A DNA stretch of 64,000 nucleotides, taken from NCBI GenBank assembly GCA_030765135.1, contig JAVCDC010000009.1, forward strand, positions 5,682 to 69,681, given 5' to 3'. This DNA is from Candidatus Tritonobacter lacicola. Its GTDB lineage: Bacteria > Auribacterota > Tritonobacteria > Tritonobacterales > Tritonobacteraceae. The position numbers were made by a program, and so were the translations under genes. Shown piece after piece: positions 1 through 64,000 of this stretch (positions are counted from its first letter, which is position 1; every line of letters starts with the position of its first letter). Under the pieces are notes generated by a model. The model did not search any database. It worked only from the letters and a program-made list of their open reading frames with translations, and was not told the origin of the DNA.

Positions 1-431
1 CTCCGGCCCTTTTTCTCCCGAGAAGATCTCGACATCGCCCGGACCAGCAGTGCTCACAGCCCGGCTCTCCACACTGATTGCAGTACTGTCCAGCTTTCTC
101 AAATCCTCCCTGGAGAGCTCCTGGCCGCTGGCGAGTTTCTTAACAAGGAAAGAGGCGTCGCTAGAGGAGCTGGGCGAGGGTGTAGGCACCTGGCCGAGGC
201 AAGGGGCCATCGCAAGGAAGAGCACCAAACCAGGGATAACGATAGACCTCATGATCTCCCCTCCTTTCATTCTCCCGATAAATGTCGCATATCCCGGGAG
301 GGGAGTTGTCACTGAAATGTAAAAGGATAGTAAAAAAATCCGGACAGTCTTAAGCGGTATAGAAGAAATACGCTCAGGCACTTACGTGTGGTCCACCGCG
401 CACCTGAGCTGTTACCAACCTGTCCGGAATT

Positions 432-1079
432 TTATTTAACGCCTACGGGCATGAGGTAGAGCGGGACTTCCTCTATGCCGAGGATCTTCTTAACAGCGTC
501 GTCGGAAAAGGCTCCAACGGCAACGGTCCCGAGGCCCAGCGCCGTCGCCTGGAGGTATATGTTCTCTCCCGCGTGCCCCACCTCGATATCGACGTACCGC
601 ACGCCCCTTTTACCGTACACCCTCGTCGTCCTCTCGTAACGCGCTGCAAGAACTATTGTTGCCGGGGCGGCGGCGACCCAACCCTGACCGTACGAGGCTC
701 TTGCCAGTCCGGGGCGTACGTCCCTGCCCGAGACCATCCGGAGGGCGTGCCTTTCAGGGATGTATTGATATACGCCCGGGGCAAGCCCCTCGACCTCTCC
801 GGCAACAAGGTAAGCTGTCAGTGGATAGGTAGCGCCGGCCGATGGTGCGGACCTGAACCCCCTTTTCTTTTCGGTTATACCCTGGGCGGCCCAGAGGAGC
901 TGTGAGACCTGATTGAGGGTCAGCCCGGTTTTTTTATAGGAGCGGATCGACCTCCGGTTTGAGATAGCCTCCTCGACCGACATCACGCCCTTTATCAGGG
1001 GTTCCGGCAACTTTATAAGATCGTTTGCACTGCTCATGCCCGACACCAGGAAAGCGACAACACAAAGTACTGTCTTCAT
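432..1079 (-). CDS. nitroreductase-family protein with N-terminal signal peptide
   Basis: ORF 432..1106. Probable start at the internal Met (MKTVLCVVAFLVSGMSSA, signal-peptide-like). Nitroreductase-fold hallmarks: EEAISNRRSIRSY (FMN-binding R-S-x-R), later ...TYPLTAYLV... and C-terminal LYLMPVG. Confidence 0.7.
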   Translation of the reverse strand: MKTVLCVVAFLVSGMSSANDLIKLPEPLIKGVMSVEEAISNRRSIRSYKKTGLTLNQVSQLLWAAQGITEKKRGFRSAPSAGATYPLTAYLVAGEVEGLAPGVYQYIPERHALRMVSGRDVRPGLARASYGQGWVAAAPATIVLAARYERTTRVYGKRGVRYVDIEVGHAGENIYLQATALGLGTVAVGAFSDDAVKKILGIEEVPLYLMPVGVK

Positions 1080-1153
1080 TATATATTGTCTCTGCCTGAT
1101 AAGCATATCTTACCCGGGATGTACTCGTTCTTGCAGTATTATTGCCGGCTTGA

Positions 1154-2458
1154 TTACTTTGATTCTTCAGCCTTCCGCTTATTCTCAAGTTTCCGAAGCT
1201 GTTCAAATCTCTGTCTCGCAATCTTATCTGCCCTGCGCTTTTTCTCCAGGATCTCCCGCTCTTTCTCCCTCTCCTCCTCCTCTCTCTTGATTCTATCCAG
1301 ATTCGATTTTTCCGTCTTTATCCGCCGCACCTTGAGCTCCAGTTCCCGCTCGACCAAGCGGATGTCTTCGGAGATGACTGCGTTTATGTATATGACGCTG
1401 GTGTCCAGGTCGCCGGCCTTATAGTAAAGGACTGCTATCCTGCACCGCACCCTCTGGGCCGTGATCAGCGGGGCCGTGCTCAGGGCTTCGTTGTAGTATT
1501 CGATGGCCGCCTTGGGCTTCTTCAGAAAGAACTCGTAGAGTACGGCTAGACGGTACGGCGGGATGTAGCTTTGGAGGAAGTCCTTCTCTGCCTGGAGATA
1601 TATCTTCGCCGCTTTCGAGAAGTCACCGTTTCTCGTAAGCTCCTCTCCTTCGGAGAGATAGTCTTTCAGCTTCCGGGAGATGTCCCTCTCCTGGAAGTAA
1701 TCGCTCGATTCGCGGAGGAGCTCCAGCTCGTAGTTCGCCATCTTCCTGTCCGGTTCTCCCAGATCCTTTGTCCTCACGTATGTTTGCCATAGCTTGATTG
1801 CCTCGTCTGTCTGACCCATCTTCGCATAGCATTCGGCCAGCTCGCGGTGAACGGCGAGGTCGGCCACGTACCGGGCCGAAGACACCGCGTACTCGTAGTG
1901 GCGTGTAGCTTCCTCAAGCCGGGGGAGCGACTTTTCAATGGAGGCGAGCTTCCCGCATACGGATGCCATCCGCAGCTGAACACGGGGGTTATCCGGTTCA
2001 AGGATAAGGGCCTTGTGGAACATCTCCCTGGCTCCCTCGATATCCCCCCGCTCCGACCTTCTGAGCCCCTCGTTAACGTAGTCGGTCACGGACTGTGAGC
2101 CGAGCCTCAGCTTGCCGGCCAATGCCTTATCCTTGACAAGCGGCACACCGGAAAAATCCGAGATCGCCCTGCTGAAGCACTTGTTCGCCTCGGCCTCCCT
2201 GCCAAGCTTCTCAAAACATATCCCCTTCCTGACGAGGGACTCTCCGGCAATTTCGCTTCCCCGAAGGGGGCCGTCCGTTATCTTGCTGTAGGTCCCTATG
2301 GCGTTTTCCAGGTCGCCGAGGCCTATTTCCTGGTAGAGGCCGAGATAGAAGAGGTCGCTCCCTTCCCCCATGCCGTCGCGGGGGACTGCTTCAACCGGCC
2401 GGAAAACCGTCGCGCACGCGATCAGGATCGCCGCGCATAAAGTATATGTCCTGTTCAT
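1154..2458 (-). CDS. TPR-repeat protein, secreted, with K/E-rich coiled-coil C-terminus
   Basis: Signal-peptide-like N-terminus (MNRTYTLCAAILIACATVF). Repeated A/Y/L-rich 34-aa TPR-like units (AxxYY..A......A). C-terminal ~60 aa are extremely K/E/R-rich (EKEREILEKKRRADKIARQRFEQLRKLENKRKAEESK). Confidence 0.65.
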   Translation of the reverse strand: MNRTYTLCAAILIACATVFRPVEAVPRDGMGEGSDLFYLGLYQEIGLGDLENAIGTYSKITDGPLRGSEIAGESLVRKGICFEKLGREAEANKCFSRAISDFSGVPLVKDKALAGKLRLGSQSVTDYVNEGLRRSERGDIEGAREMFHKALILEPDNPRVQLRMASVCGKLASIEKSLPRLEEATRHYEYAVSSARYVADLAVHRELAECYAKMGQTDEAIKLWQTYVRTKDLGEPDRKMANYELELLRESSDYFQERDISRKLKDYLSEGEELTRNGDFSKAAKIYLQAEKDFLQSYIPPYRLAVLYEFFLKKPKAAIEYYNEALSTAPLITAQRVRCRIAVLYYKAGDLDTSVIYINAVISEDIRLVERELELKVRRIKTEKSNLDRIKREEEEREKEREILEKKRRADKIARQRFEQLRKLENKRKAEESK

Positions 2459-3138
2459 CAGCCAACGAATTTATATCCCGCGCCGTAAACAGTGATTATA
2501 TGCGCTGGATCGTTAGGGTCCTTCTCGATTTTCTTCCTCAACTTCAGGATAAGGTTGTCCACGGTTCGTGTCGTTGGATAGACATCGAAGCCCCATATCT
2601 CGTTGAGGAGCTCCTCTCGCGTGACCACGTTGTTCCTGTGCGATATGAGGTGTTTGAGTATCTTGTTCTCGAGGGCGGTCAGCTTCGTCTTTTTCCCCCT
2701 TCTGATAACCTGGTAGCTCTCGAGGTCTATCTTGACATCTCCGAGGGAGTAATGGGTTATTTCGTCGGAGCTGATCCCGCCTCTCCTCAGGAGGGCCCTG
2801 ACCCTGGCGAGCAGCTCGCGCACGCCGAATGGCTTTGTCATATAGTCATCGGCCCCGAGCTCCAGCCCGACCACCTTGTCCACCTCCTCGCCCTTGGCGG
2901 AGAGCATGAGGATGCGGATGGAAGGCATCTTTTCCTTGATCCTGCGGCAAACGTCGTAGCCGCTGAGGTCCGGGAGCATGATGTCCAGTATAACGAGGTC
3001 GGGAACTTTTTCCACAGCCATCCGGACACCCTCCTCGCCGCTCATCGTGCAGATTGCCTCGAACCCCTGGGTCTTGAAAAAATCCTCCAGGCTGCTCAAC
3101 AACTTCTTCTCATCCTCTACGATCAGAATCCGCTCCAT
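2458..3138 (-). CDS. OmpR/PhoB-family response regulator
   Basis: Receiver motifs (ILIVEDE...DLVILDIMLPDLSGYDV...LSAKGEEVDKVVGLELGADDYMTKPF). C-terminal winged-helix (LTALENKILKHLISHRNNVVTREELLNEIWG...VDNLILKLRKKIE...YGAGYKF). Confidence 0.9.
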   Translation of the reverse strand: MERILIVEDEKKLLSSLEDFFKTQGFEAICTMSGEEGVRMAVEKVPDLVILDIMLPDLSGYDVCRRIKEKMPSIRILMLSAKGEEVDKVVGLELGADDYMTKPFGVRELLARVRALLRRGGISSDEITHYSLGDVKIDLESYQVIRRGKKTKLTALENKILKHLISHRNNVVTREELLNEIWGFDVYPTTRTVDNLILKLRKKIEKDPNDPAHIITVYGAGYKFVG

Positions 3139-3150
3139 TTCAATCCTCCA

Positions 3151-5376
3151 TTATATTTCAGGACGCCGGCGTATCGGCAGAACAATAGTGAAAACACTTC
3201 CCTCGTCTCTCCTGCTCTGTACACGAACTTCTCCGCCATGGGCCTCGGCAACGTGCTTGACAATGGCGAGGCCGATACCGGCACCCTTTCCCGAAAGCTT
3301 AGCCGTTTCCTTCGGGCGATAAAACTGATCGAAAATCCTGTCTATATCTTCCGGGGCGATCCCGATCCCCCTGTCCTTCACGCTGATTGTTATGTTGCCT
3401 TCCTTCCGGCGCAGCTCCACCCACACCGTTTTCTCCTCCCGGGAGAATTTGACGGCGTTATCCAGGAGGTTGATCAACGCCTGGCTGATCGCGTCCGCGT
3501 CTATCTCGAGGCTGGGGATGTCCTCGTCCGTCCTGTACACGATGTCGAAGCCTTCAGACCTTACATATTGGCGGAACGCCCTGACGGTATTCAATATAGT
3601 CTCCCCGATGGCTGTGGATCCGAAATTATACGTCTTTCTTGCCGCTCCAATCATGGAGAAGTCCAGGACGTTGTCGATAAGCCTTGAAAGCCTCTCGCTC
3701 TCGGACGCGATGAGCCTGAAATACTCCTGCTCCTTCTCGCGGCTGGAGACCGCGCCCATTTCGAGCATCTCGCCGACGGCCCTGATTGTCGCGAGCGGTG
3801 TCCGCAGCTCGTGGGAGACGCGGGAGACGAAATGGCTCTTGAGCCTGGCAAGCTCGGTATCCCTCTTTATCGAGCGATGGATCATATAAATGCCGAGAAA
3901 AACGACCACTGCAAGAAAAAATATAGAAGTGAGCCGCGTCATCCTTTCTTTACTGGCGACCTCGAAGAGAAGACCCTGTTTTTTATAGGAGATCCTGACT
4001 GCCCATGACGGCAAGGCGGGGGCAAGGGTTTCCGTTTTTTCGTAGCCCGAGCTTGAGGCCGCGTCGCCGGCAGCAGCCACTACATCCCCGGTGGGATCAA
4101 GCACGGTTACATTGACATCGCCTTCGGATTCGACCATCTCCTCCAGGACATCTCTGACCTCTCTACTGAGGGCGGCTTTATCAAGCACAACAGCGATCAC
4201 GATCCGCCTGCCCGTATCGCTCGCCGCCAGGGCACTGCAGAGGAGGAGGACCTCCTCTCCGTCAATGACTATCGATACCGGCCTGAATTCCTGCGCCGAT
4301 TTCCCATCCTCTCCCAGCAGCCTCTGGAAATCAAAGCGGGCGGCTGCCCCGAGGGCCCCCATTTCCTGCGCCGATCTCTTCCTGTCCAGCCACAGCCCCA
4401 GGAGGTCCTCGTACTCCGGCCCGTATCGCCGGAGAAGCCTCTCGGAGCCCAGCAGCTTGTCCATCTCCCCATCTACCATCGAGGCGTAAAAGACGGCTTC
4501 GTGGACGTTGCCGGCAAGCTCTCCGCCGGCAAGAGCTCTCATGATATCCAGAAGGCGCTCGGCCGCGCTGCTCTCGTATCCCAGTATCCTGTCTATAACC
4601 GCCAGCTGGTACAGCGGCAGGAGCTTGAGTGAAAGGCCGCCGCAGAAGACGATGGCTTCCCTTTTTCGCATGATTTCCCTGTAATATTTTTGCGCCTCCC
4701 TGTATTTTCCCATTTTAAAGAAGCACCGCGCGACCGCGTTATCCGCCAGGGCCCTGCACTCTGTCGCTTCGCCGATGTCGAGTGCCCGCTTGTAATCCGC
4801 GACGGCTCCCACCGGGTCGTTTGAGCCGAACTCCTTTCTGCTCCCATCCTTCATCGCCTGGAAGAATTTATCGTTCTCCCTGTCCGACGCGCTCGCTATG
4901 CCGGCAGATGGGACCTTCTCCCCCGCCGTGCCGAATGGGAATAGCGGCAGGAGACGGTGGTCCAGGATAAAAAAGCTCTTGAACACGGGGCACGCTTCAA
5001 CCGCCTCGGAGATCTCTTCCACTATCTCATTCAGGGGCTGGTCCGCGCAGATGCGTTCGTCGAGATCGGTTTCGCAGCCGGCCAGGCCTGCGGTCGCCAT
5101 TTTTTTTAAAGCAAGCCCGAACCTCTCCAGATGGCCTTCGATTTTTTTTCCAATGTCCTCCGTCTCCTTCACCACCACGGATCGTACGGTAAGGTAGGCG
5201 AGGGGTATCGTGGGTAAAAGAACGCAGAGGACGAAGAGGAGGATCAGCCGCCCCCTCCTCAGCCTGCCGAAGATCGATAAGAGTTTTTTCGATATCAACA
5301 GATCAGCTCCATATGCCGGAAATGGCCAGACCGCAGGATGGGCATTTTCCCTCTCGCATACGATTCTTTGAGACAA
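3151..5376 (-). CDS. sensor histidine kinase with large TPR-like extracytoplasmic sensor region
   Basis: TM segment near the N-terminus and a second TM (FFLAVVVFLGIYMI) before the HisKA H-box (SHELRTPLATIRAVGEML). HATPase_c N/G boxes (NLLDNAVKF...DRGIGIAPEDIDRIFDQFYR...GAGIGLAIVKHV). The ORF's annotated 5' end overlaps the next gene by 74 nt, so the true start may be further downstream (see the rejected entry at 5303..5376). Confidence 0.85.
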   Translation of the reverse strand: MSQRIVCERENAHPAVWPFPAYGADLLISKKLLSIFGRLRRGRLILLFVLCVLLPTIPLAYLTVRSVVVKETEDIGKKIEGHLERFGLALKKMATAGLAGCETDLDERICADQPLNEIVEEISEAVEACPVFKSFFILDHRLLPLFPFGTAGEKVPSAGIASASDRENDKFFQAMKDGSRKEFGSNDPVGAVADYKRALDIGEATECRALADNAVARCFFKMGKYREAQKYYREIMRKREAIVFCGGLSLKLLPLYQLAVIDRILGYESSAAERLLDIMRALAGGELAGNVHEAVFYASMVDGEMDKLLGSERLLRRYGPEYEDLLGLWLDRKRSAQEMGALGAAARFDFQRLLGEDGKSAQEFRPVSIVIDGEEVLLLCSALAASDTGRRIVIAVVLDKAALSREVRDVLEEMVESEGDVNVTVLDPTGDVVAAAGDAASSSGYEKTETLAPALPSWAVRISYKKQGLLFEVASKERMTRLTSIFFLAVVVFLGIYMIHRSIKRDTELARLKSHFVSRVSHELRTPLATIRAVGEMLEMGAVSSREKEQEYFRLIASESERLSRLIDNVLDFSMIGAARKTYNFGSTAIGETILNTVRAFRQYVRSEGFDIVYRTDEDIPSLEIDADAISQALINLLDNAVKFSREEKTVWVELRRKEGNITISVKDRGIGIAPEDIDRIFDQFYRPKETAKLSGKGAGIGLAIVKHVAEAHGGEVRVQSRRDEGSVFTIVLPIRRRPEI

Positions 5377-6427
5377 CGAAGTGAACCCTGTCGATCAGGA
5401 GAGAGCCGCACATCGGGCAGAAGGTGCTGTTGTATTTATGTCCCGGCACGTTGCCTATATAAACGTAATTGATCCCCTCATCAATGGCGATCTGCCTGGC
5501 ATCCTCCAGGACGCTGACGGGGGTGGGCGGGATATTCTTGAGCCGGTAGGCAGGATAAAACCTGTTGAAATGGAGGGGAACGTCCTCCCCCAGCTCGGCC
5601 TTTATCCATCGGCACATCTTTTTTATTTCCGCCATATCGTCATTGAGTGTGGGAATAACCAGGTTGACTATTTCGAGGTGGCGTCCGCTGCGCTTTATCG
5701 CCTCCAGGGTCTTCATGACAGGACCGAGAGAGGCGGAGGATACGGAATCGTAAAATTTTTCGGTGAACCCCTTGAGGTCCACGGTCACGGCGTCCATGTA
5801 ATCCAGAATCTCGACGAGGGGAACAGCAGAGATGGAGCCGTTCGTGTGAAAAACAGCCTTCAGGCCGCGCTCCTTGCCGAGGCGGGCAGTCTCCCTCATG
5901 TATTCATAGAAAACCGTCGGCTCGCTGTACGTGAAGGAGAGCGTCGGGCAGCCCCGTCTTTTCGCGCGCGAAACGATATCTGCCGGTTCGCAATCGTATG
6001 AATAAGTATCCTCCACCCGGCTCTGCGAAATCTGCCAGTTCTGGCAAAACCTGCAGCGGAAGTTGCAGCCGGCGGCCGCGGTACAGAATATGTCCGTGCC
6101 GGGCAGCATGTGAAATACCGGCTCCTTTTCTATCGGATCGATCTGGACGGAGCATATCCTGTTGGCGGTAAGCGCGTACAGGGTCCCGCCCATATTTCTT
6201 CTGTTCCTGCAAAACCCCTCCCCTCCGTCGGGTATAACACACCGGCGAAAGCATAGCCCGCACTCAACCGGGCCGGAGCCGAGCTTCCTGTAGTGGGATG
6301 CTTCGACGTGCCCGGCCCCGGTGGGCCTGACAAGTCTGACCCCGGCCCCTGCGGCCAGCGCCGCACAGAAGCCCCTCTTCAGGGCCTCGCGCCTGGATAT
6401 CCGATACCCGCCCCATTCATCACACAT
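5303..6427 (-). CDS. radical SAM enzyme, PFL-activase-like (AmmeMemoRadiSam-type signature) with twin-arginine-like N-terminus
   Basis: CNFRCRFCQNWQISQ (CxxxCxxC plus the QNxxIS signature of the PFL-AE-like / AmmeMemoRadiSam subgroup). Additional N-terminal CGLCFRRC and C-terminal CPMCG...CPSCG cysteine pairs. N-terminus SRREALKRGFCAALAAGAGV resembles a Tat signal. Confidence 0.8.
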   Translation of the reverse strand: MCDEWGGYRISRREALKRGFCAALAAGAGVRLVRPTGAGHVEASHYRKLGSGPVECGLCFRRCVIPDGGEGFCRNRRNMGGTLYALTANRICSVQIDPIEKEPVFHMLPGTDIFCTAAAGCNFRCRFCQNWQISQSRVEDTYSYDCEPADIVSRAKRRGCPTLSFTYSEPTVFYEYMRETARLGKERGLKAVFHTNGSISAVPLVEILDYMDAVTVDLKGFTEKFYDSVSSASLGPVMKTLEAIKRSGRHLEIVNLVIPTLNDDMAEIKKMCRWIKAELGEDVPLHFNRFYPAYRLKNIPPTPVSVLEDARQIAIDEGINYVYIGNVPGHKYNSTFCPMCGSLLIDRVHFVVSKNRMREGKCPSCGLAISGIWS

Positions 6428-6492
6428 ATAACCTCTGCCTCAACGTAGCGTTGTGCTTGCAGGCCTTGATCTGCCCTGCAAGCAAGATGAGA

Positions 6493-6705
6493 TCATAGTA
6501 CCCAGAGGATAAAACAAATCAGAAGGGCGCATGCCACAAGGAAAAACCACACACCCTTATGGAAACCGGTCCTGAGGTTCAGGGAATTGCCGCAGTATAT
6601 ACAGAGAAGGCTCTCTGCCGGCGCTTCCATCCCGCAGTGGGGACACTTCACCAGATCGCGGCTCTCGCCCATGCGAAACGTCTCCTGGATTTCCGGGGTT
6701 GGCAA
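6493..6705 (-). CDS. small zinc-ribbon membrane protein
   Basis: CPHCG...CIYCG double CxxC zinc ribbon followed by one hydrophobic helix (WFFLVACALLICFILWVL). Confidence 0.45.
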   Translation of the reverse strand: MPTPEIQETFRMGESRDLVKCPHCGMEAPAESLLCIYCGNSLNLRTGFHKGVWFFLVACALLICFILWVL

Positions 6706-6708
6706 CTG

Positions 6709-7176
6709 TCAGTGGAACTTGCCGGCGAACCGGGCGATCATGTTTGCCTCTTCATCGCTCGAGGCCATAAAATCGAACTTCGTCCTGTAGGATCCTTCGC
6801 TCTCCGGCTTCCGCACCTCGGCAATCCTGCCGTAGCAAATAAACCTCTCCGAGTCCTCGGAAAGAACAATCTCGAGCTCCACGTGGGTTCCGACGGGAAG
6901 CTCGCGGTCATATTCGAAGAGGAGCCCGCAGACCTTGACTCCCCCCTTCTTCCTGTGTTCCTTCATCTTGACATAGACGACGTAATCACTTTCGCGCCGA
7001 GAACAGAGGCGGCAGGTAATCCTTGACCAGGGAGGGGCCCTGAGGTATTTCAGGTATTTTATTTCCTTGAGTTTTCTCTCGTCCATTCGGCGCTTATCTC
7101 CCGGAGTATTTCCGCTTTTAGCAGCATCCCCATATCTTGTCGTGAAAAGTATAACAACCCGCGGAATGGTACGCAA
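6709..7176 (-). CDS. PilZ-like domain protein (degenerate motifs)
   Basis: RRMDER matches the PilZ RRxxxR motif and the size fits, but the canonical DxSxGG motif is absent (only ...VCGLLFEY...). Weak call. The 1-nt spacing to the upstream zinc-ribbon gene suggests a gene pair. Confidence 0.35.
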   Translation of the reverse strand: MRTIPRVVILFTTRYGDAAKSGNTPGDKRRMDERKLKEIKYLKYLRAPPWSRITCRLCSRRESDYVVYVKMKEHRKKGGVKVCGLLFEYDRELPVGTHVELEIVLSEDSERFICYGRIAEVRKPESEGSYRTKFDFMASSDEEANMIARFAGKFH

Positions 7177-7258
7177 GGCGGGCGATCGATTTTCCGGGGA
7201 GAAAGTTTCCGCGTTCAGGATGGGCGGAAAAGGTTGGATGCGGGCCGTGGCGGGCGGT

Positions 7259-7696
7259 TCAGGCTTCTGAGGGGTGCTCCTGGAAAACCGTGGCGAGGAG
7301 GCGAGCGTAGCAATCCCCGATGTTATTGTTTTCCATGTTTTCCTCCTTGGCCGGCAGCTCGAGCTCCCTCAGTTTATCAACATAAAACCTATAATCTATA
7401 ATGTCGATGTAGAACGGAGCTCCCGGATGATGCTCCGCAATAACATCTATCCTGTCATCATAGGTTTCCTTGTTTAGCTCGAGCCCGATGCAGCCAAGGT
7501 TCCGCAGCTTCCGCAGGTCCGATACGAGTTCGTTCGAGCCGCGCGCGAATATGCTGGAAAGCTCCTCGAAGCTGGTATTTACTATCCCCGTCCGCGGGTT
7601 GGCCTTTATAACGAGTTCGAGAAACAGGACCTCGAGATAGGGCTCGAGCGGCTCGCGCCCTTTCATCGTAAAAATTTCTTTCACCTGCTTCTTCAT
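7259..7696 (-). CDS. hypothetical protein
   Basis: 145-aa ORF with no recognisable motifs. Orientation matches its neighbours. Confidence 0.4.
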   Translation of the reverse strand: MKKQVKEIFTMKGREPLEPYLEVLFLELVIKANPRTGIVNTSFEELSSIFARGSNELVSDLRKLRNLGCIGLELNKETYDDRIDVIAEHHPGAPFYIDIIDYRFYVDKLRELELPAKEENMENNNIGDCYARLLATVFQEHPSEA

Positions 7697-7781
7697 AAGA
7701 CCGGATTCCTATTCCACTACCTCATATTAACTCAAAAGGAAAATCAGAACAACTTTTTTTATGCGAACCACGCCTGTATTT

Positions 7782-8609
7782 CTACCCTTTGACTACTTTA
7801 CCGCCTCCCGAGGCTGAACGTAATCTCTCCAGGGTTTCATTAATAATTTCTATTGAGGCTCTATCCAGCTTTCTCCTGTATGCGAGCTGGTCCCCATCGA
7901 ACATCTCATCGATCCAGGCATCGTACCCGATCTCCCGGATGCGCCCTGCGTGGAAGCCCGGTGTCTCGAACTCGAGGCCCTCCGTCTCTATATAGCCGGG
8001 CGGGAATCCGCTCATTTTGGCGAGCAGCGGCCACTCCGTATCGGTGGAGCCGAAATCATCGGAGACAGATTGCTTTAAAATGATCTCTCCAACATTCCTC
8101 CTGAAGCTCGAGCATCCCGATGCCACATCCAGCTTCCAGCCGAGCTCACGGGATATCGCCGCGTTAGTGCTCGATTCCGGCTCCCTCTGCTGTGCGGGAT
8201 GGGTCCCGAACGCCCTTTCGGTTCTCCCGATAATGAGAAAGTCATTCGCGGGTACGTCCGTCCCGAGGACGGTTATCAGCTCATCTTTGTATGAGAGGAT
8301 CCAGTGGATGAGCCTGTCGAAATCGAGGTGCAGGATGAAATCGGCCCCCTCCTGAACCGCCATGCTCACCGCGAGGCGCCTCCCCCTCCCCATCTTTTGC
8401 TCCCAGCTTGCGGGCTTCGCCACCGCAATCGCGTTCGGCAGCCTATCTATCGAGCCGATGGTCTCCCCGGCTGTCCTCTCCGTCGCGACGGCACATACGG
8501 CACTGAAGAGTGACGAGATCGCCGGACCACAACTCCGGACGAAAGGAGCCATTCGCCCTTCAGCGTCATGGAGCGTCGTTGCAAGGACTATCTTTTGCTG
8601 TGCAACCAT
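7782..8609 (-). CDS. hypothetical protein (possibly a nucleotide-sugar/glycosyl transferase-like fold)
   Basis: 275-aa ORF with same-strand neighbours and no confident motif. The D-rich stretch (ILHLDFDRL) is only suggestive. Confidence 0.4.
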   Translation of the reverse strand: MVAQQKIVLATTLHDAEGRMAPFVRSCGPAISSLFSAVCAVATERTAGETIGSIDRLPNAIAVAKPASWEQKMGRGRRLAVSMAVQEGADFILHLDFDRLIHWILSYKDELITVLGTDVPANDFLIIGRTERAFGTHPAQQREPESSTNAAISRELGWKLDVASGCSSFRRNVGEIILKQSVSDDFGSTDTEWPLLAKMSGFPPGYIETEGLEFETPGFHAGRIREIGYDAWIDEMFDGDQLAYRRKLDRASIEIINETLERLRSASGGGKVVKG

Positions 8610-8720
8610 TATTTCACTGTTAATAGAGGTGAATTTACGGCGTATTCCTCTCCCGGGAAGATAAAACCCGTATCTCGTGAACCATTAGAGAGGGGTCCTT
8701 GGACCCCTCTCTTTTATTAT

Positions 8721-8797
8721 GGGGTGAGCGACGGGATTTGAACCCGCGGCCTCCTGGGCCACAACCAGGTGCTCTAACCAGCTGAGCTACGCCCACC
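8721..8797 (-). tRNA. tRNA-His (GTG)
   Basis: Reverse complement reads GGTGGGCGTAGCTCAGCTGGTTAGAGCACCTGGTTGTGGCCCAGGAGGCCGCGGGTTCAAATCCCGTCGCTCACC(CCA). Anticodon stem CCTGG/CCAGG, loop TTGTGGC, anticodon GTG. Cloverleaf is consistent by eye. Confidence 0.85.
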
Positions 8798-8858
8798 ACA
8801 AAGATGTATAATGTAGATAGAACAGCTTCCGAAAGTTAACTTTATTTTAGGCCCTCCG

Positions 8859-9653
8859 TCAAGTTTTGTCCACAATGCGAAGAGGCTGCGGATTATCCTC
8901 CGGAATTTTCAGCGCCGGCACCCGCTGTCTATTCCTGGTCCGCACAGGGCGAAGGAGCCGGGCTAAAAAGAGCCACAGAAGGACCTTCCCCATCCCGAGA
9001 ATGGTAAGAGGCCTGGTAACGCTTTCGACCCTTCCTGCCTTAACAGCCGCCACGACGCTCCCCGGATCGTCCTTTTCCGACTCCACCAGCGAGAATGAGC
9101 GGCCGAACTGGAAGAAGAAGTGGGCGTCCGACGTCCCCACGAGCGGCAATCCATAACGCCGTGCGTACCGCTCCGCTTTCTCATTGAGGTTAATATGCTG
9201 CGAGTAGAAATGCGACGCCTCCAGTGCGTCGAAGAGGTGGAGGTTCTCCTTGAGGCTCTTCCCGAGACACACCCTGGCCCTATGGAACGGATGGGGAGCT
9301 ATGATGAGGGTCTCATCGTCCTTGATTTTCTCCAGCTCTTCGAATGTCCCGATCCTCTTATCGAGCTTATTCCCACGCAGCCTTGAGTTGATGACCAGGA
9401 CGTGCTTCCCCCTCACCGATATCTCCGAGCCCGGTAAAAGAAGAATCCCCCTCCTCCAGGCGTACTTCTTAAGTTCGTCATCGAAGGTGACAATATTATG
9501 GTTGGTAATCGAGAGAACATCGAAGCCGAGCTTCGCCGCCACATTGATTAACTCCCGCGCGGACATCTCTGCAACGTCCTCGGGATCCTCCGCCGTGTGG
9601 ACATGTAAATCGCATTTTATTGGGGACACTCTTTGGAACTCCTTGCCAAACAA
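8859..9653 (-). CDS. PHP-domain metal-dependent phosphoesterase
   Basis: N-terminal CDLHVHT...SARELINVAAKLGFDVLSITNHN, the PHP (polymerase/histidinol phosphatase) His-rich motifs. Later PHPFH and SDAHF metal ligands. Confidence 0.75.
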   Translation of the reverse strand: MFGKEFQRVSPIKCDLHVHTAEDPEDVAEMSARELINVAAKLGFDVLSITNHNIVTFDDELKKYAWRRGILLLPGSEISVRGKHVLVINSRLRGNKLDKRIGTFEELEKIKDDETLIIAPHPFHRARVCLGKSLKENLHLFDALEASHFYSQHINLNEKAERYARRYGLPLVGTSDAHFFFQFGRSFSLVESEKDDPGSVVAAVKAGRVESVTRPLTILGMGKVLLWLFLARLLRPVRTRNRQRVPALKIPEDNPQPLRIVDKT

Positions 9654-9657
9654 TGAG

Positions 9658-10347
9658 TTATCTGGAAACTATTTTAGGAGGGCGCCCGGTCCTCGGTCTT
9701 GGACGCCCCTGCCTAATACCCATTGCCATTAAAAAACTCTCGCTTCCTAATACGTCAGTGTTGCTTTTAAAATATTTTTCTTCCGCAATCGCCTTTTCCT
9801 TATCCAGCAACCACTCCCTGTAAGCTTTCCGTCTTTCCTCGACGGTAGTTCCCATTGCCGTCCATTCGGGATCGGGAGTAACGAGCGGATCGTTTTCACC
9901 CAATACGTAAAACCGAGCGCTCGACCATGGCCATTCCCAGGGGACGGTCACCAGGCCGGCTCTCACTGGGTTTCTCTCCACATAACGAGCGCATGCAAGA
10001 AGATAAGAAGATTGCTCTATGGCTTGGCTTTTAAATCTGCTTTGGAACAATCGCCCTGCCGTATTATATCGCTTATGGTACCTCCTCGCGTAAACTTGCT
10101 GCAGGCCTCCAATAGCCTTAGAGAGACTCCAAAAATCTCTCAACTTTAAAATTAAGTGAAAGTGATTATGCATAACACACCAATGATAAATGGAAAATTC
10201 AAAGAGTTGCGCGTATCTGGCTACTATTTTCAGGAAGGAATTGACATCCCTTTGATCATGGAAGATGTCATGCTTGAGAATGCCGCGGTTTATAATATGG
10301 TAAACCAATGAGTCGCTGAGTTTATATTTTCTTGCCGTTCGAGGCAT
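9658..10347 (-). CDS. IS200/IS605-like HuH Y1 transposase homolog (RAYT-like, 229 aa)
   Basis: YHIINRG...HWCVMHNHFHLILKL (HuH motif) and downstream catalytic-Tyr region (YLLACARYVERNPVRAGLV). Longer than classical IS200 TnpA, as seen in REP-associated or domesticated Y1 transposases. Confidence 0.75.
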   Translation of the reverse strand: MPRTARKYKLSDSLVYHIINRGILKHDIFHDQRDVNSFLKIVARYAQLFEFSIYHWCVMHNHFHLILKLRDFWSLSKAIGGLQQVYARRYHKRYNTAGRLFQSRFKSQAIEQSSYLLACARYVERNPVRAGLVTVPWEWPWSSARFYVLGENDPLVTPDPEWTAMGTTVEERRKAYREWLLDKEKAIAEEKYFKSNTDVLGSESFLMAMGIRQGRPRPRTGRPPKIVSR

Positions 10348-10411
10348 AAGATTATCCTATCACAGAACCGGAGCTGAGCAAATAGTTTCCAGTTAATACT
10401 TTGTGCCGTAA

Positions 10412-10645
10412 TTAGTTGCCAAGAGTGTCCCCAATTTTCCGCCCCCCGAAAGGAAACGGATCACGCCCTATCTCGCCCTCCCTCCCCTTCCGGAGATAGT
10501 TGTTCACGTAGCGAAGGCACTCCCCCCGCGAGTATCCCTCGACCACGAAACCCAGCGCGTCTCCGAGAGCCTGGCCTATGAGACAGCCGCTGTATTGTTC
10601 TTCCCGGGGTACTTCCACATATTTGCTTGCCGTTTTTACCATCAA
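10412..10645 (-). pseudogene. truncated ADP-ribosylglycohydrolase (N-terminal fragment only, 77 aa)
   Basis: GCLIGQALGDALGFVVEG is the conserved N-terminal motif of the ADP-ribosylglycohydrolase (DraG/ARH) family. Full-length proteins are ~300 aa. The ORF stops after 77 aa and abuts the transposase homolog. Confidence 0.55.
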
Positions 10646-10756
10646 GTGGTATTATAACATTGCTGCTTTGGAATTTTTATAAAGCAGATATCTCCGGCGA
10701 AGCCGGAGAATTAATAAATTCGCGAACGAAGTGAGCGAATTTATGATCTTTGATAT

Positions 10757-11141
10757 GGGGGCGAAAAGGTTTCGACTGATCTAGGAAACCGGTAGCGGCA
10801 TGCAGAGGTTGAGAGGAGGCCTCTTCCCGAAAGGGACCCTGAGCTTGTCGAAGGGTAAAACACCTCTCACACCAAGTAACTGCAGACGAGCAGTTCGCAC
10901 TAGCTGCTTAAGCAGCTACGTCCACGGGTCCGGCCTGCGGGGCCCGGATGGACGACCGGAGCAGGCTGGCCTCGAACCCGAGCCACCGGGGCAAGAGGCG
11001 AGATCGTCTTCGTGGAGGCTAGTTCTCCGTAGGTCCTGTCCGCCGGAGTTGCGGAGAGCGAATGAAAAAGACGGACTAAGCATGTAGAGGCTTCCGGTGA
11101 CATATTTCAGGACGCGGGTTCGATTCCCGCCGCCTCCACCA
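10757..11141 (+). ncRNA. ssrA: tmRNA (SsrA)
   Basis: 5' GGGGGCGAAAAGGUUUCGAC and 3' tRNA-like end GGACGCGGGTTCGATTCCCGCCGCCTCCACCA. Internal tag reading frame GCA GAC GAG CAG TTC GCA CTA GCT GCT TAA encodes ADEQFALAA* (canonical ...ALAA tail). smpB lies immediately downstream on the opposite strand. Confidence 0.9.
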
Positions 11142-11191
11142 ATTTTCTCTGTAAGGCGAAAATTTAGTGATATTGGATACACGACGGCCCT

Positions 11192-11662
11192 TTATTTATT
11201 GCGCAGGGCCCTTTCAATGTCCCGCTCCATCTCCCTCTTCTGTATGTTATCGCGACGGTCGTAGAGTTTCTTGCCCCTGGCTACCGCCATCTCGACCTTA
11301 GCCCGTCCCCTCTTGAAGTACATCGACAGCGGCACAAGTGTGTACCCCTTTCGTGAGATCAAGCCGAAGAGCCGTTTTATCTCCCTCTTGTGGAGAAGGA
11401 GCTTCCGCTTTCTATACGGGTCCAGGTTAAAAACGCCGCCCTGTTCATACGGGCTGATGTGCATGTTGTGGAGAAAGACTTCGCCGCTCTCGACCACGCC
11501 GTAGCTGTCCCTCAGGTTGCCCTTTCCCTGGCGCAGTGACTTCACCTCGCTTCCCACGAGCTCTATTCCGGCCTCGTAGGTCTCAAAGATGTGATATTCC
11601 CACCGCGCTCTCCTGTTTGCGACGATGACTTTCCTTCCCGCATCGCCAGTCGCCGGGCACAT
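11192..11662 (-). CDS. smpB: SsrA-binding protein SmpB
   Basis: ORF 11192..11719; probable start at the internal Met (MCPATGD..., giving ~156 aa). Conserved SmpB stretches: IANRRARWEYHI, GIELVGSEVKSLR, GVFNLDPYRKRKLLLHKREI, and C-terminal K/R tail. Confidence 0.9.
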   Translation of the reverse strand: MCPATGDAGRKVIVANRRARWEYHIFETYEAGIELVGSEVKSLRQGKGNLRDSYGVVESGEVFLHNMHISPYEQGGVFNLDPYRKRKLLLHKREIKRLFGLISRKGYTLVPLSMYFKRGRAKVEMAVARGKKLYDRRDNIQKREMERDIERALRNK

Positions 11663-11837
11663 ATTAAACCTCCAGTATACTGCAATCACATTGTATGATA
11701 CTCCAGCCCCCCGGTTCATAGAACGACTTTTTGACCGGTGGCGTCCGCGGCTTCAGGATTACAAAGAGGAACCACTATTTTCACGTATAAATTTGCATTT
11801 GACATCGGATGAAGCCGTCCCTATATTCACGTCAGGC

Positions 11838-12650
11838 ATGGATAATTTTTTCAAGACAGTATGGGGCAGCTGCACGTCGTTCGCTTTCTACCGCAAGGTG
11901 ACCGGGCTCTCGTTTCTCCAGTGCCTGAAATATATTGTCCCGTTTTGCCTGATCATAGGCGCCCTCCTTTATATCAATCCCTCGCTGGAGCTGCTGAAGA
12001 TATCCCGGCAGCTCCGTGAGTGGACTGACAAAAGCCTTCCCGAGATACGCATAGAGGACGGGATAATATCAATTGACGCGCCGCAGCCGTGCTACCTCGA
12101 GCCCGCGGGGATACTGGTCCCCGCCGGTGGAGAGGGGCGGACGAGAAACCTCAAACTGGCATTCGACACGACCGGCGAGATCGAAGCACTGGATGAAACC
12201 GATGATGCCGACGTTCTATTTCTGAGGGATACCTTGATCGTGCGCGGGCCGGCAGGTGATGCCACAGAGGTTCCCCTCAAAGAAATATGGCTCTTTTCGA
12301 AATACAAGGAAATCACCATCAGCAGGGAGAACGTCAATAAATACCTGCCCGGAATAACCTGGCTTCTGGTCATACTTCCCTTTGTCATAACCGTCGTAGC
12401 CAAGCCCATCCAGGCGGTCGCCTACAGCCTCATAGGCATGATCGCCGCCACGCGGGAGGGGAAGAGATTCATCAGCTTCAAGGGCGTTTATAATATCAGC
12501 CTCTTCGCCACCATCCCCGCCACGATCGTATCCGCGGGCGTCCAGCTGCTTCGTATCGATTTCAATCCCCTTTACCTGATGATCTTCTATTCGTTCGTGG
12601 CCATAGTGTTCGTCATCGGCGCGATTACCAATATGAGGCAGCCGGCGTAA
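11838..12650 (+). CDS. polytopic membrane protein of unknown function
   Basis: ORF 11625..12650 overlaps smpB at its 5' end. The internal Met at 11838 (MDNFFKTVWG) is a more plausible start. Several hydrophobic helices (IVPFCLIIGALLYI, ITWLLVILPFVITVVA, LYLMIFYSFVAIVFVIGAI). Confidence 0.5.
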   Translation: MDNFFKTVWGSCTSFAFYRKVTGLSFLQCLKYIVPFCLIIGALLYINPSLELLKISRQLREWTDKSLPEIRIEDGIISIDAPQPCYLEPAGILVPAGGEGRTRNLKLAFDTTGEIEALDETDDADVLFLRDTLIVRGPAGDATEVPLKEIWLFSKYKEITISRENVNKYLPGITWLLVILPFVITVVAKPIQAVAYSLIGMIAATREGKRFISFKGVYNISLFATIPATIVSAGVQLLRIDFNPLYLMIFYSFVAIVFVIGAITNMRQPA

Positions 12651-12709
12651 AGGGCTGGAAAAAGCCCTGGCTTCCGGTTATTATTCGGACGGGTGAATTT
12701 TCCGGGAAT

Positions 12710-12797
12710 GCCGAAGTGGCGGAACAGGCAGACGCGCTACGTTCAGGGCGTAGTCCCGCTTATCGGGGTGGGGGTTCGAATCCCCCCTTCGGCACCA
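12710..12797 (+). tRNA. tRNA-Leu (CAG)
   Basis: GCCGAAGTGGCGGAACAGGCAGACGCGCTACGTTCAGGGCGTAG + long variable arm TCCCGCTTATCGGGGT + GGGGGTTCGAATCCCCCCTTCGGCACCA. Anticodon loop TTCAGGG gives anticodon CAG. The long extra arm is typical of a class II (Leu) tRNA. Confidence 0.85.
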
Positions 12798-12942
12798 ATA
12801 AAGCGGTTACTGGTTACTAGTTTCTGGTTTTTGGTTGCTTGTTTCCGGTCAAGACCCCTTGTTGCGGCTGGATGCGACGGTTTCAATGAGTTCTGTGGCA
12901 GGTTATTATCCTCGTTAGGCATCCAATGGAACAGAATCGGCA

Positions 12943-15060
12943 GTGTCAACTATTGAAGAGAAATCCCGTTCCCTGACGCTCCTTAACCTCCTGGTTTTTG
13001 CAGCGCTACTGGCGCTTTTCCTCTCCCTTTCAATCCACCAGATAGTCAACTTCGATATATGGTGGCATCTCAAGACCGGTCAGTACATCCTGCAGAACCT
13101 CGCCGTGCCCGGCTCGGACATTTACACGTTTACCTACTCCGGAAGCAGGTGGATCGATCACCAATGGCTTTTCCAGGTTGCAATTCACCCGATTTATTCA
13201 TTCATGGGACCGGATGGCTTAATAATCTTCCAGGCCCTTATCCTCGGTGCCGCCTTCATTTTCATCGTAAGGGCGGTTCCCGGCGGTCCACCCCTCGCCG
13301 TTTCCGGAATTATCGTCATGTGCGCAATATTTGTTTGCGAGGAGAGGTTCATCGTCCGTCCGGAAATAATCACCCTTCTCTTCACAGCTGTCTACATCTT
13401 CATCCTCAAGCGGAAAAGCGCGGGCCTGATCCCCTTCATCCCCCTTCTTCAAATCATCTGGGTCAACATACACGGAGGGTTTATCATAGGCCTTGCCATC
13501 CTCTATCTCTACCTCATCGGGGAGATAATTCAGGGTTTGCTGTCTCGAGAGCGCGGGACGGGGGATCGCCGGGCCCTGAAAACGCTTGCCTCCGTAGCCG
13601 TGATATCGACGGCCGTCTGCCTTCTCAATCCCTATGGAATAAAAGGCGCCGTGTTTCCCTTCACTGCTTTATCCAACATGGGCGGGAGGGAAAGTCTTTA
13701 CTCGATGAGTATCGGGGAATTGCTCCCCCCTCTTTCATGGGGCCCGATGCATGGAAAGCAACTCCTCTCCGGGGCAGCCTCCTCGATAAAGCAGCTTCTG
13801 TCTGCCAACGTTACCCACTCGGTCTTTTTCTTCAGGATACTCATCTTCCTTTCGGCTCTCTCCATAGTTCTTAATCTCAGGAAGCTGAGGATCTCCTCGC
13901 TCCTCGTATACGCAGCGTTCCTGTATCTTGCGCTCTCCGCGCGGAGAAACATGGCGCTCTTCTCGCTCGCGGCCATTCCCCTCTCAGTTGAAAATTTCGC
14001 GCCCCTGTGGGGCCGCCTGGGGGGGAAGAGAAAGACGAAAATGGCCGCGGCGGCTATAGCGGCGGCAATCGTCCTTCTCACTGTCTCGCGGCAGCTCCCC
14101 TCCATTATCTCCGGCAGGTATTATATGAAGGACAATATCACGAAGAGATTCGGCCTGGGGTTCTCTCCTATGATGTATCCTCGCGAGGCGGCCGCCTTTC
14201 TCAAGAACGCGCCCCCCGCGGGGCGCATCTTTAACGATCTTGCCAGCGGGGGGCTCCTCATCTGGGAGCTCTCCCCCGGCGGGAAGGTCTTCGTGGACGG
14301 GAGGCTTGAGGTCATCCCCGTGGATTTCTACCGCGGGTACCTCGAGACCATCAGCAGCCCCGAAAAATATTTCGACGAGGTCGCCGAGAGATACGATATC
14401 CAGATGGTCATACTCAACCACCGCGCGGTCGGCCGGAGGCTCCTCGATTTCCTCCACCGGAGCCCTCTCTGGCAGCCCGTCCATTTCGACGAGATCGGCG
14501 TCGTCTTCTGCAGGAACAGCGCGGAGAACGCGACTTTCATCAGTGAGCATCTTATCGACTTTGCAACAACCGCGGGCGACGAAGCTATCCAGGGGGAGTT
14601 CCCGTACGGCCACTTCTACCGCGGGAGCTTTTTTATGACGATCGGGCTCCACGACAAAGCCTTCGAGGAGTACCGAAAGGGACTCCGGCTCTTCCCCTCC
14701 TACGCTCCGGGCTATAACGCCATGGGAAGAATCCACGAAGAGCGGGGGGAGATCGATATAGCGCGCGCTCTTTACCGGAAAGCCCTGGAGATCGACCCCG
14801 TCCTCTTCGATGCGCACCTGAACCTCGGCAACCTCGAGCTCCAGAACGGGTCGATCGAGGAGGCACTCGCGCAATACAAGAAGGCGCTCGCAATCAAACC
14901 CTCGAGCCTCGACGCCACCGTTAACCTGGGAACCGCCCTGTACAAAACGGATAATGTTGCCGGAGCTATCGAGCAATACAGGAAGGCCCTTGCTATCGAC
15001 CCTGCCTCCGGGGCGGCGATCAGAAACCTTCGCATTGTGATGGATAACCAGTATAATTAG
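12943..15060 (+). CDS. polytopic membrane protein with C-terminal TPR repeats (PMT/ArnT-like glycosyltransferase-type architecture)
   Basis: N-terminal ~450 aa have >8 hydrophobic helices. C-terminal ~200 aa carry clear TPR units (AFEEYRKGLRLFPSYAPGYNAMGRIHEERGEIDIARALYRKALEIDPVLFDAHLNLGNLELQNGSIEEALAQYKKALAIKP...). A family-39-like glycosyltransferase fold is inferred from architecture only. Confidence 0.7.
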   Translation: MSTIEEKSRSLTLLNLLVFAALLALFLSLSIHQIVNFDIWWHLKTGQYILQNLAVPGSDIYTFTYSGSRWIDHQWLFQVAIHPIYSFMGPDGLIIFQALILGAAFIFIVRAVPGGPPLAVSGIIVMCAIFVCEERFIVRPEIITLLFTAVYIFILKRKSAGLIPFIPLLQIIWVNIHGGFIIGLAILYLYLIGEIIQGLLSRERGTGDRRALKTLASVAVISTAVCLLNPYGIKGAVFPFTALSNMGGRESLYSMSIGELLPPLSWGPMHGKQLLSGAASSIKQLLSANVTHSVFFFRILIFLSALSIVLNLRKLRISSLLVYAAFLYLALSARRNMALFSLAAIPLSVENFAPLWGRLGGKRKTKMAAAAIAAAIVLLTVSRQLPSIISGRYYMKDNITKRFGLGFSPMMYPREAAAFLKNAPPAGRIFNDLASGGLLIWELSPGGKVFVDGRLEVIPVDFYRGYLETISSPEKYFDEVAERYDIQMVILNHRAVGRRLLDFLHRSPLWQPVHFDEIGVVFCRNSAENATFISEHLIDFATTAGDEAIQGEFPYGHFYRGSFFMTIGLHDKAFEEYRKGLRLFPSYAPGYNAMGRIHEERGEIDIARALYRKALEIDPVLFDAHLNLGNLELQNGSIEEALAQYKKALAIKPSSLDATVNLGTALYKTDNVAGAIEQYRKALAIDPASGAAIRNLRIVMDNQYN

Positions 15061-15094
15061 TTGAATCCGTGGTTAAAAAACGGGAGGTGGGGAG

Positions 15095-15559
15095 ATGAAG
15101 AAAGCACTCGAGGAATTGCTGGCGAAGGAGAAAGTGAAGTACGAAGTCATAAAACACGATCTTGCCTACACGGCCCAGGAGATCGCCGCCGCAGAGCACA
15201 TCCCCGGCAGGAAGGTGACGAAGACCGTGATAGTCAAGGCCGATGGTGAACCCAGGGTCCTGGTCCTGTCAGCCGCAAGCATGGTGGACTTCATGAAGCT
15301 GAAAGAGGTCCTTTCCTGCAAGGAGCTTGTGCTCGCATCGGAGGAGGAGATAGCCGAGTTATTCCCGGACTTCGAGATAGGCGCCATTCCCCCCTTCGCG
15401 CAGCTCATCAATGTGCCCGTATATCTTGATGAGCGGCTTTCGGAAAACGACCGGATCTCCGTCAACGCCTGCTCGCACACCGAAGCCGTCATCCTTAACT
15501 ACGGCGATTTCGAGAAGATATCCGGGGGGCTTAAAGCGTCCTTCAGCAAACATATATGA
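15095..15559 (+). CDS. YbaK/ProX-type aminoacyl-tRNA deacylase domain protein
   Basis: 154 aa. Pattern ...AQEIAAAEHIPGRKVTKTVIVKADGEPRVLVLSAASMVDFMKL... with C-terminal ...ISVNACSHTEAVILNYGDFEKI resembles standalone YbaK/ProX editing domains. RBS-like GGAGGTGGGGAG upstream. Confidence 0.6.
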   Translation: MKKALEELLAKEKVKYEVIKHDLAYTAQEIAAAEHIPGRKVTKTVIVKADGEPRVLVLSAASMVDFMKLKEVLSCKELVLASEEEIAELFPDFEIGAIPPFAQLINVPVYLDERLSENDRISVNACSHTEAVILNYGDFEKISGGLKASFSKHI

Positions 15560-15604
15560 GCGGCCCCGCAGGCCCCGCGTTCTTCCCGCCGGGCTGCGCT
15601 GATG

Positions 15605-16747
15605 CTACTTTCGCGAAGGCGCTCCCGAAAGAATCCGCTCGTATCGGCCGGTAATGGCGCCGGCTTCGAAGCTCTCGGCCCGCCTCAAGCCGCCGCCAGA
15701 AAGCGCGGACGCCAGGCCGGGCCGGGATATGACAGCCGTCAAGGCGCCGGCCAGGGCACCAGGTTCCTCAGGGGGCACCAGTAGCCCGTCCCTGCCGTGG
15801 GTTATGATCTCCCCGGGACCCCACCTGCAGTCCGACGCCACCACCGGAGTCCCAAGGCACATGGCCTCGACGATCACGTTGCCGAAGCCCTCCCACCGTG
15901 AAGGTAACACAAGTGCCGTGGCCCTCTTCATGAAGGGGTATGGATTGAGCCTGAAGCCGGGCAGCTCCACCCGCTCTTCCAGGGCCAGCCTGCCGACCGA
16001 GTCCCTGAGCCGCTCCTCATCCTCCCCTCGACCCAGGATAATTAACCTGGCCGGCGGCTTGGTGCGGACCATGGCCATGGCCTCCAGGAGAAGGTCGAAG
16101 CCTTTCTGTCGTGTGAGCCTCCCGACGGCCACAAGAAGAGGCCCGTCTTCGCGAAACCACCTGTGGTCAACGTGCTCCCCGGCCAGGGCCCTGGTTCTTG
16201 CAATGTCGACGGGGTTGCCTATGGTCACCGGATCGTAGGGCAGCCTGAACGCATCCTTGAACTCCATCGCCATCCGCCGCGAGAGACATATAAGCCCGCT
16301 CACCGCCCGCCGGTAGGACCACCGGCAAAGCGCCTCTTCCAGCCGCGCCCCCCGCCGGCTCCGGTCAAACCGGTAGACTGGAGAGTTGGTCTCGCGGGCC
16401 CAGATGGGAATGCCCGGGCCAAGCGTCAGGCGGGCGGCCCATGCCGCCAGCCCGTTGACACAGCCCACGGTCATGACCACCGCGGGCGACACCCGGCGAA
16501 GCGCACGGATGAGCCGCATTCCCCCGAACCTGATGCGCGAGGCCCCCAGGTCCACAAGCGGGACACCCGCCGGCACCTGGTCCAGCAGCTCGCCTCTCTT
16601 TTTGAATAGCACCATCCAGGGTTCGTACAGGCGGCGGTCAAGGTGGGCCAGGAGGGTGAGGGCCACCCGCTCCGCCCCTCCGCCACACAGCTCGTCCATG
16701 ACCAGTGCCAGCCGGAGCGGTGCCCCGGGCGTGGTCGAGTCACGCAT
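15605..16747 (-). CDS. glycosyltransferase family 4 (GT-B, RfaG-like)
   Basis: N-terminal GGAERV donor-binding motif (LALVMDELCGGGAERVAL). C-terminal EGFGNVIVEAMCLGTPVVASD (the E-x7-E GT4 signature). Confidence 0.85.
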   Translation of the reverse strand: MRDSTTPGAPLRLALVMDELCGGGAERVALTLLAHLDRRLYEPWMVLFKKRGELLDQVPAGVPLVDLGASRIRFGGMRLIRALRRVSPAVVMTVGCVNGLAAWAARLTLGPGIPIWARETNSPVYRFDRSRRGARLEEALCRWSYRRAVSGLICLSRRMAMEFKDAFRLPYDPVTIGNPVDIARTRALAGEHVDHRWFREDGPLLVAVGRLTRQKGFDLLLEAMAMVRTKPPARLIILGRGEDEERLRDSVGRLALEERVELPGFRLNPYPFMKRATALVLPSRWEGFGNVIVEAMCLGTPVVASDCRWGPGEIITHGRDGLLVPPEEPGALAGALTAVISRPGLASALSGGGLRRAESFEAGAITGRYERILSGAPSRK

Positions 16748-17462
16748 GGAGATTCTTCACCAGCTTCAGCCTCCGCACGGCGGCATCCTCGATCTCCGCT
16801 TCGGTGAAAATCCGGAGCGCCTCATCGGGCGTCTCGGCCTTCCTTAGCCTTGCCACGAGACGATAGTTCCTCAAAAGCCTGCTTAGCTTCGCGAGGACCT
16901 TCAAATGCACGGCCTCCCCCGGGGCGCAAAATAAAACTATGACGTGCGCGAGATAGCCATCCTCGGACTGGAAATCCACTCCGGTTTTAGATATCCCCAT
17001 AACGATCCTGGTGTTTCTAAACCGCTCCTCCAGGATACGACGGGGATGCGGCATGGCCACTTCCCTCGCCACGGCCGTGCTGCAGAGCATCTCCCTTCTC
17101 CTGACGGCATCGAGAAGGTTTTTCCCGCTCTTCATCTTGTAGACGGAGGCAAGGTGGTCGACCAGCTCTTTAATGGCCTCGCTCTTTGTCCCGGAGAAGA
17201 GGTTGATGACAATGTTTTTCTTCGACAGGAAGGAAGAGACGCATATCGTCTCCCTTTTCTTCGTCACCTCGAGCTGGGCCAGCTTGCTCGGCTTGAGGCG
17301 GGCCGCCTCCACCCTCGCCCAGTCCTGAAGCACCTCCTTATCGATAAACCAGCAGCCGGACACCTTGCAGGCGGGAATGATGCCGTTCCGGACAAACTTC
17401 CGGACGACAACGAGGCTCATGCCGAGAAAGGCGGCAGCATCTTCAAGTGTAAGCCTTTCCAT
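16740..17462 (-). CDS. fusion of Xis/MerR-type HTH with PTS EIIA(Ntr)-like (fructose/mannitol-type EIIA) domain
   Basis: N-terminal LTLEDAAAFLGMSLVVVRKFVRNGIIPACKV (HTH_17/excisionase-like). C-terminal ~150 aa resemble the PTS EIIA type-2 / PtsN fold (LFSGTKSEAIKELVDHL..., GVAMPHPR..., IVMGISKTGVDF..., VIVLFCAPGEAVHLKVLAKLSRLL), with the active-site His candidate in MPHPR. Confidence 0.6.
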   Translation of the reverse strand: MERLTLEDAAAFLGMSLVVVRKFVRNGIIPACKVSGCWFIDKEVLQDWARVEAARLKPSKLAQLEVTKKRETICVSSFLSKKNIVINLFSGTKSEAIKELVDHLASVYKMKSGKNLLDAVRRREMLCSTAVAREVAMPHPRRILEERFRNTRIVMGISKTGVDFQSEDGYLAHVIVLFCAPGEAVHLKVLAKLSRLLRNYRLVARLRKAETPDEALRIFTEAEIEDAAVRRLKLVKNLHA

Positions 17463-17546
17463 ACGTTTTTTCTCCCGATTATTATTATGCCGGGCACCAG
17501 GTACCTGTCAACGCTTTTCGAATTGCGCGCCGGGCGCCCATGCCCT

Positions 17547-19025
17547 ATGATAAATTCCGTCATGAGAAGGATACTCTCTCTCGCAGTGCTGGCCTCGGCC
17601 GGCTTTGTCCTCGCCATAGCCCCGTGCCACGGGGTCGAGTTGGACATACGGGAGCTCGTGCTCGAAAACGGCATGCGATTCCTCATAGTCGAGCGGCATG
17701 ACTCCCCCGTTGTCTCCTTTAACATCGTTTATCTCGTCGGCTCCGTCGACGAGCGGCCCGGCATCACCGGCGTCTCACATTTCCTCGAGCATATGATGTT
17801 TAAGGGCACAAAGACAATCGGCACCAGGAACTACCGGGCTGAGAAAAAGATCATTCATGAGATCCGGGATCTCATGGAAAGGAAGGACGAGACCGATGAC
17901 GAAAAGGCCAGGGAACGCCTGGCCGTGAAGATAGAGAAAGTGCGAGAGAGGCAAAGGAAGCTCATCGTCAAGGACGAGATATGGAAGATATACCGCAAGA
18001 ACGGCGCGGTCGGTTTCAATGCCTCCACCGGACGTGATTATACCTCGTACACCTGCTCACTCCCGAGCAACAGGATCAAGCTCTGGGCCATGCTGGAATC
18101 CGACCGCATGGCGAATCCCGTCTTCCGGGAATTTTACGCCGAGAGAGACGTTGTCTGCGAGGAGCGGCGGATGAGGATTGATACAGACCCCCGAGGGGCC
18201 CTCATGGAGCGGCTCTACGCGTCCGCCTACATGGCGCACCCCTACAGGTGGCCGGTGCTTGGCTGGGCGTCGGACATATCATCCTACACCCCGTCGGAGG
18301 TGGAGCGCTATTTCCGGAGGTACTACTGCCCCGCCAATGCCATCGCGGTCGTGGTGGGCGACGTGTACATGGACCGGTTCAGTAAGCTCGCCGAAAAGTA
18401 CTTCGGCCGCATCCCCGGTGGGTCCCCTGCCGGGAGGGTCGTGACAAGAGAGCCCCCGCAGAAGGGCGGGAAGCGGGTTCGCGTGGATTTCGATGCGGAG
18501 CCCAGGCTGACCATCGCCTACCACGCCCCGTCGGTTTCGAGCGACGATCACTACGTGATGGACATTATAGCCACCATCCTTTCCGATGGAAGGACGTCCC
18601 GCCTCTACAAGAGGCTCGTCCTGGAAGAGCAGTCCGCCCTCTCGGCCGGCGCCTGGTTTGCCACGAGGAAGTACCCGGGCCTCTTCGTCTTCGAGGCCGC
18701 GCCACGGAAGCCCCATACGATCGAAGAGGTCCGGTCATCGATAGACGAGGTTATAGAAGGGTTGAAGAAAGAGAGGACGGGCGAGGCCGAACTGGCCAAG
18801 GCCAAGAACAAGATAGAGGCGGATTTCATCCGGAGCCGCCGGTCCAACAGCGAGCTGGCGGGACATGTCGCGTATTTCGCGGCAATCACCGACTGGCGCT
18901 ACATTAAAACCTATATTGAAAAAATCCGCAGCGTGACGCCGGCCGACATCCAGGAGGTTGCCGGACGCTATTTCACCGACGAAGCCAGGACAATCGCAGT
19001 CCTTGGGAGGACGCATGAGGAATAG
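17547..19025 (+). CDS. M16-family zinc peptidase (insulinase/pitrilysin-like, active subunit)
   Basis: ORF 16944..19025. Likely start at 17547/17562 (MINSVMRRILSLAVLASAGFVLAIA, signal peptide). HFLEHMMFKGT is the inverted zinc-binding HxxEH motif. The ORF's 5' extension is antisense to the HTH-EIIA gene and is not counted. Confidence 0.85.
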   Translation: MINSVMRRILSLAVLASAGFVLAIAPCHGVELDIRELVLENGMRFLIVERHDSPVVSFNIVYLVGSVDERPGITGVSHFLEHMMFKGTKTIGTRNYRAEKKIIHEIRDLMERKDETDDEKARERLAVKIEKVRERQRKLIVKDEIWKIYRKNGAVGFNASTGRDYTSYTCSLPSNRIKLWAMLESDRMANPVFREFYAERDVVCEERRMRIDTDPRGALMERLYASAYMAHPYRWPVLGWASDISSYTPSEVERYFRRYYCPANAIAVVVGDVYMDRFSKLAEKYFGRIPGGSPAGRVVTREPPQKGGKRVRVDFDAEPRLTIAYHAPSVSSDDHYVMDIIATILSDGRTSRLYKRLVLEEQSALSAGAWFATRKYPGLFVFEAAPRKPHTIEEVRSSIDEVIEGLKKERTGEAELAKAKNKIEADFIRSRRSNSELAGHVAYFAAITDWRYIKTYIEKIRSVTPADIQEVAGRYFTDEARTIAVLGRTHEE

Positions 19026-20424
19026 CGCCGCTTTACTTCTCGCAGTCTTCATTTTGACGGGGGCGGCAGCGGGCGCTCTGGCCGAACACCCCTCGGATCT
19101 CACCTTCCCCCCCCTCGATTTCACGCCGCCGCGTCCGGCGCGCACGGTGCTGGACAACGGTATGGTCGTCTATCTCCTCCCGGACAGGGAGATTCCCCTC
19201 GTCTCCATAACGGCGTTGATACGAGCCGGCGAGCTCTATGTCGAGTCTAAAAAGGCCGGCCAGGCCTCCCTCACGGGACACATCATGAGGACCGGCGGGG
19301 CCGGATCGATGAAGCCGGAGGAGATCGACGAGAAGCTTGAGTACGTCGGGGCGGAGCTTTCCGTCGGGATCGGCTACGACTCGGGAACAGCCTCTCTATC
19401 GGTGCTTAAAAAAGACCTCGACCTCGGCATGGAAATATTCTCCGCCATTCTTATGAGGCCGTCTTTTAACCGGGACAGGATCGATCTGAGGAAGCGGCAG
19501 ATCGAGGAGGAGATCCGCAGGGAGAACGACGTCCCCTACCGTATCCTGGCGAGGGAGTTCAGGAAAATCCTGTACGGGAACCACCCCTACGGGAGGAGGG
19601 CCACGGGCAATATGGAAAGCCTCCCCGGGTTATCCAGGGAAGATCTCGTGCGATTCCACGCCGGGTACTTCCACCCGAACAATATTATCCTGGCCGTCTC
19701 CGGCGATTTCCGGGAGGACGAGATGCTCGGGAAACTAAAAAATGCTTTCGGAGCATGGAAAAGAGCGCCGGTCGAATTCCCGGACCCATCGCCGCTCAAG
19801 AGGAAATATTTCCGGTCGATCGACCTCGTTCCCAGGGAGATCAACCAGTCGAGCATACGAATAGGCCATTTCGGAATTACCTGGAGAAACCCGGATTACT
19901 TCCCCATTACTGTCATGAACTTTATTCTGGGGGGAAGCAATTTTACATCCCGGCTGACGAAGTTGATCAGATCCGATGAAGGCCTCGCGTATTATGTAGG
20001 CAGTGCCTTCATCGAGCGCCACGACCTGGGGATATTCGCCGCTGATTGCCTGACGAAGAGCGGGAGCACGTCCAGGGTCGTCTCCCTGATGCTCCGGACG
20101 ATAGAGGGCATGAGGGAGAAAAGGGTTGGCAGGGAAGAGATATCGATGGCCAAAGACGCTTATGCGAACGCCTTCGTTTTTCGCTTCGAGACGAGTGAGA
20201 TGATAGTCAATCAGCTGGCCGAGTATGAATACCGTGGCCTCCCCCGCGACTTTCTCTATACCTATATCGATAAGATAACCGCGGTGACCGCAGGGGATAT
20301 CCTGCGAGTCGCCGGGGAGTATCTCCACCCTGAAAAGGCGATCGTTCTGGTGGTGGGGAACGAGACCGCGTTTGACGAACCCCTCGCCGCACTGGGGCCC
20401 GTTAACGTCATAGAGATTGAATAG
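19015..20424 (+). CDS. M16-family peptidase paralog (probable non-catalytic partner subunit)
   Basis: ORF 18958..20424. Start at the internal Met (MRNSAALLLAVFILTGAAAGA, signal peptide), overlapping the upstream stop by ~10 nt. M16 domain architecture without a clear HxxEH motif, typical of the beta/partner subunit. Confidence 0.75.
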   Translation: MRNSAALLLAVFILTGAAAGALAEHPSDLTFPPLDFTPPRPARTVLDNGMVVYLLPDREIPLVSITALIRAGELYVESKKAGQASLTGHIMRTGGAGSMKPEEIDEKLEYVGAELSVGIGYDSGTASLSVLKKDLDLGMEIFSAILMRPSFNRDRIDLRKRQIEEEIRRENDVPYRILAREFRKILYGNHPYGRRATGNMESLPGLSREDLVRFHAGYFHPNNIILAVSGDFREDEMLGKLKNAFGAWKRAPVEFPDPSPLKRKYFRSIDLVPREINQSSIRIGHFGITWRNPDYFPITVMNFILGGSNFTSRLTKLIRSDEGLAYYVGSAFIERHDLGIFAADCLTKSGSTSRVVSLMLRTIEGMREKRVGREEISMAKDAYANAFVFRFETSEMIVNQLAEYEYRGLPRDFLYTYIDKITAVTAGDILRVAGEYLHPEKAIVLVVGNETAFDEPLAALGPVNVIEIE

Positions 20425-20483
20425 GCTACCGGGGCGGGCCCTCGCACGGCCGCTCACCCCGTCAAAGCCCCGCTTGGTGCCGC

Positions 20484-21017
20484 TCAACGCGGTATTCGCT
20501 TCACGATGCCCGAGAGGACGGGAAACCGCGTGAAAACCCTGTACTCGAGGAGCTTCAGGACGGTGGCCATGTCCCTCATTTCCTCCGCGAGGGGCTTCCG
20601 CCCCGTCATCAGCTCGACAGCCTCGTGCCCGAGCTCCTTCAGGTACTCGGAAACGGTCTCGTTGTCTATCTTCTCTTCCAGGTAGCCGATTATTGTATCG
20701 AGCTCACCCTGATCGAGCCACACCGCGTTGCACCTGACACAGACATCTATGACAGTTCCGGTATCGCCATGCTCGACGCGGTGCAGCCTTTCACCGCACG
20801 ACGGGCAGGTCTTTTCCGAAACCCCTATCGCATGCTCCTCTAGGTCCTTCCACAGATCGAGATCGAGCCAGCGGAGAAACCTGTCCTCCCTGTCCTTTAT
20901 CTCCTCAAGCTGCCGCTCTCCAACCCAGAGACCGCGGCAGCGGGGGCAGGACACGACCCGCACTCCATCCCTCAGGGAATCCGTGAGGGCCTCCTTGCAT
21001 ACGGGGCAGATCATCAT
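20484..21017 (-). CDS. double zinc-ribbon (zf-TFIIB-like) domain protein
   Basis: Two CxxC...CxxC modules (CPVCKE...CPRCRG and CPSCGE...CVRCNA), each followed by W-x-D/GE-L (LWVGERQLEEI / VWLDQGELDTI), as in the transcription-factor zinc-ribbon family. Confidence 0.5.
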   Translation of the reverse strand: MMICPVCKEALTDSLRDGVRVVSCPRCRGLWVGERQLEEIKDREDRFLRWLDLDLWKDLEEHAIGVSEKTCPSCGERLHRVEHGDTGTVIDVCVRCNAVWLDQGELDTIIGYLEEKIDNETVSEYLKELGHEAVELMTGRKPLAEEMRDMATVLKLLEYRVFTRFPVLSGIVKRIPR

Positions 21018-21211
21018 TCCTTGCTGAGAAACTTGCTCAGGGCAATGCTGTCCAGTGAGACCAGGAAGCAGAGGACAAGTAAGTCCTCGCCGAAGTCTAT
21101 CCTTCCTATAAGGCGAAGGATTAAAAATAGTATCGTTCCCATCTCAACCTCCTTTTATTTAACAATTAGCTATTAACAATTAACAATCAGCAATTCGATA
21201 ATATATACCAC

Positions 21212-22309
21212 TCATTTGCTCTTGGCTAGCTCGTTGAGTATTGCCACGCCTCTTTCTATGTCCTCGTCCGACGCCGCAAACGATATGCGGAAGTGGCTCT
21301 TCCTCTCGGAGAAGACCTCGCCGGGGATAATGAGGAGATTTCTGGCAATCGCCCTTTCCGCGAACGCGTTTCCGTCGCCGCCGGGGGCCCGCGGGAAGAT
21401 GTAGAACGCGCCACGCGGCCTCTCGACAGTGAAGTTTCCCTTCAACCCCCCGTAAATTGCGTCGCGCTTACGCCTGTACCGGTCCAGGTGTTGGGATATG
21501 TCGTGGTCCATCGCGAGCAGGGCGGCGTGTTGCGCGAAGGAAGGCGCGCAGACAAAGGTGTATTGCTGTACCTTGGCCATCTCCTCGATGATGCTCTTCT
21601 CCGCGACGGCGTAGCCGACTCTCCAGCCGGTCATGGCGAACGTCTTGGAGAATCCGCTCAGAGTGACCGTGCGGTCGTAATGCCGCGCAACGGGGACGTG
21701 CTCCCCCTCGTAGATGAAACCCTCGTATATCTCGTCAGAGAGAACGATGATGTCGTGTCGCTCCGCGACCCTGGTTATAGCTTTAATCTCGTCCTCCGTG
21801 TAGGCCGCGCCCGTAGGGTTGGCCGGTGAATTCATCACCAGGAGCTTCGTCCTTTCCGTTATGGCGCTCGCCACTGCTTCCGGCGTGAGCTTGAAATGCG
21901 GATATGTGTCCACAAACACAGGCTCACCGCCGGTAAGCTTGCATAGGTGTTTGTACATGACGAAGTAGGGGTCGGGGATGATGACCTCGTCTCCCTCCTC
22001 CACGAGAACGAGAAAGGACAGAAGCAGCCCGCCCGACACTCCGGACGTAATGAGAACGTTATCAGGGGAGGCTTGCAGGAAGTCGTACCGCGCCGCCACT
22101 TTCTCCCTGAGCGGTACCAGGCCCTCCGTCGGTGTGTACTTGTTGAACCCCTCCTCCAGCGCCTCGATCGCCTTCCTCTTGATGGGCTCCGGGACATCGA
22201 AATCGGGCTGGCCGATGCTGAGGTTTATCGGATTCTTCATCCGGGAGGCCAGGTTGAAAACCTTCCTGATGCCGGACGCATCGATGCTCTTTGTCCTTTT
22301 CGTGATCAT
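21212..22309 (-). CDS. class I/II pyridoxal-phosphate aminotransferase (aspartate aminotransferase-like)
   Basis: ORF 21212..22375. Likely start at the internal Met (MITKRTKSIDASGIRKVF), which removes the overlap with the upstream gene. SGFSKTFAMTGWRVGYAV is the PLP-lysine motif (SxxK...GxRxGY). Confidence 0.85.
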   Translation of the reverse strand: MITKRTKSIDASGIRKVFNLASRMKNPINLSIGQPDFDVPEPIKRKAIEALEEGFNKYTPTEGLVPLREKVAARYDFLQASPDNVLITSGVSGGLLLSFLVLVEEGDEVIIPDPYFVMYKHLCKLTGGEPVFVDTYPHFKLTPEAVASAITERTKLLVMNSPANPTGAAYTEDEIKAITRVAERHDIIVLSDEIYEGFIYEGEHVPVARHYDRTVTLSGFSKTFAMTGWRVGYAVAEKSIIEEMAKVQQYTFVCAPSFAQHAALLAMDHDISQHLDRYRRKRDAIYGGLKGNFTVERPRGAFYIFPRAPGGDGNAFAERAIARNLLIIPGEVFSERKSHFRISFAASDEDIERGVAILNELAKSK

Positions 22310-22698
22310 CCTGTGACGACAACCTGCATTATTCTGTCGGGTTCCTCCGGATCGTGGGGAACGTCGCTGGAGCACACGACGTATTCAATGTCATCTCCCT
22401 CGTTCACTATGGCGTGGGGGATATTCGGGGTGACCCTGACGATAACCCGCCCGGCCCCGGTGGACCGGTAGCGTTTCCGCTCACCGTTCTCGATAGTATG
22501 GATCGCAACATTCGGCCCCATGCAGATGGATTCCGTCTGCCTCAGATGGTAGTGGTTGCCCCGGACCTTGCCCGGCATGATAGTGATAACGTGGACATTC
22601 CTGACGTTCCCCGAGAGGAGGTCTTCCCCCATAACGGGCTCGTAGAGCTCCCCCCGCTCATCCTCGAAAACATCTATGATAACAATCTCCGGACTCAT
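22306..22698 (-). CDS. small cupin, WxcM/FdtA-like (sugar ketoisomerase-type) domain
   Basis: 130 aa. ...VRGNHYHLRQTE...VVCSSDVPHDPEE... resembles the double-stranded beta-helix of WxcM-C/FdtA-like proteins. Confidence 0.45.
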   Translation of the reverse strand: MSPEIVIIDVFEDERGELYEPVMGEDLLSGNVRNVHVITIMPGKVRGNHYHLRQTESICMGPNVAIHTIENGERKRYRSTGAGRVIVRVTPNIPHAIVNEGDDIEYVVCSSDVPHDPEEPDRIMQVVVTG

Positions 22699-22736
22699 CT
22701 CTCCGTCACCTCAGATGCCATTTTATCTCCCTGTCG

Positions 22737-23300
22737 TTAAAATTTGACGCTGACGGGCTCACGGCTCGCAGGCTCCCCGGTCTCGAAATACTCCCTTTCA
22801 CCGAACCCGAAAGCGCCGGCGACCAGGCGCGCTGGAAAGACCTGCTGCATGATGTTGAACTTCATCGCGGCATCGTTATAAAGCTGCCTGGCCGAGGCGA
22901 TCCTGTTCTCCGTGGAGGAAATCTCTTCCTGGAGCGCTATAAAATTTTCGTTGGCTTTCAGCCGGGGATACCTCTCGGCAACGGCGAAGAGGCTTTTCAG
23001 CGCCCCCGCCAACATGTTCTCCGCCTCGCCATGTTCCTTCACCGTCTTCGCCGCCATTGCCCTTGTCCGGGCCTCGGTCACCTTCTGGAAAACCTCTTTC
23101 TCGTGGGCAGCGTAACCCTTGACCGTCTCCACGAGGTTCGGAATCAGATCGTACCGCCGCTTGAGCTGAACGTCTATTTGCGCCCAGGCATTATCCGTCC
23201 CGTTTTTCAACCTTATAAGCCCGTTATAGACGGCAACGACATATCCGGCGATAATCACGCCGGCGAGAACCAGTATTCCCAGGACAATTAACACAATCAT
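22737..23300 (-). CDS. LemA-family membrane protein
   Basis: N-terminal TM then YNGLIRLKNGTDNAWAQIDVQLKRRYDLIPNLVETVKGYAAHEKEVFQKVTEARTRA..., the diagnostic LemA signature. Confidence 0.9.
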   Translation of the reverse strand: MIVLIVLGILVLAGVIIAGYVVAVYNGLIRLKNGTDNAWAQIDVQLKRRYDLIPNLVETVKGYAAHEKEVFQKVTEARTRAMAAKTVKEHGEAENMLAGALKSLFAVAERYPRLKANENFIALQEEISSTENRIASARQLYNDAAMKFNIMQQVFPARLVAGAFGFGEREYFETGEPASREPVSVKF

Positions 23301-23322
23301 CTAGCCTTCCTCTTTTTGTTTT

Positions 23323-23877
23323 TCATTTTCTCCGATCATGATACAGGTTGTTGCCCTGCGTGTCGATCGCGACGATGGCGGGGAACCTCTCCACCTCAAG
23401 CTTCCTGATCGCCTCGGGGCCCAGGTCATCATAACCGATCACATCGGCCTTTCTGACCCTTTGCGCCAGTAGCGCGCCGGCGCCTCCTACCGCGGCAAAA
23501 TAAACGGCCCCGTATCTCACCATCGCGTCCACCACCTCCCTCGACCGCTCCCCTTTTCCGATCATCCCCCTTAAGCCAAGCCGGATAAGCCTCGGCGTGA
23601 AAGCGTCCATCCTCCCGCTCGTCGTCGGCCCCACCGAGCCAATGACCTTGCCCGGAGGTGTCGGCGCGGGACCCGCGTAATAAATAACCGCGCCTTTGAG
23701 ATCTATCGGTATATCCTCTCCCCTGTCCAGCGCCTCGACTATCATTTTGTGGGCGGTGTCGCGTGCGGTGTAGATCGTCCCGGTTATTTCAACCCTGTCG
23801 CCCGCTCGCAGCTCCCTGGCCGCGCTCTCGGCCAGGGGCGCTGTTAACCTGATAACCTTGCACGATTCCGTCTTCAT
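23323..23877 (-). CDS. fumarate hydratase class I, beta (C-terminal, Fe-S hydro-lyase beta) subunit
   Basis: ORF 23323..24171. Start at the internal Met (MKTESCKVIRLTAPL..., ~184 aa). Signature GDRVEITGTIYTARDTAHK...GPTTSGRMD...IGKGERS. Its start overlaps the alpha-subunit stop at 23874. Confidence 0.85.
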   Translation of the reverse strand: MKTESCKVIRLTAPLAESAARELRAGDRVEITGTIYTARDTAHKMIVEALDRGEDIPIDLKGAVIYYAGPAPTPPGKVIGSVGPTTSGRMDAFTPRLIRLGLRGMIGKGERSREVVDAMVRYGAVYFAAVGGAGALLAQRVRKADVIGYDDLGPEAIRKLEVERFPAIVAIDTQGNNLYHDRRK

Positions 23878-24719
23878 ATCTCTATCGAGGCGTGCCTGTA
23901 GACGTGACAGCATATATTCAGCGCCACGGGAAGACCCGCGATATGGGTCGGATAGGTGTTGACGGCCACGCTCAAGGCCGTCACCCTGCCCCCCAACCCC
24001 TGCGGCCCTATACCGAGCTTGTTGATCTCTTTCAGTAAATCGTTCTCCATCCTTCGCGTGTTCTCGTCCCCGCTTGGTTTCCCCAGGGGTCTTGTCAGCG
24101 CCTCCTTGGACATGAGAGCCGCCTTTTCGAAAGTGCCCCCCACCCCTATCCCCACAACGATGGGGGGGCATGGGTTCGCCCCGGCATTCTTGATCGTATC
24201 GATGACGAAGCGCTTGATGCCCTCGTACCCCTCCGTGGGTTTGAGCATCCTGATCGCGCTCATGTTCTCGCTCCCGAAGCCCTTTGGAACCACCGTCACC
24301 CTCACCTTATCGCCGGGCACGACACTGAAATGGATGACCGCCGGGGTGTTGTCCCCGGTGTTCATTCTCCTGAGCGGATCCGCGACCACGGACTTCCTCA
24401 AATAACCCTGCCGGTAACCCCTGCGGACGCCTTCGTTTACGGCCTCGCTCACATCCCCCCCGGCGAGGTGAACGTCCTGTCCCACATCGAGGAAGACCAC
24501 CGTCATGCCCGTATCCTGGCAGATCGGGAGGTTCTCGTTCCTGGCCACCTCGAGATTTTCAAGCAAGACGCGGAATATTTCGCGCGCCGTGCCCGGCTCC
24601 TCCTCCGCCATGCCCTTTTTAAGGGCCTTTATCAGATCGTCCGGGGCGAGGACGTTCGTCTCCATGCACATCCTGGCAACGCCGTCTTCTATGCTCCGCA
24701 CGTCAACATCTCGTACCAT
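23874..24719 (-). CDS. fumarate hydratase class I, alpha (N-terminal, Fe-S hydro-lyase alpha) subunit
   Basis: ...LPICQDTGMTVVFLDVGQDVHL... with Cys ligands (CQDTG) and ...GIGVGGTFEKAA..., typical of the class I fumarase/tartrate dehydratase alpha subunit. Confidence 0.85.
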   Translation of the reverse strand: MVRDVDVRSIEDGVARMCMETNVLAPDDLIKALKKGMAEEEPGTAREIFRVLLENLEVARNENLPICQDTGMTVVFLDVGQDVHLAGGDVSEAVNEGVRRGYRQGYLRKSVVADPLRRMNTGDNTPAVIHFSVVPGDKVRVTVVPKGFGSENMSAIRMLKPTEGYEGIKRFVIDTIKNAGANPCPPIVVGIGVGGTFEKAALMSKEALTRPLGKPSGDENTRRMENDLLKEINKLGIGPQGLGGRVTALSVAVNTYPTHIAGLPVALNICCHVYRHASIEI

Positions 24720-24764
24720 CGGTACGCACCCCTCGTTTACCGGGATTGTCGCAACCTCCCGGAC

Positions 24765-25928
24765 CTATTTCAGTACGGGGGACGGTTTTGTCGGCTCGAC
24801 GAGGAGCTTGACCTCAAGTTCCCCGTCCCCCGGCCGCCCCTGGATAAACTCTTCCTCGATCTTATCCTGCAGCGCCTCAAACAGGCCCACCGCCTCATCG
24901 TAAGCCCTGTCGAGCTTCCTCTTGTCGGCCCTGAGCGCGGCGGTCTCTTTCATCTCGCGCTTGCTTTTCTCTGCCAGCTCTTCGGCTTCCTCAATATCAT
25001 CATGGAGCCTCTCGATAAGATCCGAGACCTCGATCAGTTCATCCTCGACATCCCGGTAAAGGGGATTCAGCGAGCGGGTCTCCTGTCTCTGCGATCTCAC
25101 CTCCATGGCCTCCAGATTAAGCCTCAATTCGCCGATCTGTCTTTCCAGCTTCCTCGTCTTATTGCCCTCGCCGTACTTCGATCTGACTTCCTCCAGCCTT
25201 TCCTCTTTCGACGCGATCGTTCTTTTAAGCTTCATGACCCGGGGGCCGTATTGCACCACTGTTGATGTAACGATGTACTCTGGAATATTGCCAAGCTTTT
25301 TCTTGATAGCCCGTCTCTTCGCCCCGGCCTCCTCCATCTCCATCCTGTGCTTCTCGATCTTGATCTTTGTTCCGGCTACAGCAGCGGCCATTCTTTCTTC
25401 GGAGAGAAACTGTTCATGCCCGATAACCAAATCGTCGAGCTGCCTCTCAGCATCCTCTACCCTGTCCCGGGCCTCATCGAGCCGGGCCCTGAGAAAAGCG
25501 AGCCTCTCCGAGTCCCCCGTTTCCACGCCTTCCGATACAATCCGATCCGTCAGCGCCGACATCACGCGGCGGCACACGACCGGGTCATCTAGATCAAGCC
25601 ATATCCTGAACCTGTCATCCTCTATTATCTCTGCATCGACAGAGCGCCTGATCCTTCCTCGAAGTTCAGCCTTCTCGTCATTCATTCCCTTCACTGCGCT
25701 CCTCAACACGGACCAGTCGCTCAATCGTGCCCTCAGGTTCTTCAGCACTACCTCCCGCTCTTCAGCCGGCCGGCAATTCAGTCTCTCCACCAGGATAATC
25801 GCCTCCGAGCGATAGAGCGGTTTCTTCCGGGATTGTCCGCCCGTGGATGAGGAAAAGACAACAAGGATTATAACTGCACAGATCCCCGGTGCCGATGATA
25901 AGAATCCGCTGGCGGCAGCTTTTTTCAT
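24765..25928 (-). CDS. signal-anchored coiled-coil protein of unknown function
   Basis: N-terminal TM (ICAVIILVVFSS), then long heptad-like charged segments (ERQLDDLVIGHEQFLSEERMAAAVAGTKIKIEKHRMEMEEAGAKRRAIKKKL...). Confidence 0.5.
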   Translation of the reverse strand: MKKAAASGFLSSAPGICAVIILVVFSSSTGGQSRKKPLYRSEAIILVERLNCRPAEEREVVLKNLRARLSDWSVLRSAVKGMNDEKAELRGRIRRSVDAEIIEDDRFRIWLDLDDPVVCRRVMSALTDRIVSEGVETGDSERLAFLRARLDEARDRVEDAERQLDDLVIGHEQFLSEERMAAAVAGTKIKIEKHRMEMEEAGAKRRAIKKKLGNIPEYIVTSTVVQYGPRVMKLKRTIASKEERLEEVRSKYGEGNKTRKLERQIGELRLNLEAMEVRSQRQETRSLNPLYRDVEDELIEVSDLIERLHDDIEEAEELAEKSKREMKETAALRADKRKLDRAYDEAVGLFEALQDKIEEEFIQGRPGDGELEVKLLVEPTKPSPVLK

Positions 25929-26010
25929 GCCGGGCTGGTCGATACGAATACCTTGACTCTCTCCGGTTCGCCCGCTTGTGACAATAAACCAGTCACCGTA
26001 TCTCTCTTTG

Positions 26011-26083
26011 CGCGCCCAGCAGGACTCGAACCTGCAACCACCGGATTAGAAATCCGGTGCTCTATCCGTTGAGCTATGGGCGC
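26011..26083 (-). tRNA. tRNA-Arg (TCT)
   Basis: Reverse complement reads GCGCCCATAGCTCAACGGATAGAGCACCGGATTTCTAATCCGGTGGTTGCAGGTTCGAGTCCTGCTGGGCGCG. Anticodon stem CCGGA/TCCGG, loop TTTCTAA, anticodon TCT. Confidence 0.85.
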
Positions 26084-26138
26084 ATCCGGTTGGCCGGGCG
26101 GCTCGACCCACCCCCCTTTATAGACAGGAAAAGAGGCG

Positions 26139-26582
26139 TTATAGTTTAAGTAGCTTGCTAAGCTCCTGGTGCAGCCTCTTTATAGCCTTCTTGTTGGACC
26201 TCCATTCTTCAAGGTGAGCCATGACATACTCTTTGCCCGTACACAGGCTCTCCTGCTTGCCGAGAAGGTGTGATATCTGTTTGAGCAACAGAAGCGCCCT
26301 TCCGTATTCAGGGGGACATCCATGGAGATTTGCGAGCGCGTTATGCGCCTCCTGCCGTCGGTTGATCATATTGTCCACCAACTCCCCTGTCAGGGTATCC
26401 TGTAGAAGGCTGAGCTGGTATCGGCTGATCGAGCCCTCCCACGAAAAGACAACGTAGCGGGCTTGCTTGAACTGCTTTCTCCAGTTTTGCTTCACTTCCT
26501 GGGATTCGCAACGATGCCCAGCAGCAAGAACAGCCAGAAGCGGAACGAGCAAGAAAACTGGTGTTTTTGCCTTCACCATCAT
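26139..26582 (-). CDS. small secreted protein, paralog A (shared motifs WRKxxKxAR, GCPxxY, C-terminal LLKL)
   Basis: Signal peptide (MMVKAKTPVFLLVPLLAVLAAG). Shares an ordered set of motifs with the adjacent ORF (NWRKQFKQARY / QWRKKIKRARH; HGCPPEYGRALL / GGCPDDYKRDCE; identical ...LLKL end). Confidence 0.55.
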   Translation of the reverse strand: MMVKAKTPVFLLVPLLAVLAAGHRCESQEVKQNWRKQFKQARYVVFSWEGSISRYQLSLLQDTLTGELVDNMINRRQEAHNALANLHGCPPEYGRALLLLKQISHLLGKQESLCTGKEYVMAHLEEWRSNKKAIKRLHQELSKLLKL

Positions 26583-26612
26583 CGCGGATCCCCTCGGTTC
26601 ATCATTTTTCGG

Positions 26613-27050
26613 TTAAAGCTTAAGCAACCGCTCCAGTTCTTCAAACAACCCATCCACCTTTTTCTTGAGCTTCTTCTGTTCCTCGAGCTGATTGAAGGCC
26701 ACCTGCCTGTTCTCCGCCATGAGCTCCATCTTCCTCAGGATCTCGTGGATTTCGTTAATTATTTCGCAATCTCTTTTATAATCGTCGGGACATCCGCCGA
26801 TCTCGTTAATCGACTGGCGGGCGGCTATACTGCCGTTTATCAACCTGTCTCTTTCACTGGCATCCGGCCCCCCCCGAAAAAGCACCGCGTTGTAATAATT
26901 ATTCACGGCCGTGTTGAAAAGCAGCATGTGATGGCGCGCTCTCTTGATCTTCTTCCTCCACTGCATATCCCGAGCGCGTCCATCCGGCGTAAAGGCAAGC
27001 AAGGCCGACGAACAGATTATAAATAGAATTATTTTCCTGACACCGTGCAT
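26613..27050 (-). CDS. small secreted protein, paralog B of the upstream gene
   Basis: Signal peptide (MHGVRKIILFIICSSALLA). Same length class and motif order as paralog A. Confidence 0.55.
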   Translation of the reverse strand: MHGVRKIILFIICSSALLAFTPDGRARDMQWRKKIKRARHHMLLFNTAVNNYYNAVLFRGGPDASERDRLINGSIAARQSINEIGGCPDDYKRDCEIINEIHEILRKMELMAENRQVAFNQLEEQKKLKKKVDGLFEELERLLKL

Positions 27051-27325
27051 GATCCCAGCCCTTTTGAGAGTATTGTATCAACCGGTTGTGGATATTTACA
27101 ACTTATTGTTCTCCGTCTCTTCCAGTTCAGCCGGACGGCTCCGCATCTTCGCCAGTTCCTCGACGAGCCGCTTCTTTGTCTTCTCCTTGTCCCTCATCCT
27201 TCGATTGCCTCAAGAGCGGAAGGGATTTAAAAAGTACCGGAAACCATATTGATGGTCGCAATTACTGAACGCCACTCGAACTATCTTTGGCATAATTCAT
27301 TTTTGAATTTCAAAAATAGTTGATT

Positions 27326-27826
27326 TTATTTTGAGTCAATATAGTGGATTGCTTCGTCTATCACAGAAATATCCTTTATCTTAGAAGAAAAAATCTCACC
27401 TTTGATTTTTTCTATCTCGTCTATGCTTTCAACAATAAAATCTGAAAAGGTAAAGATGAACGGGTGAATCCAGTCCTCAACTAATTTTCCATGAAAGACC
27501 ACATTGGGACGCCTATGATGAGTATCTTTAGGAAGAATGGAAATAACCGGTTTATTAAAATACTTTGCAATAACGATTTCTTGGGCGGTTCCTACCCCAA
27601 GTATTTCTTCGGCGTTAACTATCACTAATGAACTATCTTTTATGTGTCTACAATCTTGGCCAACAACTGCTAAAAAATCACCTTCATCTAATTCTTTATG
27701 GTAGGGTTCGATGAAATCAGCTTCAAAAAATTTCTGCAGAAGTTGCTTGTATTTACTTCTCCAGTCATTAAATATTTTTGCTTCCGCGTCTCCTTTTGGG
27801 ACACTGCCTGCCAAATAAATTTTCAT
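27326..27826 (-). CDS. nucleoside 2-deoxyribosyltransferase-like (NDT/flavodoxin-like fold) protein
   Basis: N-terminal MKIYLAGS, and GVGTAQEIVIAKYFNKPVISI matching the NDT family core (D/S-GTxxExGxA...KPV). The gene and its flanks are conspicuously AT-rich compared with the rest of the window. Confidence 0.6.
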   Translation of the reverse strand: MKIYLAGSVPKGDAEAKIFNDWRSKYKQLLQKFFEADFIEPYHKELDEGDFLAVVGQDCRHIKDSSLVIVNAEEILGVGTAQEIVIAKYFNKPVISILPKDTHHRRPNVVFHGKLVEDWIHPFIFTFSDFIVESIDEIEKIKGEIFSSKIKDISVIDEAIHYIDSK

Positions 27827-27937
27827 AGTTTTTCTATTTTAACAAATCATCCCAAGGCAGTGCCGGATGCGGCTAAATCTGCCTTCGGCAGATTTGACGC
27901 AGAACCGCCCACCTTTCCCAACTTAAGTTCAAGAGTT

Positions 27938-28015
27938 GGTCGGGGCGCCGGGATTTGAACCCGGGGCCTCCTGCTCCCAAAGCAGGCGCGCTAAACCGGA
28001 CTGCGCCACGCCCCG
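27938..28015 (-). tRNA. tRNA-Pro (TGG)
   Basis: Reverse complement reads CGGGGCGTGGCGCAGTCCGGTTTAGCGCGCCTGCTTTGGGAGCAGGAGGCCCCGGGTTCAAATCCCGGCGCCCCGACCA. Anticodon loop TTTGGGA gives anticodon TGG; CCA is encoded. Confidence 0.8.
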
Positions 28016-28157
28016 ATTTTCTCCATACCATTAGGTTCTGCAATACTTTTTACTAATGAAACCGCCTTATTGCCCCCTCTTCACTTCGTTCATCGGGATC
28101 TAAGAATTTCATGGTATTTAGCTTCGCTACGCTCGCTAAATACCTGAACTTCTAAGA

Positions 28158-28191
28158 CGGACTGCGCCACGCCCCGATTTTCTCCATACCA
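28158..28191. repeat. 34-bp direct repeat of the tRNA-Pro 5' end plus upstream flank (second copy; first copy 27997..28030)
   Basis: CGGACTGCGCCACGCCCCGATTTTCTCCATACCA occurs identically at 27997..28030 and 28158..28191. Copy 1 spans the first ~19 nt of the tRNA (minus strand) plus 15 nt upstream. The ~127-bp spacer is AT-rich. Confidence 0.85.
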
Positions 28192-28229
28192 AGCCATATT
28201 ACCAATCGAGAGGAGCCCTTGAAAGCGCT

Positions 28230-28979
28230 TTATGGGCCGCCGGCCGCCGTGCTTTCTTTTATGAAGCTTTCCGCCACCTCGGCGATTGCAAGCTCCGACA
28301 TGACGGTTAACATCCTCACCGGGTCGGGATAGCCGGGAATCTTCTCTGTAAGGAGCTGCTGGGCGGCGAAGGGGTCGGCCATATTGAACGTGAATTCTTC
28401 CTCCAGAAACTGAAACGAGTTCAGATGGTGGTTCGCAAACCACAATATCTCTCCCGACCCGGAGTCCAGAAGCTCGACCTCAAACGTGACAAACGCGAAA
28501 GGGATAACCACCTCGCCCGAGCCGGCGCGCGCACTTTCCACGATCATCCCCATCCTCCCCCGGAAAACGGCGTCCACCCCGATGTCCCTGCACAGGTCAA
28601 CCACCTGCCTTCTGGTTGTCACCTCCAGCATGTCCGGGGGCAGCAGTGAGGCGATCCTTTCCGGGGGAATCACCTCGAAACCGCCTGACCTGGAGATCGA
28701 CGCTGAGAAGCGCCCGGCGGCATCGATCTCCACGATTCCCTGTGCCCCGCCGGTGGAATCCTCTTCCCACGGGGGCCCCTCCCCCACCATAAACGGCATG
28801 ACGCCGATACGCTTGAGGCGAAGGGGACTGAAGTCGACGGCGGCAACAACATCCGGCGCGAGCCTCTCCTGCGGCAGGAGGCCGAGATCGGTGGTCCTGC
28901 ATGACACGAACAGGCCAACGGCGGCCGCAAGGAAAGAAATCCCGGCTGCAGACAATATTATTCTCCCGGTAGCCGGCAT
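28230..28979 (-). CDS. secreted/periplasmic protein of unknown function
   Basis: Signal-like N-terminus (MPATGRIILSAAGISFLAAAVGLFVSC). No recognisable catalytic motif. Confidence 0.5.
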   Translation of the reverse strand: MPATGRIILSAAGISFLAAAVGLFVSCRTTDLGLLPQERLAPDVVAAVDFSPLRLKRIGVMPFMVGEGPPWEEDSTGGAQGIVEIDAAGRFSASISRSGGFEVIPPERIASLLPPDMLEVTTRRQVVDLCRDIGVDAVFRGRMGMIVESARAGSGEVVIPFAFVTFEVELLDSGSGEILWFANHHLNSFQFLEEEFTFNMADPFAAQQLLTEKIPGYPDPVRMLTVMSELAIAEVAESFIKESTAAGGP

Positions 28980-28991
28980 TTAATCCATGCT

Positions 28992-31091
28992 CTATTTGCC
29001 CATGGCCTCTTTGCGGGTTATCAACATTTCCTTCGCGATAGATGCGCGCGCTCCGTCCGGCCGGAGCCGGAGATAACTGCAGCAGTGTTCGATTGCTTTC
29101 TTCGGTTTTCCCAGCCGATCACCGTAAATTTTCGCCAGGTCAATATGGACCTCCGCAAAATCGGAGTCCAGTTCCAGCGCCTTCTCATACTCCCGTATCG
29201 CCTCGCTGAACATATTTCTCCTTGCGTAGCACACGGCGATATTATTGTGGAGAAGCGGGGAGCCGGGCTCTTCCTCTATCGCCCTGATGTACGCTTCTAT
29301 GGCGGGAACATACTCCGCACACCGATGATGGAGGATGGCGATCTTCCTCGACAGTCCCTTTGCCGATGGATCAAGCAGGATGGCCTCCCTGTAGGCCGAG
29401 AGGGCATCCCCCTCCTTTCCTGTTTCACAGCACAAGTTGCCCAGCTCCACAAAGGCGGGCGCATCCCGCCCCCCCTGCTCGACATATCGTTTCAGTTCCT
29501 CTATGGCGGCGTCTTTTTTGCCCGCCGCCATGTGAAGAGCGATCAGTCTTTTCCTTATATCATTCGCCGCGGGCGCGCGCTGGATGGCCCGTTTCAAGGT
29601 GGACGCCGCCTTATCGGCCTCCCCGGCTGTCTCGTACATGTCGGCCAGCTTAATGTAAACGTCCATTCTATCCGTTCCGTGTTGGACGGCCTCTTCGAGG
29701 CTTTTAACCGCCCCTTCGATATCGCCCCTCGACTCCTGACAGGAAGCGATGTGGGAGAGAGCCTGCGCCGATGACGGCTGGATACCCAGCGCTTTTCTGA
29801 AAAGCTCCTCCGCCCTCTCCATACTGCCCTCCTCGGTTGATATAATCCCGAGACCGATCAGGGAATCAACATTGTCCGGGACCCTCTCCAGGACGCTCTC
29901 GTAAGCCCTCCGCGCACCGGTGTAATCGCCCATCTTGACGTAGCAGCGCCCCATTTCATTAGCGAGCCGGGTGGATCCGGGAAACCTGGCCGCGCCAAGG
30001 GCCAGAATATCAACCGCGCTCTTCGTGTCCTGCCTTTCCTCCTCGTAAAGCCCGGCCAGCTCGAGGTACGGGCCTGTATCGGAGGGCTCTCCACCGATTA
30101 CTTTCTCGTAGCAGGCTATGGCTCCCTTCTTGTCGCCCGCCATGGATTTGATCCTTGCGTAAAGCTCGTCCAGGCCGGGGTAATCCATGCTCCGCTTCAT
30201 TATAAAATCAAGCTCTGAAAGGGCTCTTGCCGCCGACCCGCGTTCGGCGTGAATTCGTGCCATCTGGAACCTTGAGTAGAGGTCTCCCGGGTCCGCCGAG
30301 AGAACGGCGCCGTACTCCCTCAAGGCCTCGGCGTAGCGCTTCTGTTCGAAGTAGGCGTCGGCCAGCCTCTGGCGGATTGCCGTGTTGCCCGGAGCCTCCC
30401 TCAATGCCTCGTCGTACTGTTCAATCGCCGTGAGATATCTTCCGTCCTTGCTGTAGATATCCCCCATATCGGAATGGCTGGCGGCCCGGTACCTGGCCCA
30501 GTATTTCTCCATCTTCCCCCTGTCCACGATGTTCTCCGAGTAGATGAGGCCGAGCTGAAAATTGGCCCGGGGGTGGCCTGGATCGAGCTTCAGGACCATC
30601 TCGTATTCCCGGCACGCGTCTGTATAAAGGCCCTTTTCGTAGAAGCCGTCGGCCCGGCGGCACAGTTCCTCGACAAGGCCTGAGTAAGCCCCCTCGGCTG
30701 CAGATCCCCTCCTGCCCACGGCCTCTGCGGACACATCGGATGGTATTGCCTCGTCGCCGCCGGTTCCTTTCTCGATTTCCCCGGAAATCCGCTTTATATT
30801 GCTCATGCACTCGGCAGCGCGTGACCCGACAATCTCCGGGAACCATCCGGGGCTCACGGCGCCGGTCCTTTCCAGCCATTCGAGAGCGGACTTGTAATTT
30901 TCAAGGACCGCGAGCCTGTCCCCACTGCATTCCGATTCGACGGCCTTCTGGGCGGCCTCCAGATATTTCTTGTAGAGTTCGATAGGATCTCCGGCGGCGC
31001 GAATGGGCATGATCAGGGAAAGCAGCACCAGGAGAAGGAAAAAACCGGGCGGGAGGCCTCTCCCGATGGAATCGATGCCTCTCACATCCAT
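28992..31091 (-). CDS. large TPR-repeat protein (699 aa), secreted
   Basis: Signal peptide, then >12 TPR-like units with the classical W-LG-Y / A-F-A-P pattern ([42 protein letters not shown]... etc.). Confidence 0.8.
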
Positions 31092-32638
31092 AGATTTCTG
31101 TCCAGGCTCCGGTACTGGATCGATTCTGAAATATGGCTCTCCGAAATCCTGCCGGCCCCTTCCAGGTCGGCTATCGTTCTGGCCACCTTCAAGATCCGCG
31201 TATAGGCGCGAGCGCTTATGCCCAGCTCCTCTATAGCCTGCCTTAAAATTTGCCGGACACCACTATCTATGCGGCAGTATCTCCTGAGGTGCCGCGAGCC
31301 CATTTGTGAGTTGCACCAAACGCCCTGTGAACGGAATCTTTCGTTCTGAATATTCCTCGCGCGGGAGATCCGCTCCCGCACCTCGGCGGAAGGCCCCGAC
31401 GTACTGTCCGAGAGGATCTCCTCCTGCCCGAGGGGCGGAACGTCGACGTGGATGTCGATCCTGTCGAGGAGAGGCCCGGAGATCTTCGAGATGTACCGCT
31501 GTATCTGGACGGGTGTGCACCTGCATGCTTTGGTCGGATGCGTGAAGTAGCCGCACGGGCACGGGTTCATCGCGGCGACAAGCATGAACCTGGCGGGAAA
31601 GGTGATGCTTCCCACCGCCCTCGATATGGTGACGACTCCGTCCTCGAGGGGCTGCCGCAGGACCTCCAGGACGTTCCTCTTGAACTCGGGAAGCTCATCG
31701 AGGAAGAGGACGCCGTTATGCGCGAGGCTGACCTCGCCCGGCTTGGGATACGCCCCTCCCCCGACCATACCAGCGTCGCTAACCGTATGATGGGGGCTCC
31801 TGAACGGCCTCGTGCCCAGAATAGACCTTCCCGGGCCCATGAATCCCATTATGCTGTGAACCCTTGTCGTCTCCAGCGCCTCCTCCAGCCCCGGCAAAGG
31901 CATGATCGATGGGATTCTCTTCGCGAGCATCGTCTTTCCCGCCCCCGGAGGCCCGATCATGATAAGGTTGTGCCCGCCGGCCACGGCGACCTCGAGGGCC
32001 CTCTTGACGTGGGCCTGGCCCTTCACGTCGGCCAGATCCACGCCGTACTTGCGGGACTCCTGGAACTCACTCTCTAGTTCCAGCGAGGCGGGCTCTATCG
32101 ACAGGTTACCCTCGAGAAACCTGACCACTTCCACCAGGTGGCCGAGGGGGAAGACGTCGATCCCCTTGACCACGGCTGCCTCCGCGCAGTTGTCCCCGGG
32201 GACGATAAGGCCTCTCCTGCCGGCGCCGCGCGCCGCCATGGCAATGGGAAGCACCCCTTTTACCGGCCTTATCGAGCCGTCCAGGGCAAGCTCGCCGAGC
32301 ACGATATAGTCGCCGTAACTGCTCCCCCTGAGCTGCCCGGTGGAGGCGAGAAGGCCGATGGCAATGGGGAGGTCGAAGCTCGGCCCCTCCTTCTTGATGT
32401 CGGCGGGGGCGAGGTTGATCGTGATCTTTCTGCCCGGATGCTTGAAGCCTGAGTTCCTGAGGGCGGCCCTGACCCGGTCTTTGCTCTCCCGGACGGCAGC
32501 ATCGGGCAAGCCCACCATGACCGTCCCGGGCAGGCCCTCGGATACGTCGACCTCGATTTCGACGACATAGGCGTCGACCCCGAAGGTAGCACTCGAATAG
32601 ACCTTGGAAAGCAAGACAAGGCTCCTTATCCCTGACAC
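31082..32638 (-). CDS. YifB/ComM-family Mg-chelatase-like AAA+ ATPase
   Basis: N-terminal Lon-like/ChlI N-domain ([19 protein letters not shown]). Walker A ([17 protein letters not shown]). Walker B/sensor ([10 protein letters not shown]). C-terminal ChlI C-terminal helical domain. Confidence 0.9.
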
Positions 32639-32731
32639 GGACAGATTAAGTATTGCCTATAAACAGACGATGCGTCAAGGCGATAAGGACCAGGCACAGG
32701 CATCGAAACCCGGGCCCGGCTGAAGGAGCAC

Positions 32732-33643
32732 TTATTTTTTCCACTTCTTCAGCATTCGCCCCTTCAGCTTGGGAATCAAGCCCAGCACCCCGTATTTTTC
32801 AAACCGCCTGTATGTCAGGTAGAACAATTCGCGGGTGAACCCGAACTTGTTGCATATCTGTCCGATATGGGGCTTCCCGTTGGTGGCAGCCGCCCTCATC
32901 ATCTCGAGCTTGACCTGTATCCTGTCGTTCGGATTGATGAGATTTTTCAACGTGTATCTCTTGGCCTTCGTGATCTTTCCTTCCCCAGGCTGCTGCCCCG
33001 GCTGGAGGACCTTCTTGTGTTCGAGGCGGACCTTCCCCCCCAGCTCCTTCTGCAGCCCGATGTGGGATTTTCCAAAAAGCCCGTACACGCCGAACTTTTT
33101 CATCCTTCTGTCGAAGACATAGAAATCATGGCGGCTGAAGCCGAAGAGCCGGCTCATCTTGTTTATATCCGCCCCGGGCGTCGCGTATATGCCCCTGACG
33201 AACTCGTATCTCCTGAGGATCTCGTCGGTTTCAATCGGATAGCTGTACTTTCCGTTCCTCCAGATCAACCGGGAAAAATGGGAGCGTATGTTGGCGTCGA
33301 CCCTCTCCAGCAGTTTTTTCGCGCTGAAAGGCTTGCAGATGTAATCGGATGCGCCGCGCTTCATCACCTCGACGGCCACCTCCTCGGAGCCCCTCCCGGT
33401 CAGCATGATTACCACCACCTCGGGCATGAACTTTTTCACCTCGGTGAGCACTTCGATTCCATCGATGATGGGCATCGCATAATCCAGGATGATGACCATC
33501 GGTGACCTCTCGCGGACAATCGCCAGACCCTCTACGGAATCGGTCGCAAAAAAGGCGTCGTACCTGGCTTCCTTAAAGAGATCCTGCAGCAGCTGGCAGA
33601 GTTCTATCTCGTCGTCGATTATCAAAATTTTCTTTTTCGCCAT
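32732..33643 (-). CDS. atypical response regulator: receiver domain fused to tandem MerR-type HTH-like repeats
   Basis: Receiver motifs (KILIIDDE...VIILDYAMPIIDGIEVL...MLTGRGSEEVAVEVMKRGASDYICKPF). C-terminal half contains two ~33-aa repeats (INKMSRLFGFSRHDFYVFDRRMKKFGVYGLFGK / IGQICNKFGFTRELFYLTYRRFEKYGVLGLIPK) resembling MerR/excisionase HTH cores (GVSxxTLRYYExxGLL). Confidence 0.7.
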   Translation of the reverse strand: MAKKKILIIDDEIELCQLLQDLFKEARYDAFFATDSVEGLAIVRERSPMVIILDYAMPIIDGIEVLTEVKKFMPEVVVIMLTGRGSEEVAVEVMKRGASDYICKPFSAKKLLERVDANIRSHFSRLIWRNGKYSYPIETDEILRRYEFVRGIYATPGADINKMSRLFGFSRHDFYVFDRRMKKFGVYGLFGKSHIGLQKELGGKVRLEHKKVLQPGQQPGEGKITKAKRYTLKNLINPNDRIQVKLEMMRAAATNGKPHIGQICNKFGFTRELFYLTYRRFEKYGVLGLIPKLKGRMLKKWKK

Positions 33644-33783
33644 AACTTCATCTCCTTGCTATATCGCTTGAGACCCGACCGCGCCGGCCAGGAGCGTTGC
33701 TGCCCTTCGCCGGTGCTCGAGTCCCGTCCCAATGTTACCATATTTTCTGCGCCGGGCCTGTTCCAAACAAGCCTTATTCCAGT

Positions 33784-34404
33784 TCACCGCTTTTTATCGC
33801 CGACCCTTTCCTTGACCTGCGCGACGATCTGCTCGCAACCCTTCCTGGCCAGATCATAAGGCTTGGCAGTATCGTCCATCCGGAACTCGCCCCGCCACAT
33901 GGTCTCGCCCGTGTGCGCGTCGACCATCTTCATCCGGACCGAGACCCTCGACTGCCTGAGTGTCCCGTAAAGGTACGTGTAGTATTCGACGACGTCGCCG
34001 ACGACCAGCGCGTCGGCCCTCAGGGCGCTGCTGATGTCCTTCACCTCCCGTTCGGAGAGGAAGCCCGACACTGGCTCGGGATAGATTTTATCGAGCTCCT
34101 CCTTCACCGCGGAGGGCCCTTTGACCTGAAGCTTGCTGACCCGGGACAGGCGGTTCGCGAACAGGCCGGAGACTATCATTCCGGAGTCCTTCGGCCACTT
34201 CTGTTTCACGCCGAATATACAGCGCCGCCCCTCGTGGGTCTCGTCGAATGGAACAACGGCGACACGGTCCACCCATGTATATTTCCCGAGCCGGGGATCG
34301 ACATCGACCCTTATGACGTTTTCGTTCATGTTCCTCATGCAGCCGGCCGAGAACGCGGCCACGAGAAACACCTTAACCGTTATACTCAAATGCTCCTTCA
34401 ACAT
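33784..34404 (-). CDS. putative lipoprotein of unknown function
   Basis: ORF 33784..34428. Likely start MLKEHLSITVKVFLVAAFSAGC (lipobox-like SAGC). No catalytic motifs. Confidence 0.5.
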   Translation of the reverse strand: MLKEHLSITVKVFLVAAFSAGCMRNMNENVIRVDVDPRLGKYTWVDRVAVVPFDETHEGRRCIFGVKQKWPKDSGMIVSGLFANRLSRVSKLQVKGPSAVKEELDKIYPEPVSGFLSEREVKDISSALRADALVVGDVVEYYTYLYGTLRQSRVSVRMKMVDAHTGETMWRGEFRMDDTAKPYDLARKGCEQIVAQVKERVGDKKR

Positions 34405-34732
34405 GCTCCGCCGCCTTTCCTCCGACAAACGTCAGGACGTCAAACCGGCACTCCCTGTCCTCCAGGCCGAACCTCGCGATATAATGGCTTGCCGCTTTCG
34501 CTATCCTGCGCCTCTTCTTCCTGTCAACAACCTCGAGGGGGTCACCGTGGCCGAGGCGGGACCTCGCCTTTACCTCGACGAACACGATGCTTTCCCCGTC
34601 CCGGGCGATGATATCGATCTCCCCCTGGGGAGTACGGTAATTTCTCGCCAGTATGCGAAATCCTTTCCTCCTGAGAAGACGAACGGCCGACCGCTCGGCC
34701 TCTCTGCCGCGTTCAACCGACGTTCTCCTCAC
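34373..34732 (-). CDS. yraN: YraN-family (UPF0102) endonuclease-like protein
   Basis: GEIDIIARDGESIVFVEVKAR (PD-(D/E)xK-like E-V-K motif). 119 aa, in the conserved position next to rnhB. Confidence 0.8.
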   Translation of the reverse strand: MRRTSVERGREAERSAVRLLRRKGFRILARNYRTPQGEIDIIARDGESIVFVEVKARSRLGHGDPLEVVDRKKRRRIAKAASHYIARFGLEDRECRFDVLTFVGGKAAEHVEGAFEYNG

Positions 34733-35303
34733 TCAACATACCCTTCAGCGGTTCAAAGCTCCGCCTGTGCACCCGGCAAGGCCCGAACGCCCTGAGCCGG
34801 GCGATGTGGTCCGGCGTGCCGTATCCCTTGTTTCTCCGGAACCCGTACGCCGGAAAAATCCTGTCATACAGCAGCATAATCTCGTCCCGGGTGACCTTAG
34901 CCACTATGGACGCCGCCCCGATCACCTCGCAGAGGGAATCCCCGCCTATCACCGGTGTATGTGGCACCTGAAAGGACCCAATGTCGGGGCCGTCCACAAG
35001 AACGTTAGCGGGCCGCGTGCCGATATCATCGAGGGCTTTTCTCATGGAAAGAAGGGTTGCATTCCGGATATTGAGGCGGTCGATGACATCGGCATCGCCA
35101 ACCCCCACGCCTATCTTCACGCGATCGTCCTCCACAAGCCTTGTGTATATCTCCTTCCTTTTCCCCGGAGAGAGCGTCTTCGAGTCGGCTATCCCCTCGA
35201 TCCCGTGGGATGGCGGCAGGATCACAGCCGCAGCCACGACGGGACCCGCCAGCGGGCCGCGGCCCGCCTCATCAATACCGGCCGTCATCCCGGCCCGGTT
35301 CAA
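34713..35303 (-). CDS. rnhB: ribonuclease HII
   Basis: [21 protein letters not shown] (catalytic DEAGRGP motif). Conserved C-terminal ...[14 protein letters not shown]. Confidence 0.9.
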
Positions 35304-35641
35304 CCCACTCTTTCCTTCACCTTCGCCTTCTTCCCGGATCTGCTCCTCAGGTAATAGAGCTTTGCCCTCCTGACCTTGCCCTTCCTCGTAACCTCGATCC
35401 GGGCTATTCGGGGGGAGTGAAGGTAGAAGGTACGCTCGACGCCCTCGCCGAACGATATCCTCCTCAGGACGATCGTCTCTTTAACATCCCGTCCCTTCCT
35501 CCCTATCAGGGTGCCCTGAAAAACCTGAATTCTCTCGCGGTCACCCTCAATAATCTTCAGGTGAACCGCAAGCGTGTCTCCTATCCTGAAGGCGGGCAAA
35601 TCCGTCCTCAGTTGTTCTTTCTCCAGAAACTCTAGCTTCAT
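35300..35641 (-). CDS. rplS: 50S ribosomal protein L19
   Basis: [55 protein letters not shown], the L19 signature. Confidence 0.92.
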
Positions 35642-35715
35642 TTTTAACCCCTGAGTGTTAACTGGTACATTTAGAAATAAAAACCGCCCTGGTCGCAGCT
35701 CAATATCTTCCAGCG

Positions 35716-36498
35716 CTAATCATCACCCTCTTTTTCGAGTACTAGTTCTTCTTTCGCCTGCTCCAGAAGCTCACTGTCATCATCTGCGAGGTTATACCGC
35801 CGGAGCAAATCCGGCCTCCTGGAGACCGTTCTCTTAAAGGCCTCTTTCCTTCTCCATCTCCGGATGGATTCGTGGTCTCCTGAAAGGAGTACTTCCGGCA
35901 CCGTCCTCCCCTCGTAATCGGGGGGTCTCGTGTAGCTCGGGTAGTCCAGCAGCCCGCTCGTGAACGAATCGTTCGCAACGGAAAGCGGCTCGCCGACAGC
36001 GCCGGGCAGCAGTCGCGTAACGGCATCGACAATGACCATGGCTGCGAGAGATCCCCCCGTCAAAACGAAGTCGCCTATAGATATCTCATCCGATACAAGG
36101 TTTTGCCTCACCCGCTCGTCCACCCCCTCGTAATACCCGCATAACAGCAGTAGGTGCTCCTCGCGCGACAGGGCCAGCGCAGTCTCCTGGTCGAACCTCC
36201 TGCCCTGCGGCGACAGGAGTATGACGCGGGACGAGGGCCTTCTCAGGCTTCTCACGGCCCTGAAGATCGGGTCCGGCATCATCACCATGCCGCCGCCGCC
36301 GCCGTAGGGCCTGTCGTCAACCGTGCGCCTCCTGTCATCCACGTGGTTGCGCAGGTCGTTGACGGCTACCCTGACGAGGCCCCTGTCTATCGCCCGGCGT
36401 ACGATGCTCTCTTCGAACGGCCCCCTGAACATACCGGGGAAAATGGTGATTATATCTATCTCAAGCACGGCAGGAACAACCGGCGCGTCAAATCGCAT
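35716..36498 (-). CDS. trmD: tRNA (guanine37-N1)-methyltransferase
   Basis: [11 protein letters not shown]...[21 protein letters not shown]...[13 protein letters not shown], the TrmD SPOUT knot motifs. Confidence 0.92.
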
Positions 36499-36519
36499 CT
36501 TCGCCCCGACTCGATAACG

Positions 36520-36756
36520 TTATTCAACAATCTCCAGCATCGACCTGATGCCGGCTCTGGCGGCTACGGCACCAACCAGCGTCCTCAATGACCTTATCGT
36601 CCTGCCGTTTTTGCCGATAACCTTCCCGACATCCGAAGGGTTGACCCTGATCTCGAACACGGTAACCTTCTCGCCTTCCACGCAGGTCACCGACAACTCC
36701 TCCGGATTATCAACAAGGTGCCTGACGATATCTTCCACGAACACGTTGATTTCCAT
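36520..36756 (-). CDS. KH-domain RNA-binding protein (UPF0109/YlqC-like)
   Basis: VGKVIGKNGRTIRSLRTLV, the KH GxxG loop. 78 aa, between rpsP and trmD as in Firmicute ylqC. Confidence 0.85.
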   Translation of the reverse strand: MEINVFVEDIVRHLVDNPEELSVTCVEGEKVTVFEIRVNPSDVGKVIGKNGRTIRSLRTLVGAVAARAGIRSMLEIVE

Positions 36757-36764
36757 ATCTCGAT

Positions 36765-37028
36765 CTACCTCCTTCCGGGCACCTTTGACAGGACCCCTAG
36801 CTTCTTGAAAAAAGACGAGACTGTCTCCGTCGGCCGGGCACCCTGCCCCAGCCAGTAGAGAGCGCGATCCTCTTTTAGCCGTACGTTTTCTTCACTCGCC
36901 AGCGGATCGTAATATCCTATCTCCTCTATAAACTTGCCGTCGCGGGGAGCCCTGGCGTCGGCAACTACGATCCTGAAAAAGGGCCTGTTCCTGGAACCCA
37001 TCCTTTTCAACCTTATTCTTACAGCCAT
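36765..37028 (-). CDS. rpsP: 30S ribosomal protein S16
   Basis: [42 protein letters not shown]. Confidence 0.92.
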
Positions 37029-37097
37029 AGATTCTCCTTCATTTCTGCAAAATTCGCCGGCGGCACCGGCAGACCCGAATCACACCAGCTGGGTATT

Positions 37098-37140
37098 ATC
37101 ACAAATTATAATCTTTACGTCAATATATACAACAAAAAAT
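37098..37140 (-). promoter_or_regulatory. candidate sigma70-type promoter for the rpsP operon
   Basis: AT-rich patch in a GC-rich intergene. Minus-strand reading gives TTGTTG (-35), ~18-nt spacer, TATAAT (-10), about 70 nt upstream of the rpsP start. By eye only. Confidence 0.3.
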
Positions 37141-37218
37141 GTTTGACGACCACCCGCAAGCACCCTCCTCATGAAAACCGCTCAAATCGCAACTCTCCGC
37201 AGCCCCGGTCCCCATCAA

Positions 37219-38493
37219 TCAAAGAGAGCCTTTCTCCCTCCATATCCGCGCGCCAAGCGCGGATAATTTCTTTTCTATGCCATCGTACCCCCTGTCTATG
37301 TGGTAGACGCGGTTCACCTCGGTACGCCCCCCGGCGACGAGCCCGGCAATAATCAATGCGGCGCTGGCCCTGAGGTCAGACGCCATGACGGGAGCGCCGC
37401 TCAATTCTCTCACGCCCCTGACGATAGCGCTCGGTCCCTCGATCGATATGTTGGCGGCCATCCTGTTCAACTCGGGAACGTGCATGAACCTCTCGGGGAA
37501 AACTTTTTCGGTTATGATGCTGATGCCCTCGGATACCGTCATGAGGGCCGTCAGCTGCGCCTGGAGGTCCGTTGGAAAGCCCGGGTAGTGATGCGTCGCC
37601 ACGTCCACGTTCCTAACGGATCCGGTCCCCTTTACAACAACAGACTCTCCGTCCCTGCGTATCTCCACGCCGGCCTCGGCCAGCTTGTCCACGACGGCTC
37701 CCAGGTGATCATGACGGGCGCCGGCGAGAACCACCTCTCCGCCCGTGATGGCCGCTGCAGCCATGAACGTTCCCGCCTCGATCCTGTCGGGGATTATTGT
37801 ATACTCGGAAGCCGAGAGCCCTTCGACGCCATCGATCTCAAGGATATGCGACCCGTGTCCCCGTATCCTTGCCCCCATTGATATCAGGAACTCCGCAAGA
37901 TCCACAATTTCAGGCTCGCACGCGGCGCCGATGATCCTCGTTGTGCCTCCCGCAAGAACGGCGGCGGACATCACGTTGGCGGTCGCGAGGACGCTTGGCC
38001 CGAACCTGCCGGCCAGAAACACCTCGGCGCCCCTCAACCCGTCAGCCTCAGCCTCGATATAGCCGTGGTTGAGCTCGATCCTGGCACCCAGGGCGGCCAG
38101 GCCCTTGAGGTGCAGTCCGATCGGCCGGGGGCCTATCACGCACCCGCCCGGCAGGGATATGCTGGCGCGGCCGAAACGAGCGAGGAGCGGGCCCAGAAAG
38201 CATATCGAAGCCCGCATCTTCTTCACCATTTCGTAGGGCGCGTCGCCCCCGGTTACTCCGGAGGGATCGATCCGAACGGAGCATCCGTTATCAGAGAAAT
38301 CCACCGTCGCGCCGATGAACCTCAACATCTCCGTCAGGGTGTTCACGTCGGAGACCCGGGGTGCGTTTCGTATAACACAGGGGCCCTCCGCCATAATCGA
38401 GGCGGCCATGATGGGGAGGCATGCGTTCTTCGCGCCGCTTATCTCGACAGTCCCGCGGAGGCACGCTCCCCCCTCTATGATCATCTTTTCCAT
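37219..38493 (-). CDS. murA: UDP-N-acetylglucosamine 1-carboxyvinyltransferase
   Basis: N-terminal IEGG..L.GTV.ISGAKNA.LPI pattern, catalytic Cys region (KMRASICFLGPLLARFG), 424 aa. Confidence 0.92.
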   Translation of the reverse strand: MEKMIIEGGACLRGTVEISGAKNACLPIMAASIMAEGPCVIRNAPRVSDVNTLTEMLRFIGATVDFSDNGCSVRIDPSGVTGGDAPYEMVKKMRASICFLGPLLARFGRASISLPGGCVIGPRPIGLHLKGLAALGARIELNHGYIEAEADGLRGAEVFLAGRFGPSVLATANVMSAAVLAGGTTRIIGAACEPEIVDLAEFLISMGARIRGHGSHILEIDGVEGLSASEYTIIPDRIEAGTFMAAAAITGGEVVLAGARHDHLGAVVDKLAEAGVEIRRDGESVVVKGTGSVRNVDVATHHYPGFPTDLQAQLTALMTVSEGISIITEKVFPERFMHVPELNRMAANISIEGPSAIVRGVRELSGAPVMASDLRASAALIIAGLVAGGRTEVNRVYHIDRGYDGIEKKLSALGARIWREKGSL

Positions 38494-38561
38494 ATCGGCC
38501 TCTAATTACTTGGTAGTGCGATCTATTTATTCGCCTCTCGGATTTATTTTTCGCATTACGC

Positions 38562-39443
38562 TTAACGATTTTTATTCGGTTGTGCAGGGTCCTTAAAGGC
38601 GACGGCCACCCGCGGCTTGCCGTTGATGTCCCGGCGCAACTCAATATCTCCGTAACCGGCTGCCGCAAGGAGCGCTTGGACGCTGCCGGACTGCGCATGG
38701 CCGAACTCCAGAACGACGACGCCGTTTTCGGAGAGGGCCCCGTAAGCCGTCCTCACAACGCGCCGGACCATGTCCAGCCCGTCGGGACCGCCCCTGAGGG
38801 CAACGGGAGGCTCATGATCCCTGATCTCCCGCGGAAGAGCCTGCCATTCGGCATCCGATACATACGGGAGATTGGCAACCACAAGGTCGAAGCTGCCTCC
38901 GGCGAAAGGCTCCAGGAGATCGGCGATGAGGAAACGTATTCGCCCATCCACGCCGTTGAGGGCGGCGTTCTCCCTCGCGAGGGATATTGCCTTGGCAGAC
39001 AGGTCCGTCGCCCAGATCTCGCCGCTCGAAATGTGCCGGGCGAGGACCACCGCTATGTTGCCGCTCCCGGTACCCACGTCGACGATACGCCTGAAATTCA
39101 TCCCCCCGGCCGCCAGGTCCAGAACGGCATCCACAACCGACTCGGTATCCGGGCGTGGAATGAGCGCCCTGGAATCGGTCAGGAACTCGCACGTATAGAA
39201 TCCAACCCTGCCCGTTACGTACTGTAAAGGAAAGCCTTCCACCCGGTGCTGAAGCATTCGCTGCAGGGTTTTACTCTTTTTGTCACAAAGAGGACTGCCG
39301 GCCTCCAGGTAGAGAGATGCCCTGTCGCGATCGAGCAGGTGGCAGATGAGCCGTTCCGCCTCATCGAGCGGCTTCTCCAATCCGGCACGATCCAGGGCCG
39401 CGGCCGACGATCTGAGGGCCGCCTTCACGCTCACGGGTTTCAC
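38562..39443 (-). CDS. prmC: release factor glutamine N5-methyltransferase
   Basis: SAM-binding IVDVGTGSGNIAV, then substrate motif VVANLPYV (variant of NPPY). Located immediately downstream of prfA with a 4-nt overlap, the canonical prfA-prmC arrangement. Confidence 0.85.
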   Translation of the reverse strand: MKPVSVKAALRSSAAALDRAGLEKPLDEAERLICHLLDRDRASLYLEAGSPLCDKKSKTLQRMLQHRVEGFPLQYVTGRVGFYTCEFLTDSRALIPRPDTESVVDAVLDLAAGGMNFRRIVDVGTGSGNIAVVLARHISSGEIWATDLSAKAISLARENAALNGVDGRIRFLIADLLEPFAGGSFDLVVANLPYVSDAEWQALPREIRDHEPPVALRGGPDGLDMVRRVVRTAYGALSENGVVVLEFGHAQSGSVQALLAAAGYGDIELRRDINGKPRVAVAFKDPAQPNKNR

Positions 39444-40516
39444 CCGTCGCCCCTCCCGCCAAGGACGGACTCGTAATCGGCCCTCATGAGGCCGGATGTT
39501 ATTCTGTCCAGCTCCCCATCCATCACCTTCTCCAGTGAGTGGACCGTGAGCCCTATCCTGTGATCGGTCACGCGGGATTGGGGAAAGTTATAGGTCCGTA
39601 TCTTCGCGCTTCTGTCACCACTGCTTATCTGCGACCTCCTCTCCTCCGAGATCTTCTCATCCCTCTCGTCCTTGAGCTGTTTCAGGAGGCGGGCCTTGAG
39701 AACCCTCATCGCCTTGACCTTGTTCTTGTGCTGGGACTTCTCGTCCTGACACTGGACGACGGTTCCCGTGGCAATATGCGTTATGCGGACGGCGGAGTCC
39801 ATCGTATTCACGCTTTGCCCCCCGGGGCCGGACGAGCGGAAGGTATCGATCCTCAGGTCCTTCGGATCGATTTTGATATCGATCTCCTCCGGCTCGGGGA
39901 GGACGACCACGGAGACGGCCGACGTGTGTATCCTGCCCGACGACTCTGTTGCCGGCACCCTCTGGATGCGGTGAACGCCGCTCTCGTATTTTAACTTGCC
40001 GTATACTCCCTCCCCCTCCACGGAGAATATTACCTCCTTGAACCCGCCAAGCTCCGTCGGCCGGCTGGCCATGGGCTCGACCTTCCAGCTATTCATCTCG
40101 CAGTACCTTGTGTACATGCGGAACAAGTCGGCGGCGAAGAGCGCGGCCTCGTCCCCCCCCGCTCCGGCTCGGATCTCGACTATGATATTTTTCTTATCCG
40201 CCCCGGAGTCCGGCAGCAGTGCTGAAATGAGGTCGAGCTCCAGCTTCGCCTTCTTCTTGCTGAGATCCTCGACCTCATGCCTCGCGAGTTCGAGGAAATC
40301 TTCTTCCTCCTCGTCCTGCTCGAGGATGGACTTCCCCTGCTCGAGCTCCCTCATCACCTTTTCGTACTCCACGTAGAGGTTGCAAATGCGCTTCACCCCG
40401 GCATGCTCCCTCGCGAACTCCTTGTACTTACCGTATGACGAAAGCACATCGGGATCGCTGAGCAGGGACTCGAGCTCCTTGAGCCTGTCCTTCAATCCGG
40501 CTAATTTTTCGAACAT
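39440..40516 (-). CDS. prfA: peptide chain release factor 1
   Basis: GGQ motif (RSSGPGGQSVNTMDSAVRITHIATG). RF-1 PxT-region context (RVPATES). 358 aa. Confidence 0.92.
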   Translation of the reverse strand: MFEKLAGLKDRLKELESLLSDPDVLSSYGKYKEFAREHAGVKRICNLYVEYEKVMRELEQGKSILEQDEEEEDFLELARHEVEDLSKKKAKLELDLISALLPDSGADKKNIIVEIRAGAGGDEAALFAADLFRMYTRYCEMNSWKVEPMASRPTELGGFKEVIFSVEGEGVYGKLKYESGVHRIQRVPATESSGRIHTSAVSVVVLPEPEEIDIKIDPKDLRIDTFRSSGPGGQSVNTMDSAVRITHIATGTVVQCQDEKSQHKNKVKAMRVLKARLLKQLKDERDEKISEERRSQISSGDRSAKIRTYNFPQSRVTDHRIGLTVHSLEKVMDGELDRITSGLMRADYESVLGGRGDG

Positions 40517-40687
40517 GCCTCAACCCCATTAAAAATCGTGCGTTCCTCGTTTGACCAGCACGGCTGACCTGCAGTAAGCCCTGCACGGACAAGCGTAAGA
40601 CCGCGAACAAGGTACAAAAAACAGGCAAAAAATGCCGGGGCGGACATTCACGCATGAGAGCGGCCGCCCCGGCAACGCTGTATTTAC

Positions 40688-40888
40688 CTACTTTCTGCCG
40701 TACTTCCTGCGGAACTTTTCAACCCTTCCGGCCGTATCGATATACTTCTGTTTCCCGGTAAAGAAAGGATGGCACTTCGAGCAGATACCGACCTTTATGT
40801 TCTCCTTCGTGGAACGGGTTTGTATAACCTCGCCGCAGGCGCAGGAGATCGTCGTATCAACGTACTCTGGATGGATACCCTTTTTCAT
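40688..40888 (-). CDS. rpmE: 50S ribosomal protein L31 (zinc-binding type)
   Basis: MKKGIHPEY...CACGEV...[16 protein letters not shown] listed from 40900; the start is more likely at MKKGIHP. Confidence 0.9.
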
Positions 40889-41007
40889 AAATTCGCTCAC
40901 TACGTTCGCTAATTTAGCTCAATTCCCAATCAATAACGTAAAGGTAACACGGGCTTTTTAAAAATAGCAACCCCTTAATTAAAAACCAGAAACCAGTAAC
41001 TGTCTTT

Positions 41008-42417
41008 TTACATCCTGCTCATATTCAAGGACATGAGGAATTCAGCGTTCGTCTTGGACTTCTTGAGCTTCTCCAACAGGAACTCCATGTCCTCCACGGC
41101 GTTGAGGGAGTTGAGCGCCTTCCGCAGAAGCCATATCCTCTTGAGCTCGTCCGGGTGGAGGAGCAGCTCCTCCTTTCTCGTCCCGGAGCGGGCTATATCG
41201 ATGGCCGGGAAGACGCGCCTGTCCACCAGCCGCCTGTCCAGGTTCAGCTCCATGTTGCCCGTTCCCTTGAATTCCTCGAATATGACCTCGTCCATCTTGC
41301 TTCCCGTATCCACAAGGGCCGTGGCCATTATCGTCAGGCTTCCCCCCTCTTCTATATTCCTGGCGGCGCCGAAAAAACGTTTCGGCTTGTGCAGTGCGTT
41401 GGAATCTATGCCTCCCGTCATGATCTTGCCGCTGTGGGGCAGAACTGCGTTGTAGGCACGTGCGAGCCTCGTTATGCTGTCGAGGAGGATAACGACATCA
41501 TGTCCGTACTCCACGAGCCGTTTCGCTTTTTCTATGACGATCTCGGCGACCTGGATGTGCCGCTCGGCCGTCTCGTCGAAACATGAGCTAACCACCTCGC
41601 CTCGAACCGACCGCGCCATGTCCGTCACCTCCTCGGGCCGCTCATCTATGAGAAGGACGATGAGCTTCACCTCGGGGTTGTTCGTCGCGATGGAGTTAGC
41701 GAGCTTCTGAAGCAGCATTGTCTTTCCCGTGCGGGGGGCGGCGACTATGAGCCCCCTCTGCCCTTTTCCTATCGGCGTCAGTATATCCATCACCCTCATC
41801 GAGATCTCGTCAGGCCCGGTCTCGAGTATGAGCCTCTCTTCGGGATAGAGGGGGGTCAGGTTATCGAAGAGTATCTTGTCCCTGTGGGACTCGGGCTTCT
41901 CGAAATTCACGGCCTCCACCTTGAGAAGGGCGAAATATTTCTCCCTGTCCTTGGGCGCCCTGATCTGGCCGGAGACGACGTCACCCGTCCTGAGGCCGAA
42001 TTTTTTTATCTGCGAAGGGGAGACGTATATGTCCTCCGGGCAGGGCAGGTAGTTGTAATTCGGAGAGCGCAGGAAGCCGTACCTGTCCGGAAGGACCTCG
42101 AGAGCGCCCTCCCCGAACATAAGGCCCTTGCTCTCCGCCTGCGCCTTGAGTATCTGGAAGATAAGCTGGTGTTTCCTAAGGTACCCCGTGTCCTTAAGGC
42201 CGAGGCCCTTCGCTATCTTGTTGAGCGCGGTGACGGTCTTGCCCTGGAGGGTACTGACATCAACATGTTCGGCGTCGGCGCTCCGGGCACGGGGCTTCTC
42301 CTTCTCCTTTTTCTCCATATCGCGCTCCCCGTCTTGTTCTTTCACTTTTTCCAACTCCACATCCTCGCTTTTTGTTTTCTCCATCTCTTCCCCTACCTTC
42401 CGGTTAACTTTGTCCAT
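41008..42417 (-). CDS. rho: transcription termination factor Rho (with ~60-aa K/E-rich N-terminal extension)
   Basis: RNA-binding CSD region (GVLEVLPDGYGFLR), Walker A ([16 protein letters not shown]), Q/R loops, 469 aa. The N-terminus ([32 protein letters not shown]) is an insertion upstream of the NTD. Confidence 0.92.
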
Positions 42418-42992
42418 AGTTCATTCACCTGTTTTTTTACCGCTTCCCTGCCGGAGTAATTCCGCACGATGTAATCCGCGCGCCTCTCCTTCTCGGACAG
42501 CGGAAGCTGGGCTCTGATTCTGGCGAGGGCTTCTCTCCTGGAAAGCCCGTCCCGCTTGACGCATCGAAGGACCTGATCTTCCTCCGACGCGCTCACGACT
42601 ACTGCGGCATCGAAATCGCCTAGCATGCCGGTTTCCATGAGAAGCGGCACGTTCACCACCGCCACTTCTTTTTCGCCTGCGGCCGCTTTCTCTCTCAACC
42701 AGTCTCTTATGGCCGCCTTCACCTTCGGATGAACAATATCGTTAAGCTTGTTCAGCTTATCCCGGTCGGTGAAGGCGCGTTCCGCCAGCTTCCTTCTGTC
42801 CATCCCGCCGTCCTCGCCCACGACGCCGGGCCCGAACTCATCCATTATGCGCCGTCGCACATCTTCATCACCGTCCAGAATGGCTCGCGCGACAACATCG
42901 GCGTCGAGGGTCGCTGCGCCCAGGGCCGAGAAGAAACCAGTCACCAGACCTTTCCCCGCGCAAAGCCCCCCCGTAACCCCCACCCTCAGCAT
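42393..42992 (-). CDS. coaE: dephospho-CoA kinase
   Basis: ORF 42393..43076. Start at the internal Met ([15 protein letters not shown], the P-loop). ...LDADVVAR... and downstream DVPLLMETG are typical CoaE. Confidence 0.88.
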
Positions 42993-43019
42993 GCTATCAG
43001 CTCCATAAAACATTGAACC

Positions 43020-43165
43020 GGAATGAATAATAAGCAAACACCAATAACCAAGATACAAACAATATCCAATGAGCAATAACCAATTATCAAACTGTTTGGA
43101 TATCGGAGTTTGAATATTGAGATTTGTTTGGTCATTGTATCTTGTATCTTGGTTATTGTTGTTTG
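43020..43165. repeat. AT-rich long imperfect palindrome (inverted-repeat element) between coaE and polA
   Basis: Left arm ...CAAACACCAATAACCAAGATACAAACAAT... and right arm ...TTGTATCTTGTATCTTGGTTATTGTTGTTTGG... are reverse complements with a few mismatches. The centre contains CAAACTGTTTG. Strikingly AT-rich relative to the flanking genes. Confidence 0.6.
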
Positions 43166-43166
43166 G

Positions 43167-45800
43167 TTATAGCTCGCCCCAGTTCCTTCCCACGGCTGTT
43201 CTGACCCTCAGCGGGACCGAGAGCTTATATATCTTCTCCATGATACCTTTTACCTCCGTTTCAGCGGCGGCGACGCGATCCTCGTACACCTCGAATATGA
43301 GCTCATCGTGGAGGTTTATGAGCAGGCGGGCGCCGGGCACGTCACGGCAAACGGAAATCATCGCCAGATTGATCAGGTCGGCGGCCGAGCCCTGAACGGG
43401 CGTGTTGATCGCGAGCCGCTCGCTCTGCTCCCGGGCCTGCCTTGAGATGCTGTTTATCTCGGGAAGATACCGCCTCCGTCCGAGTATCGTGCGGACATAA
43501 CCAAGCTCTCTCGCCTCGGAGAGAAGACGGTCGATGTACTCCCGCACGCCGCTGTACCTCCGGAAGTAATTGTCGATAAAGAGCTGCGCCTCGGCAAACC
43601 CTATGGACAGCTCCTGCGCGAGGCCGTACGCGCTCATGCCGTAGATGATACCGAAATTTATCGTCTTGGCGCGGCGGCGCATTTCGGCTGTTACGTCCTC
43701 CTCGTCCACGCCGAAGACCGCGCCGGCCGTGAAGCGGTGAATATCCTCACCCCTTTCGAAGGCGGAGATGAGATCGGCGTCCCCCGACAGATGGGCCAGA
43801 AGACGAAGGTCTATCTGGGAATAGTCGGCCGAGAGAAACAGATAATCATCGGATGCGGGGATGAACGCCTCCCGGATCTTCCGGCCGAGCTCCGTCCGCA
43901 CGGGGATGTTCTGAAGGTTTGGATCGCTCGAGGAAAGCCTGCCGGTCGCGGTCCCGGTTTGATTGAACGAGGCGTGGATCCTCCCCGTCTCCGGGTTGAC
44001 GAGATCCGGGAGAGTGTCCAGGTAGGTGGATTTCAGTTTCGCGAGCCGGCGGTATTCCAGTACCTTCCCGGGGAGTGGATGCATCGCGGCCAGCTTCGTG
44101 AGAACCCCTACATCGGTCGAATAGCCGGTTTTAGTCTTCTTCTGGACGGGAAGCTCAAGCACGTCGAACAGGACCACGCCAAGCTGCTTCGGTGAATTCA
44201 CATTAAACGGGCGGCCCGCCTGCTTGATTATCTCCGCCTCGAGCCTCTCGAGATCCACGGCGATCGCGGCGGACATTCGCCTGAGCAGCGCGCTGTCCAG
44301 CCTCACACCGTTTCTCTCCATTCCCGCGATAACCTCGATAAGGGGAAGCTCCGTCGAGTCGAACAGCTCCCTCAGCCCCTTCTCCATCAACTCCTTCTCC
44401 AGGATACTCTTCAGCCTGAGCGTGATATCGGCGTCCTCGCAGGAGTAGCGGCACACTTCTTCAACAGGCACTTCGACCAGCTTACTCTCGCCCCTGCCGA
44501 TAAGGCTGCGAATGGGGATCATCCTGTGGCCGAGGTAGTCGAGGGAGAGGGCGTCGAGTCCGTGCGCCCGTTTGCCCGGACTGAGAAGGTGCGATGCCAC
44601 CATCGTGTCGAAGACGATCCCCTTGAGGCTCACACCGTGCCGGCCGAGGACAAGCAGATCGTACTTGATATTCTGGCCGATCTTTCCGATCGCCGGATCC
44701 TCGAGGATCGGCTTAAGTCCCCGAAGTATTACCTCCTTTCCCATCGCGCGGTTAAACGGGATGTAGCAGGCTTCCTTTTCCCTCCAGGAAAAGGATATGC
44801 CGACGATCTCCGCATCCATCGCGTTGACGGAGGTTGTCTCCACATCGATCACGAACGGGGACTGCGCGCCCAGTTGAGAGAGAAGCTCTCCCAGCTTTTC
44901 CCCGTCGTCAATCAGCTCGTATTTAAGCTGCTCATCGCCTGCGCCGCCTTCGGGCACGATATCCTTGAGGACGCTCCAGAGTTCGAGTTTCCTGAGAAGT
45001 TCGACGAGAGAATCGATGTCGGCGTTGCTCCTTCGACAATTCGCCGGCCCGACCCCAATATCCACATCGGTCATGAGCCGGACAAGTCCCATGCTCAAAC
45101 GCGCCTTATCGGCATTGGCCAGAAGGCTTTCTCGAACCCTCTTGTTCCGGACCTCCGGAGCATGGGCAAGGACGGATTCCATATCACCGTACTCATTGAT
45201 GAGCCTGACCGCCCATTTCTCGCCCACACCCGGGACCCCGGGCACGTTGTCGCTCGCATCCCCCATGAGTGACAGCATATCCGCTATCCTCTCGGGGCCG
45301 ACCCCGTACCTCTTTCTCACCGCCTCGGCATCGTAGAGATGGCTCTTCTCGTGGGAGCCCCTTACCTTTATTCTGTCGGTGACGAGGCTCAACATATCCT
45401 TGTCTCCGCTCGATATCATAACCTCCATGCCCTCCATCTCGCTCGTACGCGCAAGCGTGGCTATAATATCGTCCGCCTCGTATCCCTCCTTCTCGATCAA
45501 CATAACCCCGTACGCTTCTATGAATCTCTTTATCGCCGGGATCTGAACGGCAAGCTCATCGGGCATTGCCTTCCTGTGCGCTTTATATTCCCTGTACTCC
45601 CTGTGCCGGAAAGTCTCGCCGGGAAGATCCATGACCACGGCGATGAAATCGTAATCTCCCGCGGCAGCGACCAGCATGCGAGCGAAACCGACCACGGCGT
45701 TCGTCGGGCGGCCCTCAGAGTTCGTCAGAAGGGGAAGGCCATGAAAGAGCCGGTATATATGCGACATTCCGTCTATCAGGAGGATCTTTTTATTTTTCAT
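43167..45800 (-). CDS. polA: DNA polymerase I
   Basis: ORF 43167..45869. Likely start MKNKKILLIDGMSHIYR (5'-3' exonuclease N-terminus). 3'-5' exo motifs, polymerase motif A (LLSADYSQIDLRLLAH) and motif C region (NLHDELIFEV variant). Confidence 0.92.
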   Translation of the reverse strand: MKNKKILLIDGMSHIYRLFHGLPLLTNSEGRPTNAVVGFARMLVAAAGDYDFIAVVMDLPGETFRHREYREYKAHRKAMPDELAVQIPAIKRFIEAYGVMLIEKEGYEADDIIATLARTSEMEGMEVMISSGDKDMLSLVTDRIKVRGSHEKSHLYDAEAVRKRYGVGPERIADMLSLMGDASDNVPGVPGVGEKWAVRLINEYGDMESVLAHAPEVRNKRVRESLLANADKARLSMGLVRLMTDVDIGVGPANCRRSNADIDSLVELLRKLELWSVLKDIVPEGGAGDEQLKYELIDDGEKLGELLSQLGAQSPFVIDVETTSVNAMDAEIVGISFSWREKEACYIPFNRAMGKEVILRGLKPILEDPAIGKIGQNIKYDLLVLGRHGVSLKGIVFDTMVASHLLSPGKRAHGLDALSLDYLGHRMIPIRSLIGRGESKLVEVPVEEVCRYSCEDADITLRLKSILEKELMEKGLRELFDSTELPLIEVIAGMERNGVRLDSALLRRMSAAIAVDLERLEAEIIKQAGRPFNVNSPKQLGVVLFDVLELPVQKKTKTGYSTDVGVLTKLAAMHPLPGKVLEYRRLAKLKSTYLDTLPDLVNPETGRIHASFNQTGTATGRLSSSDPNLQNIPVRTELGRKIREAFIPASDDYLFLSADYSQIDLRLLAHLSGDADLISAFERGEDIHRFTAGAVFGVDEEDVTAEMRRRAKTINFGIIYGMSAYGLAQELSIGFAEAQLFIDNYFRRYSGVREYIDRLLSEARELGYVRTILGRRRYLPEINSISRQAREQSERLAINTPVQGSAADLINLAMISVCRDVPGARLLINLHDELIFEVYEDRVAAAETEVKGIMEKIYKLSVPLRVRTAVGRNWGEL

Positions 45801-46085
45801 CCATATATCCCCCGGGACAGTGCCGGGGACTCGATAAGTCCTGGAGATATCGCCGGATACGCCGTTCAAGCCGCGGGAATTCCCTGCAGGATATCTCTCC
45901 CGCCGATAGCTGATTGGGCACGCTGAAATTACGAGAAGATCCGGCTGTTGTTTTCCTTAGACAAGCGGGGTTCTAGACGCAGTTATAAGAAAAAATCTAA
46001 AGATTTAACATTCGAGGGATGGGTTAAAAGGAATCCTTGATTAACGCAGATCGAATCTAGATCAGGCTCCGGGGAAAGTCAACAA

Positions 46086-47144
46086 CTATTTTCGCAACTG
46101 GAGCAAGACCTGTTCGGGGTCCTGCGCCTTCGAGACGGCATCCTCGTAGGTGATAATCCCCCTGTTGAACAGCTCTACCAATCCCGCATCCAGCGTCCGC
46201 ATGCCGTACTTGGACCCCGTCTGGATGTCGGATGTGATTCTGTATGACTTCCCCTCCCTGATGAGGTTCTGTATCGCGGGGGTCGCGATCATTATCTCGA
46301 AGGCCGCAATACGGCCCTTGCCGCTTGCCTTCACAAGCAGCAGCTGGGAGATAACCGCAAGGATAGAAAGCGAAAGCTGCGTTCTTATCTGGCCCTGCTG
46401 GTCCTTCGGGAATGCGTCGATGATCCTGTCAACAGTCCTGGCCGCCCCGGTGGTATGGAGCGTCGCGAATACGAGGTGTCCCGTCTCCGCCGCCGTTATC
46501 GCGGCGGACATCGTCTCAAGGTCCCTCATCTCACCCACCAGTATTACATCCGGGTCGGCGCGCAGGCCCATCCTCAGGGCCTCTTTGAAGGTGGTGACGT
46601 CCACCCCCACTTCCCTCTGCGTTACAATGCTGCGCGAGTGCCCGTGGTAGTACTCTATGGGATCCTCTATCGTTATGATATGGCAGTCCCTTTCATGGTT
46701 AATGATGTTGATCATGGAGGCAAGTGTAGTCGTTTTCCCTGAGCCCGTCGGGCCGGTAACGAGAATCAAACCGCGGGGCCTGAAAAGTATCTCTTTAAGC
46801 CCGGGCGGGAGACCTATCTCCTCGAGCGTCATAATCCGCGAGGGGATCAGCCTGAGCGCCATACCGAAGACCCCCTTCTGCCTGAAGACGCTGACCCTGA
46901 ACCTCGCCTGTTCGCCGTACGAGAATCCGAAATCAACCCCTCCCTTCTCCCGCACCCTCTGCTGGTTCTCGTCGGATGTTATGCTCTTTACAAGCTTCTC
47001 GGTATCCTCGGCCTCCAGGGGCGATTCCCCGATATGGACCAGGCTCCCGTCGAGCCTCAATGTCGGAGGCCGGCCCACCGCGATATGAAGGTCCGACGCC
47101 TCCTCCGCTATCACCCTGTCAAGCAACTCCGCCATCTCAGCCAT
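46086..47144 (-). CDS. pilT: type IV pilus retraction ATPase PilT
   Basis: ASDLHI, Walker A ([20 protein letters not shown]), Asp box ([10 protein letters not shown]), Walker B ([12 protein letters not shown]), His box ([14 protein letters not shown]), 352 aa. Confidence 0.9.
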
Positions 47145-47340
47145 TTTTTTATTCCTTTTCTGTTAGCTTATTTCCCGTACTGTAAATAATAAAGCAAAAT
47201 AAAACCACGGATTAAACGCCCGTCCGGCAGATCCACCGGCCATCCCCGGTAAAAACCGGGCCGGTTCGACTGAGATCTGACGGAGATTGAACGGATTATT
47301 TGGAAGAATAAACTTTCTGCTGATTTTTAATCCGTCTAAT

Positions 47341-48558
47341 CTATCCAATCCGTGGTTCCCCTTTTTTGTTGGTGGAGGACGCGCTTTTCATGACGAGATC
47401 GTGGACTTTCCTGAATGTAAGCCCCTCCCTCTTCGCGATACGCCGTACGTCGTCGTATTCGGGGTGAACGATCGTGCGGCCATCAGGTCCGCACGCGACC
47501 TTTACACGGACAACTCCGAAACCGGTATCCACCTTGACCACCTCTCTCGGGAGCTTCCTCCGGTCCGCTCTCACGATCCTCACTCCCAGTGTGCCTGTCT
47601 CCTTGAAAAATGTCTCCGCCACGTCTTCCGTCACCCGGGAAGGGGCTATGGCGGTCACGAGAACGCCGGGCCTGTTCTTTTTCATCTGGACCGGCTGGAG
47701 GTAAACCTCCAGCGCCCCGCTTTCGTAGAGGCGCTCCATTAAAAGATCGTAGACCTGGGGGGAAATATCATCGAGGTTGGTCATTATGATATCGACCCCA
47801 TCGCGCAGGATAGAGCCCTCCTTCACCCCTATCAGGACCCGCAGGCAGTTGGGTAGATCCCCTATCTTCCGGTCCCCGACCCCGTAACCGCTCCTTTCAA
47901 TCCTCATCGCGGGTATCCCGCCGTAGCCGCGGGAGAGCGTCGAGAGTATGGACGCTCCCGTCGGGGTCACAAGCTCCGCGTCATAACCCGCGGATGTTAC
48001 AGGGATGCCTTTCAGAAGTTCCACCGTCGCCGGCGCCGGAACCGGCAAGACCCCGTGAGAGCACCTCGTGAGACCCGCGCCGAGGCTGAAGCCGGACGTG
48101 TACACCCCCTCGACCCCGAGCTCGTGGAGCAGGTAAACCGCTCCCACTATGTCTATAATCGAATCTGTCGCGCCAACCTCGTGGAAATGGACCTCGTCTA
48201 TTTTTACCCCGTGGACCCTCGCCTCGGCCACGGCCAGCCGCTCGAAAATCCGCGAGCAGTCTTTCACGACCTCTACCGGAAGACCGCTCCCGGCAAGAAC
48301 TTCGAGGATGTCCCTGAGGTTCCTTTCATGCTGGCCTCCCGGAGCGGCTACGCTGAACTTCGTCCCGCTTATGAAGTTCGCCTTTGCCTTCCGCACGGAT
48401 ATGCGGTACTTCCCCAGCGGGAGCTTTTTCAAACACGCCTTCAACTTCCGCGCATCGGCGCCCGCGTCGATGAGGGCCCCGACGATCATATTGCCGCTTG
48501 CGCCGGCAAAACAGTCGAAGTAGGCGATCCTAGAAACCGGTTTTCTCGACTCCTTCAT
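47341..48558 (-). CDS. larC: LarC-family nickel insertion protein (Ni-pincer nucleotide cofactor biosynthesis; DUF111)
   Basis: N-terminal IAYFDCFAGASGNMIVGALIDAGAD, the LarC/DUF111 signature. 405 aa, with the C-terminal domain present. Confidence 0.8.
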   Translation of the reverse strand: MKESRKPVSRIAYFDCFAGASGNMIVGALIDAGADARKLKACLKKLPLGKYRISVRKAKANFISGTKFSVAAPGGQHERNLRDILEVLAGSGLPVEVVKDCSRIFERLAVAEARVHGVKIDEVHFHEVGATDSIIDIVGAVYLLHELGVEGVYTSGFSLGAGLTRCSHGVLPVPAPATVELLKGIPVTSAGYDAELVTPTGASILSTLSRGYGGIPAMRIERSGYGVGDRKIGDLPNCLRVLIGVKEGSILRDGVDIIMTNLDDISPQVYDLLMERLYESGALEVYLQPVQMKKNRPGVLVTAIAPSRVTEDVAETFFKETGTLGVRIVRADRRKLPREVVKVDTGFGVVRVKVACGPDGRTIVHPEYDDVRRIAKREGLTFRKVHDLVMKSASSTNKKGEPRIG

Positions 48559-48561
48559 AAT

Positions 48562-49320
48562 TCATCGATGGCATGCAAGACGGTTCATGAGCGTAGCCGC
48601 GTAGCCGGCGCCGAAGCCGTTGTCGATATTTACCACGACTACCCCGGAGGCGCATGAGTTCATCATGGCAAGGAGAGCCGCCAGGCCTCCGAAGCTCGCT
48701 CCGTACCCGACGCTCGTCGGGACGGCAATGACCGGAGCGGCAACCATGCCGGCCACGACGCTGGGAAGGGCCCCCTCCATGCCGGCGACCGCCACGACGA
48801 CGGATGCTCTCATGATCTCCCCGCGGTGATCCAACAGCCGGTGCAGGCCCGCGACGCCGACATCGTATATCCTCTCGACCGGGCTCCCCGTAATCTCCGC
48901 TGTAACCGCCGCCTCTTCTGCAACAGGTATGTCCGATGTGCCGGCGGAGATGACGGCGACCGGGCGCTCAAGCCTCGGCAGGGGCCTCCTTTCGACGGTT
49001 ATGGCCCGTGCCTCCTCATGGTAGACCGCGTCGGGGCACCAGCTCCTTATCATTTCGTACGTCTCCCGGCCGGCCCTGGTCGCCAGCAGCGTATCGGCGC
49101 CCTCGAGTATCTCCTTCGCTATCGAGTCGATCTGCTCCGGGCTCTTGCCCGGACAGTAGATGACCTCCGGGAAACCCTTCCTCAGGGCCCTGTGATGATC
49201 CACCTTTGCGAAGCGGAGGTCGTGAAAGGGCAGACGCCTCAACCTCTCGACGGCGTCATCGATGGTAGCGTCTCCCCGCTGGAAATCGAGGAACAACCGC
49301 CTGATCGCCTCCTCGTCCAT
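48562..49320 (-). CDS. larB: LarB-family (PurE-like) nickel pincer cofactor biosynthesis protein
   Basis: PurE-like C-terminal half (VAVISAGTSDIPVAEEAAVTAEITG...VAVAGMEGALPSVVAGMVAAPVIAVPTSVGYG) with an N-terminal extension, the LarB architecture. Immediately downstream of larC. Confidence 0.8.
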   Translation of the reverse strand: MDEEAIRRLFLDFQRGDATIDDAVERLRRLPFHDLRFAKVDHHRALRKGFPEVIYCPGKSPEQIDSIAKEILEGADTLLATRAGRETYEMIRSWCPDAVYHEEARAITVERRPLPRLERPVAVISAGTSDIPVAEEAAVTAEITGSPVERIYDVGVAGLHRLLDHRGEIMRASVVVAVAGMEGALPSVVAGMVAAPVIAVPTSVGYGASFGGLAALLAMMNSCASGVVVVNIDNGFGAGYAATLMNRLACHR

Positions 49321-49321
49321 G

Positions 49322-49993
49322 CTATTTCGTTATAAGCCTTCTGATGCAGTCGGCGGTGTTCTCGGCATGGTCGGCGATCCGACCCAGCTCGCGCATGAGG
49401 TTCATGAGGAATATCACGGTTACAGGATCCAGCTTGTCCTCTATGCTGAAAAGGGTTTTTGCAAAGCGAAACTGGACCTGATCGGTCAGCCACTCTTCCT
49501 TCTGGACATGCTCGATAAGCTCGATAACCTCTTCGAGCTTCTCTGTGGACGATGGATTCTCGAGGAGGTCAATCATCTTCAGGTCGGCCCTGGATACGGC
49601 TTCAACGGCGTCCTTGACCTTATCAACAAGCTCGAGAATATCCTCTTTCAGTTCTCCGGGCAGCTTCGTTTTCCTCACCGTGAGAAGCCGGGCGACATCC
49701 TGACACGAGTCGGCAATACCGTCCTGTTGGCTGAGAAGGGTAAGAATGTCCCCCCTGTTGCTGGAGCCGAATATGCTCTTCGTGAAGCTCTCCCGTATCC
49801 CTCTCTTGATGATATCCGCGTCGTGCTCGAGCCTGCAAGTTTCCTCCATCAACTCTTCGATCTTCTCATGGTCCCCTGCTATGAAGCTTTCGATGATTGA
49901 ATCCAGCAGGCCCAGGCAATCCATGACCTTCAACATGTGTTCGTAGATCGGACCATAGGCGGGGCGACCGAACAATCCACCGATTTTTTTCAT
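49322..49993 (-). CDS. DUF47-family (PhoU-like, TIGR00153) phosphate-transport regulator
   Basis: ~220-aa all-helical protein, MKKIGGLFG...EHMLKVMDCL...RLEHDADIIKRGIRE..., in the usual position next to a phosphate transporter gene. Confidence 0.65.
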   Translation of the reverse strand: MKKIGGLFGRPAYGPIYEHMLKVMDCLGLLDSIIESFIAGDHEKIEELMEETCRLEHDADIIKRGIRESFTKSIFGSSNRGDILTLLSQQDGIADSCQDVARLLTVRKTKLPGELKEDILELVDKVKDAVEAVSRADLKMIDLLENPSSTEKLEEVIELIEHVQKEEWLTDQVQFRFAKTLFSIEDKLDPVTVIFLMNLMRELGRIADHAENTADCIRRLITK

Positions 49994-51666
49994 TTGCTTT
50001 TCCTCCCGATTACAAGCCTGGCAATGGCCAGTACATGTTCGTTGATTCTATCATAATCGGTGAGGATATCTAAATAAATCGGGCTCGTCTCTATGGCCTC
50101 TTTCAACCCCTTCCTGAGCCTCCCGAGGTGGGCGAGCCTGAGATCTCCCTTCCAGATATGGATGTTCTTTCCCTTCGAGAGGGCCCTTCGCGCCAGCTCC
50201 GCGTCCCCCGACTTGAACGCCTCGAGGACCGACGAGAAGTTACGGAGCACGGCTTTGTGATAGCGCGATAGGTCGTTCTCCCCTTCGATCGAGAAGCAAA
50301 GGTCCGCCTCCATTCTCTTTCGCGCCAGAGGAGCCAGGCCCTTGCTCACAACGTCCCCGATGTTCTCGAGCTCGTCCGTTATGTGGACAAGGGCGGAGAC
50401 TTCGGATGACTCGCCCCCGTCAAGCCTCCTCTGCGAAATCATGACGAGGTACTTCGAGATCTCCCGGTAGAGGAAATCCGCCCTCATGTCCTCCCTCACT
50501 ATATCCTCTATCACTGTCGTGCTCTCGCAGGTGACGACCTTGAAGCTTTCCCTCAGCATCTCCCGGACGATTCCGCCCAGCCTCTCGATTTCCTTTCCCG
50601 CCTGCGTCAGGGCCATGACGGGGGAGTTGAGAAGCCTCTGGTCCAGGTAAACAACCTTCTCCACCTCTACCTGCTTCCTCCCCGGCGCGATCCGGATAAT
50701 GACCTTCGTCATGATTCCAGTAAAGCCGATGAATATGAGCGTATTGAGGACGTTGAACAGCGTGTGGGCGTTGGCAACGAGCCGTTCCGGGCTGGCCTTG
50801 CCGTAGCCCCCGAGAAAGAGCGCCGTCACCCATTCGGTCAGACGGGCGAATGGTCCTATCCAGAACATGAAAATCACCACACCGGCCACCTTGAAGAACA
50901 GGTGGGCAAAGGCAACCCTTTTCGCATTGATGTTCGCGCCGATGCTGCCCAGGAGGGCCGTGGCGCACGTCCCGATATTGGCGCCGAAGATGATGGGAAT
51001 GGCCGCCTGGAGTGGAAGCAGGGAGGTCCCGTCGGGCAGGGTCTGGGACGCGAGGGTCAGCGCGAGAGCTATCGTAGCGGCGCTCGACTGTATGATTGCC
51101 GTGAAGGCCGTGGAGACGGCAAGGCCCAGGAGCGGCCCCAGGGCAGGCCTCCGGCTCAGTACAAGGAGCATATTAACAAACTTCTCGTTCTCTTTCAGGG
51201 GGACGACACCTTCCTTCATGACCGCCATCCCGTAGAATATAAAACCGAATCCCATCAGCACGCGACCCATGTACTTCCACTTCTCGTACCTGCTCAGCAT
51301 GGATATCAGAAGGCCGGCTGCGAGCATGAGAAGGGCGTAATCGGTCACCTTGAAGGCGATAAGCTGGATGGTGAGCGTCGTTCCGATATCAGCGCCGAGA
51401 ATTACGCCCATCGTCTGAGCGAGGCTCATCAGCGAGGCGTTGACGAAGCTGACGAGCATCACAGTCGTCGCGCTGCTCGACTGTGTGCACATGGTTAGGA
51501 ATATGCCCACGCCGACGCCCAGGAACCTGTTCGAGGTGAATATTCCCAGGATCGTCTTCAGCCTGCTGCCGGCGACCTTCTGGAGCCCCTCGCTGGTCAG
51601 CTGCATCCCGTATATAAAGAGTGCAAGCCCGCCGGCAAGGAAACAGGTTATCTTCATCCAGCCCAT
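49990..51666 (-). CDS. Na+/Pi-cotransporter family protein (NptA-like) with C-terminal PhoU-like domains
   Basis: Repeated Na/Pi cotransporter motifs (GADIGTT, QSSSATT/QSSAATIA, GANIGTCATALL). The C-terminal ~200 aa are a helical PhoU-like repeat region. Confidence 0.85.
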   Translation of the reverse strand: MGWMKITCFLAGGLALFIYGMQLTSEGLQKVAGSRLKTILGIFTSNRFLGVGVGIFLTMCTQSSSATTVMLVSFVNASLMSLAQTMGVILGADIGTTLTIQLIAFKVTDYALLMLAAGLLISMLSRYEKWKYMGRVLMGFGFIFYGMAVMKEGVVPLKENEKFVNMLLVLSRRPALGPLLGLAVSTAFTAIIQSSAATIALALTLASQTLPDGTSLLPLQAAIPIIFGANIGTCATALLGSIGANINAKRVAFAHLFFKVAGVVIFMFWIGPFARLTEWVTALFLGGYGKASPERLVANAHTLFNVLNTLIFIGFTGIMTKVIIRIAPGRKQVEVEKVVYLDQRLLNSPVMALTQAGKEIERLGGIVREMLRESFKVVTCESTTVIEDIVREDMRADFLYREISKYLVMISQRRLDGGESSEVSALVHITDELENIGDVVSKGLAPLARKRMEADLCFSIEGENDLSRYHKAVLRNFSSVLEAFKSGDAELARRALSKGKNIHIWKGDLRLAHLGRLRKGLKEAIETSPIYLDILTDYDRINEHVLAIARLVIGRKSK

Positions 51667-51693
51667 AGTATAATTTTTTTCTCTTAATCCGCT

Positions 51694-51880
51694 TTATTCG
51701 CAAATCTTATTGATTTGCGAATAAGCGCCTCCAAGAGAGCATATTGCTCTCTTGGAGGTTTCGGCGCGGCGTTTCACGCCGCGCTCAAGGTTAACCCTGA
51801 GCAAAGGCCTGATAAGGCCGTAGTCGAAGCCCGCAGGGCGATTATTCATGAATGCAATAGCAATTCATGAATAAATCGGG
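51694..51880. promoter_or_regulatory. intergenic regulatory region: three consecutive stem-loops plus a duplicated palindromic 10-mer (ATTCATGAAT-N9-ATTCATGAAT)
   Basis: Perfect inverted repeats TTATTCGCAAATC..GATTTGCGAATAA (51694..51724), CCTCCAAGAGAGCA..TGCTCTCTTGGAGG (51729..51759) and GCGCGGCG...CGCCGCGC (51765..51785). At ~51845..51873, ATTCATGAATgcaatagcaATTCATGAAT, each half self-complementary. Lies between the standalone phoU-like gene and the nptA-like gene. Confidence 0.5.
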
Positions 51881-51893
51881 TTAAAGAGAAAAA

Positions 51894-52601
51894 TTATCCC
51901 ATAACTATGTATGCTATGTCCGTGGCGAACGAGTTGACCCTTCTCAACTGGCTGATGAGGTCGAGGTGTATCGCGCTCGTCTCGAGGCTTTCCTTGAGCC
52001 CCCGGTGAAGGCGGTCTATATGCAGCTCGATGAGCTGTTTACCGAGAAGGACGATCTCCATCTTTTCCTCCGTCACCTCTCTCGCCTTTTCCCCGCTGTT
52101 CTCGAAGAACCCTTCAATGGCTTTCTTCAAGCCCGAGTAGATCCGGAAGTGATAGTCGTTTATCTGCTTCCATCCGTCCGGCGAGAAGAAGAGGTCTTTC
52201 TCCGTGAGCTCGACGGCAAGGGGAAAGATATCGCGGTACACGACGGAGGCGATGAGCTTGAGCTCGTTGAGGAGCGTGAGATAACGCGTCTCGGTCTCAA
52301 CGCCCCCGGAATCCTTCCTCGCCTGGAAAAGCTTCATGAGATACTCGTAAACGGCGTCGTGCAGAAACTCTATCTTATCGTATGCCTCCTCTAAGCCGTG
52401 GAGGAAATCGGGGTCCTTTCTCCTGAACATGTCCATGATGCCCCCCGCCATCTCCGAGCACATGCCGGCGAGCCGCCCCAGCTCCTTGCCGGCCTGCTCG
52501 ATCGCTGCGGACGGGTCGCCGATCAGATCCTCCTTTATGAACTCCGGGGAGAACTTTTCCCTCTCTCTTCCTTTACCGCCGAATATCGATGTCAGCTTCA
52601 C
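51894..52601 (-). CDS. standalone PhoU-like domain protein
   Basis: 235-aa helical protein alignable to the C-terminal PhoU-like region of both neighbouring transporters (SAIHLDLISQLRRVNSFATDIAYIVMG versus STLHMSLMSGLRRLLSFATNIAYAVMG). Confidence 0.7.
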   Translation of the reverse strand: MKLTSIFGGKGREREKFSPEFIKEDLIGDPSAAIEQAGKELGRLAGMCSEMAGGIMDMFRRKDPDFLHGLEEAYDKIEFLHDAVYEYLMKLFQARKDSGGVETETRYLTLLNELKLIASVVYRDIFPLAVELTEKDLFFSPDGWKQINDYHFRIYSGLKKAIEGFFENSGEKAREVTEEKMEIVLLGKQLIELHIDRLHRGLKESLETSAIHLDLISQLRRVNSFATDIAYIVMG

Positions 52602-52602
52602 T

Positions 52603-54699
52603 CTACACCTCCCCCATAACCGCGTACGCTATGTTTGTCGCGAACGACAGGAGCCTTCTCAATCCGGACATGAGGCTCATGTGGAGGGTGCTCGTTTCGA
52701 CGGACTCGGGATGTCCCTTCGCGAGCCTCTCGAAGTGCGCCTTGGTGTATTGCTTCTCGAGCTTTACCAGGTTCTGCTTCCTCAGCGTCACTTCCTCGGC
52801 CAGCTTCGTGTTGTTCTCCTTGAAGGCGGTCGTCGCGTCCCTGACGTCCCTGGCGACCTTGTCCCCGAAGTCCCGGAGTTGTTCCCACCCCTCGGGAGAG
52901 AAAAAGAGGTTGCGCTCCATGAACTCCTCCGTCATGGGGAGGATATCCTGGCTGACCACCTTTCCGATCTCATGGTACTCGTTAAGTATGTTCATGAGGA
53001 TGAGAACGCGCTTGGACTGGGCCACGTTAAGCTCCCTGGAGCCGATCTTCGCCAGGTAGGGCCTTATCACGTTCTCGAGTATCACGACGTGATTTTCCTC
53101 CTGTATGAGCCCCTCCACGAACTCTTCGTCCTTCTTCTTGAACGCCTCGATGGCGCTGTCGCTCATGCGGACGGCTATGTCGGCCAGGCGTCCCAGCTCC
53201 TTCTCCGTCTGCTCGATCGCCGCCTGGGGCGTCGCGGTGAGGTCGCTCACGATGTATTTCGGCTTGAACATCTCCTCCTTCTCCTTGACCTCCGGCAGCA
53301 CCTTCATGACCACGTTGGCAAAGAGGTGGCTGAAGGGGAGGAAGATGAGGGCCATCGCGACGTTGAAGATCGTGTGGGCGTTGGCTATCTGGCGTGTGAT
53401 CGACCCCCCCATTTTCAGCACGATCATCGCCAGGTAGTCCTGGCCGGCTATCCAGCGCCCCATGTAGGTGAATAAGACCATGAAGAGCACGACCCCCGCC
53501 ACTTTAAACATGGTGTGGGCCATTGCCACCCGCTTGGCTGACCGCGAGGTGCCGATACACGCCAGGGCGGCGGTGACCGTGGTCCCGATGTTCGCGCCGA
53601 AGATAATCGGTATTGCGGCATCGATGCCGATGATCCCCTGGGACGCGAGGCCCAGGGCGATGGCTATGGTGGCCGCGCTCGACTGTATGACGGCGGTGAG
53701 CGCCGTCGAGACAAGCAGTCCCAGCAGGGGGTTGGCCGTGGACGCCCTCAGCGCGTTGACAAACGGCTCGTACTTGGCGAGCGGTTTCATCGACCCTCCC
53801 ATGACCTTGAGGCCGTAGAAGAGAAGGCCGAAGCCCATGAGGACCTTACCCAGGTAGTTGAAGGTCTTGTTCTTGGTGAAGAAGGTGAAGACGAAGCCAA
53901 AGAAGACGAAGCCGAGGGCGTACTGGCCGACGTCGAAAGCTATGAGCTGAACGGTCAGCGTCGTCCCGATGTCCGCCCCGAGTATCACGCCGATCGTCTG
54001 CGCCATGGTCATCAGGCCCGAGTTGACAAAGCCCACGAGAAGGACCGTCGTCGCGCTGGATGACTGGAGAATGAAGGTTATGACGATGCCCGAGATGAGT
54101 GCGATCACCCTGTTCCTGGTAAAGAATCCCAGGACGGCCTGCATCTTCTCCCCCACCCATTTCTGGAGAGAGTCCCCCATCAGGTTCATGCCGAAGATGA
54201 ACATCCCCAGCCCGCCGAGGAGCGTGAGAATAATAATGAGCATAACGCCCGCCTTATTCTCGAAATACGGGGGCTTTCCCGCGAGCTCATTGCCCTCGAG
54301 GCTCGCCGAAACGCCGTAGGACCCCGCCTTGCTCCCGAGCTGATAGGGAACTGCGGCTACGCCCTCGGCGTTCGTCTTGACGATGATATCGTGGGGGACC
54401 TTCTCCCCCGTGCTTCCGAGGAACGCGCTGGGCGTGGTCCTCTCTTTCTTCATCTTGCTCGGCTTGGCTGGATCGTGCTCGATGTAGAAGTGGACGGGTA
54501 TGCCGGCGGCGGGGCCGCCCGCCTCGTCCTCCACCAGGAGCTTGATCTCGATGATCTCCCCGACGAGCCTGAAAGCGCCGCTGCTTCCCTTCATCACCTC
54601 GGCCGTGTATCGGCCGGGGTCTGCGTACACAGCACCCGAAAACAGTGCACAGCATAGAAGACTTAATAAGATGGCCCTTTTCAACGAAGAGAAGCGCAT
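52603..54699 (-). CDS. Na+/Pi-cotransporter family protein paralog with N-terminal extracytoplasmic beta-rich domain and C-terminal PhoU-like domain
   Basis: Signal peptide (MRFSSLKRAILLSLLCCALFSGAVYA) and ~120-aa beta-rich segment (GSSGAFRLVGEIIEIKLLVEDEAGGPAAGIPVHFY...) precede the transporter core (QSSSATT..GADIGTT..GANIGTT). The PhoU-like tail resembles the standalone gene. Confidence 0.8.
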   Translation of the reverse strand: MRFSSLKRAILLSLLCCALFSGAVYADPGRYTAEVMKGSSGAFRLVGEIIEIKLLVEDEAGGPAAGIPVHFYIEHDPAKPSKMKKERTTPSAFLGSTGEKVPHDIIVKTNAEGVAAVPYQLGSKAGSYGVSASLEGNELAGKPPYFENKAGVMLIIILTLLGGLGMFIFGMNLMGDSLQKWVGEKMQAVLGFFTRNRVIALISGIVITFILQSSSATTVLLVGFVNSGLMTMAQTIGVILGADIGTTLTVQLIAFDVGQYALGFVFFGFVFTFFTKNKTFNYLGKVLMGFGLLFYGLKVMGGSMKPLAKYEPFVNALRASTANPLLGLLVSTALTAVIQSSAATIAIALGLASQGIIGIDAAIPIIFGANIGTTVTAALACIGTSRSAKRVAMAHTMFKVAGVVLFMVLFTYMGRWIAGQDYLAMIVLKMGGSITRQIANAHTIFNVAMALIFLPFSHLFANVVMKVLPEVKEKEEMFKPKYIVSDLTATPQAAIEQTEKELGRLADIAVRMSDSAIEAFKKKDEEFVEGLIQEENHVVILENVIRPYLAKIGSRELNVAQSKRVLILMNILNEYHEIGKVVSQDILPMTEEFMERNLFFSPEGWEQLRDFGDKVARDVRDATTAFKENNTKLAEEVTLRKQNLVKLEKQYTKAHFERLAKGHPESVETSTLHMSLMSGLRRLLSFATNIAYAVMGEV

Positions 54700-54795
54700 A
54701 GCGACCTCCATAACGTTAATATTTTCAAAGAAAAGTTCCGTGTATAAGCATATCTGCCTCCCCGCACCCGCCTTTCAATAGCGCGGTTCCCCGCG

Positions 54796-55791
54796 TCACA
54801 CGGTCGGGACGGCATCGAAATCAAGGCCACTGGGGCCTTCCGTATTATACACATGGCAGGCGAGGCCGGCAACCATGGCCGCGTTGTCCATGCAGAGCTC
54901 CGGCCCGGGAAGGTGTACGGATACGCCGCGAAGGCGGCCCTCCGAAATCATCCTCTCGCGGAGCCTCCTGTTGCACGCCACGCCACCTCCGATAATGACT
55001 GTGCTCACACCCCTCTCGGACGCCGCCGAGAACGTCTTCGCCGCCAGGACGTCGACGACGGCCTCCTGAAAGCTCGCGCAGATATCCGCAACATGCCCGG
55101 GGAGTAGTGGCTTGTTATGCCCTTTCACATGGTACAGGACGGCGGTCTTCAAGCCGCTGAAGCTGAAATTGCAGTCGCCCCCCCCCATCATCGGACGTGG
55201 AAAGGGAATTCTCCCTGGATCACCCTCACCCGATGCCGCATCCACCGCCGGCCCGCCGGGGTAGCCCAGCCCCAGGATCTTCGCGACTTTGTCAAAGGCC
55301 TCCCCCGGCGCATCGTCGCGTGTGCCCCCCAGAAATTCGTATTCGCCTGCGCCCCCGCAGTAAAACAGCGAGCTGTGGCCGCCGGATACGACCAGTCCTA
55401 TAGCGGGAAATTCGATGCCGTTCCCGCCGAGCAGCGGGGCGTAAAGGTGCGCTTCGATGTGATTGACCTTGACCAGCGGCGTTCTGGTCGCAAAGGCAAG
55501 CGCCTTCGCATACGACACACCGACGAGGAGCGAGCCCATCAGGCCGGGGCAGTACGTTACGCCGAGGAGATCGATATCCTCGATAAGGCAGCCGCCGTCG
55601 GAGAGGGCTTTGCCCACGACGAAATCGATGCTTTCAAGATGCGCGCGGGAGGCCAGCTCGGGAACTATACCCCCGTATTCCCGGTGGACGGGATCCTGGG
55701 AGAAAACAACATTGGAGAGAACGATCCGCCCGTCCCGCACTACCGCGGCAGCGGTCTCGTCGCAGGAGGTTTCGATGCCGAGAACCAGCAC
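54796..55791 (-). CDS. tsaD: tRNA N6-adenosine threonylcarbamoyltransferase
   Basis: MLVLGIETSCDETAAAVV, metal-binding His pair (NHIEAHLYAP), C-terminal GGGVACN. 331 aa. Confidence 0.92.
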   Translation of the reverse strand: MLVLGIETSCDETAAAVVRDGRIVLSNVVFSQDPVHREYGGIVPELASRAHLESIDFVVGKALSDGGCLIEDIDLLGVTYCPGLMGSLLVGVSYAKALAFATRTPLVKVNHIEAHLYAPLLGGNGIEFPAIGLVVSGGHSSLFYCGGAGEYEFLGGTRDDAPGEAFDKVAKILGLGYPGGPAVDAASGEGDPGRIPFPRPMMGGGDCNFSFSGLKTAVLYHVKGHNKPLLPGHVADICASFQEAVVDVLAAKTFSAASERGVSTVIIGGGVACNRRLRERMISEGRLRGVSVHLPGPELCMDNAAMVAGLACHVYNTEGPSGLDFDAVPTV

Positions 55792-55904
55792 TTTACTTAT
55801 TCCCTAAATCAACAGATTGTTTTGCCAACAGAGAATTTTTGCATATTTGATTTTTGATCTTTACGGGGGGTCTTCTACCGGTTAGTTCCAAGCAGGCAAA
55901 AGAA

Positions 55905-57176
55905 CTACTCTTCAGTGGAAGGTAAAGCCTTTCCCTTATATACGTCCCATGCCTTCAAGAGGTCGACAGCCCGCTTGAGCTGTATATCCTCCACTTCCTC
56001 CTCTTCCTCCACCTCTTCTCCATTGGCTTCCTTCATCTTCTTCTCAAGCTCGTCGTATTTCCTCATGACGAGTTTAACCTCGTCCTCCGGGGAAAGCTCC
56101 ACAACAATGTCGGGAGTTATGCCCTCCTCGTGGATCGACCGCCCGCTCGGCGTGAAATACTCGGCAGTAGTAAGCCTCAGCGCCGATCCATCTTTCAGCT
56201 TCATCACGCTCTGGACCGTCCCCTTTCCGAATGTCTTGCTGCCCAGGATAATACCGCGGCCCCAGTCCTGGACGGCGCCGGCGACGATCTCGGTTCCCGA
56301 AGCACTCCCCTTATTGACGAGAATCACGAGGGGCAGGTCGGCCCTCGTCTGACGGTTGCTCGATGTCCATTCGCTATCCTGCTTCGCGCTTTTCCCCTTC
56401 GTGGAGACGATAAGTTTTCCCCGTGGTAGAAACTTATCCGCGACCTCTATCGCCACGTGGAGCAGGCCGCCGTGGTTGTTCCGCAAATCGAGGATGAGCG
56501 ACTTCATATCCTTCTTTTCCAGTTTCCTCAGGGCTTTCTCCAGGTCCTTTCCTGTCCGCTCCTGAAACTGGACCATTTTGATATAGCCGATTCCGTCGTC
56601 TATGATCATGCTCTCCTTGATGCTCTTCACCTTTATCTCTGCCCTGCTCAGCGTGTGCTCCCGGTATTCCTCCTCGCCCGGACGGGATATGGTTATGGTA
56701 ACCTGGGTGCCGGGCTTCCCCCTCAATTTTTTAACCGCGTCCATCAACGTGAGGTTCTTGGTAAGCTCACCCTCTATCTTCACTATACGGTCTCCGGGGG
56801 AAAGCCCTGCGCGCGAGGCGGGCGTGTCGTCCAGGGGCGTTACGATTGTGAGGGCCCTGTCCCTCATCGTTATCTCTATTCCCAAACCGCCGAACTTTCC
56901 TTCCGTGTCGACCTGCATCTCCTCGAACATCTCCGGATCCATGAACTGGCTGTGGTCGTCCAGGGACCCGATCATTCCCTTCAACGCCCCGTAGATAAGG
57001 GCCTTCGATTCCACTTCCTCGACAAAATTTTGTCTCCCGAGGGTAACAGCCCTGGTGAAAAGCTTTACGCTCGCGGAGAGTTCGTCGTCACCGCCGCCTG
57101 AAACACCGGGAAAATTCCCGATACACACCAGGGCGACGCACGCCAGCAACAGGGGGAAAATAAACCTCGTCGTCAT
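55905..57176 (-). CDS. S41-family C-terminal processing peptidase (PDZ-containing)
   Basis: Signal peptide; PDZ (GDRIVKIEGE); catalytic Ser region (ILVNKGSASGTEIVAGAVQD) and Lys region (GSKTFGKGTVQ). DLRNNHGG (tail-specific protease motif). Confidence 0.88.
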   Translation of the reverse strand: MTTRFIFPLLLACVALVCIGNFPGVSGGGDDELSASVKLFTRAVTLGRQNFVEEVESKALIYGALKGMIGSLDDHSQFMDPEMFEEMQVDTEGKFGGLGIEITMRDRALTIVTPLDDTPASRAGLSPGDRIVKIEGELTKNLTLMDAVKKLRGKPGTQVTITISRPGEEEYREHTLSRAEIKVKSIKESMIIDDGIGYIKMVQFQERTGKDLEKALRKLEKKDMKSLILDLRNNHGGLLHVAIEVADKFLPRGKLIVSTKGKSAKQDSEWTSSNRQTRADLPLVILVNKGSASGTEIVAGAVQDWGRGIILGSKTFGKGTVQSVMKLKDGSALRLTTAEYFTPSGRSIHEEGITPDIVVELSPEDEVKLVMRKYDELEKKMKEANGEEVEEEEEVEDIQLKRAVDLLKAWDVYKGKALPSTEE

Positions 57177-58363
57177 TACTTCGACTCCCCTCCCAGAACT
57201 TCTATCCCCTTGATAAGATCGACCGCCATCTCAAGCTGTGAATCGGCAGGGGTGTCCTTCTCGTCCACGTCAACGCCCTCCCGGATCTGCTGAAGCAGGG
57301 CTTCCTCCCCGGGACCGATGATGACCTCCACGTCCGGCTCTATCCCATCGCCGTCAAACGAATCTTCACCGGAAACGGCGTACCGCCCGACCGTAAGATG
57401 AAGGCAGAGTGTTTCTTCCAGCGGGATGTCCTTCTGGATCGAGCCGTCACCGAATGTGGTGGAACCGATCAGGACGGCTTTCCCGGACTCCTTGAGTGCG
57501 CCAGCCACAACCTCCGCCTCGCTCGCCGTCCCGCCGTTTACAAGAACCACAATGGAGACGTCGGGAGGAGGAGCCGAAGGGGCCCTGATCTCCTTTCGCT
57601 CACCTTCCAGGCGGCTCTCTATCGAAGCGATCTTCTTCCCGTCTCCTATAAGGTAGCCGGCAACCGCCACCGCCTCATCAATATCCCCGCCGGGGTTGTC
57701 CCTCAGGTCGATAACCAGCCCCGAGACACCATCTTTCGTAAGTCCTTTCACCCCCTTGATAAACTCGCGGCCGCTCCCTGCCGGGAAAGAGGCAAGGCGC
57801 ACATAGCCGGTCGCGTCTTCCAGGGGAATACACTCCACCATGCCGGGGGATGTCACCTCCTGCATCTGGAGCACAACATCATTTGTTCCCTTCATGCCTT
57901 CCCTGTATAAAGTGAGCTTGACCTCGTCCCCGGGCGCACCCCGCACCATACGGCGTATATCATCGAGGGTTACATTCCTCATAAGGTCCCCGTTCACCTT
58001 TATGATCCTGTCCCCGTGGATAATCCCGGCCTTCGCGGCGGGGCCGCCCTCAACGGCGCTGATAACGGTGAGGAGGTTGTCCATGATAGCGAGCTCAATG
58101 CCGATACCGGCACTCCCGACCTCGCCTTCCTTCTTTATATAGCTGTAACGGTCCAGGGATGCCATCATCCCTCCCACCGCCCCCATCATGAGATCTCCCG
58201 GCCCCACGTCACGGTAATAATCCTCGTCCACCATCGTTACCACATCGGTAAAGAGGTCTAAATTATCGAGAAGGTCCTTCTCTTCGTCCTTCTTGCCGGA
58301 AGCCAGCAGGGAAAGAGCCAGTAATAAAATTAGAGGTGGGAGAAAGTAGTTTTTTATCCGCAT
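57176..58363 (-). CDS. S41-family C-terminal processing peptidase, second paralog
   Basis: Signal peptide (MRIKNYFLPPLILLLALSLLASG); PDZ (GDRIIKVNGD); DLRDNPGG; VLVNGGTASEAEVVAGALKE; GSTTFGDGSIQ. Confidence 0.85.
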   Translation of the reverse strand: MRIKNYFLPPLILLLALSLLASGKKDEEKDLLDNLDLFTDVVTMVDEDYYRDVGPGDLMMGAVGGMMASLDRYSYIKKEGEVGSAGIGIELAIMDNLLTVISAVEGGPAAKAGIIHGDRIIKVNGDLMRNVTLDDIRRMVRGAPGDEVKLTLYREGMKGTNDVVLQMQEVTSPGMVECIPLEDATGYVRLASFPAGSGREFIKGVKGLTKDGVSGLVIDLRDNPGGDIDEAVAVAGYLIGDGKKIASIESRLEGERKEIRAPSAPPPDVSIVVLVNGGTASEAEVVAGALKESGKAVLIGSTTFGDGSIQKDIPLEETLCLHLTVGRYAVSGEDSFDGDGIEPDVEVIIGPGEEALLQQIREGVDVDEKDTPADSQLEMAVDLIKGIEVLGGESK

Positions 58364-58370
58364 TATCCCG

Positions 58371-59327
58371 TCACCCATACCGGGGTTTTGATTTCCTCTT
58401 CAGTACATCCCTGGCCGCGGCCACTATATCTTTTGCCTCGAGCCCGTACTCGCGCATCAGGTCATCGGGGTGTCCCGACTGGCCAAACCTGTCCTGGATC
58501 CCCACCATCTTAACGGGCACGGGACACTCCCCGACCACTATCTCCGAGACAGCGCTTCCAAGGCCGCCTATAACGCTGTGCTCCTCGGCGGTGACGATGG
58601 CTCCCGTCTCACGGGCTGCATTGATAACAGCGCTCCCGTCAATGGGCTTTATCGTGTGCATGTCTATAACACGGGCGCTGACACCCGTCTCGCCGAGTTC
58701 CTCCGCGGCCCGCAGTGCCGCTTCAACCATTATCCCGCACGCGATTATGGAGACGTCCGTTCCCTCCCTCATCACCACGGCAACGCCGATCTCGAATGGG
58801 TCGTCCTCAGAGGTGACGACGGGGGACTTTGACCGCCCCATCCTGATATAAAATGGTCCGGATTCCGCGGCCGCGGCTTTAACAGCTTTCTTCGCCTCCC
58901 AGTAGTCGCAGGGAACCATTACCCGCATGTTGGGGATCGTCCTCATGATGGAAATGTCCTCGACGCTCTGGTGACTCAATCCGTCCGGCCCGACGCTCAC
59001 ACCGCCGTGGCTTGATACGATCTTGACGTTCAGTTTAGCCGCCGCGACGGTATTGCGCACCTGTTCCCAGGCGCGGCCGCTCGCGAAGATGGCGAACGAG
59101 CTTGCGAACGCCACCTTGCCGCAGGCCGCGAGGCCGGCGGCCGTGTTTATGAGGTTCTGCTCGGCGACCCCCATATTGAAGAACCTGTCCGGAAAAGCAT
59201 CGCGGAATTTCGACGTCCGGGTGGACCCGGCGAGATCCGCGTCCAGAACGACGATGTTTTCGTTGACGCCCCCGAGCTCGACGAGTGCCTCGCCATAGCC
59301 GTCTCTTGTCGCCTTCATCTCAGCCAC
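58371..59327 (-). CDS. transketolase, C-terminal (pyrimidine-binding + C-terminal domain) subunit
   Basis: ...RDGYGEALVELGG...FNMGVAEQNLINTAAGLAACGK...SHGGVSVGPDGLSHQ..., characteristic of split transketolase subunit B. Confidence 0.88.
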   Translation of the reverse strand: MAEMKATRDGYGEALVELGGVNENIVVLDADLAGSTRTSKFRDAFPDRFFNMGVAEQNLINTAAGLAACGKVAFASSFAIFASGRAWEQVRNTVAAAKLNVKIVSSHGGVSVGPDGLSHQSVEDISIMRTIPNMRVMVPCDYWEAKKAVKAAAAESGPFYIRMGRSKSPVVTSEDDPFEIGVAVVMREGTDVSIIACGIMVEAALRAAEELGETGVSARVIDMHTIKPIDGSAVINAARETGAIVTAEEHSVIGGLGSAVSEIVVGECPVPVKMVGIQDRFGQSGHPDDLMREYGLEAKDIVAAARDVLKRKSKPRYG

Positions 59328-60153
59328 AACCCAGCTCCTCCAATGCCTGCTTACACTCCTCCTCGGTGGGCGCTACCCCGTGAAATCCTATCGCGTGTTC
59401 CATGAACGAGACGCCCTTTCCCTTCACCGTCTTCCCTATAACGATCGTCGGCATCCCCTTGACCTCTCCGGCGTCATCGTACGCGGCGAGTATCTGTGAC
59501 ATATCGTGCCCGTCGATCTCGATGACGTTCCAGCCGAAAGCCCGCCACTTCTCGGGAATTGGCTCGGGGTTCATCACATCCTGGAGGCGGCCGTCTATCT
59601 GCAGACCGTTGAAGTCCAGCACCGCGCAGAGGTTGTCGAGCGAGTAGTGGCCGGCTGCCATCGCGGCCTCCCATATCTGCCCCTCCTGGATCTCGCCGTC
59701 TCCAAGTAGAACGTAAACGCGGTAATCTTTCCCGTCGATTCTCCCAGCGAGGGCCATGCCGTTTGCTATCGAAAGGCCCTGGCCCAGGGACCCCGATGAC
59801 ATGTTCACTCCCGGCGTTTTGAGCATGTCCGGATGCCCCTGGAGTATGCTTCCGCATTCGCGGAGCCGTGCAAACTCGGATTTCGGGAAATACCCGCATT
59901 CGCCCAGGGCGGCATACCAGAGTGGGGCCGCGTGCCCCTTTGAGAAGAGCATCCTGTCCCTGTCCGCCCAGTCGGGCTTGAGGGGGTCGTGCCTGAGCTT
60001 GTGAAAGAAGAGAGCCGCGATCATGTCGGCGGCGGAGAGGGACCCGCCCGGGTGGCCGCTTTCGGCCCTTGCGATCATCTCCACAACATGGCACCGCAGC
60101 AGTCTTGCCTTATCCGTAAGCTTATTAATTAACTCTGGAGAATATTTCTTCAT
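59320..60153 (-). CDS. transketolase, N-terminal (thiamine-diphosphate-binding) subunit
   Basis: ...GHPGGSLSAADMIAALFF... and GDGEIQEGQIWEAAM (TPP-binding GDG-x-E-G motif). 277 aa; overlaps the C-terminal subunit gene by 8 nt. Confidence 0.88.
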   Translation of the reverse strand: MKKYSPELINKLTDKARLLRCHVVEMIARAESGHPGGSLSAADMIAALFFHKLRHDPLKPDWADRDRMLFSKGHAAPLWYAALGECGYFPKSEFARLRECGSILQGHPDMLKTPGVNMSSGSLGQGLSIANGMALAGRIDGKDYRVYVLLGDGEIQEGQIWEAAMAAGHYSLDNLCAVLDFNGLQIDGRLQDVMNPEPIPEKWRAFGWNVIEIDGHDMSQILAAYDDAGEVKGMPTIVIGKTVKGKGVSFMEHAIGFHGVAPTEEECKQALEELGCG

Positions 60154-60250
60154 GTATCACGCCCGATGCGTTTCTCCGAACCGCTCGACTTAATCAACAA
60201 AACCAAATGATTGTTGCTCACAGCAAGAGTAATCCGTCTAATCAGCAGGC

Positions 60251-60871
60251 TTATTCCAGCTCCTTCACCTCGAAGAAATTCGGGCTCTGGCCTCCGACCT
60301 TGAACTTCATCGTCTCGAGCTTCGTGTCGTTCGGAGATAGGAACTCGCTTATAAATAGGACGCTCTCCTCGGCAATGAGCTTTCCATCGGTGTCAAATAG
60401 CAGGATCTGGAACTTGGGCAGCGCGCGCTTGCTCGTATCGTTCCTCATGAATATGTCCGCCGTTACCGTCCTCTTTCGGGGCTGGTACTCGAACGTTATC
60501 TGGTCGATGTACTCGAGCCCCTCTATGTTTCTCTGGTATATAGCATCCCCGCTCCTGAAAAACTGAAAGAGGCCGGGCTGCTTGGACCTGCGGACGTAGC
60601 GTTCGAAGTCGGTTTCTATCACGGTCTTATCCGATGTTATTATCGGCATCATCTCATCCTCCTCCGGCGCCGCGACGAGGCTGATTTCCTTTATATAATC
60701 CGACACTCCGACTTCCTTGAGCCTGGACTTGAACGTGGCGACCTCCTGCCTCAGGGCCGCGTTCTGGGAGCTGACGATTGCCCGGAAGCCGAACACCACG
60801 GAGATAAGAAGGGCGGAGACAACAATGGCGATAGCCATCGTGTAATTTGTATTCACCTTGAAATCAGCCAT
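60251..60871 (-). CDS. signal-anchored protein of unknown function
   Basis: ORF 60251..60931. Likely start MADFKVNTNYTMAIAIVVSALLISVVFGF (single N-terminal TM), which avoids overlap with the upstream gene. No motifs recognised. Confidence 0.45.
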   Translation of the reverse strand: MADFKVNTNYTMAIAIVVSALLISVVFGFRAIVSSQNAALRQEVATFKSRLKEVGVSDYIKEISLVAAPEEDEMMPIITSDKTVIETDFERYVRRSKQPGLFQFFRSGDAIYQRNIEGLEYIDQITFEYQPRKRTVTADIFMRNDTSKRALPKFQILLFDTDGKLIAEESVLFISEFLSPNDTKLETMKFKVGGQSPNFFEVKELE

Positions 60872-60881
60872 AGTAAATACC

Positions 60882-62102
60882 TCATTTTTTCCTTGTTGAC
60901 GGAGGAGGCGGACACGACCTCGAGAAGACACGCTGTTTCAAAAGAGAGAAGATGGACTGCCGTTTCAGCATCGCGTCGTAGGAGAAGAGGATAACACCGC
61001 CCGCCCCAAGGCTCCTTACATCGCGTATCTGAGCCAGAAGCGCGGACGGCTTATTCGTAAGCAGATACGCGCCCAGCCCTATGCACGCTCTTCTCCCTCC
61101 GGCCGATGATACGGCTACTTTAGTCCTGTACTTCATCATTCTGGAGTCAATAGTATAATTCATAGGCGCCACGAAATCCAGAAGCCCATCCTCCATCCAC
61201 CTTCGCCAGTCCTGAAAATACTCGCTGTACGCCCTGCCCGCGGACGCGAAGACGGCTGCCGACAACTGCATCTTCGGGTTGATCTTCCTCAACCGCCTGC
61301 CAGCCGCCCTTACGAAGTCCGTCACCCTGTCTCTCCGCCATCCGTCCCATAGCTCGCAGTTCTCCCTGTTTTTCTTCATCTTGAGGGGATTCAGTCCGGA
61401 CTTGGCTTTGAAAGCCGCTACGGCCCGGGTCCCGTATCCAAAATCATTCCCCCCGGAAAACAGCGACCCCGCGCCGGAACTTCCGGGGGATGGATACCTT
61501 ACAAAATCAAGGTGGATGCCGTCAAGCTTAGGGTATCTTCCGGCGAGCTCCCCGACCAGTTTCAGCAGATACTCGTTCACCCTCCCGTCTCCCGGATCGA
61601 GCCAGTATCCCCCGTCCGGAAGCTTTTTCGGAGGGTAAGAGAGGAGCGACTTGCCTTTTCCGTCGCAGGTTATTGCGCCGCGGCCGATCCTCTTCAAAAT
61701 CGGGGCCCTCATGTTTTTTAGAATCCTGTAAACATTTACCCATGCGTGTATCTCGATTCCACGCGCGTGCGCCTCTTCGATTGAGAAAGTCAGGGGGTCG
61801 ATACCGTATTTCTTGCGGAAGCTTTCGCACGGCCCCGAATCCGCGAAAGACGATCTGAACCAGGCCTTGTTTCCACGGTGCACCTGGAGAAATACCGCGT
61901 TTATGTTGGACGAGGCCGCGCGGTTAAACATCCCGGATATCTTCTCTTTCGACACCAGCGTGTCATTCGAGCCCTGGCACTCCACCCACAGTCCCCGCAT
62001 CTCAGCTGTCTCTGCCGCCGCGGCAGAGACAGCGGGAGCTGACACGGCGACCGCTGCAGCCATAAAAAAAGACCTGAGCTTTGCTTTATCGAGAAAATTC
62101 AT
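60882..62102 (-). CDS. glycoside hydrolase-like family 10 (GHL10/YngK-like, TIM-barrel) protein, secreted
   Basis: Signal peptide (AAAVAVSAPAVSAAAAE). ...RGLWVE...NINAVFLQVHRGNKAWF...GIEIHAWVNVYRI...GIHLDFVRYP..., typical GHL10 (PF02638) blocks. Confidence 0.65.
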   Translation of the reverse strand: MNFLDKAKLRSFFMAAAVAVSAPAVSAAAAETAEMRGLWVECQGSNDTLVSKEKISGMFNRAASSNINAVFLQVHRGNKAWFRSSFADSGPCESFRKKYGIDPLTFSIEEAHARGIEIHAWVNVYRILKNMRAPILKRIGRGAITCDGKGKSLLSYPPKKLPDGGYWLDPGDGRVNEYLLKLVGELAGRYPKLDGIHLDFVRYPSPGSSGAGSLFSGGNDFGYGTRAVAAFKAKSGLNPLKMKKNRENCELWDGWRRDRVTDFVRAAGRRLRKINPKMQLSAAVFASAGRAYSEYFQDWRRWMEDGLLDFVAPMNYTIDSRMMKYRTKVAVSSAGGRRACIGLGAYLLTNKPSALLAQIRDVRSLGAGGVILFSYDAMLKRQSIFSLLKQRVFSRSCPPPPSTRKK

Positions 62103-62117
62103 TGCAGGAGCAATAAG

Positions 62118-62255
62118 CTAAAAGGCGATGCCCGGTTGCAGGGGGCGATTTTCCCAGGGCTCGGGGCGCGCCCAGGGGAGGGACGAGCCCCCCTTAGGTG
62201 TAGAGCAGCCGCAGATAACGGCAACGGCAAAAACTATTATTAATAAACGCCACAT
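62118..62255 (-). CDS. small secreted peptide (45 aa), speculative
   Basis: Start at the internal Met, preceded by GAGGA 7 nt upstream. Hydrophobic signal (MWRLLIIVFAVAVICGC) followed by a P/W-rich tail. Coding status uncertain. Confidence 0.25.
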   Translation of the reverse strand: MWRLLIIVFAVAVICGCSTPKGGSSLPWARPEPWENRPLQPGIAF

Positions 62256-62372
62256 CTGTAATCCTCGACGCCGCACAAAGCTATAGTATCGTCCCCGGGG
62301 TGTCAATGGAGAATATTTCTTGAAACCTCGCGGGATGGGATATAGATTACATGACGATTGGACGACGAAAAG

Positions 62373-64000
62373 ATGTTACGACTCTTCAGAAAGCGCGCCA
62401 AGGTAATTCTGTGGTGCATCATATTCGGTGTTGGGATTCCCTTTATCCTGTGGGGAACCGGCGCCAGCCGGCGCGGCCTCGCCAGCCGTGAATACATCGG
62501 CGAGATATACGGCAGGAAGGTATCCGGGGCGGAGTTCTTCAGGGATAAACAGGCCCTGAGGATACTGGCCCTCCTGCGGGGAGAGCGGACGCAGGAGCAG
62601 AACATAGACGGCGCCGTGTGGAACAGGATAATGCTCCTGGAGGAGGCGAAGAGGATGGGCCTCACCGTCTCCTCCAGCGAGATCGCGAAGGCGATCGGCA
62701 ACATCCCGGCCTTCATGACCGGTGGCCGTTTTTCCGCCGAGACTTTCACCTGGATTCTTAACAACTGGCGGATTTCAACGGCGGATTTCGAATCGATGGT
62801 GGCCGATTCGCTGCTCATCAACAAACTCCAGATGCTCATAATGAGCACCGTTCTCATATCGGACGGGGAGGTCCGCGACATCTATTGCGTGGATCACGAG
62901 AAGGTCTCCATCAGGTACGCCCTCTTCCCTCCCGCGGAGATACCGGGGGACATCGAAGCGGATGAAGAGGAGCTGCTGTCGTACTACGAAGATAGAGAGG
63001 GTGAGTTCCGGGCCCCTGAAAGTATATCGATAGCGTACATCGTCATAGAGGCGGGGCCTCCGCCGGAAAAAATCACCGCACCGGTGGAGGAGGAGATAGA
63101 GCGGTTTTACAGGGCCAACCCGGAGCGGTTCAGGCACGGGAAGAGAGTTAGGGCACGGCATATTTTCATCGAGTCCCCGCCGGAAGGTGACAAGGGGAGC
63201 ATAAACAAGTTCGAGTCCAGTCTCCGGAACATCAAGGCGAAGATAGAAAATGGAACGGATTTCGCCAAGCTGGCAAAAAAATACTCCGATGATAAGGAAA
63301 CAGCCCCCCGGGGCGGAGACCTGGGCTACGTTGAGGCCGGCCAGCTCGATGGGAAGCTTTCAGAGGCGGCTTTCTCTCTCGACGCAGGTGGTGTCGAGGG
63401 GCCGATAGCAACGGAGGCCGGACAATATTTCATAATGGTCGAGGATACGCAGGAGCCGGGAATAAAAGAAATCGGCGAGGTGCGGGATGAGATAGCCGGG
63501 ATATTGCAGAAAGAGCGCGAGATTCGCGCCGCAGAAGAGGCGGACGACAGGGCAAGCCGGAAGGCCCTCTCCCTCTCCCTTGCCTTGATAGACGACCCGG
63601 ACCTTGCCGGGCAGGCCGCCGAAAACGGGCTTTCCCTGGAGAGAGCGGGACCCTTCTCGAAAGACGAGCTTCCCGGCGGCCTTCCCCAACAGGTTGCCGA
63701 AGAGGCGTTCGGCCTGGCGGTGAACGAGATAAGCGATCCCGTATCCCTGCCCGGCTCGGAATACGCGATATTCACCGTTCTTAAAAGAGACGAGGAGAGG
63801 ATCCCTCCGCTCTCCGAAATACGGGAGAAGGTCATGCAGAGCTACACGGAGTCCCTCTCGAAAAAGAAGGCCGGGGAGGAGGCGGGGGAGATCCGCGGAA
63901 AAGTTGTACAGCTCATGAAAAATGATGACATCGACTTCGGGTCGGCCTGCGGTAAGCTCGGGATCGAGACGAAGGTCAGCCCTCCTTTCTCGATTGCAGG
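62373..64000 (+). CDS. PpiD/SurA-like periplasmic peptidyl-prolyl isomerase (parvulin domain), 3'-partial; runs off the window end
   Basis: Not in the ORF track because it has no in-window stop. ATG at 62373 gives MLRLFRKRAKVILWCIIFGVGIPFILWG (N-terminal anchor), a SurA_N-like region, then a parvulin core (RVRARHIFIE...KYSDDKETAPRGGDLGYVEAGQL...GPIATEAGQYFIMV). Open to position 64000. Antisense ORFs 62303..62881, 62775..63161 and 63326..63835 are shadows of this gene. Confidence 0.8.
   Translation, partial: MLRLFRKRAKVILWCIIFGVGIPFILWGTGASRRGLASREYIGEIYGRKVSGAEFFRDKQALRILALLRGERTQEQNIDGAVWNRIMLLEEAKRMGLTVSSSEIAKAIGNIPAFMTGGRFSAETFTWILNNWRISTADFESMVADSLLINKLQMLIMSTVLISDGEVRDIYCVDHEKVSIRYALFPPAEIPGDIEADEEELLSYYEDREGEFRAPESISIAYIVIEAGPPPEKITAPVEEEIERFYRANPERFRHGKRVRARHIFIESPPEGDKGSINKFESSLRNIKAKIENGTDFAKLAKKYSDDKETAPRGGDLGYVEAGQLDGKLSEAAFSLDAGGVEGPIATEAGQYFIMVEDTQEPGIKEIGEVRDEIAGILQKEREIRAAEEADDRASRKALSLSLALIDDPDLAGQAAENGLSLERAGPFSKDELPGGLPQQVAEEAFGLAVNEISDPVSLPGSEYAIFTVLKRDEERIPPLSEIREKVMQSYTESLSKKKAGEEAGEIRGKVVQLMKNDDIDFGSACGKLGIETKVSPPFSIA

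Follow-up and report, generated by a model that had tools for sequence, protein, structure and literature searches.

A radical SAM enzyme of the AmmeMemoRadiSam family with a predicted Tat export signal in Candidatus Tritonobacter lacicola

A 64-kb stretch of DNA from Candidatus Tritonobacter lacicola (hereafter the window) encodes a radical SAM (rSAM) enzyme of the AmmeMemoRadiSam family (TIGR04337), which falls into a large and apparently undescribed branch of this family whose members carry predicted export signals. The proposal that the enzyme is catalytically intact, is exported by the Tat system, is supplied with electrons by flavoproteins and acts in the cell envelope is, taken as a whole and judged from sequence, one to which we give even chances. 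The export signals and the membrane electron-transfer wiring found in this branch suggest radical SAM chemistry outside the cytoplasm; as far as we could find, none has been shown before, and rSAM chemistry is known to us only from the cytoplasm. If true, this would to our knowledge be without precedent; SAM would have to cross the membrane by a route not yet recognised, and the long-enigmatic AMMECR1 and Memo proteins would be expected to have a substrate in the envelope.

Family assignment, cysteine sites and predicted fold

The rSAM protein is identical to NCBI entry MDP8246625.1 from the Candidatus Tritonobacter lacicola MAG, which is already annotated as an AmmeMemoRadiSam rSAM enzyme; the host is an anaerobe that originates from an anoxic water layer. 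The gene and its features are:

5303..6427, minus strand: rSAM enzyme, TIGR04337 family, exported branch; 374 aa (HMM, AF2 model, family tree)
6299..6427, minus strand: predicted Tat signal peptide, residues 1-43, outside the TIGR04337 profile (homologue conservation)
6209..6262, minus strand: N-terminal four-Cys site C56-x2-C59-x3-C63-x9-C73
6044..6067, minus strand: radical SAM cluster motif C121-x3-C125-x2-C128 (CNFRCRFC)
5333..5419, minus strand: C-terminal four-Cys site C337-x2-C340 ... C362-x2-C365

TIGR04337, a known but uncharacterised family, matched the protein with 338.9 bits (E 2.7e-101; residues 45-373 on profile positions 3-333 of 349) against a curated whole-protein cutoff of 220 bits, and PF04055 matched with 68.1 bits. 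The cluster motif lies within CNFRCRFCQNWQIS (residues 121-134). In the alignment, C121, C125, C128 and both four-Cys groups are invariant in 83 homologues and are conserved in the cytoplasmic as well as the exported branch. The N-terminal group is probably an auxiliary metal or Fe-S site, and the C-terminal group appears to be either zinc-ribbon-like or a further Fe-S site. The family assignment and the additional terminal cysteine groups, both read from the sequence in the original prediction, are thus borne out.

The AF2 model (pLDDT 91.9) has pyruvate formate-lyase (PFL) activase as its nearest solved fold (3cb8/3c8f; E 7e-13; TM-score of approximately 0.8 of the activase), and the closest sequence relatives outside TIGR04337 are glycyl-radical activases. 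The score above the family cutoff, the retention of the three cysteine sites in both branches and the confident model with its PFL-activase-like core together argue for membership in the family and for predicted intact catalysis.

Predicted Tat signal

From the stop that lies five codons upstream as far as residue 79, the reading frame offers a single start codon, the ATG at 6427 (preceded by GAGGCAGAGG); translation must therefore include the 44-residue N-terminal extension. Its n-region contains SRREALK (residues 11-17, nt 6377-6397) at the beginning of the Tat-like sequence SRREALKRGFCAALAAGAG (residues 11-29); a short, weakly hydrophobic predicted h-region (GFCAALAAGAGV; mean hydropathy 1.95) and a basic predicted c-region (RLVRPTGAGHVEA) follow, and a possible V-E-A cleavage site lies directly before the conserved domain. 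On direct reading this is the pattern S/T-R-R-x-F-L-K, h-region and basic c-region with small-x-small site, with A at the consensus F position. The positive charges N-terminal to the hydrophobic segment predict an N-in, C-out orientation. TIGR01409 was the sole HMM family with a match in this region (13.6 bits, E 0.067, below the cutoff of 16.7), and PF10518 did not match the N-terminus; the AF2 model shows an isolated helix at residues 12-27 and, after it, a linker modelled with low confidence.

The Tat-like reading of this N-terminus, already put forward in the original prediction, gains its support from the homologues, notwithstanding the sub-threshold score of the protein itself. An RR motif stands at the same place before the h-region in 72 of 117 homologue N-termini (2.9 in shuffled sequences) and a lipobox is present in 26 (1.1 in shuffles); TIGR01409 matches 45 of the 117 (best E 1.1e-5), far above any other family, and the second most frequent family is another TAT-target model. 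The strict [ST]RRx motif was found in 62 of 120 homologues, and an N-terminal extension of at least 40 aa in 110 of 120. When the rSAM N-termini of 90 loci were classified, 56 were Tat-like, 26 were signal- or anchor-like, seven had no signal and one had no anchoring motif. The Sec-type or plain hydrophobic anchors lacking RR, which make up about a quarter of the homologues, count against Tat export of a folded enzyme, since such proteins would cross the membrane unfolded; we know of no Fe-S assembly outside the cytoplasm. Among the genes annotated in the 64-kb window there is neither a TatA nor a TatC gene.

Neighbouring genes and related loci

The rSAM gene is followed by four genes of the same orientation and is preceded by one small gene:

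432..1079, minus strand: secreted SagB/ThcOx-type nitroreductase-family flavoprotein, 215 aa, signal peptide MKTVLCVVAFLVSGMSSA (TIGR03605 135.1 bits, PF00881 108.2 bits)
1154..2458, minus strand: TPR protein, 434 aa, signal/lipobox-like N-terminus (AILIAC), charged C-terminal tail (TPR families; lineage-specific)
2458..3138, minus strand: OmpR-type response regulator, 226 aa (Response_reg and Trans_reg_C; lineage-specific)
3151..5298, minus strand: sensor histidine kinase, 715 aa, two TM helices around a large external domain (HisKA and HATPase_c; lineage-specific)
6493..6672, minus strand: small zinc-ribbon protein, 59 aa, C-terminal TM helix, directly upstream of the rSAM gene (PF13240 26.9 bits)

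The run of co-oriented, nearly contiguous genes described in the original prediction is real, and the histidine kinase gene begins 4 nt past the rSAM stop codon. The linkage to the rSAM gene is conserved for the nitroreductase and not for the regulatory and TPR genes. In the closest relative (locus L001; 94% DNA identity), which also has the small zinc-ribbon gene, synteny stops at the rSAM stop codon; genes for the histidine kinase, the response regulator and the TPR protein are absent downstream, and a nitroreductase homologue is located approximately 250 nt downstream of the rSAM gene. The genes for the histidine kinase, the response regulator and the TPR protein would represent a lineage-specific insertion with, at most, a role in local regulation. 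The pairing of rSAM and nitroreductase recurs in at least three other phyla, and the nitroreductase is the only neighbour in the window whose linkage is conserved across phyla: five related loci (L012, L014, L017, L018 and L027) encode nitroreductases of the same protein cluster at distances of up to approximately 2.4 kb from the rSAM, with the two genes side by side in three of them; all of these nitroreductases have a signal or lipobox, and in L018 and L027 NapH-like and DsbD_2 genes are part of the gene cluster as well.

No AMMECR1 or Memo gene was found in the 64-kb window or in approximately 5 kb beyond its start, either in precomputed Pfam calls, which covered nearly all genes, or by HMM search of six-frame ORFs of at least 50 aa, even at E<=10; such genes may sit elsewhere in the genome. 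Their absence had been predicted correctly, but it does not set this locus apart as had been supposed: 62 of 84 related loci (74%) have no Memo or AMMECR1 gene within 5 kb, which makes this the usual state in the exported branch. Some relatives have the rSAM adjacent or fused to proteins that pass TIGR04335 and TIGR04336. Where a Memo or AMMECR1 gene is nearby (22 of 84), the N-terminus of the adjacent Memo(-AMMECR1) protein resembles a signal or lipobox in 20 of 22 rSAM-partner pairs with confirmed domains.

The commonest neighbour across the related loci, at 33 of 84, is S, a membrane protein of 14 helices that contains a spermidine-synthase-like domain; the gene for S is absent from the window. 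Its SpeE-like domain is predicted by the positive-inside rule to be external in both halves; the topology from single-sequence analysis was inconsistent. No genes for FMN_bind (PF04205), ApbE, NapH-like PF12801 or DsbD-type proteins were found in the 64-kb window.

Domain fusions, topology and phylogeny

Fusion proteins of relatives combine the rSAM domain with FMN_bind, Fer4_5 (NapH-like) and DsbD_2 modules (P0131-P0136, P0148, P0158) and, behind a signal, also with beta-propeller and CBM_11 domains. The flavinylation motif D-x-x-[ST]-G-A-T is intact in all five of the fusions P0132, P0135, P0136, P0148 and P0158, and the fused PF12801 modules carry CX3CP motifs. By hydropathy and positive-inside estimates, there are no TM helices between FMN_bind and rSAM in P0148 and P0158, and six TM helices past the FMN_bind domain in P0132, P0135 and P0136. 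The rSAM domain is thereby predicted to lie on the FMN_bind side, i.e. outside; a point against the proposal is that, in the latter three, polytopic fusions, the last helix is preceded by KK, KR or RK only. Single polypeptides with the arrangements signal-Memo-rSAM (L052), anchor-rSAM-Memo-AMMECR1 (P0134) and signal-Memo-AMMECR1-rSAM (P0144) also occur.

The family tree comprises a cytoplasmic and an exported branch, with the window gene in the latter. Representatives of the exported type are all located in one part of the tree (10 state changes; 33.9 expected at random).

Proposed function and alternative explanations

For the enzyme in the window, we envisage folding and Fe-S/metal loading at the three observed cysteine sites in the cytoplasm, followed by Tat export directed by SRREALK, with cleavage probably just before the conserved domain, as the sequence and its conservation in homologues suggest. 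Once in the periplasm or on the external side of the cytoplasmic membrane, the enzyme would receive electrons from flavoproteins: in the window locus, the co-operonic secreted nitroreductase-family protein is the putative supplier (it may instead be a pathway enzyme), and in other lineages the fused or adjacent FMN_bind, NapH-like and DsbD_2 modules could serve this role, given their predicted topology. The substrate of the SAM-radical chemistry would be located in the envelope, and exported Memo-AMMECR1 proteins would take part in some organisms. The S protein, with its external spermidine-synthase-like domain of SAM/dcSAM-binding fold, is a candidate source of SAM outside. It counts against the proposal that we know of no SAM pool, SAM exporter or low-potential reductant outside the bacterial cytoplasm. 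The periplasm-directed redox module suspected in the original prediction is supported by the conserved RR signal, the export signals of the partners and the fusions to extracytoplasmic electron-transfer modules. A wider version, which we hold tentatively and with some doubt, is that of a whole extracytoplasmic SAM-dependent radical pathway in many anaerobic phyla, with Tat-exported rSAM, Sec-exported Memo-AMMECR1, nitroreductases, flavinylated NapH-/DsbD-like conduits, and S supplying or using SAM or decarboxylated SAM.

The SAM-supply problem would disappear if the SAM-dependent chemistry took place in the cytoplasm, with the enzyme itself, a bound partner or a bound substrate as its target, and was followed by Tat passage as a carrier/hitchhiker complex or as a single-turnover reagent with SAM bound; no external SAM pool would then be necessary. 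This we consider unlikely, although the Tat-type signal is the dominant class among the homologues, export of folded, cofactor-loaded proteins and complexes by Tat is documented (PMC10924467, available part), and cytoplasmic maturation of exported periplasmic effectors by rSAM enzymes has precedents such as HXS (PMC13128918, available part). The fusions to NapH-like, DsbD_2 and FMN_bind modules, the last with intact flavinylation motifs, imply a continuing supply of electrons outside, the Memo-AMMECR1 partners have Sec or lipoprotein signals of their own and would not hitchhike, and the S protein has an apparently external SAM-fold domain. Rather improbable as well is an ordinary cytoplasmic AmmeMemoRadiSam enzyme with partners encoded elsewhere, for which the extension would serve to bind a chaperone or to tether the enzyme to the membrane on its cytoplasmic side, or would be a remnant without function. 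It would agree with the sub-cutoff TIGR01409 score, the short and weakly hydrophobic h-region, the catalytic residues identical to those of the cytoplasmic branch and the general knowledge of rSAM chemistry as cytoplasmic. However, the RR motif, h-region and lipobox/AxA sites are conserved far above shuffle expectation, the partners have classical signal peptides, the fusion topology puts the rSAM domain on the FMN_bind side, the charges before the hydrophobic segment predict N-in, C-out, and the exported state is phylogenetically coherent.

Two further explanations take their cue from single features of the locus. The SagB family domain of the nitroreductase, the small ORF directly upstream of the rSAM gene and the general frequency of RiPP maturation among rSAM enzymes would suit a RiPP cluster under two-component control, in which the rSAM and the SagB-type dehydrogenase modify a small precursor such as the 59-aa zinc-ribbon protein; this is very unlikely, as the annotated neighbourhood contains no YcaO/cyclodehydratase (none within 10 kb either side of the rSAM locus), SPASM domain, RiPP recognition element, peptidase or exporter, the best RiPP-maturase match of the rSAM reaches 24 bits against a cutoff of 625 bits, the dehydrogenase is itself secreted, and the partners conserved elsewhere are S, Memo-AMMECR1 and electron-transfer modules. 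Similarly, the fold and the weak HMM similarity to activase families might indicate a PFL-activase-like activase for a glycyl radical enzyme encoded elsewhere, which we regard as most improbable. All activase scores are far below their cutoffs (TIGR02493, 54.3 against 231.75 bits; TIGR02494, 40.6 against 174.35 bits), no glycyl radical enzyme was found in the window or among the recurrent neighbours of related loci, and the additional N- and C-terminal Cys domains are specific to the TIGR04337 family; with such scores and no glycyl radical enzyme partner, membership in an activase family is effectively excluded.

Comparison with known systems

The exported branch shares with the AmmeMemoRadiSam system (rSAM, TIGR04337; AMMECR1-type A protein, TIGR04335; Memo-type B protein, TIGR04336) the score above the family cutoff and the three cysteine sites of the cytoplasmic members. 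The exported branch differs in its Tat, signal or anchor N-termini on the rSAM and Sec or lipoprotein signals on Memo-AMMECR1, in having S rather than AMMECR1/Memo as its commonest neighbour, and in being fused to or clustered with FMN_bind, NapH-like and DsbD_2 modules and secreted nitroreductases. A role in RNA base modification, predicted earlier (PMC2034487), fits poorly with an envelope location. With PFL activase and other glycyl-radical activases, the window enzyme has the partial TIM-barrel core with CX3CX2C motif in common, but it adds the N- and C-terminal four-Cys modules and the predicted export signal, and is without a glycyl radical partner.

Flavinylation-associated extracytosolic systems (NosR/PceC/NapH-like, DsbD-like; Meheust et al. 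2021, PMC8238504) contain the same modules that are fused to the rSAM domain of the relatives, and the route by which electrons from pools in the membrane or cytosol reach external redox enzymes is proposed to run through these modules; radical SAM, Memo and AMMECR1 are not mentioned in that survey. Those systems have a respiratory reductase or oxidase as their terminal module, the fusions a radical SAM domain. The window has only the secreted nitroreductase and none of these modules; its rSAM is thus a relative of enzymes wired in this way, encoded at a locus that is not itself a system of this kind.

Tat-exported Fe-S proteins (Rieske proteins, hydrogenase small subunits, NapG/NrfC-type ferredoxins) have the same twin-arginine signal with weakly hydrophobic h-region and basic c-region, and require folding and Fe-S loading before export. 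They are, unlike the window enzyme, not SAM-dependent, and need only electrons outside and no cytoplasmic metabolite such as SAM. In the HXS antiphage system, radical SAM chemistry is likewise linked to a periplasmic end point; there the effector HxsA was found in the periplasmic fraction, and the available part of the report (PMC13128918) does not suggest export of the rSAM enzyme, whereas in the window the signal is on the rSAM itself.

Radical SAM gene and family assignment

The gene under study was located by reading of the open reading frames:

5303–6427, minus strand: radical SAM enzyme, 374 codons

The start codon, an ATG at 6427, lies just behind a Shine-Dalgarno-like stretch (GAGGCAGAGG) and is the sole in-frame ATG, GTG or TTG from a stop codon five codons upstream to residue 79. 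Alternative starts that would remove the signal were ruled out (none in frame), and with a single possible start codon, residues 1–44, which are outside the family profile, must be translated. The predicted protein matches NCBIfam TIGR04337 ('AmmeMemoRadiSam system radical SAM enzyme') over residues 45–373 with 338.9 bits (cutoff, 220 bits), and PF04055 with 68.1 bits. A reading as glycyl-radical activase was rejected, as the protein falls far short of the cutoffs of the activase models; a RiPP reading of the locus was weighed and also rejected. The identical protein sequence is encoded on 22 public contigs and equals NCBI MDP8246625.1, which already carries the TIGR04337 family name; the bare identification is not new, and the protein is an annotated member of a known family. 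The PDB sequence search with this protein gave PFL activase as the only match (E 3.6e-4), and structure comparison also returned PFL activase as the nearest solved fold (E 7e-13, TM-score approximately 0.8 of the activase); no solved structure was found for any member of the family.

The host, Candidatus Tritonobacter lacicola, is a metagenome-assembled genome of Ca. Auribacterota (PVC group) and an inferred anaerobe whose abundance in Ace Lake, Antarctica, is highest in the anoxic zone; the paper on this genome contains no text relevant to the radical SAM locus.

Predicted N-terminal signal

Residues 11–17 of the enzyme read S-R-R-E-A-L-K and are followed by a weakly hydrophobic stretch (GFCAALAAGAGV), then by RLVRPTGAGHVEA, which ends one residue ahead of the start of the conserved domain; any cleavage site is putative. 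Only one family, the curated Tat model TIGR01409, matches this segment, at a sub-threshold 13.6 bits (cutoff, 16.7 bits), and a Pfam search of the N-terminus gave no match. In the AlphaFold model (mean pLDDT 91.9), residues 12–27 form a detached helix that is followed by a low-confidence linker, and the globular enzyme begins at approximately residue 41. Taken alone, the N-terminus is suggestive at best of a Tat signal, and the case for such a signal is made by the N-termini of the homologues.

Among the 120 closest clusters, at least 40 residues precede the first conserved cysteine motif in 110, and a strict [ST]RRx[hydrophobic]2 motif is present in 62 (a looser RR motif in 77). For 117 homologue N-terminal fragments, TIGR01409 was the most recurrent family by far (45 fragments), and the second most recurrent is also a TAT-target model (nine members). 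The RR motif stands directly ahead of a hydrophobic stretch in 72 of these 117 homologues, compared with 2.9 in composition-preserving shuffles; a lipobox after the hydrophobic stretch was found in 26 (1.1 in shuffles), and both features together in 23. When the classification was anchored on the first CxxCxxxC motif, the N-termini of 90 homologues comprised 56 Tat-like, 26 signal- or anchor-like and seven of neither type, and one without the anchoring motif. The original prediction of an AmmeMemoRadiSam-type enzyme with an unusual Tat-like signal is therefore sound, for the family by its score and for the signal by its conservation among homologues.

Gene neighbourhood

Genes on the same strand encode, in this order, a 59-aa zinc-ribbon/transmembrane protein, the radical SAM enzyme, a histidine kinase (start 4 nt past the radical SAM stop), an OmpR-type response regulator, a lipoprotein-like TPR protein, a secreted-type nitroreductase (432–1079; with signal) and four coiled-coil proteins. 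No convincing terminator was found by scanning this gene run; promoter and terminator scans of the locus stayed at background level, and an Rfam search near the operon detected no regulatory RNA.

In the locus of the closest relative (L001), 94% DNA identity to the window extends over 4.6 kb and ends at the radical SAM stop codon. A nitroreductase homologue with a hydrophobic N-terminus follows approximately 250 nt downstream of this stop (47% identity over the 55 residues visible), and no histidine kinase, response regulator or TPR genes are present in between; generic two-component genes near the radical SAM gene were not enriched in other loci. Hence, of the neighbours originally proposed to form a module with the enzyme, the nitroreductase is retained, and the linkage to the two-component system and TPR protein is not conserved. 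The conserved unit of the window is the radical SAM enzyme plus the secreted nitroreductase, told apart here from a lineage-specific, incidental kinase/regulator/TPR block.

That no AMMECR1 or Memo gene is in view was likewise borne out. [quoted passage not shown] The four genes downstream of the nitroreductase, suited by size, were considered as divergent AMMECR1/Memo genes and rejected; they are coiled-coil-like and gave no AMMECR1/Memo match (E<=1):

Window 1–252 and L006:16176–19085 (one of the radical SAM loci), mostly beyond the window start: four unassigned same-strand genes of 215, 199, 254 and 287 aa, with weak coiled-coil-type matches only

Two genes upstream of the radical SAM gene, a 125-aa protein (6709–7086, minus strand) has a sub-threshold PilZ match (18.6 versus 22.5 bits) and is possibly a c-di-GMP-binding protein.

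Partners in related loci

Scanning reference genomes yielded 80 loci that encode radical SAM relatives of 44–59% identity, from Desulfobacterota, Planctomycetota (including Brocadia and Kuenenia), Chloroflexota, Spirochaetota, Elusimicrobia, Poribacteria, Cloacimonadota, Atribacterota and others. For 84 non-redundant loci, ORFs were called and clustered, followed by HMM searches, and neighbours within 5 kb of the radical SAM gene were counted.

Neighbours within 5 kb of the radical SAM gene (84 non-redundant loci)
S, a membrane protein of approximately 775 aa: 33 loci
Memo and/or AMMECR1: 22 loci
Nitroreductase of the same cluster as window 432–1079: 6 loci
None of these three: 43 loci

By these counts, a locally 'partner-less' radical SAM gene is the norm in this group. 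Every nitroreductase adjacent to a radical SAM gene carries a signal peptide or lipobox, and so does the adjacent Memo(-AMMECR1) protein in 20 of the 22 pairs; the two signal-less cases are both stand-alone genes for Memo or AMMECR1 at a distance of 1–2 kb. The neighbours of approximately 505 aa are signal-peptide-Memo-AMMECR1 fusions (in locus L087, TIGR04336 with 290 bits and TIGR04335 with 193 bits), and locus L052 encodes a signal-Memo-radical SAM fusion of 650 aa. In five loci of Syntrophorhabdus type (L048, L055, L076, L077, L087), the next gene after those for S, radical SAM and Memo-AMMECR1 encodes a Peptidase_M29 aminopeptidase (approximately 400 aa; PF02073, 358.8 bits).

The commonest neighbour of exported-type radical SAM genes is S, which is absent from the window (e.g. 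L018:10963–13296, L002:11164–13524, L004:11177–13543). Of the 42 loci flanked on each side by 5 kb or more of sequence, 19 have S within 5 kb; the two genes often overlap or are separated by 0–23 bp, in several orientations. Its central domain is a Spermine_synth domain (PF01564, 89.5 bits) with transmembrane helices on both sides, and S matches NF037959 ('fused MFS/spermidine synthase') with 40.3 bits (cutoff, 40). Single-sequence hydropathy gave 5–8 helices before the soluble domain with inconsistent charge bias; alignment-averaged hydropathy of 30 S proteins gave a coherent pattern of 7 + 7 helices, and one weak peak within the Rossmann domain probably reflects a beta-strand. Alternate-loop K+R counts are 11.2 versus 3.4 in the N-terminal and 9.9 versus 1.0 in the C-terminal block; from the helix pattern and this bias (a simple positive-inside estimate), both termini are predicted inside and the spermidine-synthase-like domain outside.

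Two Spirochaetales loci (L018, L027), with radical SAM enzymes among the closest relatives of the window protein (58% identity), carry the parts of the fusion proteins described below as separate genes of one cluster, in the order radical SAM-1 (signal), S, nitroreductase (signal), radical SAM-2 (anchor), FMN_bind/NapH-like protein and DsbD_2; no Memo or AMMECR1 gene was found within 10 kb in either. Two paralogous radical SAM genes flank S in several exported-type clusters (L018:13922–15151 and its L027 equivalent, L014, L017; in L014 and L017 the second is on the opposite strand), an arrangement that points to a heteromer or to two separate radical steps.

Exported-type and cytoplasmic-type branches

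Searched exhaustively, the 50%-identity representatives yielded 7,747 relatives, of which 1,378 reached E<=1e-30. A simple neighbour-joining tree of 124 complete domains (no support values) was read by leaf order and parsimony counts. All 40 exported-type representatives and the window protein are within the first 51 leaves, and the remaining 73 leaves consist entirely of cytoplasmic-type proteins of approximately 335 aa or signal-less radical SAM-AMMECR1-Memo triple fusions; parsimony required 10 state changes, compared with a mean of 33.9 (minimum 27) for shuffled states. A pure exported clade was not recovered by walking up the midpoint-rooted tree. Each branch retains the radical SAM triad and both four-cysteine sites; the exported one is thus not a degenerate form. 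The triple fusions are single polypeptides of approximately 910–1150 aa that cluster in the cytoplasmic branch (P0169, P0196, P0206, P0211, P0222, P0237, P0246, P0247, P0251, P0263, P0270).

Domains preceding the radical SAM domain in representative fusion proteins
DsbD_2 membrane domain (exported branch): P0131, P0133, P0135
FMN_bind (exported branch): P0132, P0135, P0136, P0148, P0158
NapH-like Fer4_5 module (exported branch): P0132, P0135, P0136
Signal and beta-propeller (exported branch): P0123
Signal and CBM_11 (exported branch): P0127

The flavinylation motif D-x-x-[ST]-G-A-T is intact in all five fused FMN_bind domains. P0148 and P0158 have one N-terminal helix and none between FMN_bind and the radical SAM domain. 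The three NapH-like fusions share a core of FMN_bind, three helices, CX3CP, two helices, CX3CP, one helix and radical SAM; with six helices after FMN_bind, the radical SAM domain is back on the FMN_bind side. Radical SAM, Memo and AMMECR1 all go unmentioned in a survey of flavinylation (Meheust et al. 2021, PMC8238504).

Location of the radical SAM chemistry

The most economical reading of these sequence features is that the window enzyme would be exported by Tat, folded and metal-loaded, and would be active at the membrane's outer face, where flavoproteins would donate the electrons; electrons may flow to it from the nitroreductase, and we infer that a putative reaction on a putative substrate would take place there. 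What speaks for this reading is the family assignment together with a large and phylogenetically coherent branch with conserved Tat signals, signal-bearing partners and repeated fusion to outward electron-transfer modules. Radical SAM catalysis depends on an oxygen-labile Fe-S cluster, a low-potential electron and SAM, all of which are regarded as cytoplasmic resources. The export reading faces three real difficulties: no source of SAM is known outside the cytoplasm, the Sec-type or plain anchors found in about a quarter of the homologues would export an unfolded apo-protein, and the Tat score of the window enzyme itself is sub-threshold. A serious rival is that the chemistry is completed in the cytoplasm before export. 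If the enzymes really work outside, the periplasm would have to be reached by SAM or one of its derivatives, and the rules on where radical SAM chemistry can happen need revision.

No exported radical SAM enzyme and no exported AmmeMemoRadiSam variant was found in the literature, where a prior mention in work on Memo contexts is possible; Burroughs et al., in 2019 (J Biol Chem 294:10211), reportedly describe extended gene contexts of Memo with a link to the modification of nucleotide bases and isoprenoids. The family-level pattern seen here, in which an exported branch has a partner set of its own, appears to be undescribed. AMMECR1 and Memo, which are conserved from archaea to humans, are linked to disease, and to our knowledge neither has a known biochemical function; bacterial counterparts whose location and electron-supply partners are defined would offer a handle for experiments.

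Other features of the window

An IS200-type Y1 transposase gene (9658–10347, minus strand) adjoins the tmRNA gene (10757–11141; tag ADEQFALAA) and smpB, called at 11192–11662 (minus strand) with a longer ORF reaching 11719. The GC content drops to 0.47 at 26–28 kb (approximately 0.57 elsewhere in the window), between tRNA-Arg (26010–26083) and tRNA-Pro (27937–28015), and approximately 24700–29000 contains five genes without any Pfam match; this stretch of 24.7–29 kb may be a horizontally acquired islet. Neighbouring AIRC (PF00731) and Ni_insertion (PF01969) genes at approximately 47341–49320 (minus strand) resemble LarB/LarC of the nickel-pincer cofactor pathway, and two Na/Pi-cotransporter-PhoU gene sets are located beside them.

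Follow-up and report, generated by a model that had tools for sequence, protein, structure and literature searches.

The gene of a 229-aa HUH/Y1 protein in the window (the whole 64-kb stretch of DNA analyzed here) and the pair of imperfect 56-nt repeats around it probably represent an old, resident TIRtron, whose TIRYT gene is predicted to encode a RAYT-like HUH/Y1 single-strand-DNA endonuclease. Elements of this kind have been known since 2013, and on the account given here, in which we place good though not full confidence, the locus adds a new member and not a new system. Its interest is modest and lies in a series of intact, pseudogene, and deleted states at one orthologous site and in the termini of the element, which coincide with the truncation of one neighboring gene, the recruited start codon of another, and a break in synteny.

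Layout of the locus

In a feature search of the window, the genes encoding a phosphoesterase of the PHP family, the Y1 protein, and the remnant of an ADP-ribosylglycohydrolase (ARH) form a cluster that is flanked by the genes of tRNA-His and tmRNA. The features are as follows:

8720..8796, minus strand: tRNA-His(GTG), context; 3′ end directed away from the cluster
8859..9629 (end at 9653 with the alternative start), minus strand: PHP-family phosphoesterase gene, a host gene (profile match)
9619..10435, minus strand: whole putative TIRtron, 817 bp, consisting of repeat arm, TIRYT gene, and repeat arm (inverted-repeat search)
9619..9674, no strand: PHP-side repeat arm (inverted-repeat search and sequence)
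9658..10347, minus strand: putative TIRYT gene, 229 aa (Pfam and NCBIfam profiles, alignment, AlphaFold2 model)
10380..10435, no strand: ARH-side repeat arm (inverted-repeat search)
10412..10645, minus strand: 77-codon ORF, the 5′ remnant of an ARH gene of ~340 aa (profile and tblastn)
10691..10744, no strand: two strong hairpins between the start of the ARH remnant and tmRNA, outside the TIRtron (fold −17.4 kcal/mol, z −5.1)
10757..11141, plus strand: tmRNA with the tag ADEQFALAA, context; 5′ end toward the cluster

Both ORFs on which an earlier note on this DNA had focused, that of the 229-aa HUH/Y1 protein and the 77-aa ORF with the N-terminal part of an ARH, are present at these positions; the latter is located 64 nt upstream of the Y1 start. 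The PHP gene is probably co-transcribed with the TIRYT gene, because just 28 nt lie between them. A scan of the region for sigma-70 promoters gave no excess over expectation. The G+C content of the TIRtron is 45.2%, compared with 56.7% for the window, which is odd for a sequence of long residence.

The earlier note had pointed to tRNA-His and ssrA as an integration hot spot. That the cluster of PHP, transposase, and ARH genes is a genomic island integrated at one of them is extremely improbable, even if two RNA genes of the kind that classically serve as integration targets are close by. Integrases target the 3′ ends of RNA genes, whereas the cluster is located 5′ of both, which is why the hot-spot argument fails. 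There are also no att-like direct repeats, no flanking repeat of the 3′ end of either RNA gene, and no integrase; PHP (55.5%) and the ARH remnant (56.4%) have a host-like G+C content, and the order SmpB, tmRNA, element, PHP, and tRNA-His is conserved in relatives.

The HUH/Y1 protein

The protein is a homolog of the Y1/HUH enzymes, as initially proposed: it matches the Pfam profile Y1_Tnp with 57.6 bits (cut-off 23) and contains the sequence VMHNHFHLIL. With 229 aa, it is also indeed longer than the TnpA of IS200 and in this respect RAYT-like. Its motifs comprise the HuH motif N61-H62-F-H64, FQ at positions 101–102 (RLFQSRF), the catalytic Y122 in YVERNP, and the tail motif WSSA; in an alignment of 27 homologs, N61, H62, H64, and Y122 are invariant. 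The best solved fold for the AlphaFold2 model (pLDDT 93.3) is TnpA-REP (4er8; Foldseek, E 7e-8), followed by structures of the TnpA of ISDra2 and IS608, and TnpA-REP 4er8 is the sole relative recovered in a sequence search of solved structures (E 0.41). Among the NCBIfam profiles, the best match is REP_Tyr_transpos, which with 72.7 bits does not reach its cut-off of 80; the match to transpos_IS200 (24.9) does not reach the cut-off of 55.

The C-terminal domain, which spans approximately residues 145–229, ends in a basic tail. These ~85 residues are confidently modeled and have no Pfam match, not even to an HTH-like domain. The tail motif is family-wide, contains GRP, and is basic; it often reads RGRPRK and has the form TGRPPK in the window protein. 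Its resemblance to an AT-hook, together with the A/T runs that lie just outside the GGGG ends of the repeats, suggests a role in repeat binding.

By analogy with TnpA-REP and the TnpA of IS608, the enzyme would cut and rejoin DNA at or near the ends of the repeats, using a metal bound by His62 and His64 together with Tyr122. The extra C-terminal domain with its GRP-containing basic tail may help to bind the A/T-flanked, hairpin-free repeats. Homologs of ~220–240 aa exist by the thousands in uncultured lineages; a plasmid search produced just 26 distant matches (<35% identity), which are mostly located on megaplasmids and annotated as “transposase”.

Terminal inverted repeats

A 56-nt inverted repeat (9619–9674 and 10380–10435) encloses the Y1 gene; its arms are 79% complementary, and it is the longest inverted repeat in the 64-kb window. 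The arms are identical over their outer 15 nt (ATTGGGGACACTCTT) and over their inner 13 nt (CTGGAAACTATTT, at 9662–9674 in the PHP-side arm) and have diverged in the middle. The outer end GGGGACAC is located at 9622–9629 and its complement at 10425–10432. The stop codon of the TIRYT gene (9658–9660) lies inside the PHP-side arm. This inverted repeat is absent from the earlier note.

Folding of both strands of either arm as single-strand DNA, in comparison with shuffled sequences, revealed no hairpins (z −0.25 to +1.4; +0.5 to +0.9 for the PHP-side arm). Since the arms fold no better than shuffles and have no hairpin of their own, the flanks contain none of the REP-like hairpins or IS200-type palindromes for which the note had suggested a search. 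Within the 64 kb, there is no second Y1 gene, and the search for further copies of the 15-nt outer or the 13-nt inner block yielded nothing beyond chance-level matches with three mismatches.

Relationship to known elements

Genes of TIRYTs (subclass 2.1, Group 1 RAYTs) occur in ~15% of sequenced bacterial strains. To our knowledge, no TIRYT has been characterized biochemically.

The name TIRYT was introduced for RAYT-like genes with terminal inverted repeats, which form units termed TIRtrons and share the motif GGGGWSAS (Di Nocera, De Gregorio, Rocco 2013, BMC Genomics 14:522; PMC3733652). TIRYTs are equivalent to subclass 2.1 of TnpA-Y1 and to the Group 1 RAYTs of Bertels (Quentin, Siguier, Chandler, Fichant 2018, PMC6006769; Bertels, Gallie, Rainey 2017, PMC5581495). 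The motifs of subclass 2.1 are the HuH motif NH[YF]H, FQ or W[EQ], Y---NP, and an SS tail (PMC6006769, Table 1). Its members have a median length of 238 aa, no REP, ~1.9 copies per genome, and a distal C-terminal HTH-like domain similar to Bac_DnaA_C, HTH_23, or HTH_28 (PMC6006769).

The window protein possesses the motif set of this subclass (NHFH, FQ, YVERNP, and WSSA) at a length of 229 aa compared with ~238 aa, and the outer ends of its repeats (GGGGACAC) fit the GGGGWSAS motif of the TIRYTs and TIRtrons. As in subclass 2.1, whose members are mostly single-copy, it is not associated with REPs, a single copy is seen in the 64 kb, and inheritance appears to be largely vertical. It differs from them in that the tyrosine motif is YVERNP instead of the consensus YIELNP or Y[IV]HLNP and in that the HTH-like distal C-terminal domain is not detectable by Pfam.

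The end motif recurs in other members of the family. Three close homologs with 68%, 56%, and 51% identity (L089, L090, and L091) are located in three different genomic contexts; in each, the outer end of the flanking inverted repeats reads GGGGACAC[TC]C[TC]T. Among 80 distant homologs (30–42% identity), which stem from Planctomycetota, Proteobacteria, Nitrospirota, Acidobacteriota, Omnitrophota, and other phyla, most have flanking inverted repeats that start with GGGGTCAG..., GGGGACAG..., or GGGGACAC.... The strict motif GGGG[AT][CG]A[CG] is present in the correct orientation on both sides of the gene at 29 of the 75 usable loci and on at least one side at 50 of them; the background amounts to 0.127 per kb per orientation.

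The resemblance to the TIRtrons described in 2013 comprises a RAYT-like Y1 gene between long terminal inverted repeats that take the place of REPs, outer ends fitting GGGGWSAS, the overlap of one arm with the 3′ end of the gene, an apparently low copy number (a single locus across 24 contigs and a single copy within the 64 kb), and the occurrence in a species without REP families. Unlike those TIRtrons, however, the element resides in an uncultured lineage outside that survey and has no dispersed repeat family in the 64 kb; moreover, its repeat supplies the ribosome-binding site and the start codon of one neighbor and borders a truncated gene.

We consider it very improbable that the locus is a canonical REPtron, i.e., a RAYT that spreads REP/REPIN hairpins throughout the genome. 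REP_Tyr_transpos is the best NCBIfam match and TnpA-REP 4er8 the best solved fold, and the gene is flanked by inverted repeats, as are RAYT genes; yet the 72.7 bits remain under the 80-bit cut-off, the arms have neither a GT[AG]G foot nor a stable hairpin, the 15-nt end has no extra copy in the 64 kb beyond chance-level matches with three mismatches, and the end motif GGGGWSAS is the signature of TIRYTs. With TnpA-REP of Escherichia coli (PDB 4ER8) and its REPtron, the element shares the HUH/Y1 catalytic core and the bracketing of the gene by inverted cognate repeats. By contrast, sequence identity is 20%, the window protein has the additional C-terminal domain of ~85 residues, and its repeats are linear instead of GTAG-footed hairpins and are not dispersed in the available sequence.

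The earlier note had classified the gene as IS200/IS605-type, a label that we abandon. By structural analogy, the likeness to the TnpA of IS608 and ISDra2 would concern the catalytic fold and the HuH-plus-tyrosine chemistry, whereas Y---Q, a core of ~130–150 aa, subterminal hairpins, many copies, and the frequent tnpB are all missing. The idea that the ARH gene was split by an active insertion sequence of this type that had recently entered it is largely refuted, and we grant it hardly any probability. It is in agreement with the presence of a Y1_Tnp domain, with an ARH homology that stops at the edge of the element, and with a G+C content of the element below that of the surroundings. It is contradicted by the low transpos_IS200 score (24.9 vs. 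55), by Y---NP in the place of Y---Q (PMC6006769), and by a single locus that has neither subterminal hairpins nor a tnpB-like ORF nearby. Moreover, the downstream half of ARH is absent both across the element and elsewhere in the 64 kb, and a recent insertion is unlikely because the junction between repeat and PHP is common to three diverged lineages with saturated synonymous sites. Judged by its sequence features, the element belongs neither to the IS200/IS605 insertion sequences nor to the canonical RAYTs associated with REPs, and the TIRtron remains the preferred assignment.

History of the site

An identical protein is encoded on 24 contigs from several samples, in the same context in 24 of 24. 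A count of copies, as the earlier note had recommended, covers these contigs and the window and yields one locus in the former and one copy in the 64 kb of the latter. Related lineages were found via PHP orthologs from a protein database; a metagenome scan with the PHP protein alone returned nothing usable. The arrangements at the orthologous site are as follows:

Lineage B (L089; Y1 68% and PHP 79% identity to the window): SmpB, tmRNA with the same tag, the repeat end twice in tandem, an intact Y1 gene, repeat, PHP; no ARH ORF
Lineage B2 (L103 and L104; PHP 95% identity to lineage B): Y1 pseudogene, then repeat, PHP, tRNA-His
Lineage C (L102; PHP 73% identity to the window): shorter ARH remnant, one diverged repeat arm (CAAAGAATGTCCC), PHP; no Y1 gene
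More distant loci (L095, L097, L099, L133, and L136; PHP 57–71% identity): no element

In B2, the Y1 pseudogene carries a 1-nt frameshift near its start and an internal deletion of ~300 nt that removes the catalytic tyrosine. Lineage C is represented by one low-coverage contig. Among the more distant loci, PHP is preceded by a gene encoding 358 aa in L097, L099, L133, and L136, with TruA upstream in L097 and L099, the two that are long enough; L095 has an upstream context different from that of the other outgroup loci. The element is located exactly at the break between the outgroup order (TruA, 358-aa gene, PHP) and the derived order (tmRNA, ARH, element, PHP).

Synonymous sites are saturated among the lineage of the window (W), B, and C (pS 0.59–0.74), and the junction between repeat and PHP is older than the split of these lineages. 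The intact copies of the Y1 gene show pN 0.196 versus pS 0.79, which indicates purifying selection. The element, which is in decay in some of the lineages, appears to have been passed on vertically since then and would no longer copy itself here. The earlier note had held that a single-copy, syntenic gene without palindromic ends would speak for domestication. Single-locus occurrence and synteny are indeed found, but conserved inverted-repeat ends are present; and that the element can be lost without replacement makes it less likely that it has an essential, domesticated role in this clade.

The Shine–Dalgarno sequence AAGGAG (minus strand, 9639–9644) and the GTG start codon (9627–9629) of PHP lie inside the PHP-side arm, and in lineage C, an ATG of PHP occupies the same position in the arm. 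This accounts for the persistence of the arm where the Y1 gene has been lost. The PHP orthologs of the outgroup start with M(I/L)LKA(D/E)FH and have no repeat.

The locus adds little to the classification of these elements. What it offers is a natural series at one orthologous site, with the element intact, present as a pseudogene, or deleted, and with differently eroded neighbor genes. The series illustrates that a repeat arm can be taken over as the translation start of a host gene and that the termini of the element coincide with breakpoints of deletion and rearrangement.

The ARH remnant

The 77-aa ORF contains GCLIGQALGDALG. It aligns with positions 1–32 of the 287 positions of the Pfam profile ADP_ribosyl_GH (PF03747) only, with a score of 24.1 bits, just below the cut-off of 26.2. 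Full-length relatives of this ARH subfamily have 335–340 aa, and tblastn with these relatives covers only residues ~4–60 (10445–10615 in the window), which upholds the earlier view that the gene is truncated. No other pieces of ARH, including its 3′ part, were detected by tblastn in the 64 kb. To judge from the portion that is left, the fragment cannot be an active glycohydrolase.

The homology to ARH ends with ...GRDPFPFG, just before the conserved metal-site motif QY(T/S)DDTQ. As only 10 nt (~5 nt if an A-run is counted as repeat) lie between this point and the outer end of the repeat, the truncation is physically tied to the element, as the earlier note had surmised. The last seven codons and the stop of the ORF (IGDTLGN*) are sequence of the ARH-side repeat arm.

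The remnants differ in length: the window retains ~68 codons, L102 has ~40–48, and L089 has no more than a few. The 29 codons that can be aligned between W and C have ~15 synonymous differences at 20 sites and ~8 non-synonymous differences at 67 sites (pS 0.74, pN 0.12), a low ratio which indicates that the coding sequence was under selection at the amino-acid level for most of the W–C divergence. Codons 44–68 of the W remnant retain every position that is conserved in full-length relatives. The L102 copy is not only shorter but has a 2-nt frameshift inside the most conserved motif, which could be an assembly error. Of the start region of ARH, L089 has at most a weak match of 12 of 14 nt, which is reached by 43 of 1000 shuffles (p ~0.04). 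A metagenome scan with an alignment of the ARH N-terminus recovered 25 loci with a full-length ARH of ~340 aa, none of them beside tmRNA, PHP, or Y1, and thus no syntenic intact ARH. A 43-aa ARH-like ORF (P0243), considered as a second case of a miniature ARH, proved to belong to a full-length ARH of an unrelated organism of high G+C content, with one in-frame TAG.

Because the surviving codons bear the signature of protein-level selection, the truncations would be recent. The simplest reading of the 29–33 codons concerned is that an intact ARH gene stood next to the element until recently, to be truncated independently in each lineage.

Alternatively, the 77-aa ORF might be a functional small protein or leader peptide that arose by a truncation ancestral to the lineages of the window and L102. 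The purifying selection across a saturated divergence (pN 0.12 vs. pS 0.74) and the integrity of the ORF in all contigs of the window population are compatible with such a function, as is a TATAAT box just upstream of the ORF start, and a single event in the ancestor requires fewer steps than three independent deletions. Nevertheless, we regard this explanation as unlikely: the ORF holds 68 residues of an all-helical enzyme of ~340 aa, lacks the metal motifs DDT and GGDxDT, and is unlikely to fold; its last nine codons belong to the junction and the repeat; the copy in L102 has a reduced length and a frameshift in the most conserved motif; and L089 has no remnant.

Proposed deletions at the repeat termini

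Under the preferred reading of recent, independent truncations, the adjacent ARH gene was most likely eroded by deletions that ended at a terminus of the repeats, as in W. In lineage C, the deletion would also have removed the Y1 gene, and in lineage B, it would have removed nearly all of ARH. The remnant abuts the outer terminus of the ARH-side arm in the window and in L089, where this repeat end is tandemly duplicated, whereas the remnant of ~40–48 codons in L102 abuts the other, PHP-side arm. A microhomology between the DDT codons of ARH and the GACAC of the repeat was considered as a deletion junction and rejected, because the two stand one codon out of register and differ in the bases upstream.

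The differing remnants and their selected-looking codons might even be the natural footprint of TIRYT cleavage at the GGGGWSAS ends, i.e., of adjacent deletions anchored at the element, a proposal that we put forward tentatively and consider less probable than its converse. If it is true, the site would provide the first in vivo evidence that TIRYTs, while apparently immobile, act catalytically on their own ends, eroding or rearranging the genes nearby.

Repeat arms and C-terminal tail of the TIRtron

The repeats of the TIRtron share a two-block layout, which is evident in the inverted-repeat arms of the window element (9619-9674 and 10380-10435) and in the flanks of the orthologous element of lineage B (L089) and of the close TIRYT homologs in other genomic contexts (L090 and L091). 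The outer block (GGGGWSAS...) is conserved across the family; the inner block, which adjoins the start and stop of the TIRYT gene, is lineage-specific, reading GGAAACTATTT in the window lineage and lineage B and differing in sequence in L090 and L091. Between the two blocks, the arm sequence can diverge freely. At L089, the repeat end on the tmRNA side is present as a tandem duplicate (933-954 and 957-983), with two copies of AAAAAGGGGACACCCTTTAC located 24 nt apart.

A basic GRP motif (RGRPRK-like) is conserved at the C-terminus across the TIRYT family (alignment A1, columns 270-285) and falls at residues ~215-229 of the window protein (9658-9700). The motif resembles an AT-hook; A/T runs flank the ends of the TIRtron repeats.

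Pseudogenized and interrupted genes at other loci

The orthologous TIRYT gene of lineage B2 is a pseudogene (L103, 1-455; L104, 1-240), having lost one nucleotide near codon 12 and ~300 nt internally; where the ends of the larger deletion meet, there is an AAG microhomology. Both the neighboring PHP phosphoesterase gene and the downstream repeat arm are intact at these loci.

An interrupted ADP-ribosylglycohydrolase gene of the same subfamily as that in the window occurs in an unrelated, high-G+C metagenomic organism (L131, 501-1065; also L130 and L132). It is full-length and interrupted just once, by an in-frame TAG that follows codon 43, because of which gene callers report a 43-aa protein.

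Other repeats in the window

A 27-nt hairpin (AAATTCGCGAACGAAGTGAGCGAATTT) is present twice in the window with two mismatches, where none is expected by chance.

Copies of the 27-nt hairpin and the adjacent L31 gene
10716-10742, +, hairpin copy 1, directly upstream of tmRNA
40889-40915, -, hairpin copy 2, in the rho-rpmE spacer, reaching the L31 gene start
40688-40900, ORF, L31 gene (MKKGIHPEY...)

The hairpin may represent a regulatory or promoter element common to two translation-related genes. The rho-rpmE spacer also holds one copy of a 20-nt inverted match (95%; GTTACTAGTTTCTGGTTTTT at 12813-12832 and AAAAACCAGAAACCAGTAAC at 40981-41000), the other copy of which lies just past tRNA-Leu.

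A 40-nt direct repeat (95%; 27991-28030 and 28152-28191, 161 nt apart) consists of the 5' part of tRNA-Pro(TGG) and 15 nt upstream, and may be left over from a tRNA gene duplication or a rearrangement. The second-longest inverted repeat of the window is A/T-rich (44 nt, 80%; 43015-43058 and 43142-43185, arms spaced by 83 nt). Finally, several diverged direct repeats (62-81% identity) with a spacing of ~2.6 kb indicate putative tandem paralogous genes at 50570-54066.

Examples of the diverged direct repeats
51332-51483 and 53915-54066
51043-51135 and 53638-53730

Follow-up and report, generated by a model that had tools for sequence, protein, structure and literature searches.

Genes for tRNAs are usually regarded as constitutive, and partial tRNA copies found beside them are routinely taken as integration scars, an assumption on which island-finding tools depend. 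The attachment (att) repeats known from such sites comprise the anticodon-to-3' part of the tRNA and enclose kilobases of DNA that include an integrase; pSAM2, in a tRNA-Pro gene of Streptomyces, is an example of a tRNA-gene att site, and the sublocations within tRNA genes at which att sites lie are said to have been classified by Williams in 2002. Sequences related to tRNA also occur in regulatory leaders: T-box riboswitches and the thrS operator, a mimic of the tRNA-Thr anticodon arm, control aminoacyl-tRNA synthetase or amino-acid genes. The spacers of tRNA precursors can themselves give rise to functional RNAs, as seen for the E. coli 3'ETS-leuZ sponge and other tRNA- and ETS-derived sRNAs (PMC8166272).

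Here we describe a tRNA-Pro gene of Candidatus Tritonobacter lacicola, located in a 64-kb stretch of DNA (hereafter the window), that is preceded by a copy of its own 5' end. The locus resembles a tRNA att site in having a direct repeat of a tRNA segment beside an intact tRNA; it differs in that the 5' 19 nt are repeated, that the copies bracket 127-142 nt of gene-free DNA, and that the arrangement has been kept in different species and at different loci, with covariation of the type found in RNA. Like the ETS-derived RNAs, it contains a conserved non-tRNA segment that would be freed by tRNA end processing, but this segment precedes the tRNA, extends over about 160 nt, is highly structured, and opens with a self-copy of the tRNA 5' end. 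With the T-box and thrS leaders it would share a cis-acting leader that contains or recognizes tRNA-like sequence, and helices that read as bearing GA motifs; in contrast to these systems, the downstream gene is a tRNA gene, Rfam gives no T-box match, and there is no specifier or antiterminator architecture. The best reading of the comparative data is that the unit, conserved in the Tritonobacter lineage of the Auribacterota, is a new structured tRNA-Pro leader RNA, and we put at roughly 60% the probability of this explanation. The repeat is not an integration scar; it would be a segment of the transcription unit of the tRNA itself that selection has kept. If so, the leader would be the first functional non-coding RNA candidate in the Auribacterota, a phylum that to our knowledge is known from metagenomes only.

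The initial annotation had treated the interval of about 2 kb between two minus-strand tRNA genes as one islet carrying AT-rich cargo, and the 34-bp repeat at tRNA-Pro as the scar of its arrival. Its inventory of the locus is borne out: ARAGORN and Rfam find both tRNA genes, and the 34-mer CGGACTGCGCCACGCCCCGATTTTCTCCATACCA is present in exactly two copies in the window (27997-28030 and 28158-28191), with none expected from 100 shuffles. The repeat is made up of tRNA-Pro nt 1-19 and 15 nt of upstream flank, its match continues to 40 nt with two mismatches, and the 127-nt spacer between the copies (28031-28157) is indeed AT-rich, with a GC content of 0.40. The two further genes in the interval are tandem paralogs (29% identity between the ORFs, E 4e-12), and the GC content, which averages 0.567 in the window, falls to 0.34-0.35 between about 27250 and 27850. 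The stretch of 293 nt from the stop codon of a 249-aa gene to the end of tRNA-Pro is identical in nine further T. lacicola contigs, taken from JGI and ENA assemblies, and the repeat is therefore not an assembly artefact. The interpretation of the interval as an islet fares less well, and the features listed in Table 1 represent three unrelated things that adjoin: a tRNA-Pro leader unit, a pair of ancestral paralogs, and an imported AT-rich gene resembling nucleoside 2-deoxyribosyltransferase (NDT).

Table 1. Features of the T. lacicola tRNA-Arg to tRNA-Pro region, in window coordinates. L012 is the locus of a syntenic relative and L014 a metagenome-assembled genome (MAG) with a GC content of 0.35.
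Feature	Coordinates	Strand	Basis or remark
tRNA-Arg(UCU), tct anticodon	26010-26083	-	ARAGORN and Rfam
Paralog B, 147 aa	26139-26582	-	Ortholog at L012 8920-9363, 59% aa identity
Paralog A, 145 aa	26613-27050	-	Ortholog at L012 8366-8890, 63% aa identity
Horizontally acquired segment, 571 bp, with NDT-like CDS 27326-27826 (166 aa, GC 0.351)	27281-27851	-	Composition; match to L014
tRNA-Pro(UGG), intact, CCA end encoded	27937-28015	-	ARAGORN; Rfam tRNA, 67.9 bits
Linker, 55 nt	28016-28070	-	Unit positions 107-161; length fixed, sequence poorly conserved
Hairpin 2, CCCGAUGAACGAAGUGAAGAGGG	28075-28097	-	Unit positions 80-102
Long imperfect hairpin, about 20 bp, GUCUUAGAAGUUCAGGUAUUUAGC...GCUAAAUACCAUGAAAUUCUUAGAU	28098-28158	-	Unit positions 19-79
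5' self-copy ('mimic'), reproducing tRNA-Pro nt 1-19 exactly	28158-28176	-	Unit positions 1-19
15-nt flank, second copy, ahead of the self-copy, TGGTATGGAGAAAAT	28177-28191	-	T. lacicola-specific extension

Comparison with L012, where tRNA-Arg has the same position and is identical at 73 of 74 nt, separates the contents of the interval. Both paralogs are found there between tRNA-Pro and tRNA-Arg, and they are therefore ancestral and not cargo, so that the 2-kb interval does not form a single islet. The N-terminus of paralog A appears by eye to be signal-peptide-like, and the protein belongs to no Pfam or NCBIfam family; the NCBIfam search of the proteins of the locus gave nothing useful, and PADLOC returned no defence-system match among its four ORFs. 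The NDT-like gene, on the other hand, is missing from L012, where tRNA-Pro and paralog A are 64 nt apart, compared to 886 nt in the window. Its nearest relative is in L014 (84.8% nucleotide identity over 572 nt, 87% at the amino acid level); the tetranucleotide profiles of L014 and the window correlate at -0.17, and further homologs, at 80% identity or less, are labelled Patescibacteria. Genomes of the donor type have an XRE-HTH gene on one side of it and a 3-methyladenine DNA glycosylase gene on the other, and the segment in the window retains parts of both donor genes: the last six codons of the HTH gene upstream, and about 20 nt from the start of the glycosylase gene downstream. The foreign character that had been ascribed to the AT-rich segment is thus upheld, and these comparisons show the NDT-like gene to be a recent single-gene horizontal acquisition from a distant low-GC bacterium. 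The gene was excised from its HTH-NDT-glycosylase context and placed in the 64-nt spacer between tRNA-Pro and paralog A, presumably by illegitimate recombination; a tRNA 3'-end repeat or a target-site duplication was looked for around the insertion and none was found. It is a clean case of the transfer of a single gene into the Auribacterota, from a low-GC donor with relatives among the Patescibacteria, without mobile-element machinery.

The position of this segment bears directly on the proposal that the repeats are attL and attR sites left by the arrival of the AT-rich cargo, whether in an integrative island since decayed or in a 5'-end integration that was aborted. While a perfect 34-bp direct repeat is anchored on the tRNA and a truly foreign gene adjoins the same tRNA, the repeats enclose only 127 nt, and the foreign segment lies outside them, beyond the 3' end of the tRNA and unflanked by any copy of the tRNA 3' end. 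In agreement with the initial annotation, no integrase or other recombinase domain was found by Pfam in six neighbouring ORFs (encoding a TPR protein, the 249-aa protein, the NDT-like protein, the two paralogs and a 387-aa protein) drawn from those listed across 23.5-31 kb. The upstream copy and the spacer, with 160-161 nt spacing, are also present in the cargo-free relatives L012 and L018, at a second tRNA-Pro locus (L020 and L022), and in every T. lacicola contig examined; L012 refutes the att reading for the cargo, and relatives with both repeat copies are what the initial annotation had itself named as grounds for refutation. The repeat copies are older than the import and are sited on the other side of the tRNA. 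With the strong conservation and the compensatory changes described below, we regard delivery of the cargo through these repeats as very improbable.

The unit upstream of tRNA-Pro spans 160-161 nt and is built from the copied tRNA nt 1-19, a hairpin of 61 nt, the GA-rich hairpin 2 and the linker, directly followed by the intact tRNA. The self-copy takes in the 5' strands of the acceptor stem and the D-stem and a portion of the D-loop. The long hairpin is found by RNAalifold in agreement with single-sequence folds; hairpin 2, which by eye contains tandem G.A/A.G motifs, is the most widely conserved module of the unit. The final 15 nt of the linker (28016-28030) form the flank portion of the 34-bp repeat. 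These flanks are mismatched between the two copies in L012 and L022 and match partially in L020, so that the portion of the repeat specific to T. lacicola is the 15-nt flank only; this extension may have arisen by gene conversion acting locally between the copies. In the 64-kb window the covariance model of the unit (R1) gives a single hit, and tRNA-Pro is the only tRNA there that is preceded by a copy of its own 5' end. Two other readings of parts of the unit were considered and rejected: a decayed tRNA body at unit positions 20-79, where identity to tRNA-Pro by eye is about 33% and near chance, and a hammerhead-like CGAUGA...GAA element, whose bases are unconserved in L017 and L018 and which has no Rfam match.

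Including the window, there are five full copies of the unit, from three or four uncultured organisms. The self-copy, the motif TCTTAG and both hairpins are found 160-161 nt before the tRNA start in L012 and L018, upstream of tRNA-Pro(UGG), and in L020 and L022, upstream of tRNA-Pro(GGG), placing the unit at both isoacceptor genes in at least three lineages. The 19-mer is followed by TCTTAG in L012, L020 and L022, with two changes in L018. At a further locus, L017, hairpin 2 survives (30 bits with the covariance model) while the self-copy and the long hairpin are lost, and the self-copy is thus dispensable in at least one lineage. A metagenome pattern scan matched L020 and L018/L021 only, and L022 was reached through homologs of the MBL-fold neighbour of L020 in a search aimed at further GGG loci; four other loci with such homologs (L023-L026) are non-syntenic and have neither the tRNA nor the leader. 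In the GTDB species genomes the hairpin-2 pattern has no match, and of 101 pattern matches in a protein-guided scan based on the 249-aa family, none was confirmed; the lineage is therefore taken to be absent from that collection. Scans of IMG/VR with the hairpin-2 pattern and with the junction of self-copy and TCTTAG gave no matches in either case, BLAST in distant mode against phage and plasmid collections found nothing, and Rfam 15 (E ≤ 1) left the leader unmatched in the window (24-30 kb), L018, L020 and L022, with strong matches to the tRNAs only.

Consideration of the sequence identities among these copies indicates that the first part of the unit is held well above the neutral level of the adjoining sequence. 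The core of 106 nt is identical at 100 positions between the window and L012, and at 91-104 positions (86-98%) across all pairs. The flanking genes have third-codon-position identities of 48-54% and protein identities of 59-63%, the tRNA-Pro itself is identical at 72 of 79 positions, and the linker, whose length is 54-55 nt at all five loci, matches at 34-46 of 55 positions (62-84%). The UGG copy of L012 and the GGG copy of L022, which are in one assembly, share 104 of 106 core positions and only 35 of 55 linker positions, and the D-loop variant C16 of L018 is common to its self-copy and its tRNA. We count the L012/L022 core identity and the shared C16 as signs of concerted evolution of the unit copies.

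The predicted secondary structure is supported by the pattern of substitutions. Across the five sequences, 94% (94.1%) of the cells in the 27 proposed pairs are paired, compared to 23-52% when the partners are slid. Four of the 27 pairs are altered on both sides, a number equalled by one of 500 shuffles; these are few events, mostly in L018 and the window, and with five sequences the support from covariation is modest. All 20 pairs of the long hairpin form in every sequence, with compensatory changes at 35:62 and 40:57, while in hairpin 2 the pairs 85:97 and 88:94 are compensated in L018, and the G.A/A.G positions have become G-C/C-G in L017 and G-U/C-G in L018. The two strands are not equivalent: the tRNA strand contains seven G-U cells, from about three independent events, and no A.C cells, and the reverse strand pairs less well (88.9% vs 94.1%) because these seven G-U cells turn into A.C.

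These observations weigh against a functionless spacer. It could be proposed that the locus is the neutral remnant of an upstream tandem tRNA-Pro that lost nt 20-79, its 5' stump held identical solely through gene conversion with the adjacent tRNA and its spacer either functionless or a tandem promoter acting at the DNA level. Debris of tRNA-Pro is indeed seen in L020 (a 10-nt 5' piece, a 17-nt repeat of the 3' end and a piece of the D-arm), where TCTTAG also occurs directly 3' of a complete tRNA and suggests a former tandem array; the extensions of the flank in T. lacicola and L020 resemble conversion tracts, and by eye a -10-like motif precedes both copies. However, a neutral spacer cannot hold 86-98% identity where third codon positions are at about 50%, 19 nt are short for efficient conversion, and the compensatory changes and the strand bias of G-U pairs point to an RNA and not to a DNA operator. 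We therefore consider a purely neutral remnant unlikely, although the same scenario, taken as an account of origin, is compatible with a leader function.

A selfish element is about equally unlikely. The 161-bp unit might be a miniature, CIME-like integrative element that is excised as a circle by recombination of the 19-nt self-copy with the tRNA 5' end and re-inserted at any tRNA-Pro gene by a recombinase acting in trans, with the hairpins as recombinase binding sites; direct repeats at both bounds, the constant length of 160-161 nt and the presence at two isoacceptor loci that share their first 29 nt would fit this, as would a linker that ignores orthology (46/55 between the UGG copy of the window and the GGG copy of L022, and only 34/55 between the window and the orthologous UGG copy of L012). 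The divergence of linker and core within one assembly nevertheless implies that the unit has not evolved as a single block copied in the recent past. An empty site was not encountered, the nine other T. lacicola contigs being identical over the stretch; L017 has diverged gradually, without clean loss; no recombinase lies nearby; viral, phage and plasmid collections hold no match; and the G-U pairs favour an RNA of the tRNA strand.

Variable columns 70, 85, 88, 91, 94 and 97 coincide with third positions of a possible ORF of 14-19 codons, and the core could then encode a leader micropeptide of 14-19 aa, MKFLDPDERSEEGA..., with a single CCC proline codon, whose translation would couple the expression of tRNA-Pro to the decoding of proline. 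All five full copies contain an ORF that begins with ATG, and the changes at the third positions, which account for six of the eight variable columns, are mostly synonymous. The same columns are, however, explained by pairs 85:97 and 88:94 together with replacements of GA by GC. The ATG lies within the 3' strand of the long hairpin, has no Shine-Dalgarno-like sequence in the 14 nt before it, and is AAG/TTG in L017; the C-terminus and the position of the stop codon vary, there is a single proline codon and no terminator on which attenuation could act, and the most conserved part of the unit (positions 1-64) is upstream of the ORF. A coding function is, in our view, less probable still than a selfish or a neutral one.

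We favour a leader RNA, and propose that the unit is transcribed on the tRNA strand, to give either a structured leader 5' of the tRNA or a small RNA, from upstream of it, that would be freed at tRNA processing. The -10-like motifs TGnTATGGA and TATAGA can be read by eye near the leader; a scan of the minus strand around the leader with the sigma-70 consensus gave no promoter. When single-stranded, the self-copy could pair with the 3' acceptor strand and the D-stem 3' strand of the tRNA, displacing the genuine 5' strand, and the leader might in this way gate the folding and the 5' maturation of pre-tRNA-Pro. Forcing the self-copy onto the 3' strands of the tRNA gives a precursor whose stability exceeds that of the canonical fold by 3.7-6 kcal/mol at four of five loci, L020 being the exception, where the canonical fold is more stable; these are nearest-neighbour energies, which ignore tRNA tertiary structure. 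Competition between self-copy and tRNA is possible on thermodynamic grounds, as modelled. The more specific idea that the 19-nt self-copy is an intramolecular decoy ('anti-acceptor'), with folding and RNase P maturation hinging on how the long hairpin and hairpin 2 are bound or cleaved, is doubtful and is put forward tentatively. We know of no description of the principle of a riboregulatory switch built into a bacterial tRNA gene. If the leader acted as a folding or processing switch, or released a small RNA with the 5' sequence of the tRNA, it would represent a new type of cis-control for tRNA genes.

Finally, we considered the product of the imported gene, for which the NDT-like identity first suggested from its translation was confirmed by profile and fold searches. 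The protein matches Pfam PF05014 at 16.5 bits, under the gathering cut-off of 28.8 bits; of 24 homologs, 23 match the same family at E ≤ 0.01, the lowest E-value being 7.6e-7. Searching PDB sequences with a profile of the NDT-like family was uninformative, and a fold search was required. The AF2 model of the protein (pLDDT 93.5, pTM 0.88) was matched by Foldseek to 28 PDB entries at E ≤ 0.001, all of them NDT, DNPH1, MilB or BcmB, with a probability of 1.0 and TM-scores of 0.46-0.60. The 166-aa protein is thus predicted to adopt the Rossmann-like NDT fold; it shares this fold with the NDT/DNPH1/MilB-BcmB N-glycosidase superfamily, but is only 12-24% identical to the solved members. The motif GxGTxxE...KP is invariant in the family alignment, and E83, within GVGTAQE, is invariant across the 24 homologs; judged by the GTxxE motif, this residue may correspond to the catalytic glutamate nucleophile of NDT.

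Recomputation of the tRNA genes, the repeat, the GC content and the paralogy of the two intervening genes agrees with the initial annotation, whose description of a tRNA pair, a 34-bp repeat, an AT-rich segment and paralogous genes is therefore accurate. The 34-mer, which corresponds to tRNA-Pro nucleotides 1-19 and 15 nt of upstream flank, occurs in two perfect copies with no third in the window, against a chance expectation of 0; the match reaches 40 nt if two mismatches are allowed, and the 127-nt spacer has a GC content of 0.40. Windowed GC falls to 0.34-0.35 in the AT-rich segment, compared with a window mean of 0.567, and paralogs A and B are related to each other (29% identity, E 4e-12). 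Nine further same-species contigs from JGI and ENA assemblies are identical to the window over the 293 nt that run from the adjoining 249-aa gene's stop to the tRNA-Pro end.

Coordinates of features at the tRNA-Pro locus of the window
Feature	Position	Strand	Source
tRNA-Arg(UCU)	26010-26083	-	ARAGORN and Rfam
Paralog B	26139-26582		
Paralog A	26613-27050		
33-aa ORF	27096-27197	-	JGI gene call
GC trough	~27250-27850		
Segment with donor homology	27281-27851		
NDT-like gene	27326-27826	-	
Perfect 9-bp hairpin	27875-27895		
tRNA-Pro(UGG)	27937-28015	-	ARAGORN and Rfam
34-mer, copy in tRNA-Pro	27997-28030		
34-mer, upstream copy	28158-28191		

Candidatus Tritonobacter lacicola is a member of the Auribacterota described from Ace Lake, Antarctica (PMC9324843), and the protein of the AT-rich NDT-like gene is 99% identical to that of a MAG of this species. 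A search of 5.8 billion proteins gave only four homolog clusters for the 249-aa gene, on L012, a syntenic contig (~60% amino acid identity), and on the shorter contigs L017, L018 and L019 (48-54%); no relative of the lineage was found in the GTDB species genomes scanned. The gene order in L012 is ComM, TPR protein, 258-aa protein, tRNA-Pro(UGG), paralog A, paralog B, tRNA-Arg(UCU), 392-aa protein and fumarase, with paralogs A and B sharing 63% and 59% amino acid identity with those of the window. Their position between the same tRNAs indicates that the two paralogous genes are ancestral. The single islet of ~2 kb proposed between the tRNAs is thus not borne out, as L012 has both paralogs at the same place and lacks the NDT-like gene at the syntenic site; the gap from tRNA-Pro to paralog A is 64 nt in L012 versus 886 nt in the window. 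The 85 nt between tRNA-Pro and the AT-rich homologous segment have no counterpart in L012, and contain a hairpin (AAATCTGCC-(4 nt)-GGCAGATTT) ~42 nt downstream of tRNA-Pro without a T-run.

Comparison with donor-type contigs indicates that the NDT-like gene is a single-gene horizontal import. The segment shares 84.8% nucleotide identity over 572 nt with L014, a MAG of GC 0.35 whose tetranucleotide correlation with the window is -0.17, and 80.5% with L015 and L016; other close homologs of the protein carry the label Patescibacteria or, in one case, archaeon. Upstream in the donor is an XRE-HTH gene, within whose final six codons the homology starts; it stops ~20 nt into the 3-methyladenine glycosylase gene downstream, and these boundaries indicate that the piece was excised from an HTH-NDT-glycosylase context. 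Repeat searches and inspection of neighbouring ORFs found no tRNA 3'-end repeat, target duplication or recombinase with the segment, and for this reason it probably arrived by illegitimate recombination. The cargo is therefore foreign, as first supposed, and no integration scar accompanies it. The protein scores 16.5 bits against Pfam PF05014, below the cut-off, yet 23 of 24 homologs match that family; its AF2 model has a pLDDT of 93.5, and every Foldseek PDB match with E <= 0.001 is an NDT, DNPH1, MilB or BcmB, so that the protein is placed in the NDT/DNPH1 fold as a divergent representative.

In donor-type genomes (L014:5788-7112, L015:239-6519) the gene lies between the XRE-HTH and 3-methyladenine DNA glycosylase genes, with an Eco57I-type methyltransferase nearby in L014 and a tyrosine-integrase/ParB cluster ~5 kb away in L015. 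Judging from such neighbours, the gene may help to deal with modified or damaged nucleotides, and the donors may carry it on mobile DNA. Between the NDT-like gene and paralog A lies a coiled-coil-like 33-aa ORF, MRDKEKTKKRLVEELAKMRSRPAELEETENNKL, which may be a gene fragment.

L012 and L018 have, 5' of tRNA-Pro, a sequence that can be aligned with that of the window. Scanning metagenomes for the pattern revealed this unit again in L020, before another gene, tRNA-Pro(GGG), and it likewise lies upstream of tRNA-Pro(GGG) in L022, which shares one ENA assembly and similar coverage with L012. The unit opens with CGGGGCGTGGCGCAGTCCG (tRNA nucleotides 1-19, the self-copy) and TCTTAG; a long palindrome comes next, then a GA-rich stretch whose last bases are GGGGGCA, and a variable linker leads to the intact tRNA. 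The distance from self-copy start to tRNA start in the five loci is 161, 161, 160, 161 and 161 nt. The earlier reading of the repeat pair as the att scar of an integration that brought the AT-rich cargo is contradicted by the repeat geometry and by these four related loci, which carry self-copy and spacer, and we give it almost no weight. Copy-to-copy identity extends into the upstream flank only in T. lacicola and, in part, in L020, which is why the 34-mer is so conspicuous in the window.

Flanking genes of the window and L012 share 59-63% protein, 67-69% DNA and 48-54% third-codon-position identity (fumarase, 80% protein and 79% DNA). The 106-nt core of the unit is identical at 100/106 positions between the two and at 91-104/106 across all pairs, matching the conservation of tRNA-Pro (72/79), while the 55-nt linker keeps its length with identity of just 34-46/55. 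Because of this level of core conservation we set aside a neutral remnant as unlikely. With R1, a covariance model of the unit, a single copy is detected in the 64-kb window and none away from tRNA-Pro loci in the contigs compared; the upstream self-copy was not found at tRNA-His, tRNA-Leu or tRNA-Arg, and no Rfam 15 family matches the leader. The unit is probably a new, lineage-restricted structured tRNA-Pro leader whose first bases duplicate the 5' end of that tRNA, and a candidate new RNA motif known from few sequences.

Among the relatives at 48-54% identity, the sub-lineage of L017 (1975-2122) and L019 (1380-1431) has diverged in its tRNA-Pro leader: hairpin 2 persists, with a stem that is Watson-Crick throughout (CCCGCC/GGCGGG), and the self-copy and long hairpin have given way to unrelated sequence in which GTCTTAG still occurs.

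RNAalifold and single-sequence folds both predict two hairpins, an imperfect one of 61 nt at unit positions 19-79 and another at 80-102 (hairpin 2). The 27 predicted pairs are 94% paired in the five-sequence alignment, compared with 23-52% when partners are slid, and four (35:62, 40:57, 85:97, 88:94) show changes on both sides, which one of 500 shuffles attains. By eye, G28.A70 becomes A28.G70 in L020, and where hairpin 2 has tandem G.A/A.G, L017 has G-C/C-G and L018 has G-U/C-G. On the opposite strand the mirrored structure is paired less (88.9%), because seven G-U cells turn into A.C, a difference that speaks for an RNA on the tRNA strand. If the unit were a 161-bp mini-element mobilised in trans, its constant length and the linker similarity that does not follow orthology would be accounted for; this reading leaves the G-U bias and the core/linker contrast inside one genome unexplained, empty sites are absent in the loci examined, and we consider it improbable. 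Still less probable is that the core encodes a micropeptide (MKFLDPDERSEEGA...), which agrees with the third-position variation pattern, since no ribosome-binding site precedes the ORF, the hairpin encloses its start codon, and the ATG is lost in L017.

In predicted folds the self-copy is single-stranded. Being identical to tRNA nucleotides 1-19, it could take the place of the tRNA's own 5' strand in both the acceptor stem and the D stem, and forcing this pairing makes the 240-nt precursor 3.7-6 kcal/mol more stable than the canonical fold in four of five loci, L020 being the exception. On the basis of this stability we propose that the unit is a putative structured 5' leader, or a leader-derived RNA freed by RNase P, in which the self-copy would gate folding and maturation of pre-tRNA-Pro and the hairpins would serve as recognition modules for a protein or RNase. 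Our data demonstrate that the unit is conserved, structured and linked to tRNA-Pro, and that the proposed pairing is thermodynamically feasible; its transcription, its processing and any effect on tRNA-Pro are putative. A sigma-70 scan found no promoter at the leader, and -10-like TGnTATGGA/TATAGA motifs precede both copies by eye.

The Ace Lake tRNA-Pro(GGG) locus of L020 (3474-3890) has extra tRNA-Pro debris around the intact gene: a 10-nt tRNA 5' fragment followed by the palindrome TCCCGAAGGCCTTCGGGA, two copies 93 nt apart of a 17-nt tRNA 3'-end repeat (TCGCCCCGACCATCTTA), a D-arm piece (GTTTAGCGCG) immediately after ACCA-TCTTA, and a piece of hairpin 2 (AGATCCCGAT). The pieces resemble additional leader and tRNA units in decay, or the outcome of repeated recombination at the gene. 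This debris, the TCTTAG that also follows a complete tRNA in L020, and the lack of any of these pieces in orthologous L022 suggest an origin of the unit in a tandem array of tRNA-Pro genes, the upstream one having lost nucleotides 20-79. The UGG and GGG leaders of one assembly are identical at 104/106 positions, and in L018 the self-copy and tRNA share the D-loop variant C16; both point to concerted evolution between copies. Upstream of the GGG-locus leader, L020:3300-3470 and L022:1085-1200 are orthologous, and the next gene is an MBL-fold gene in L020 versus a beta-CASP gene in L022, whose MBL gene lies 3.7 kb off, which suggests a deletion or rearrangement beside this tRNA in one lineage.
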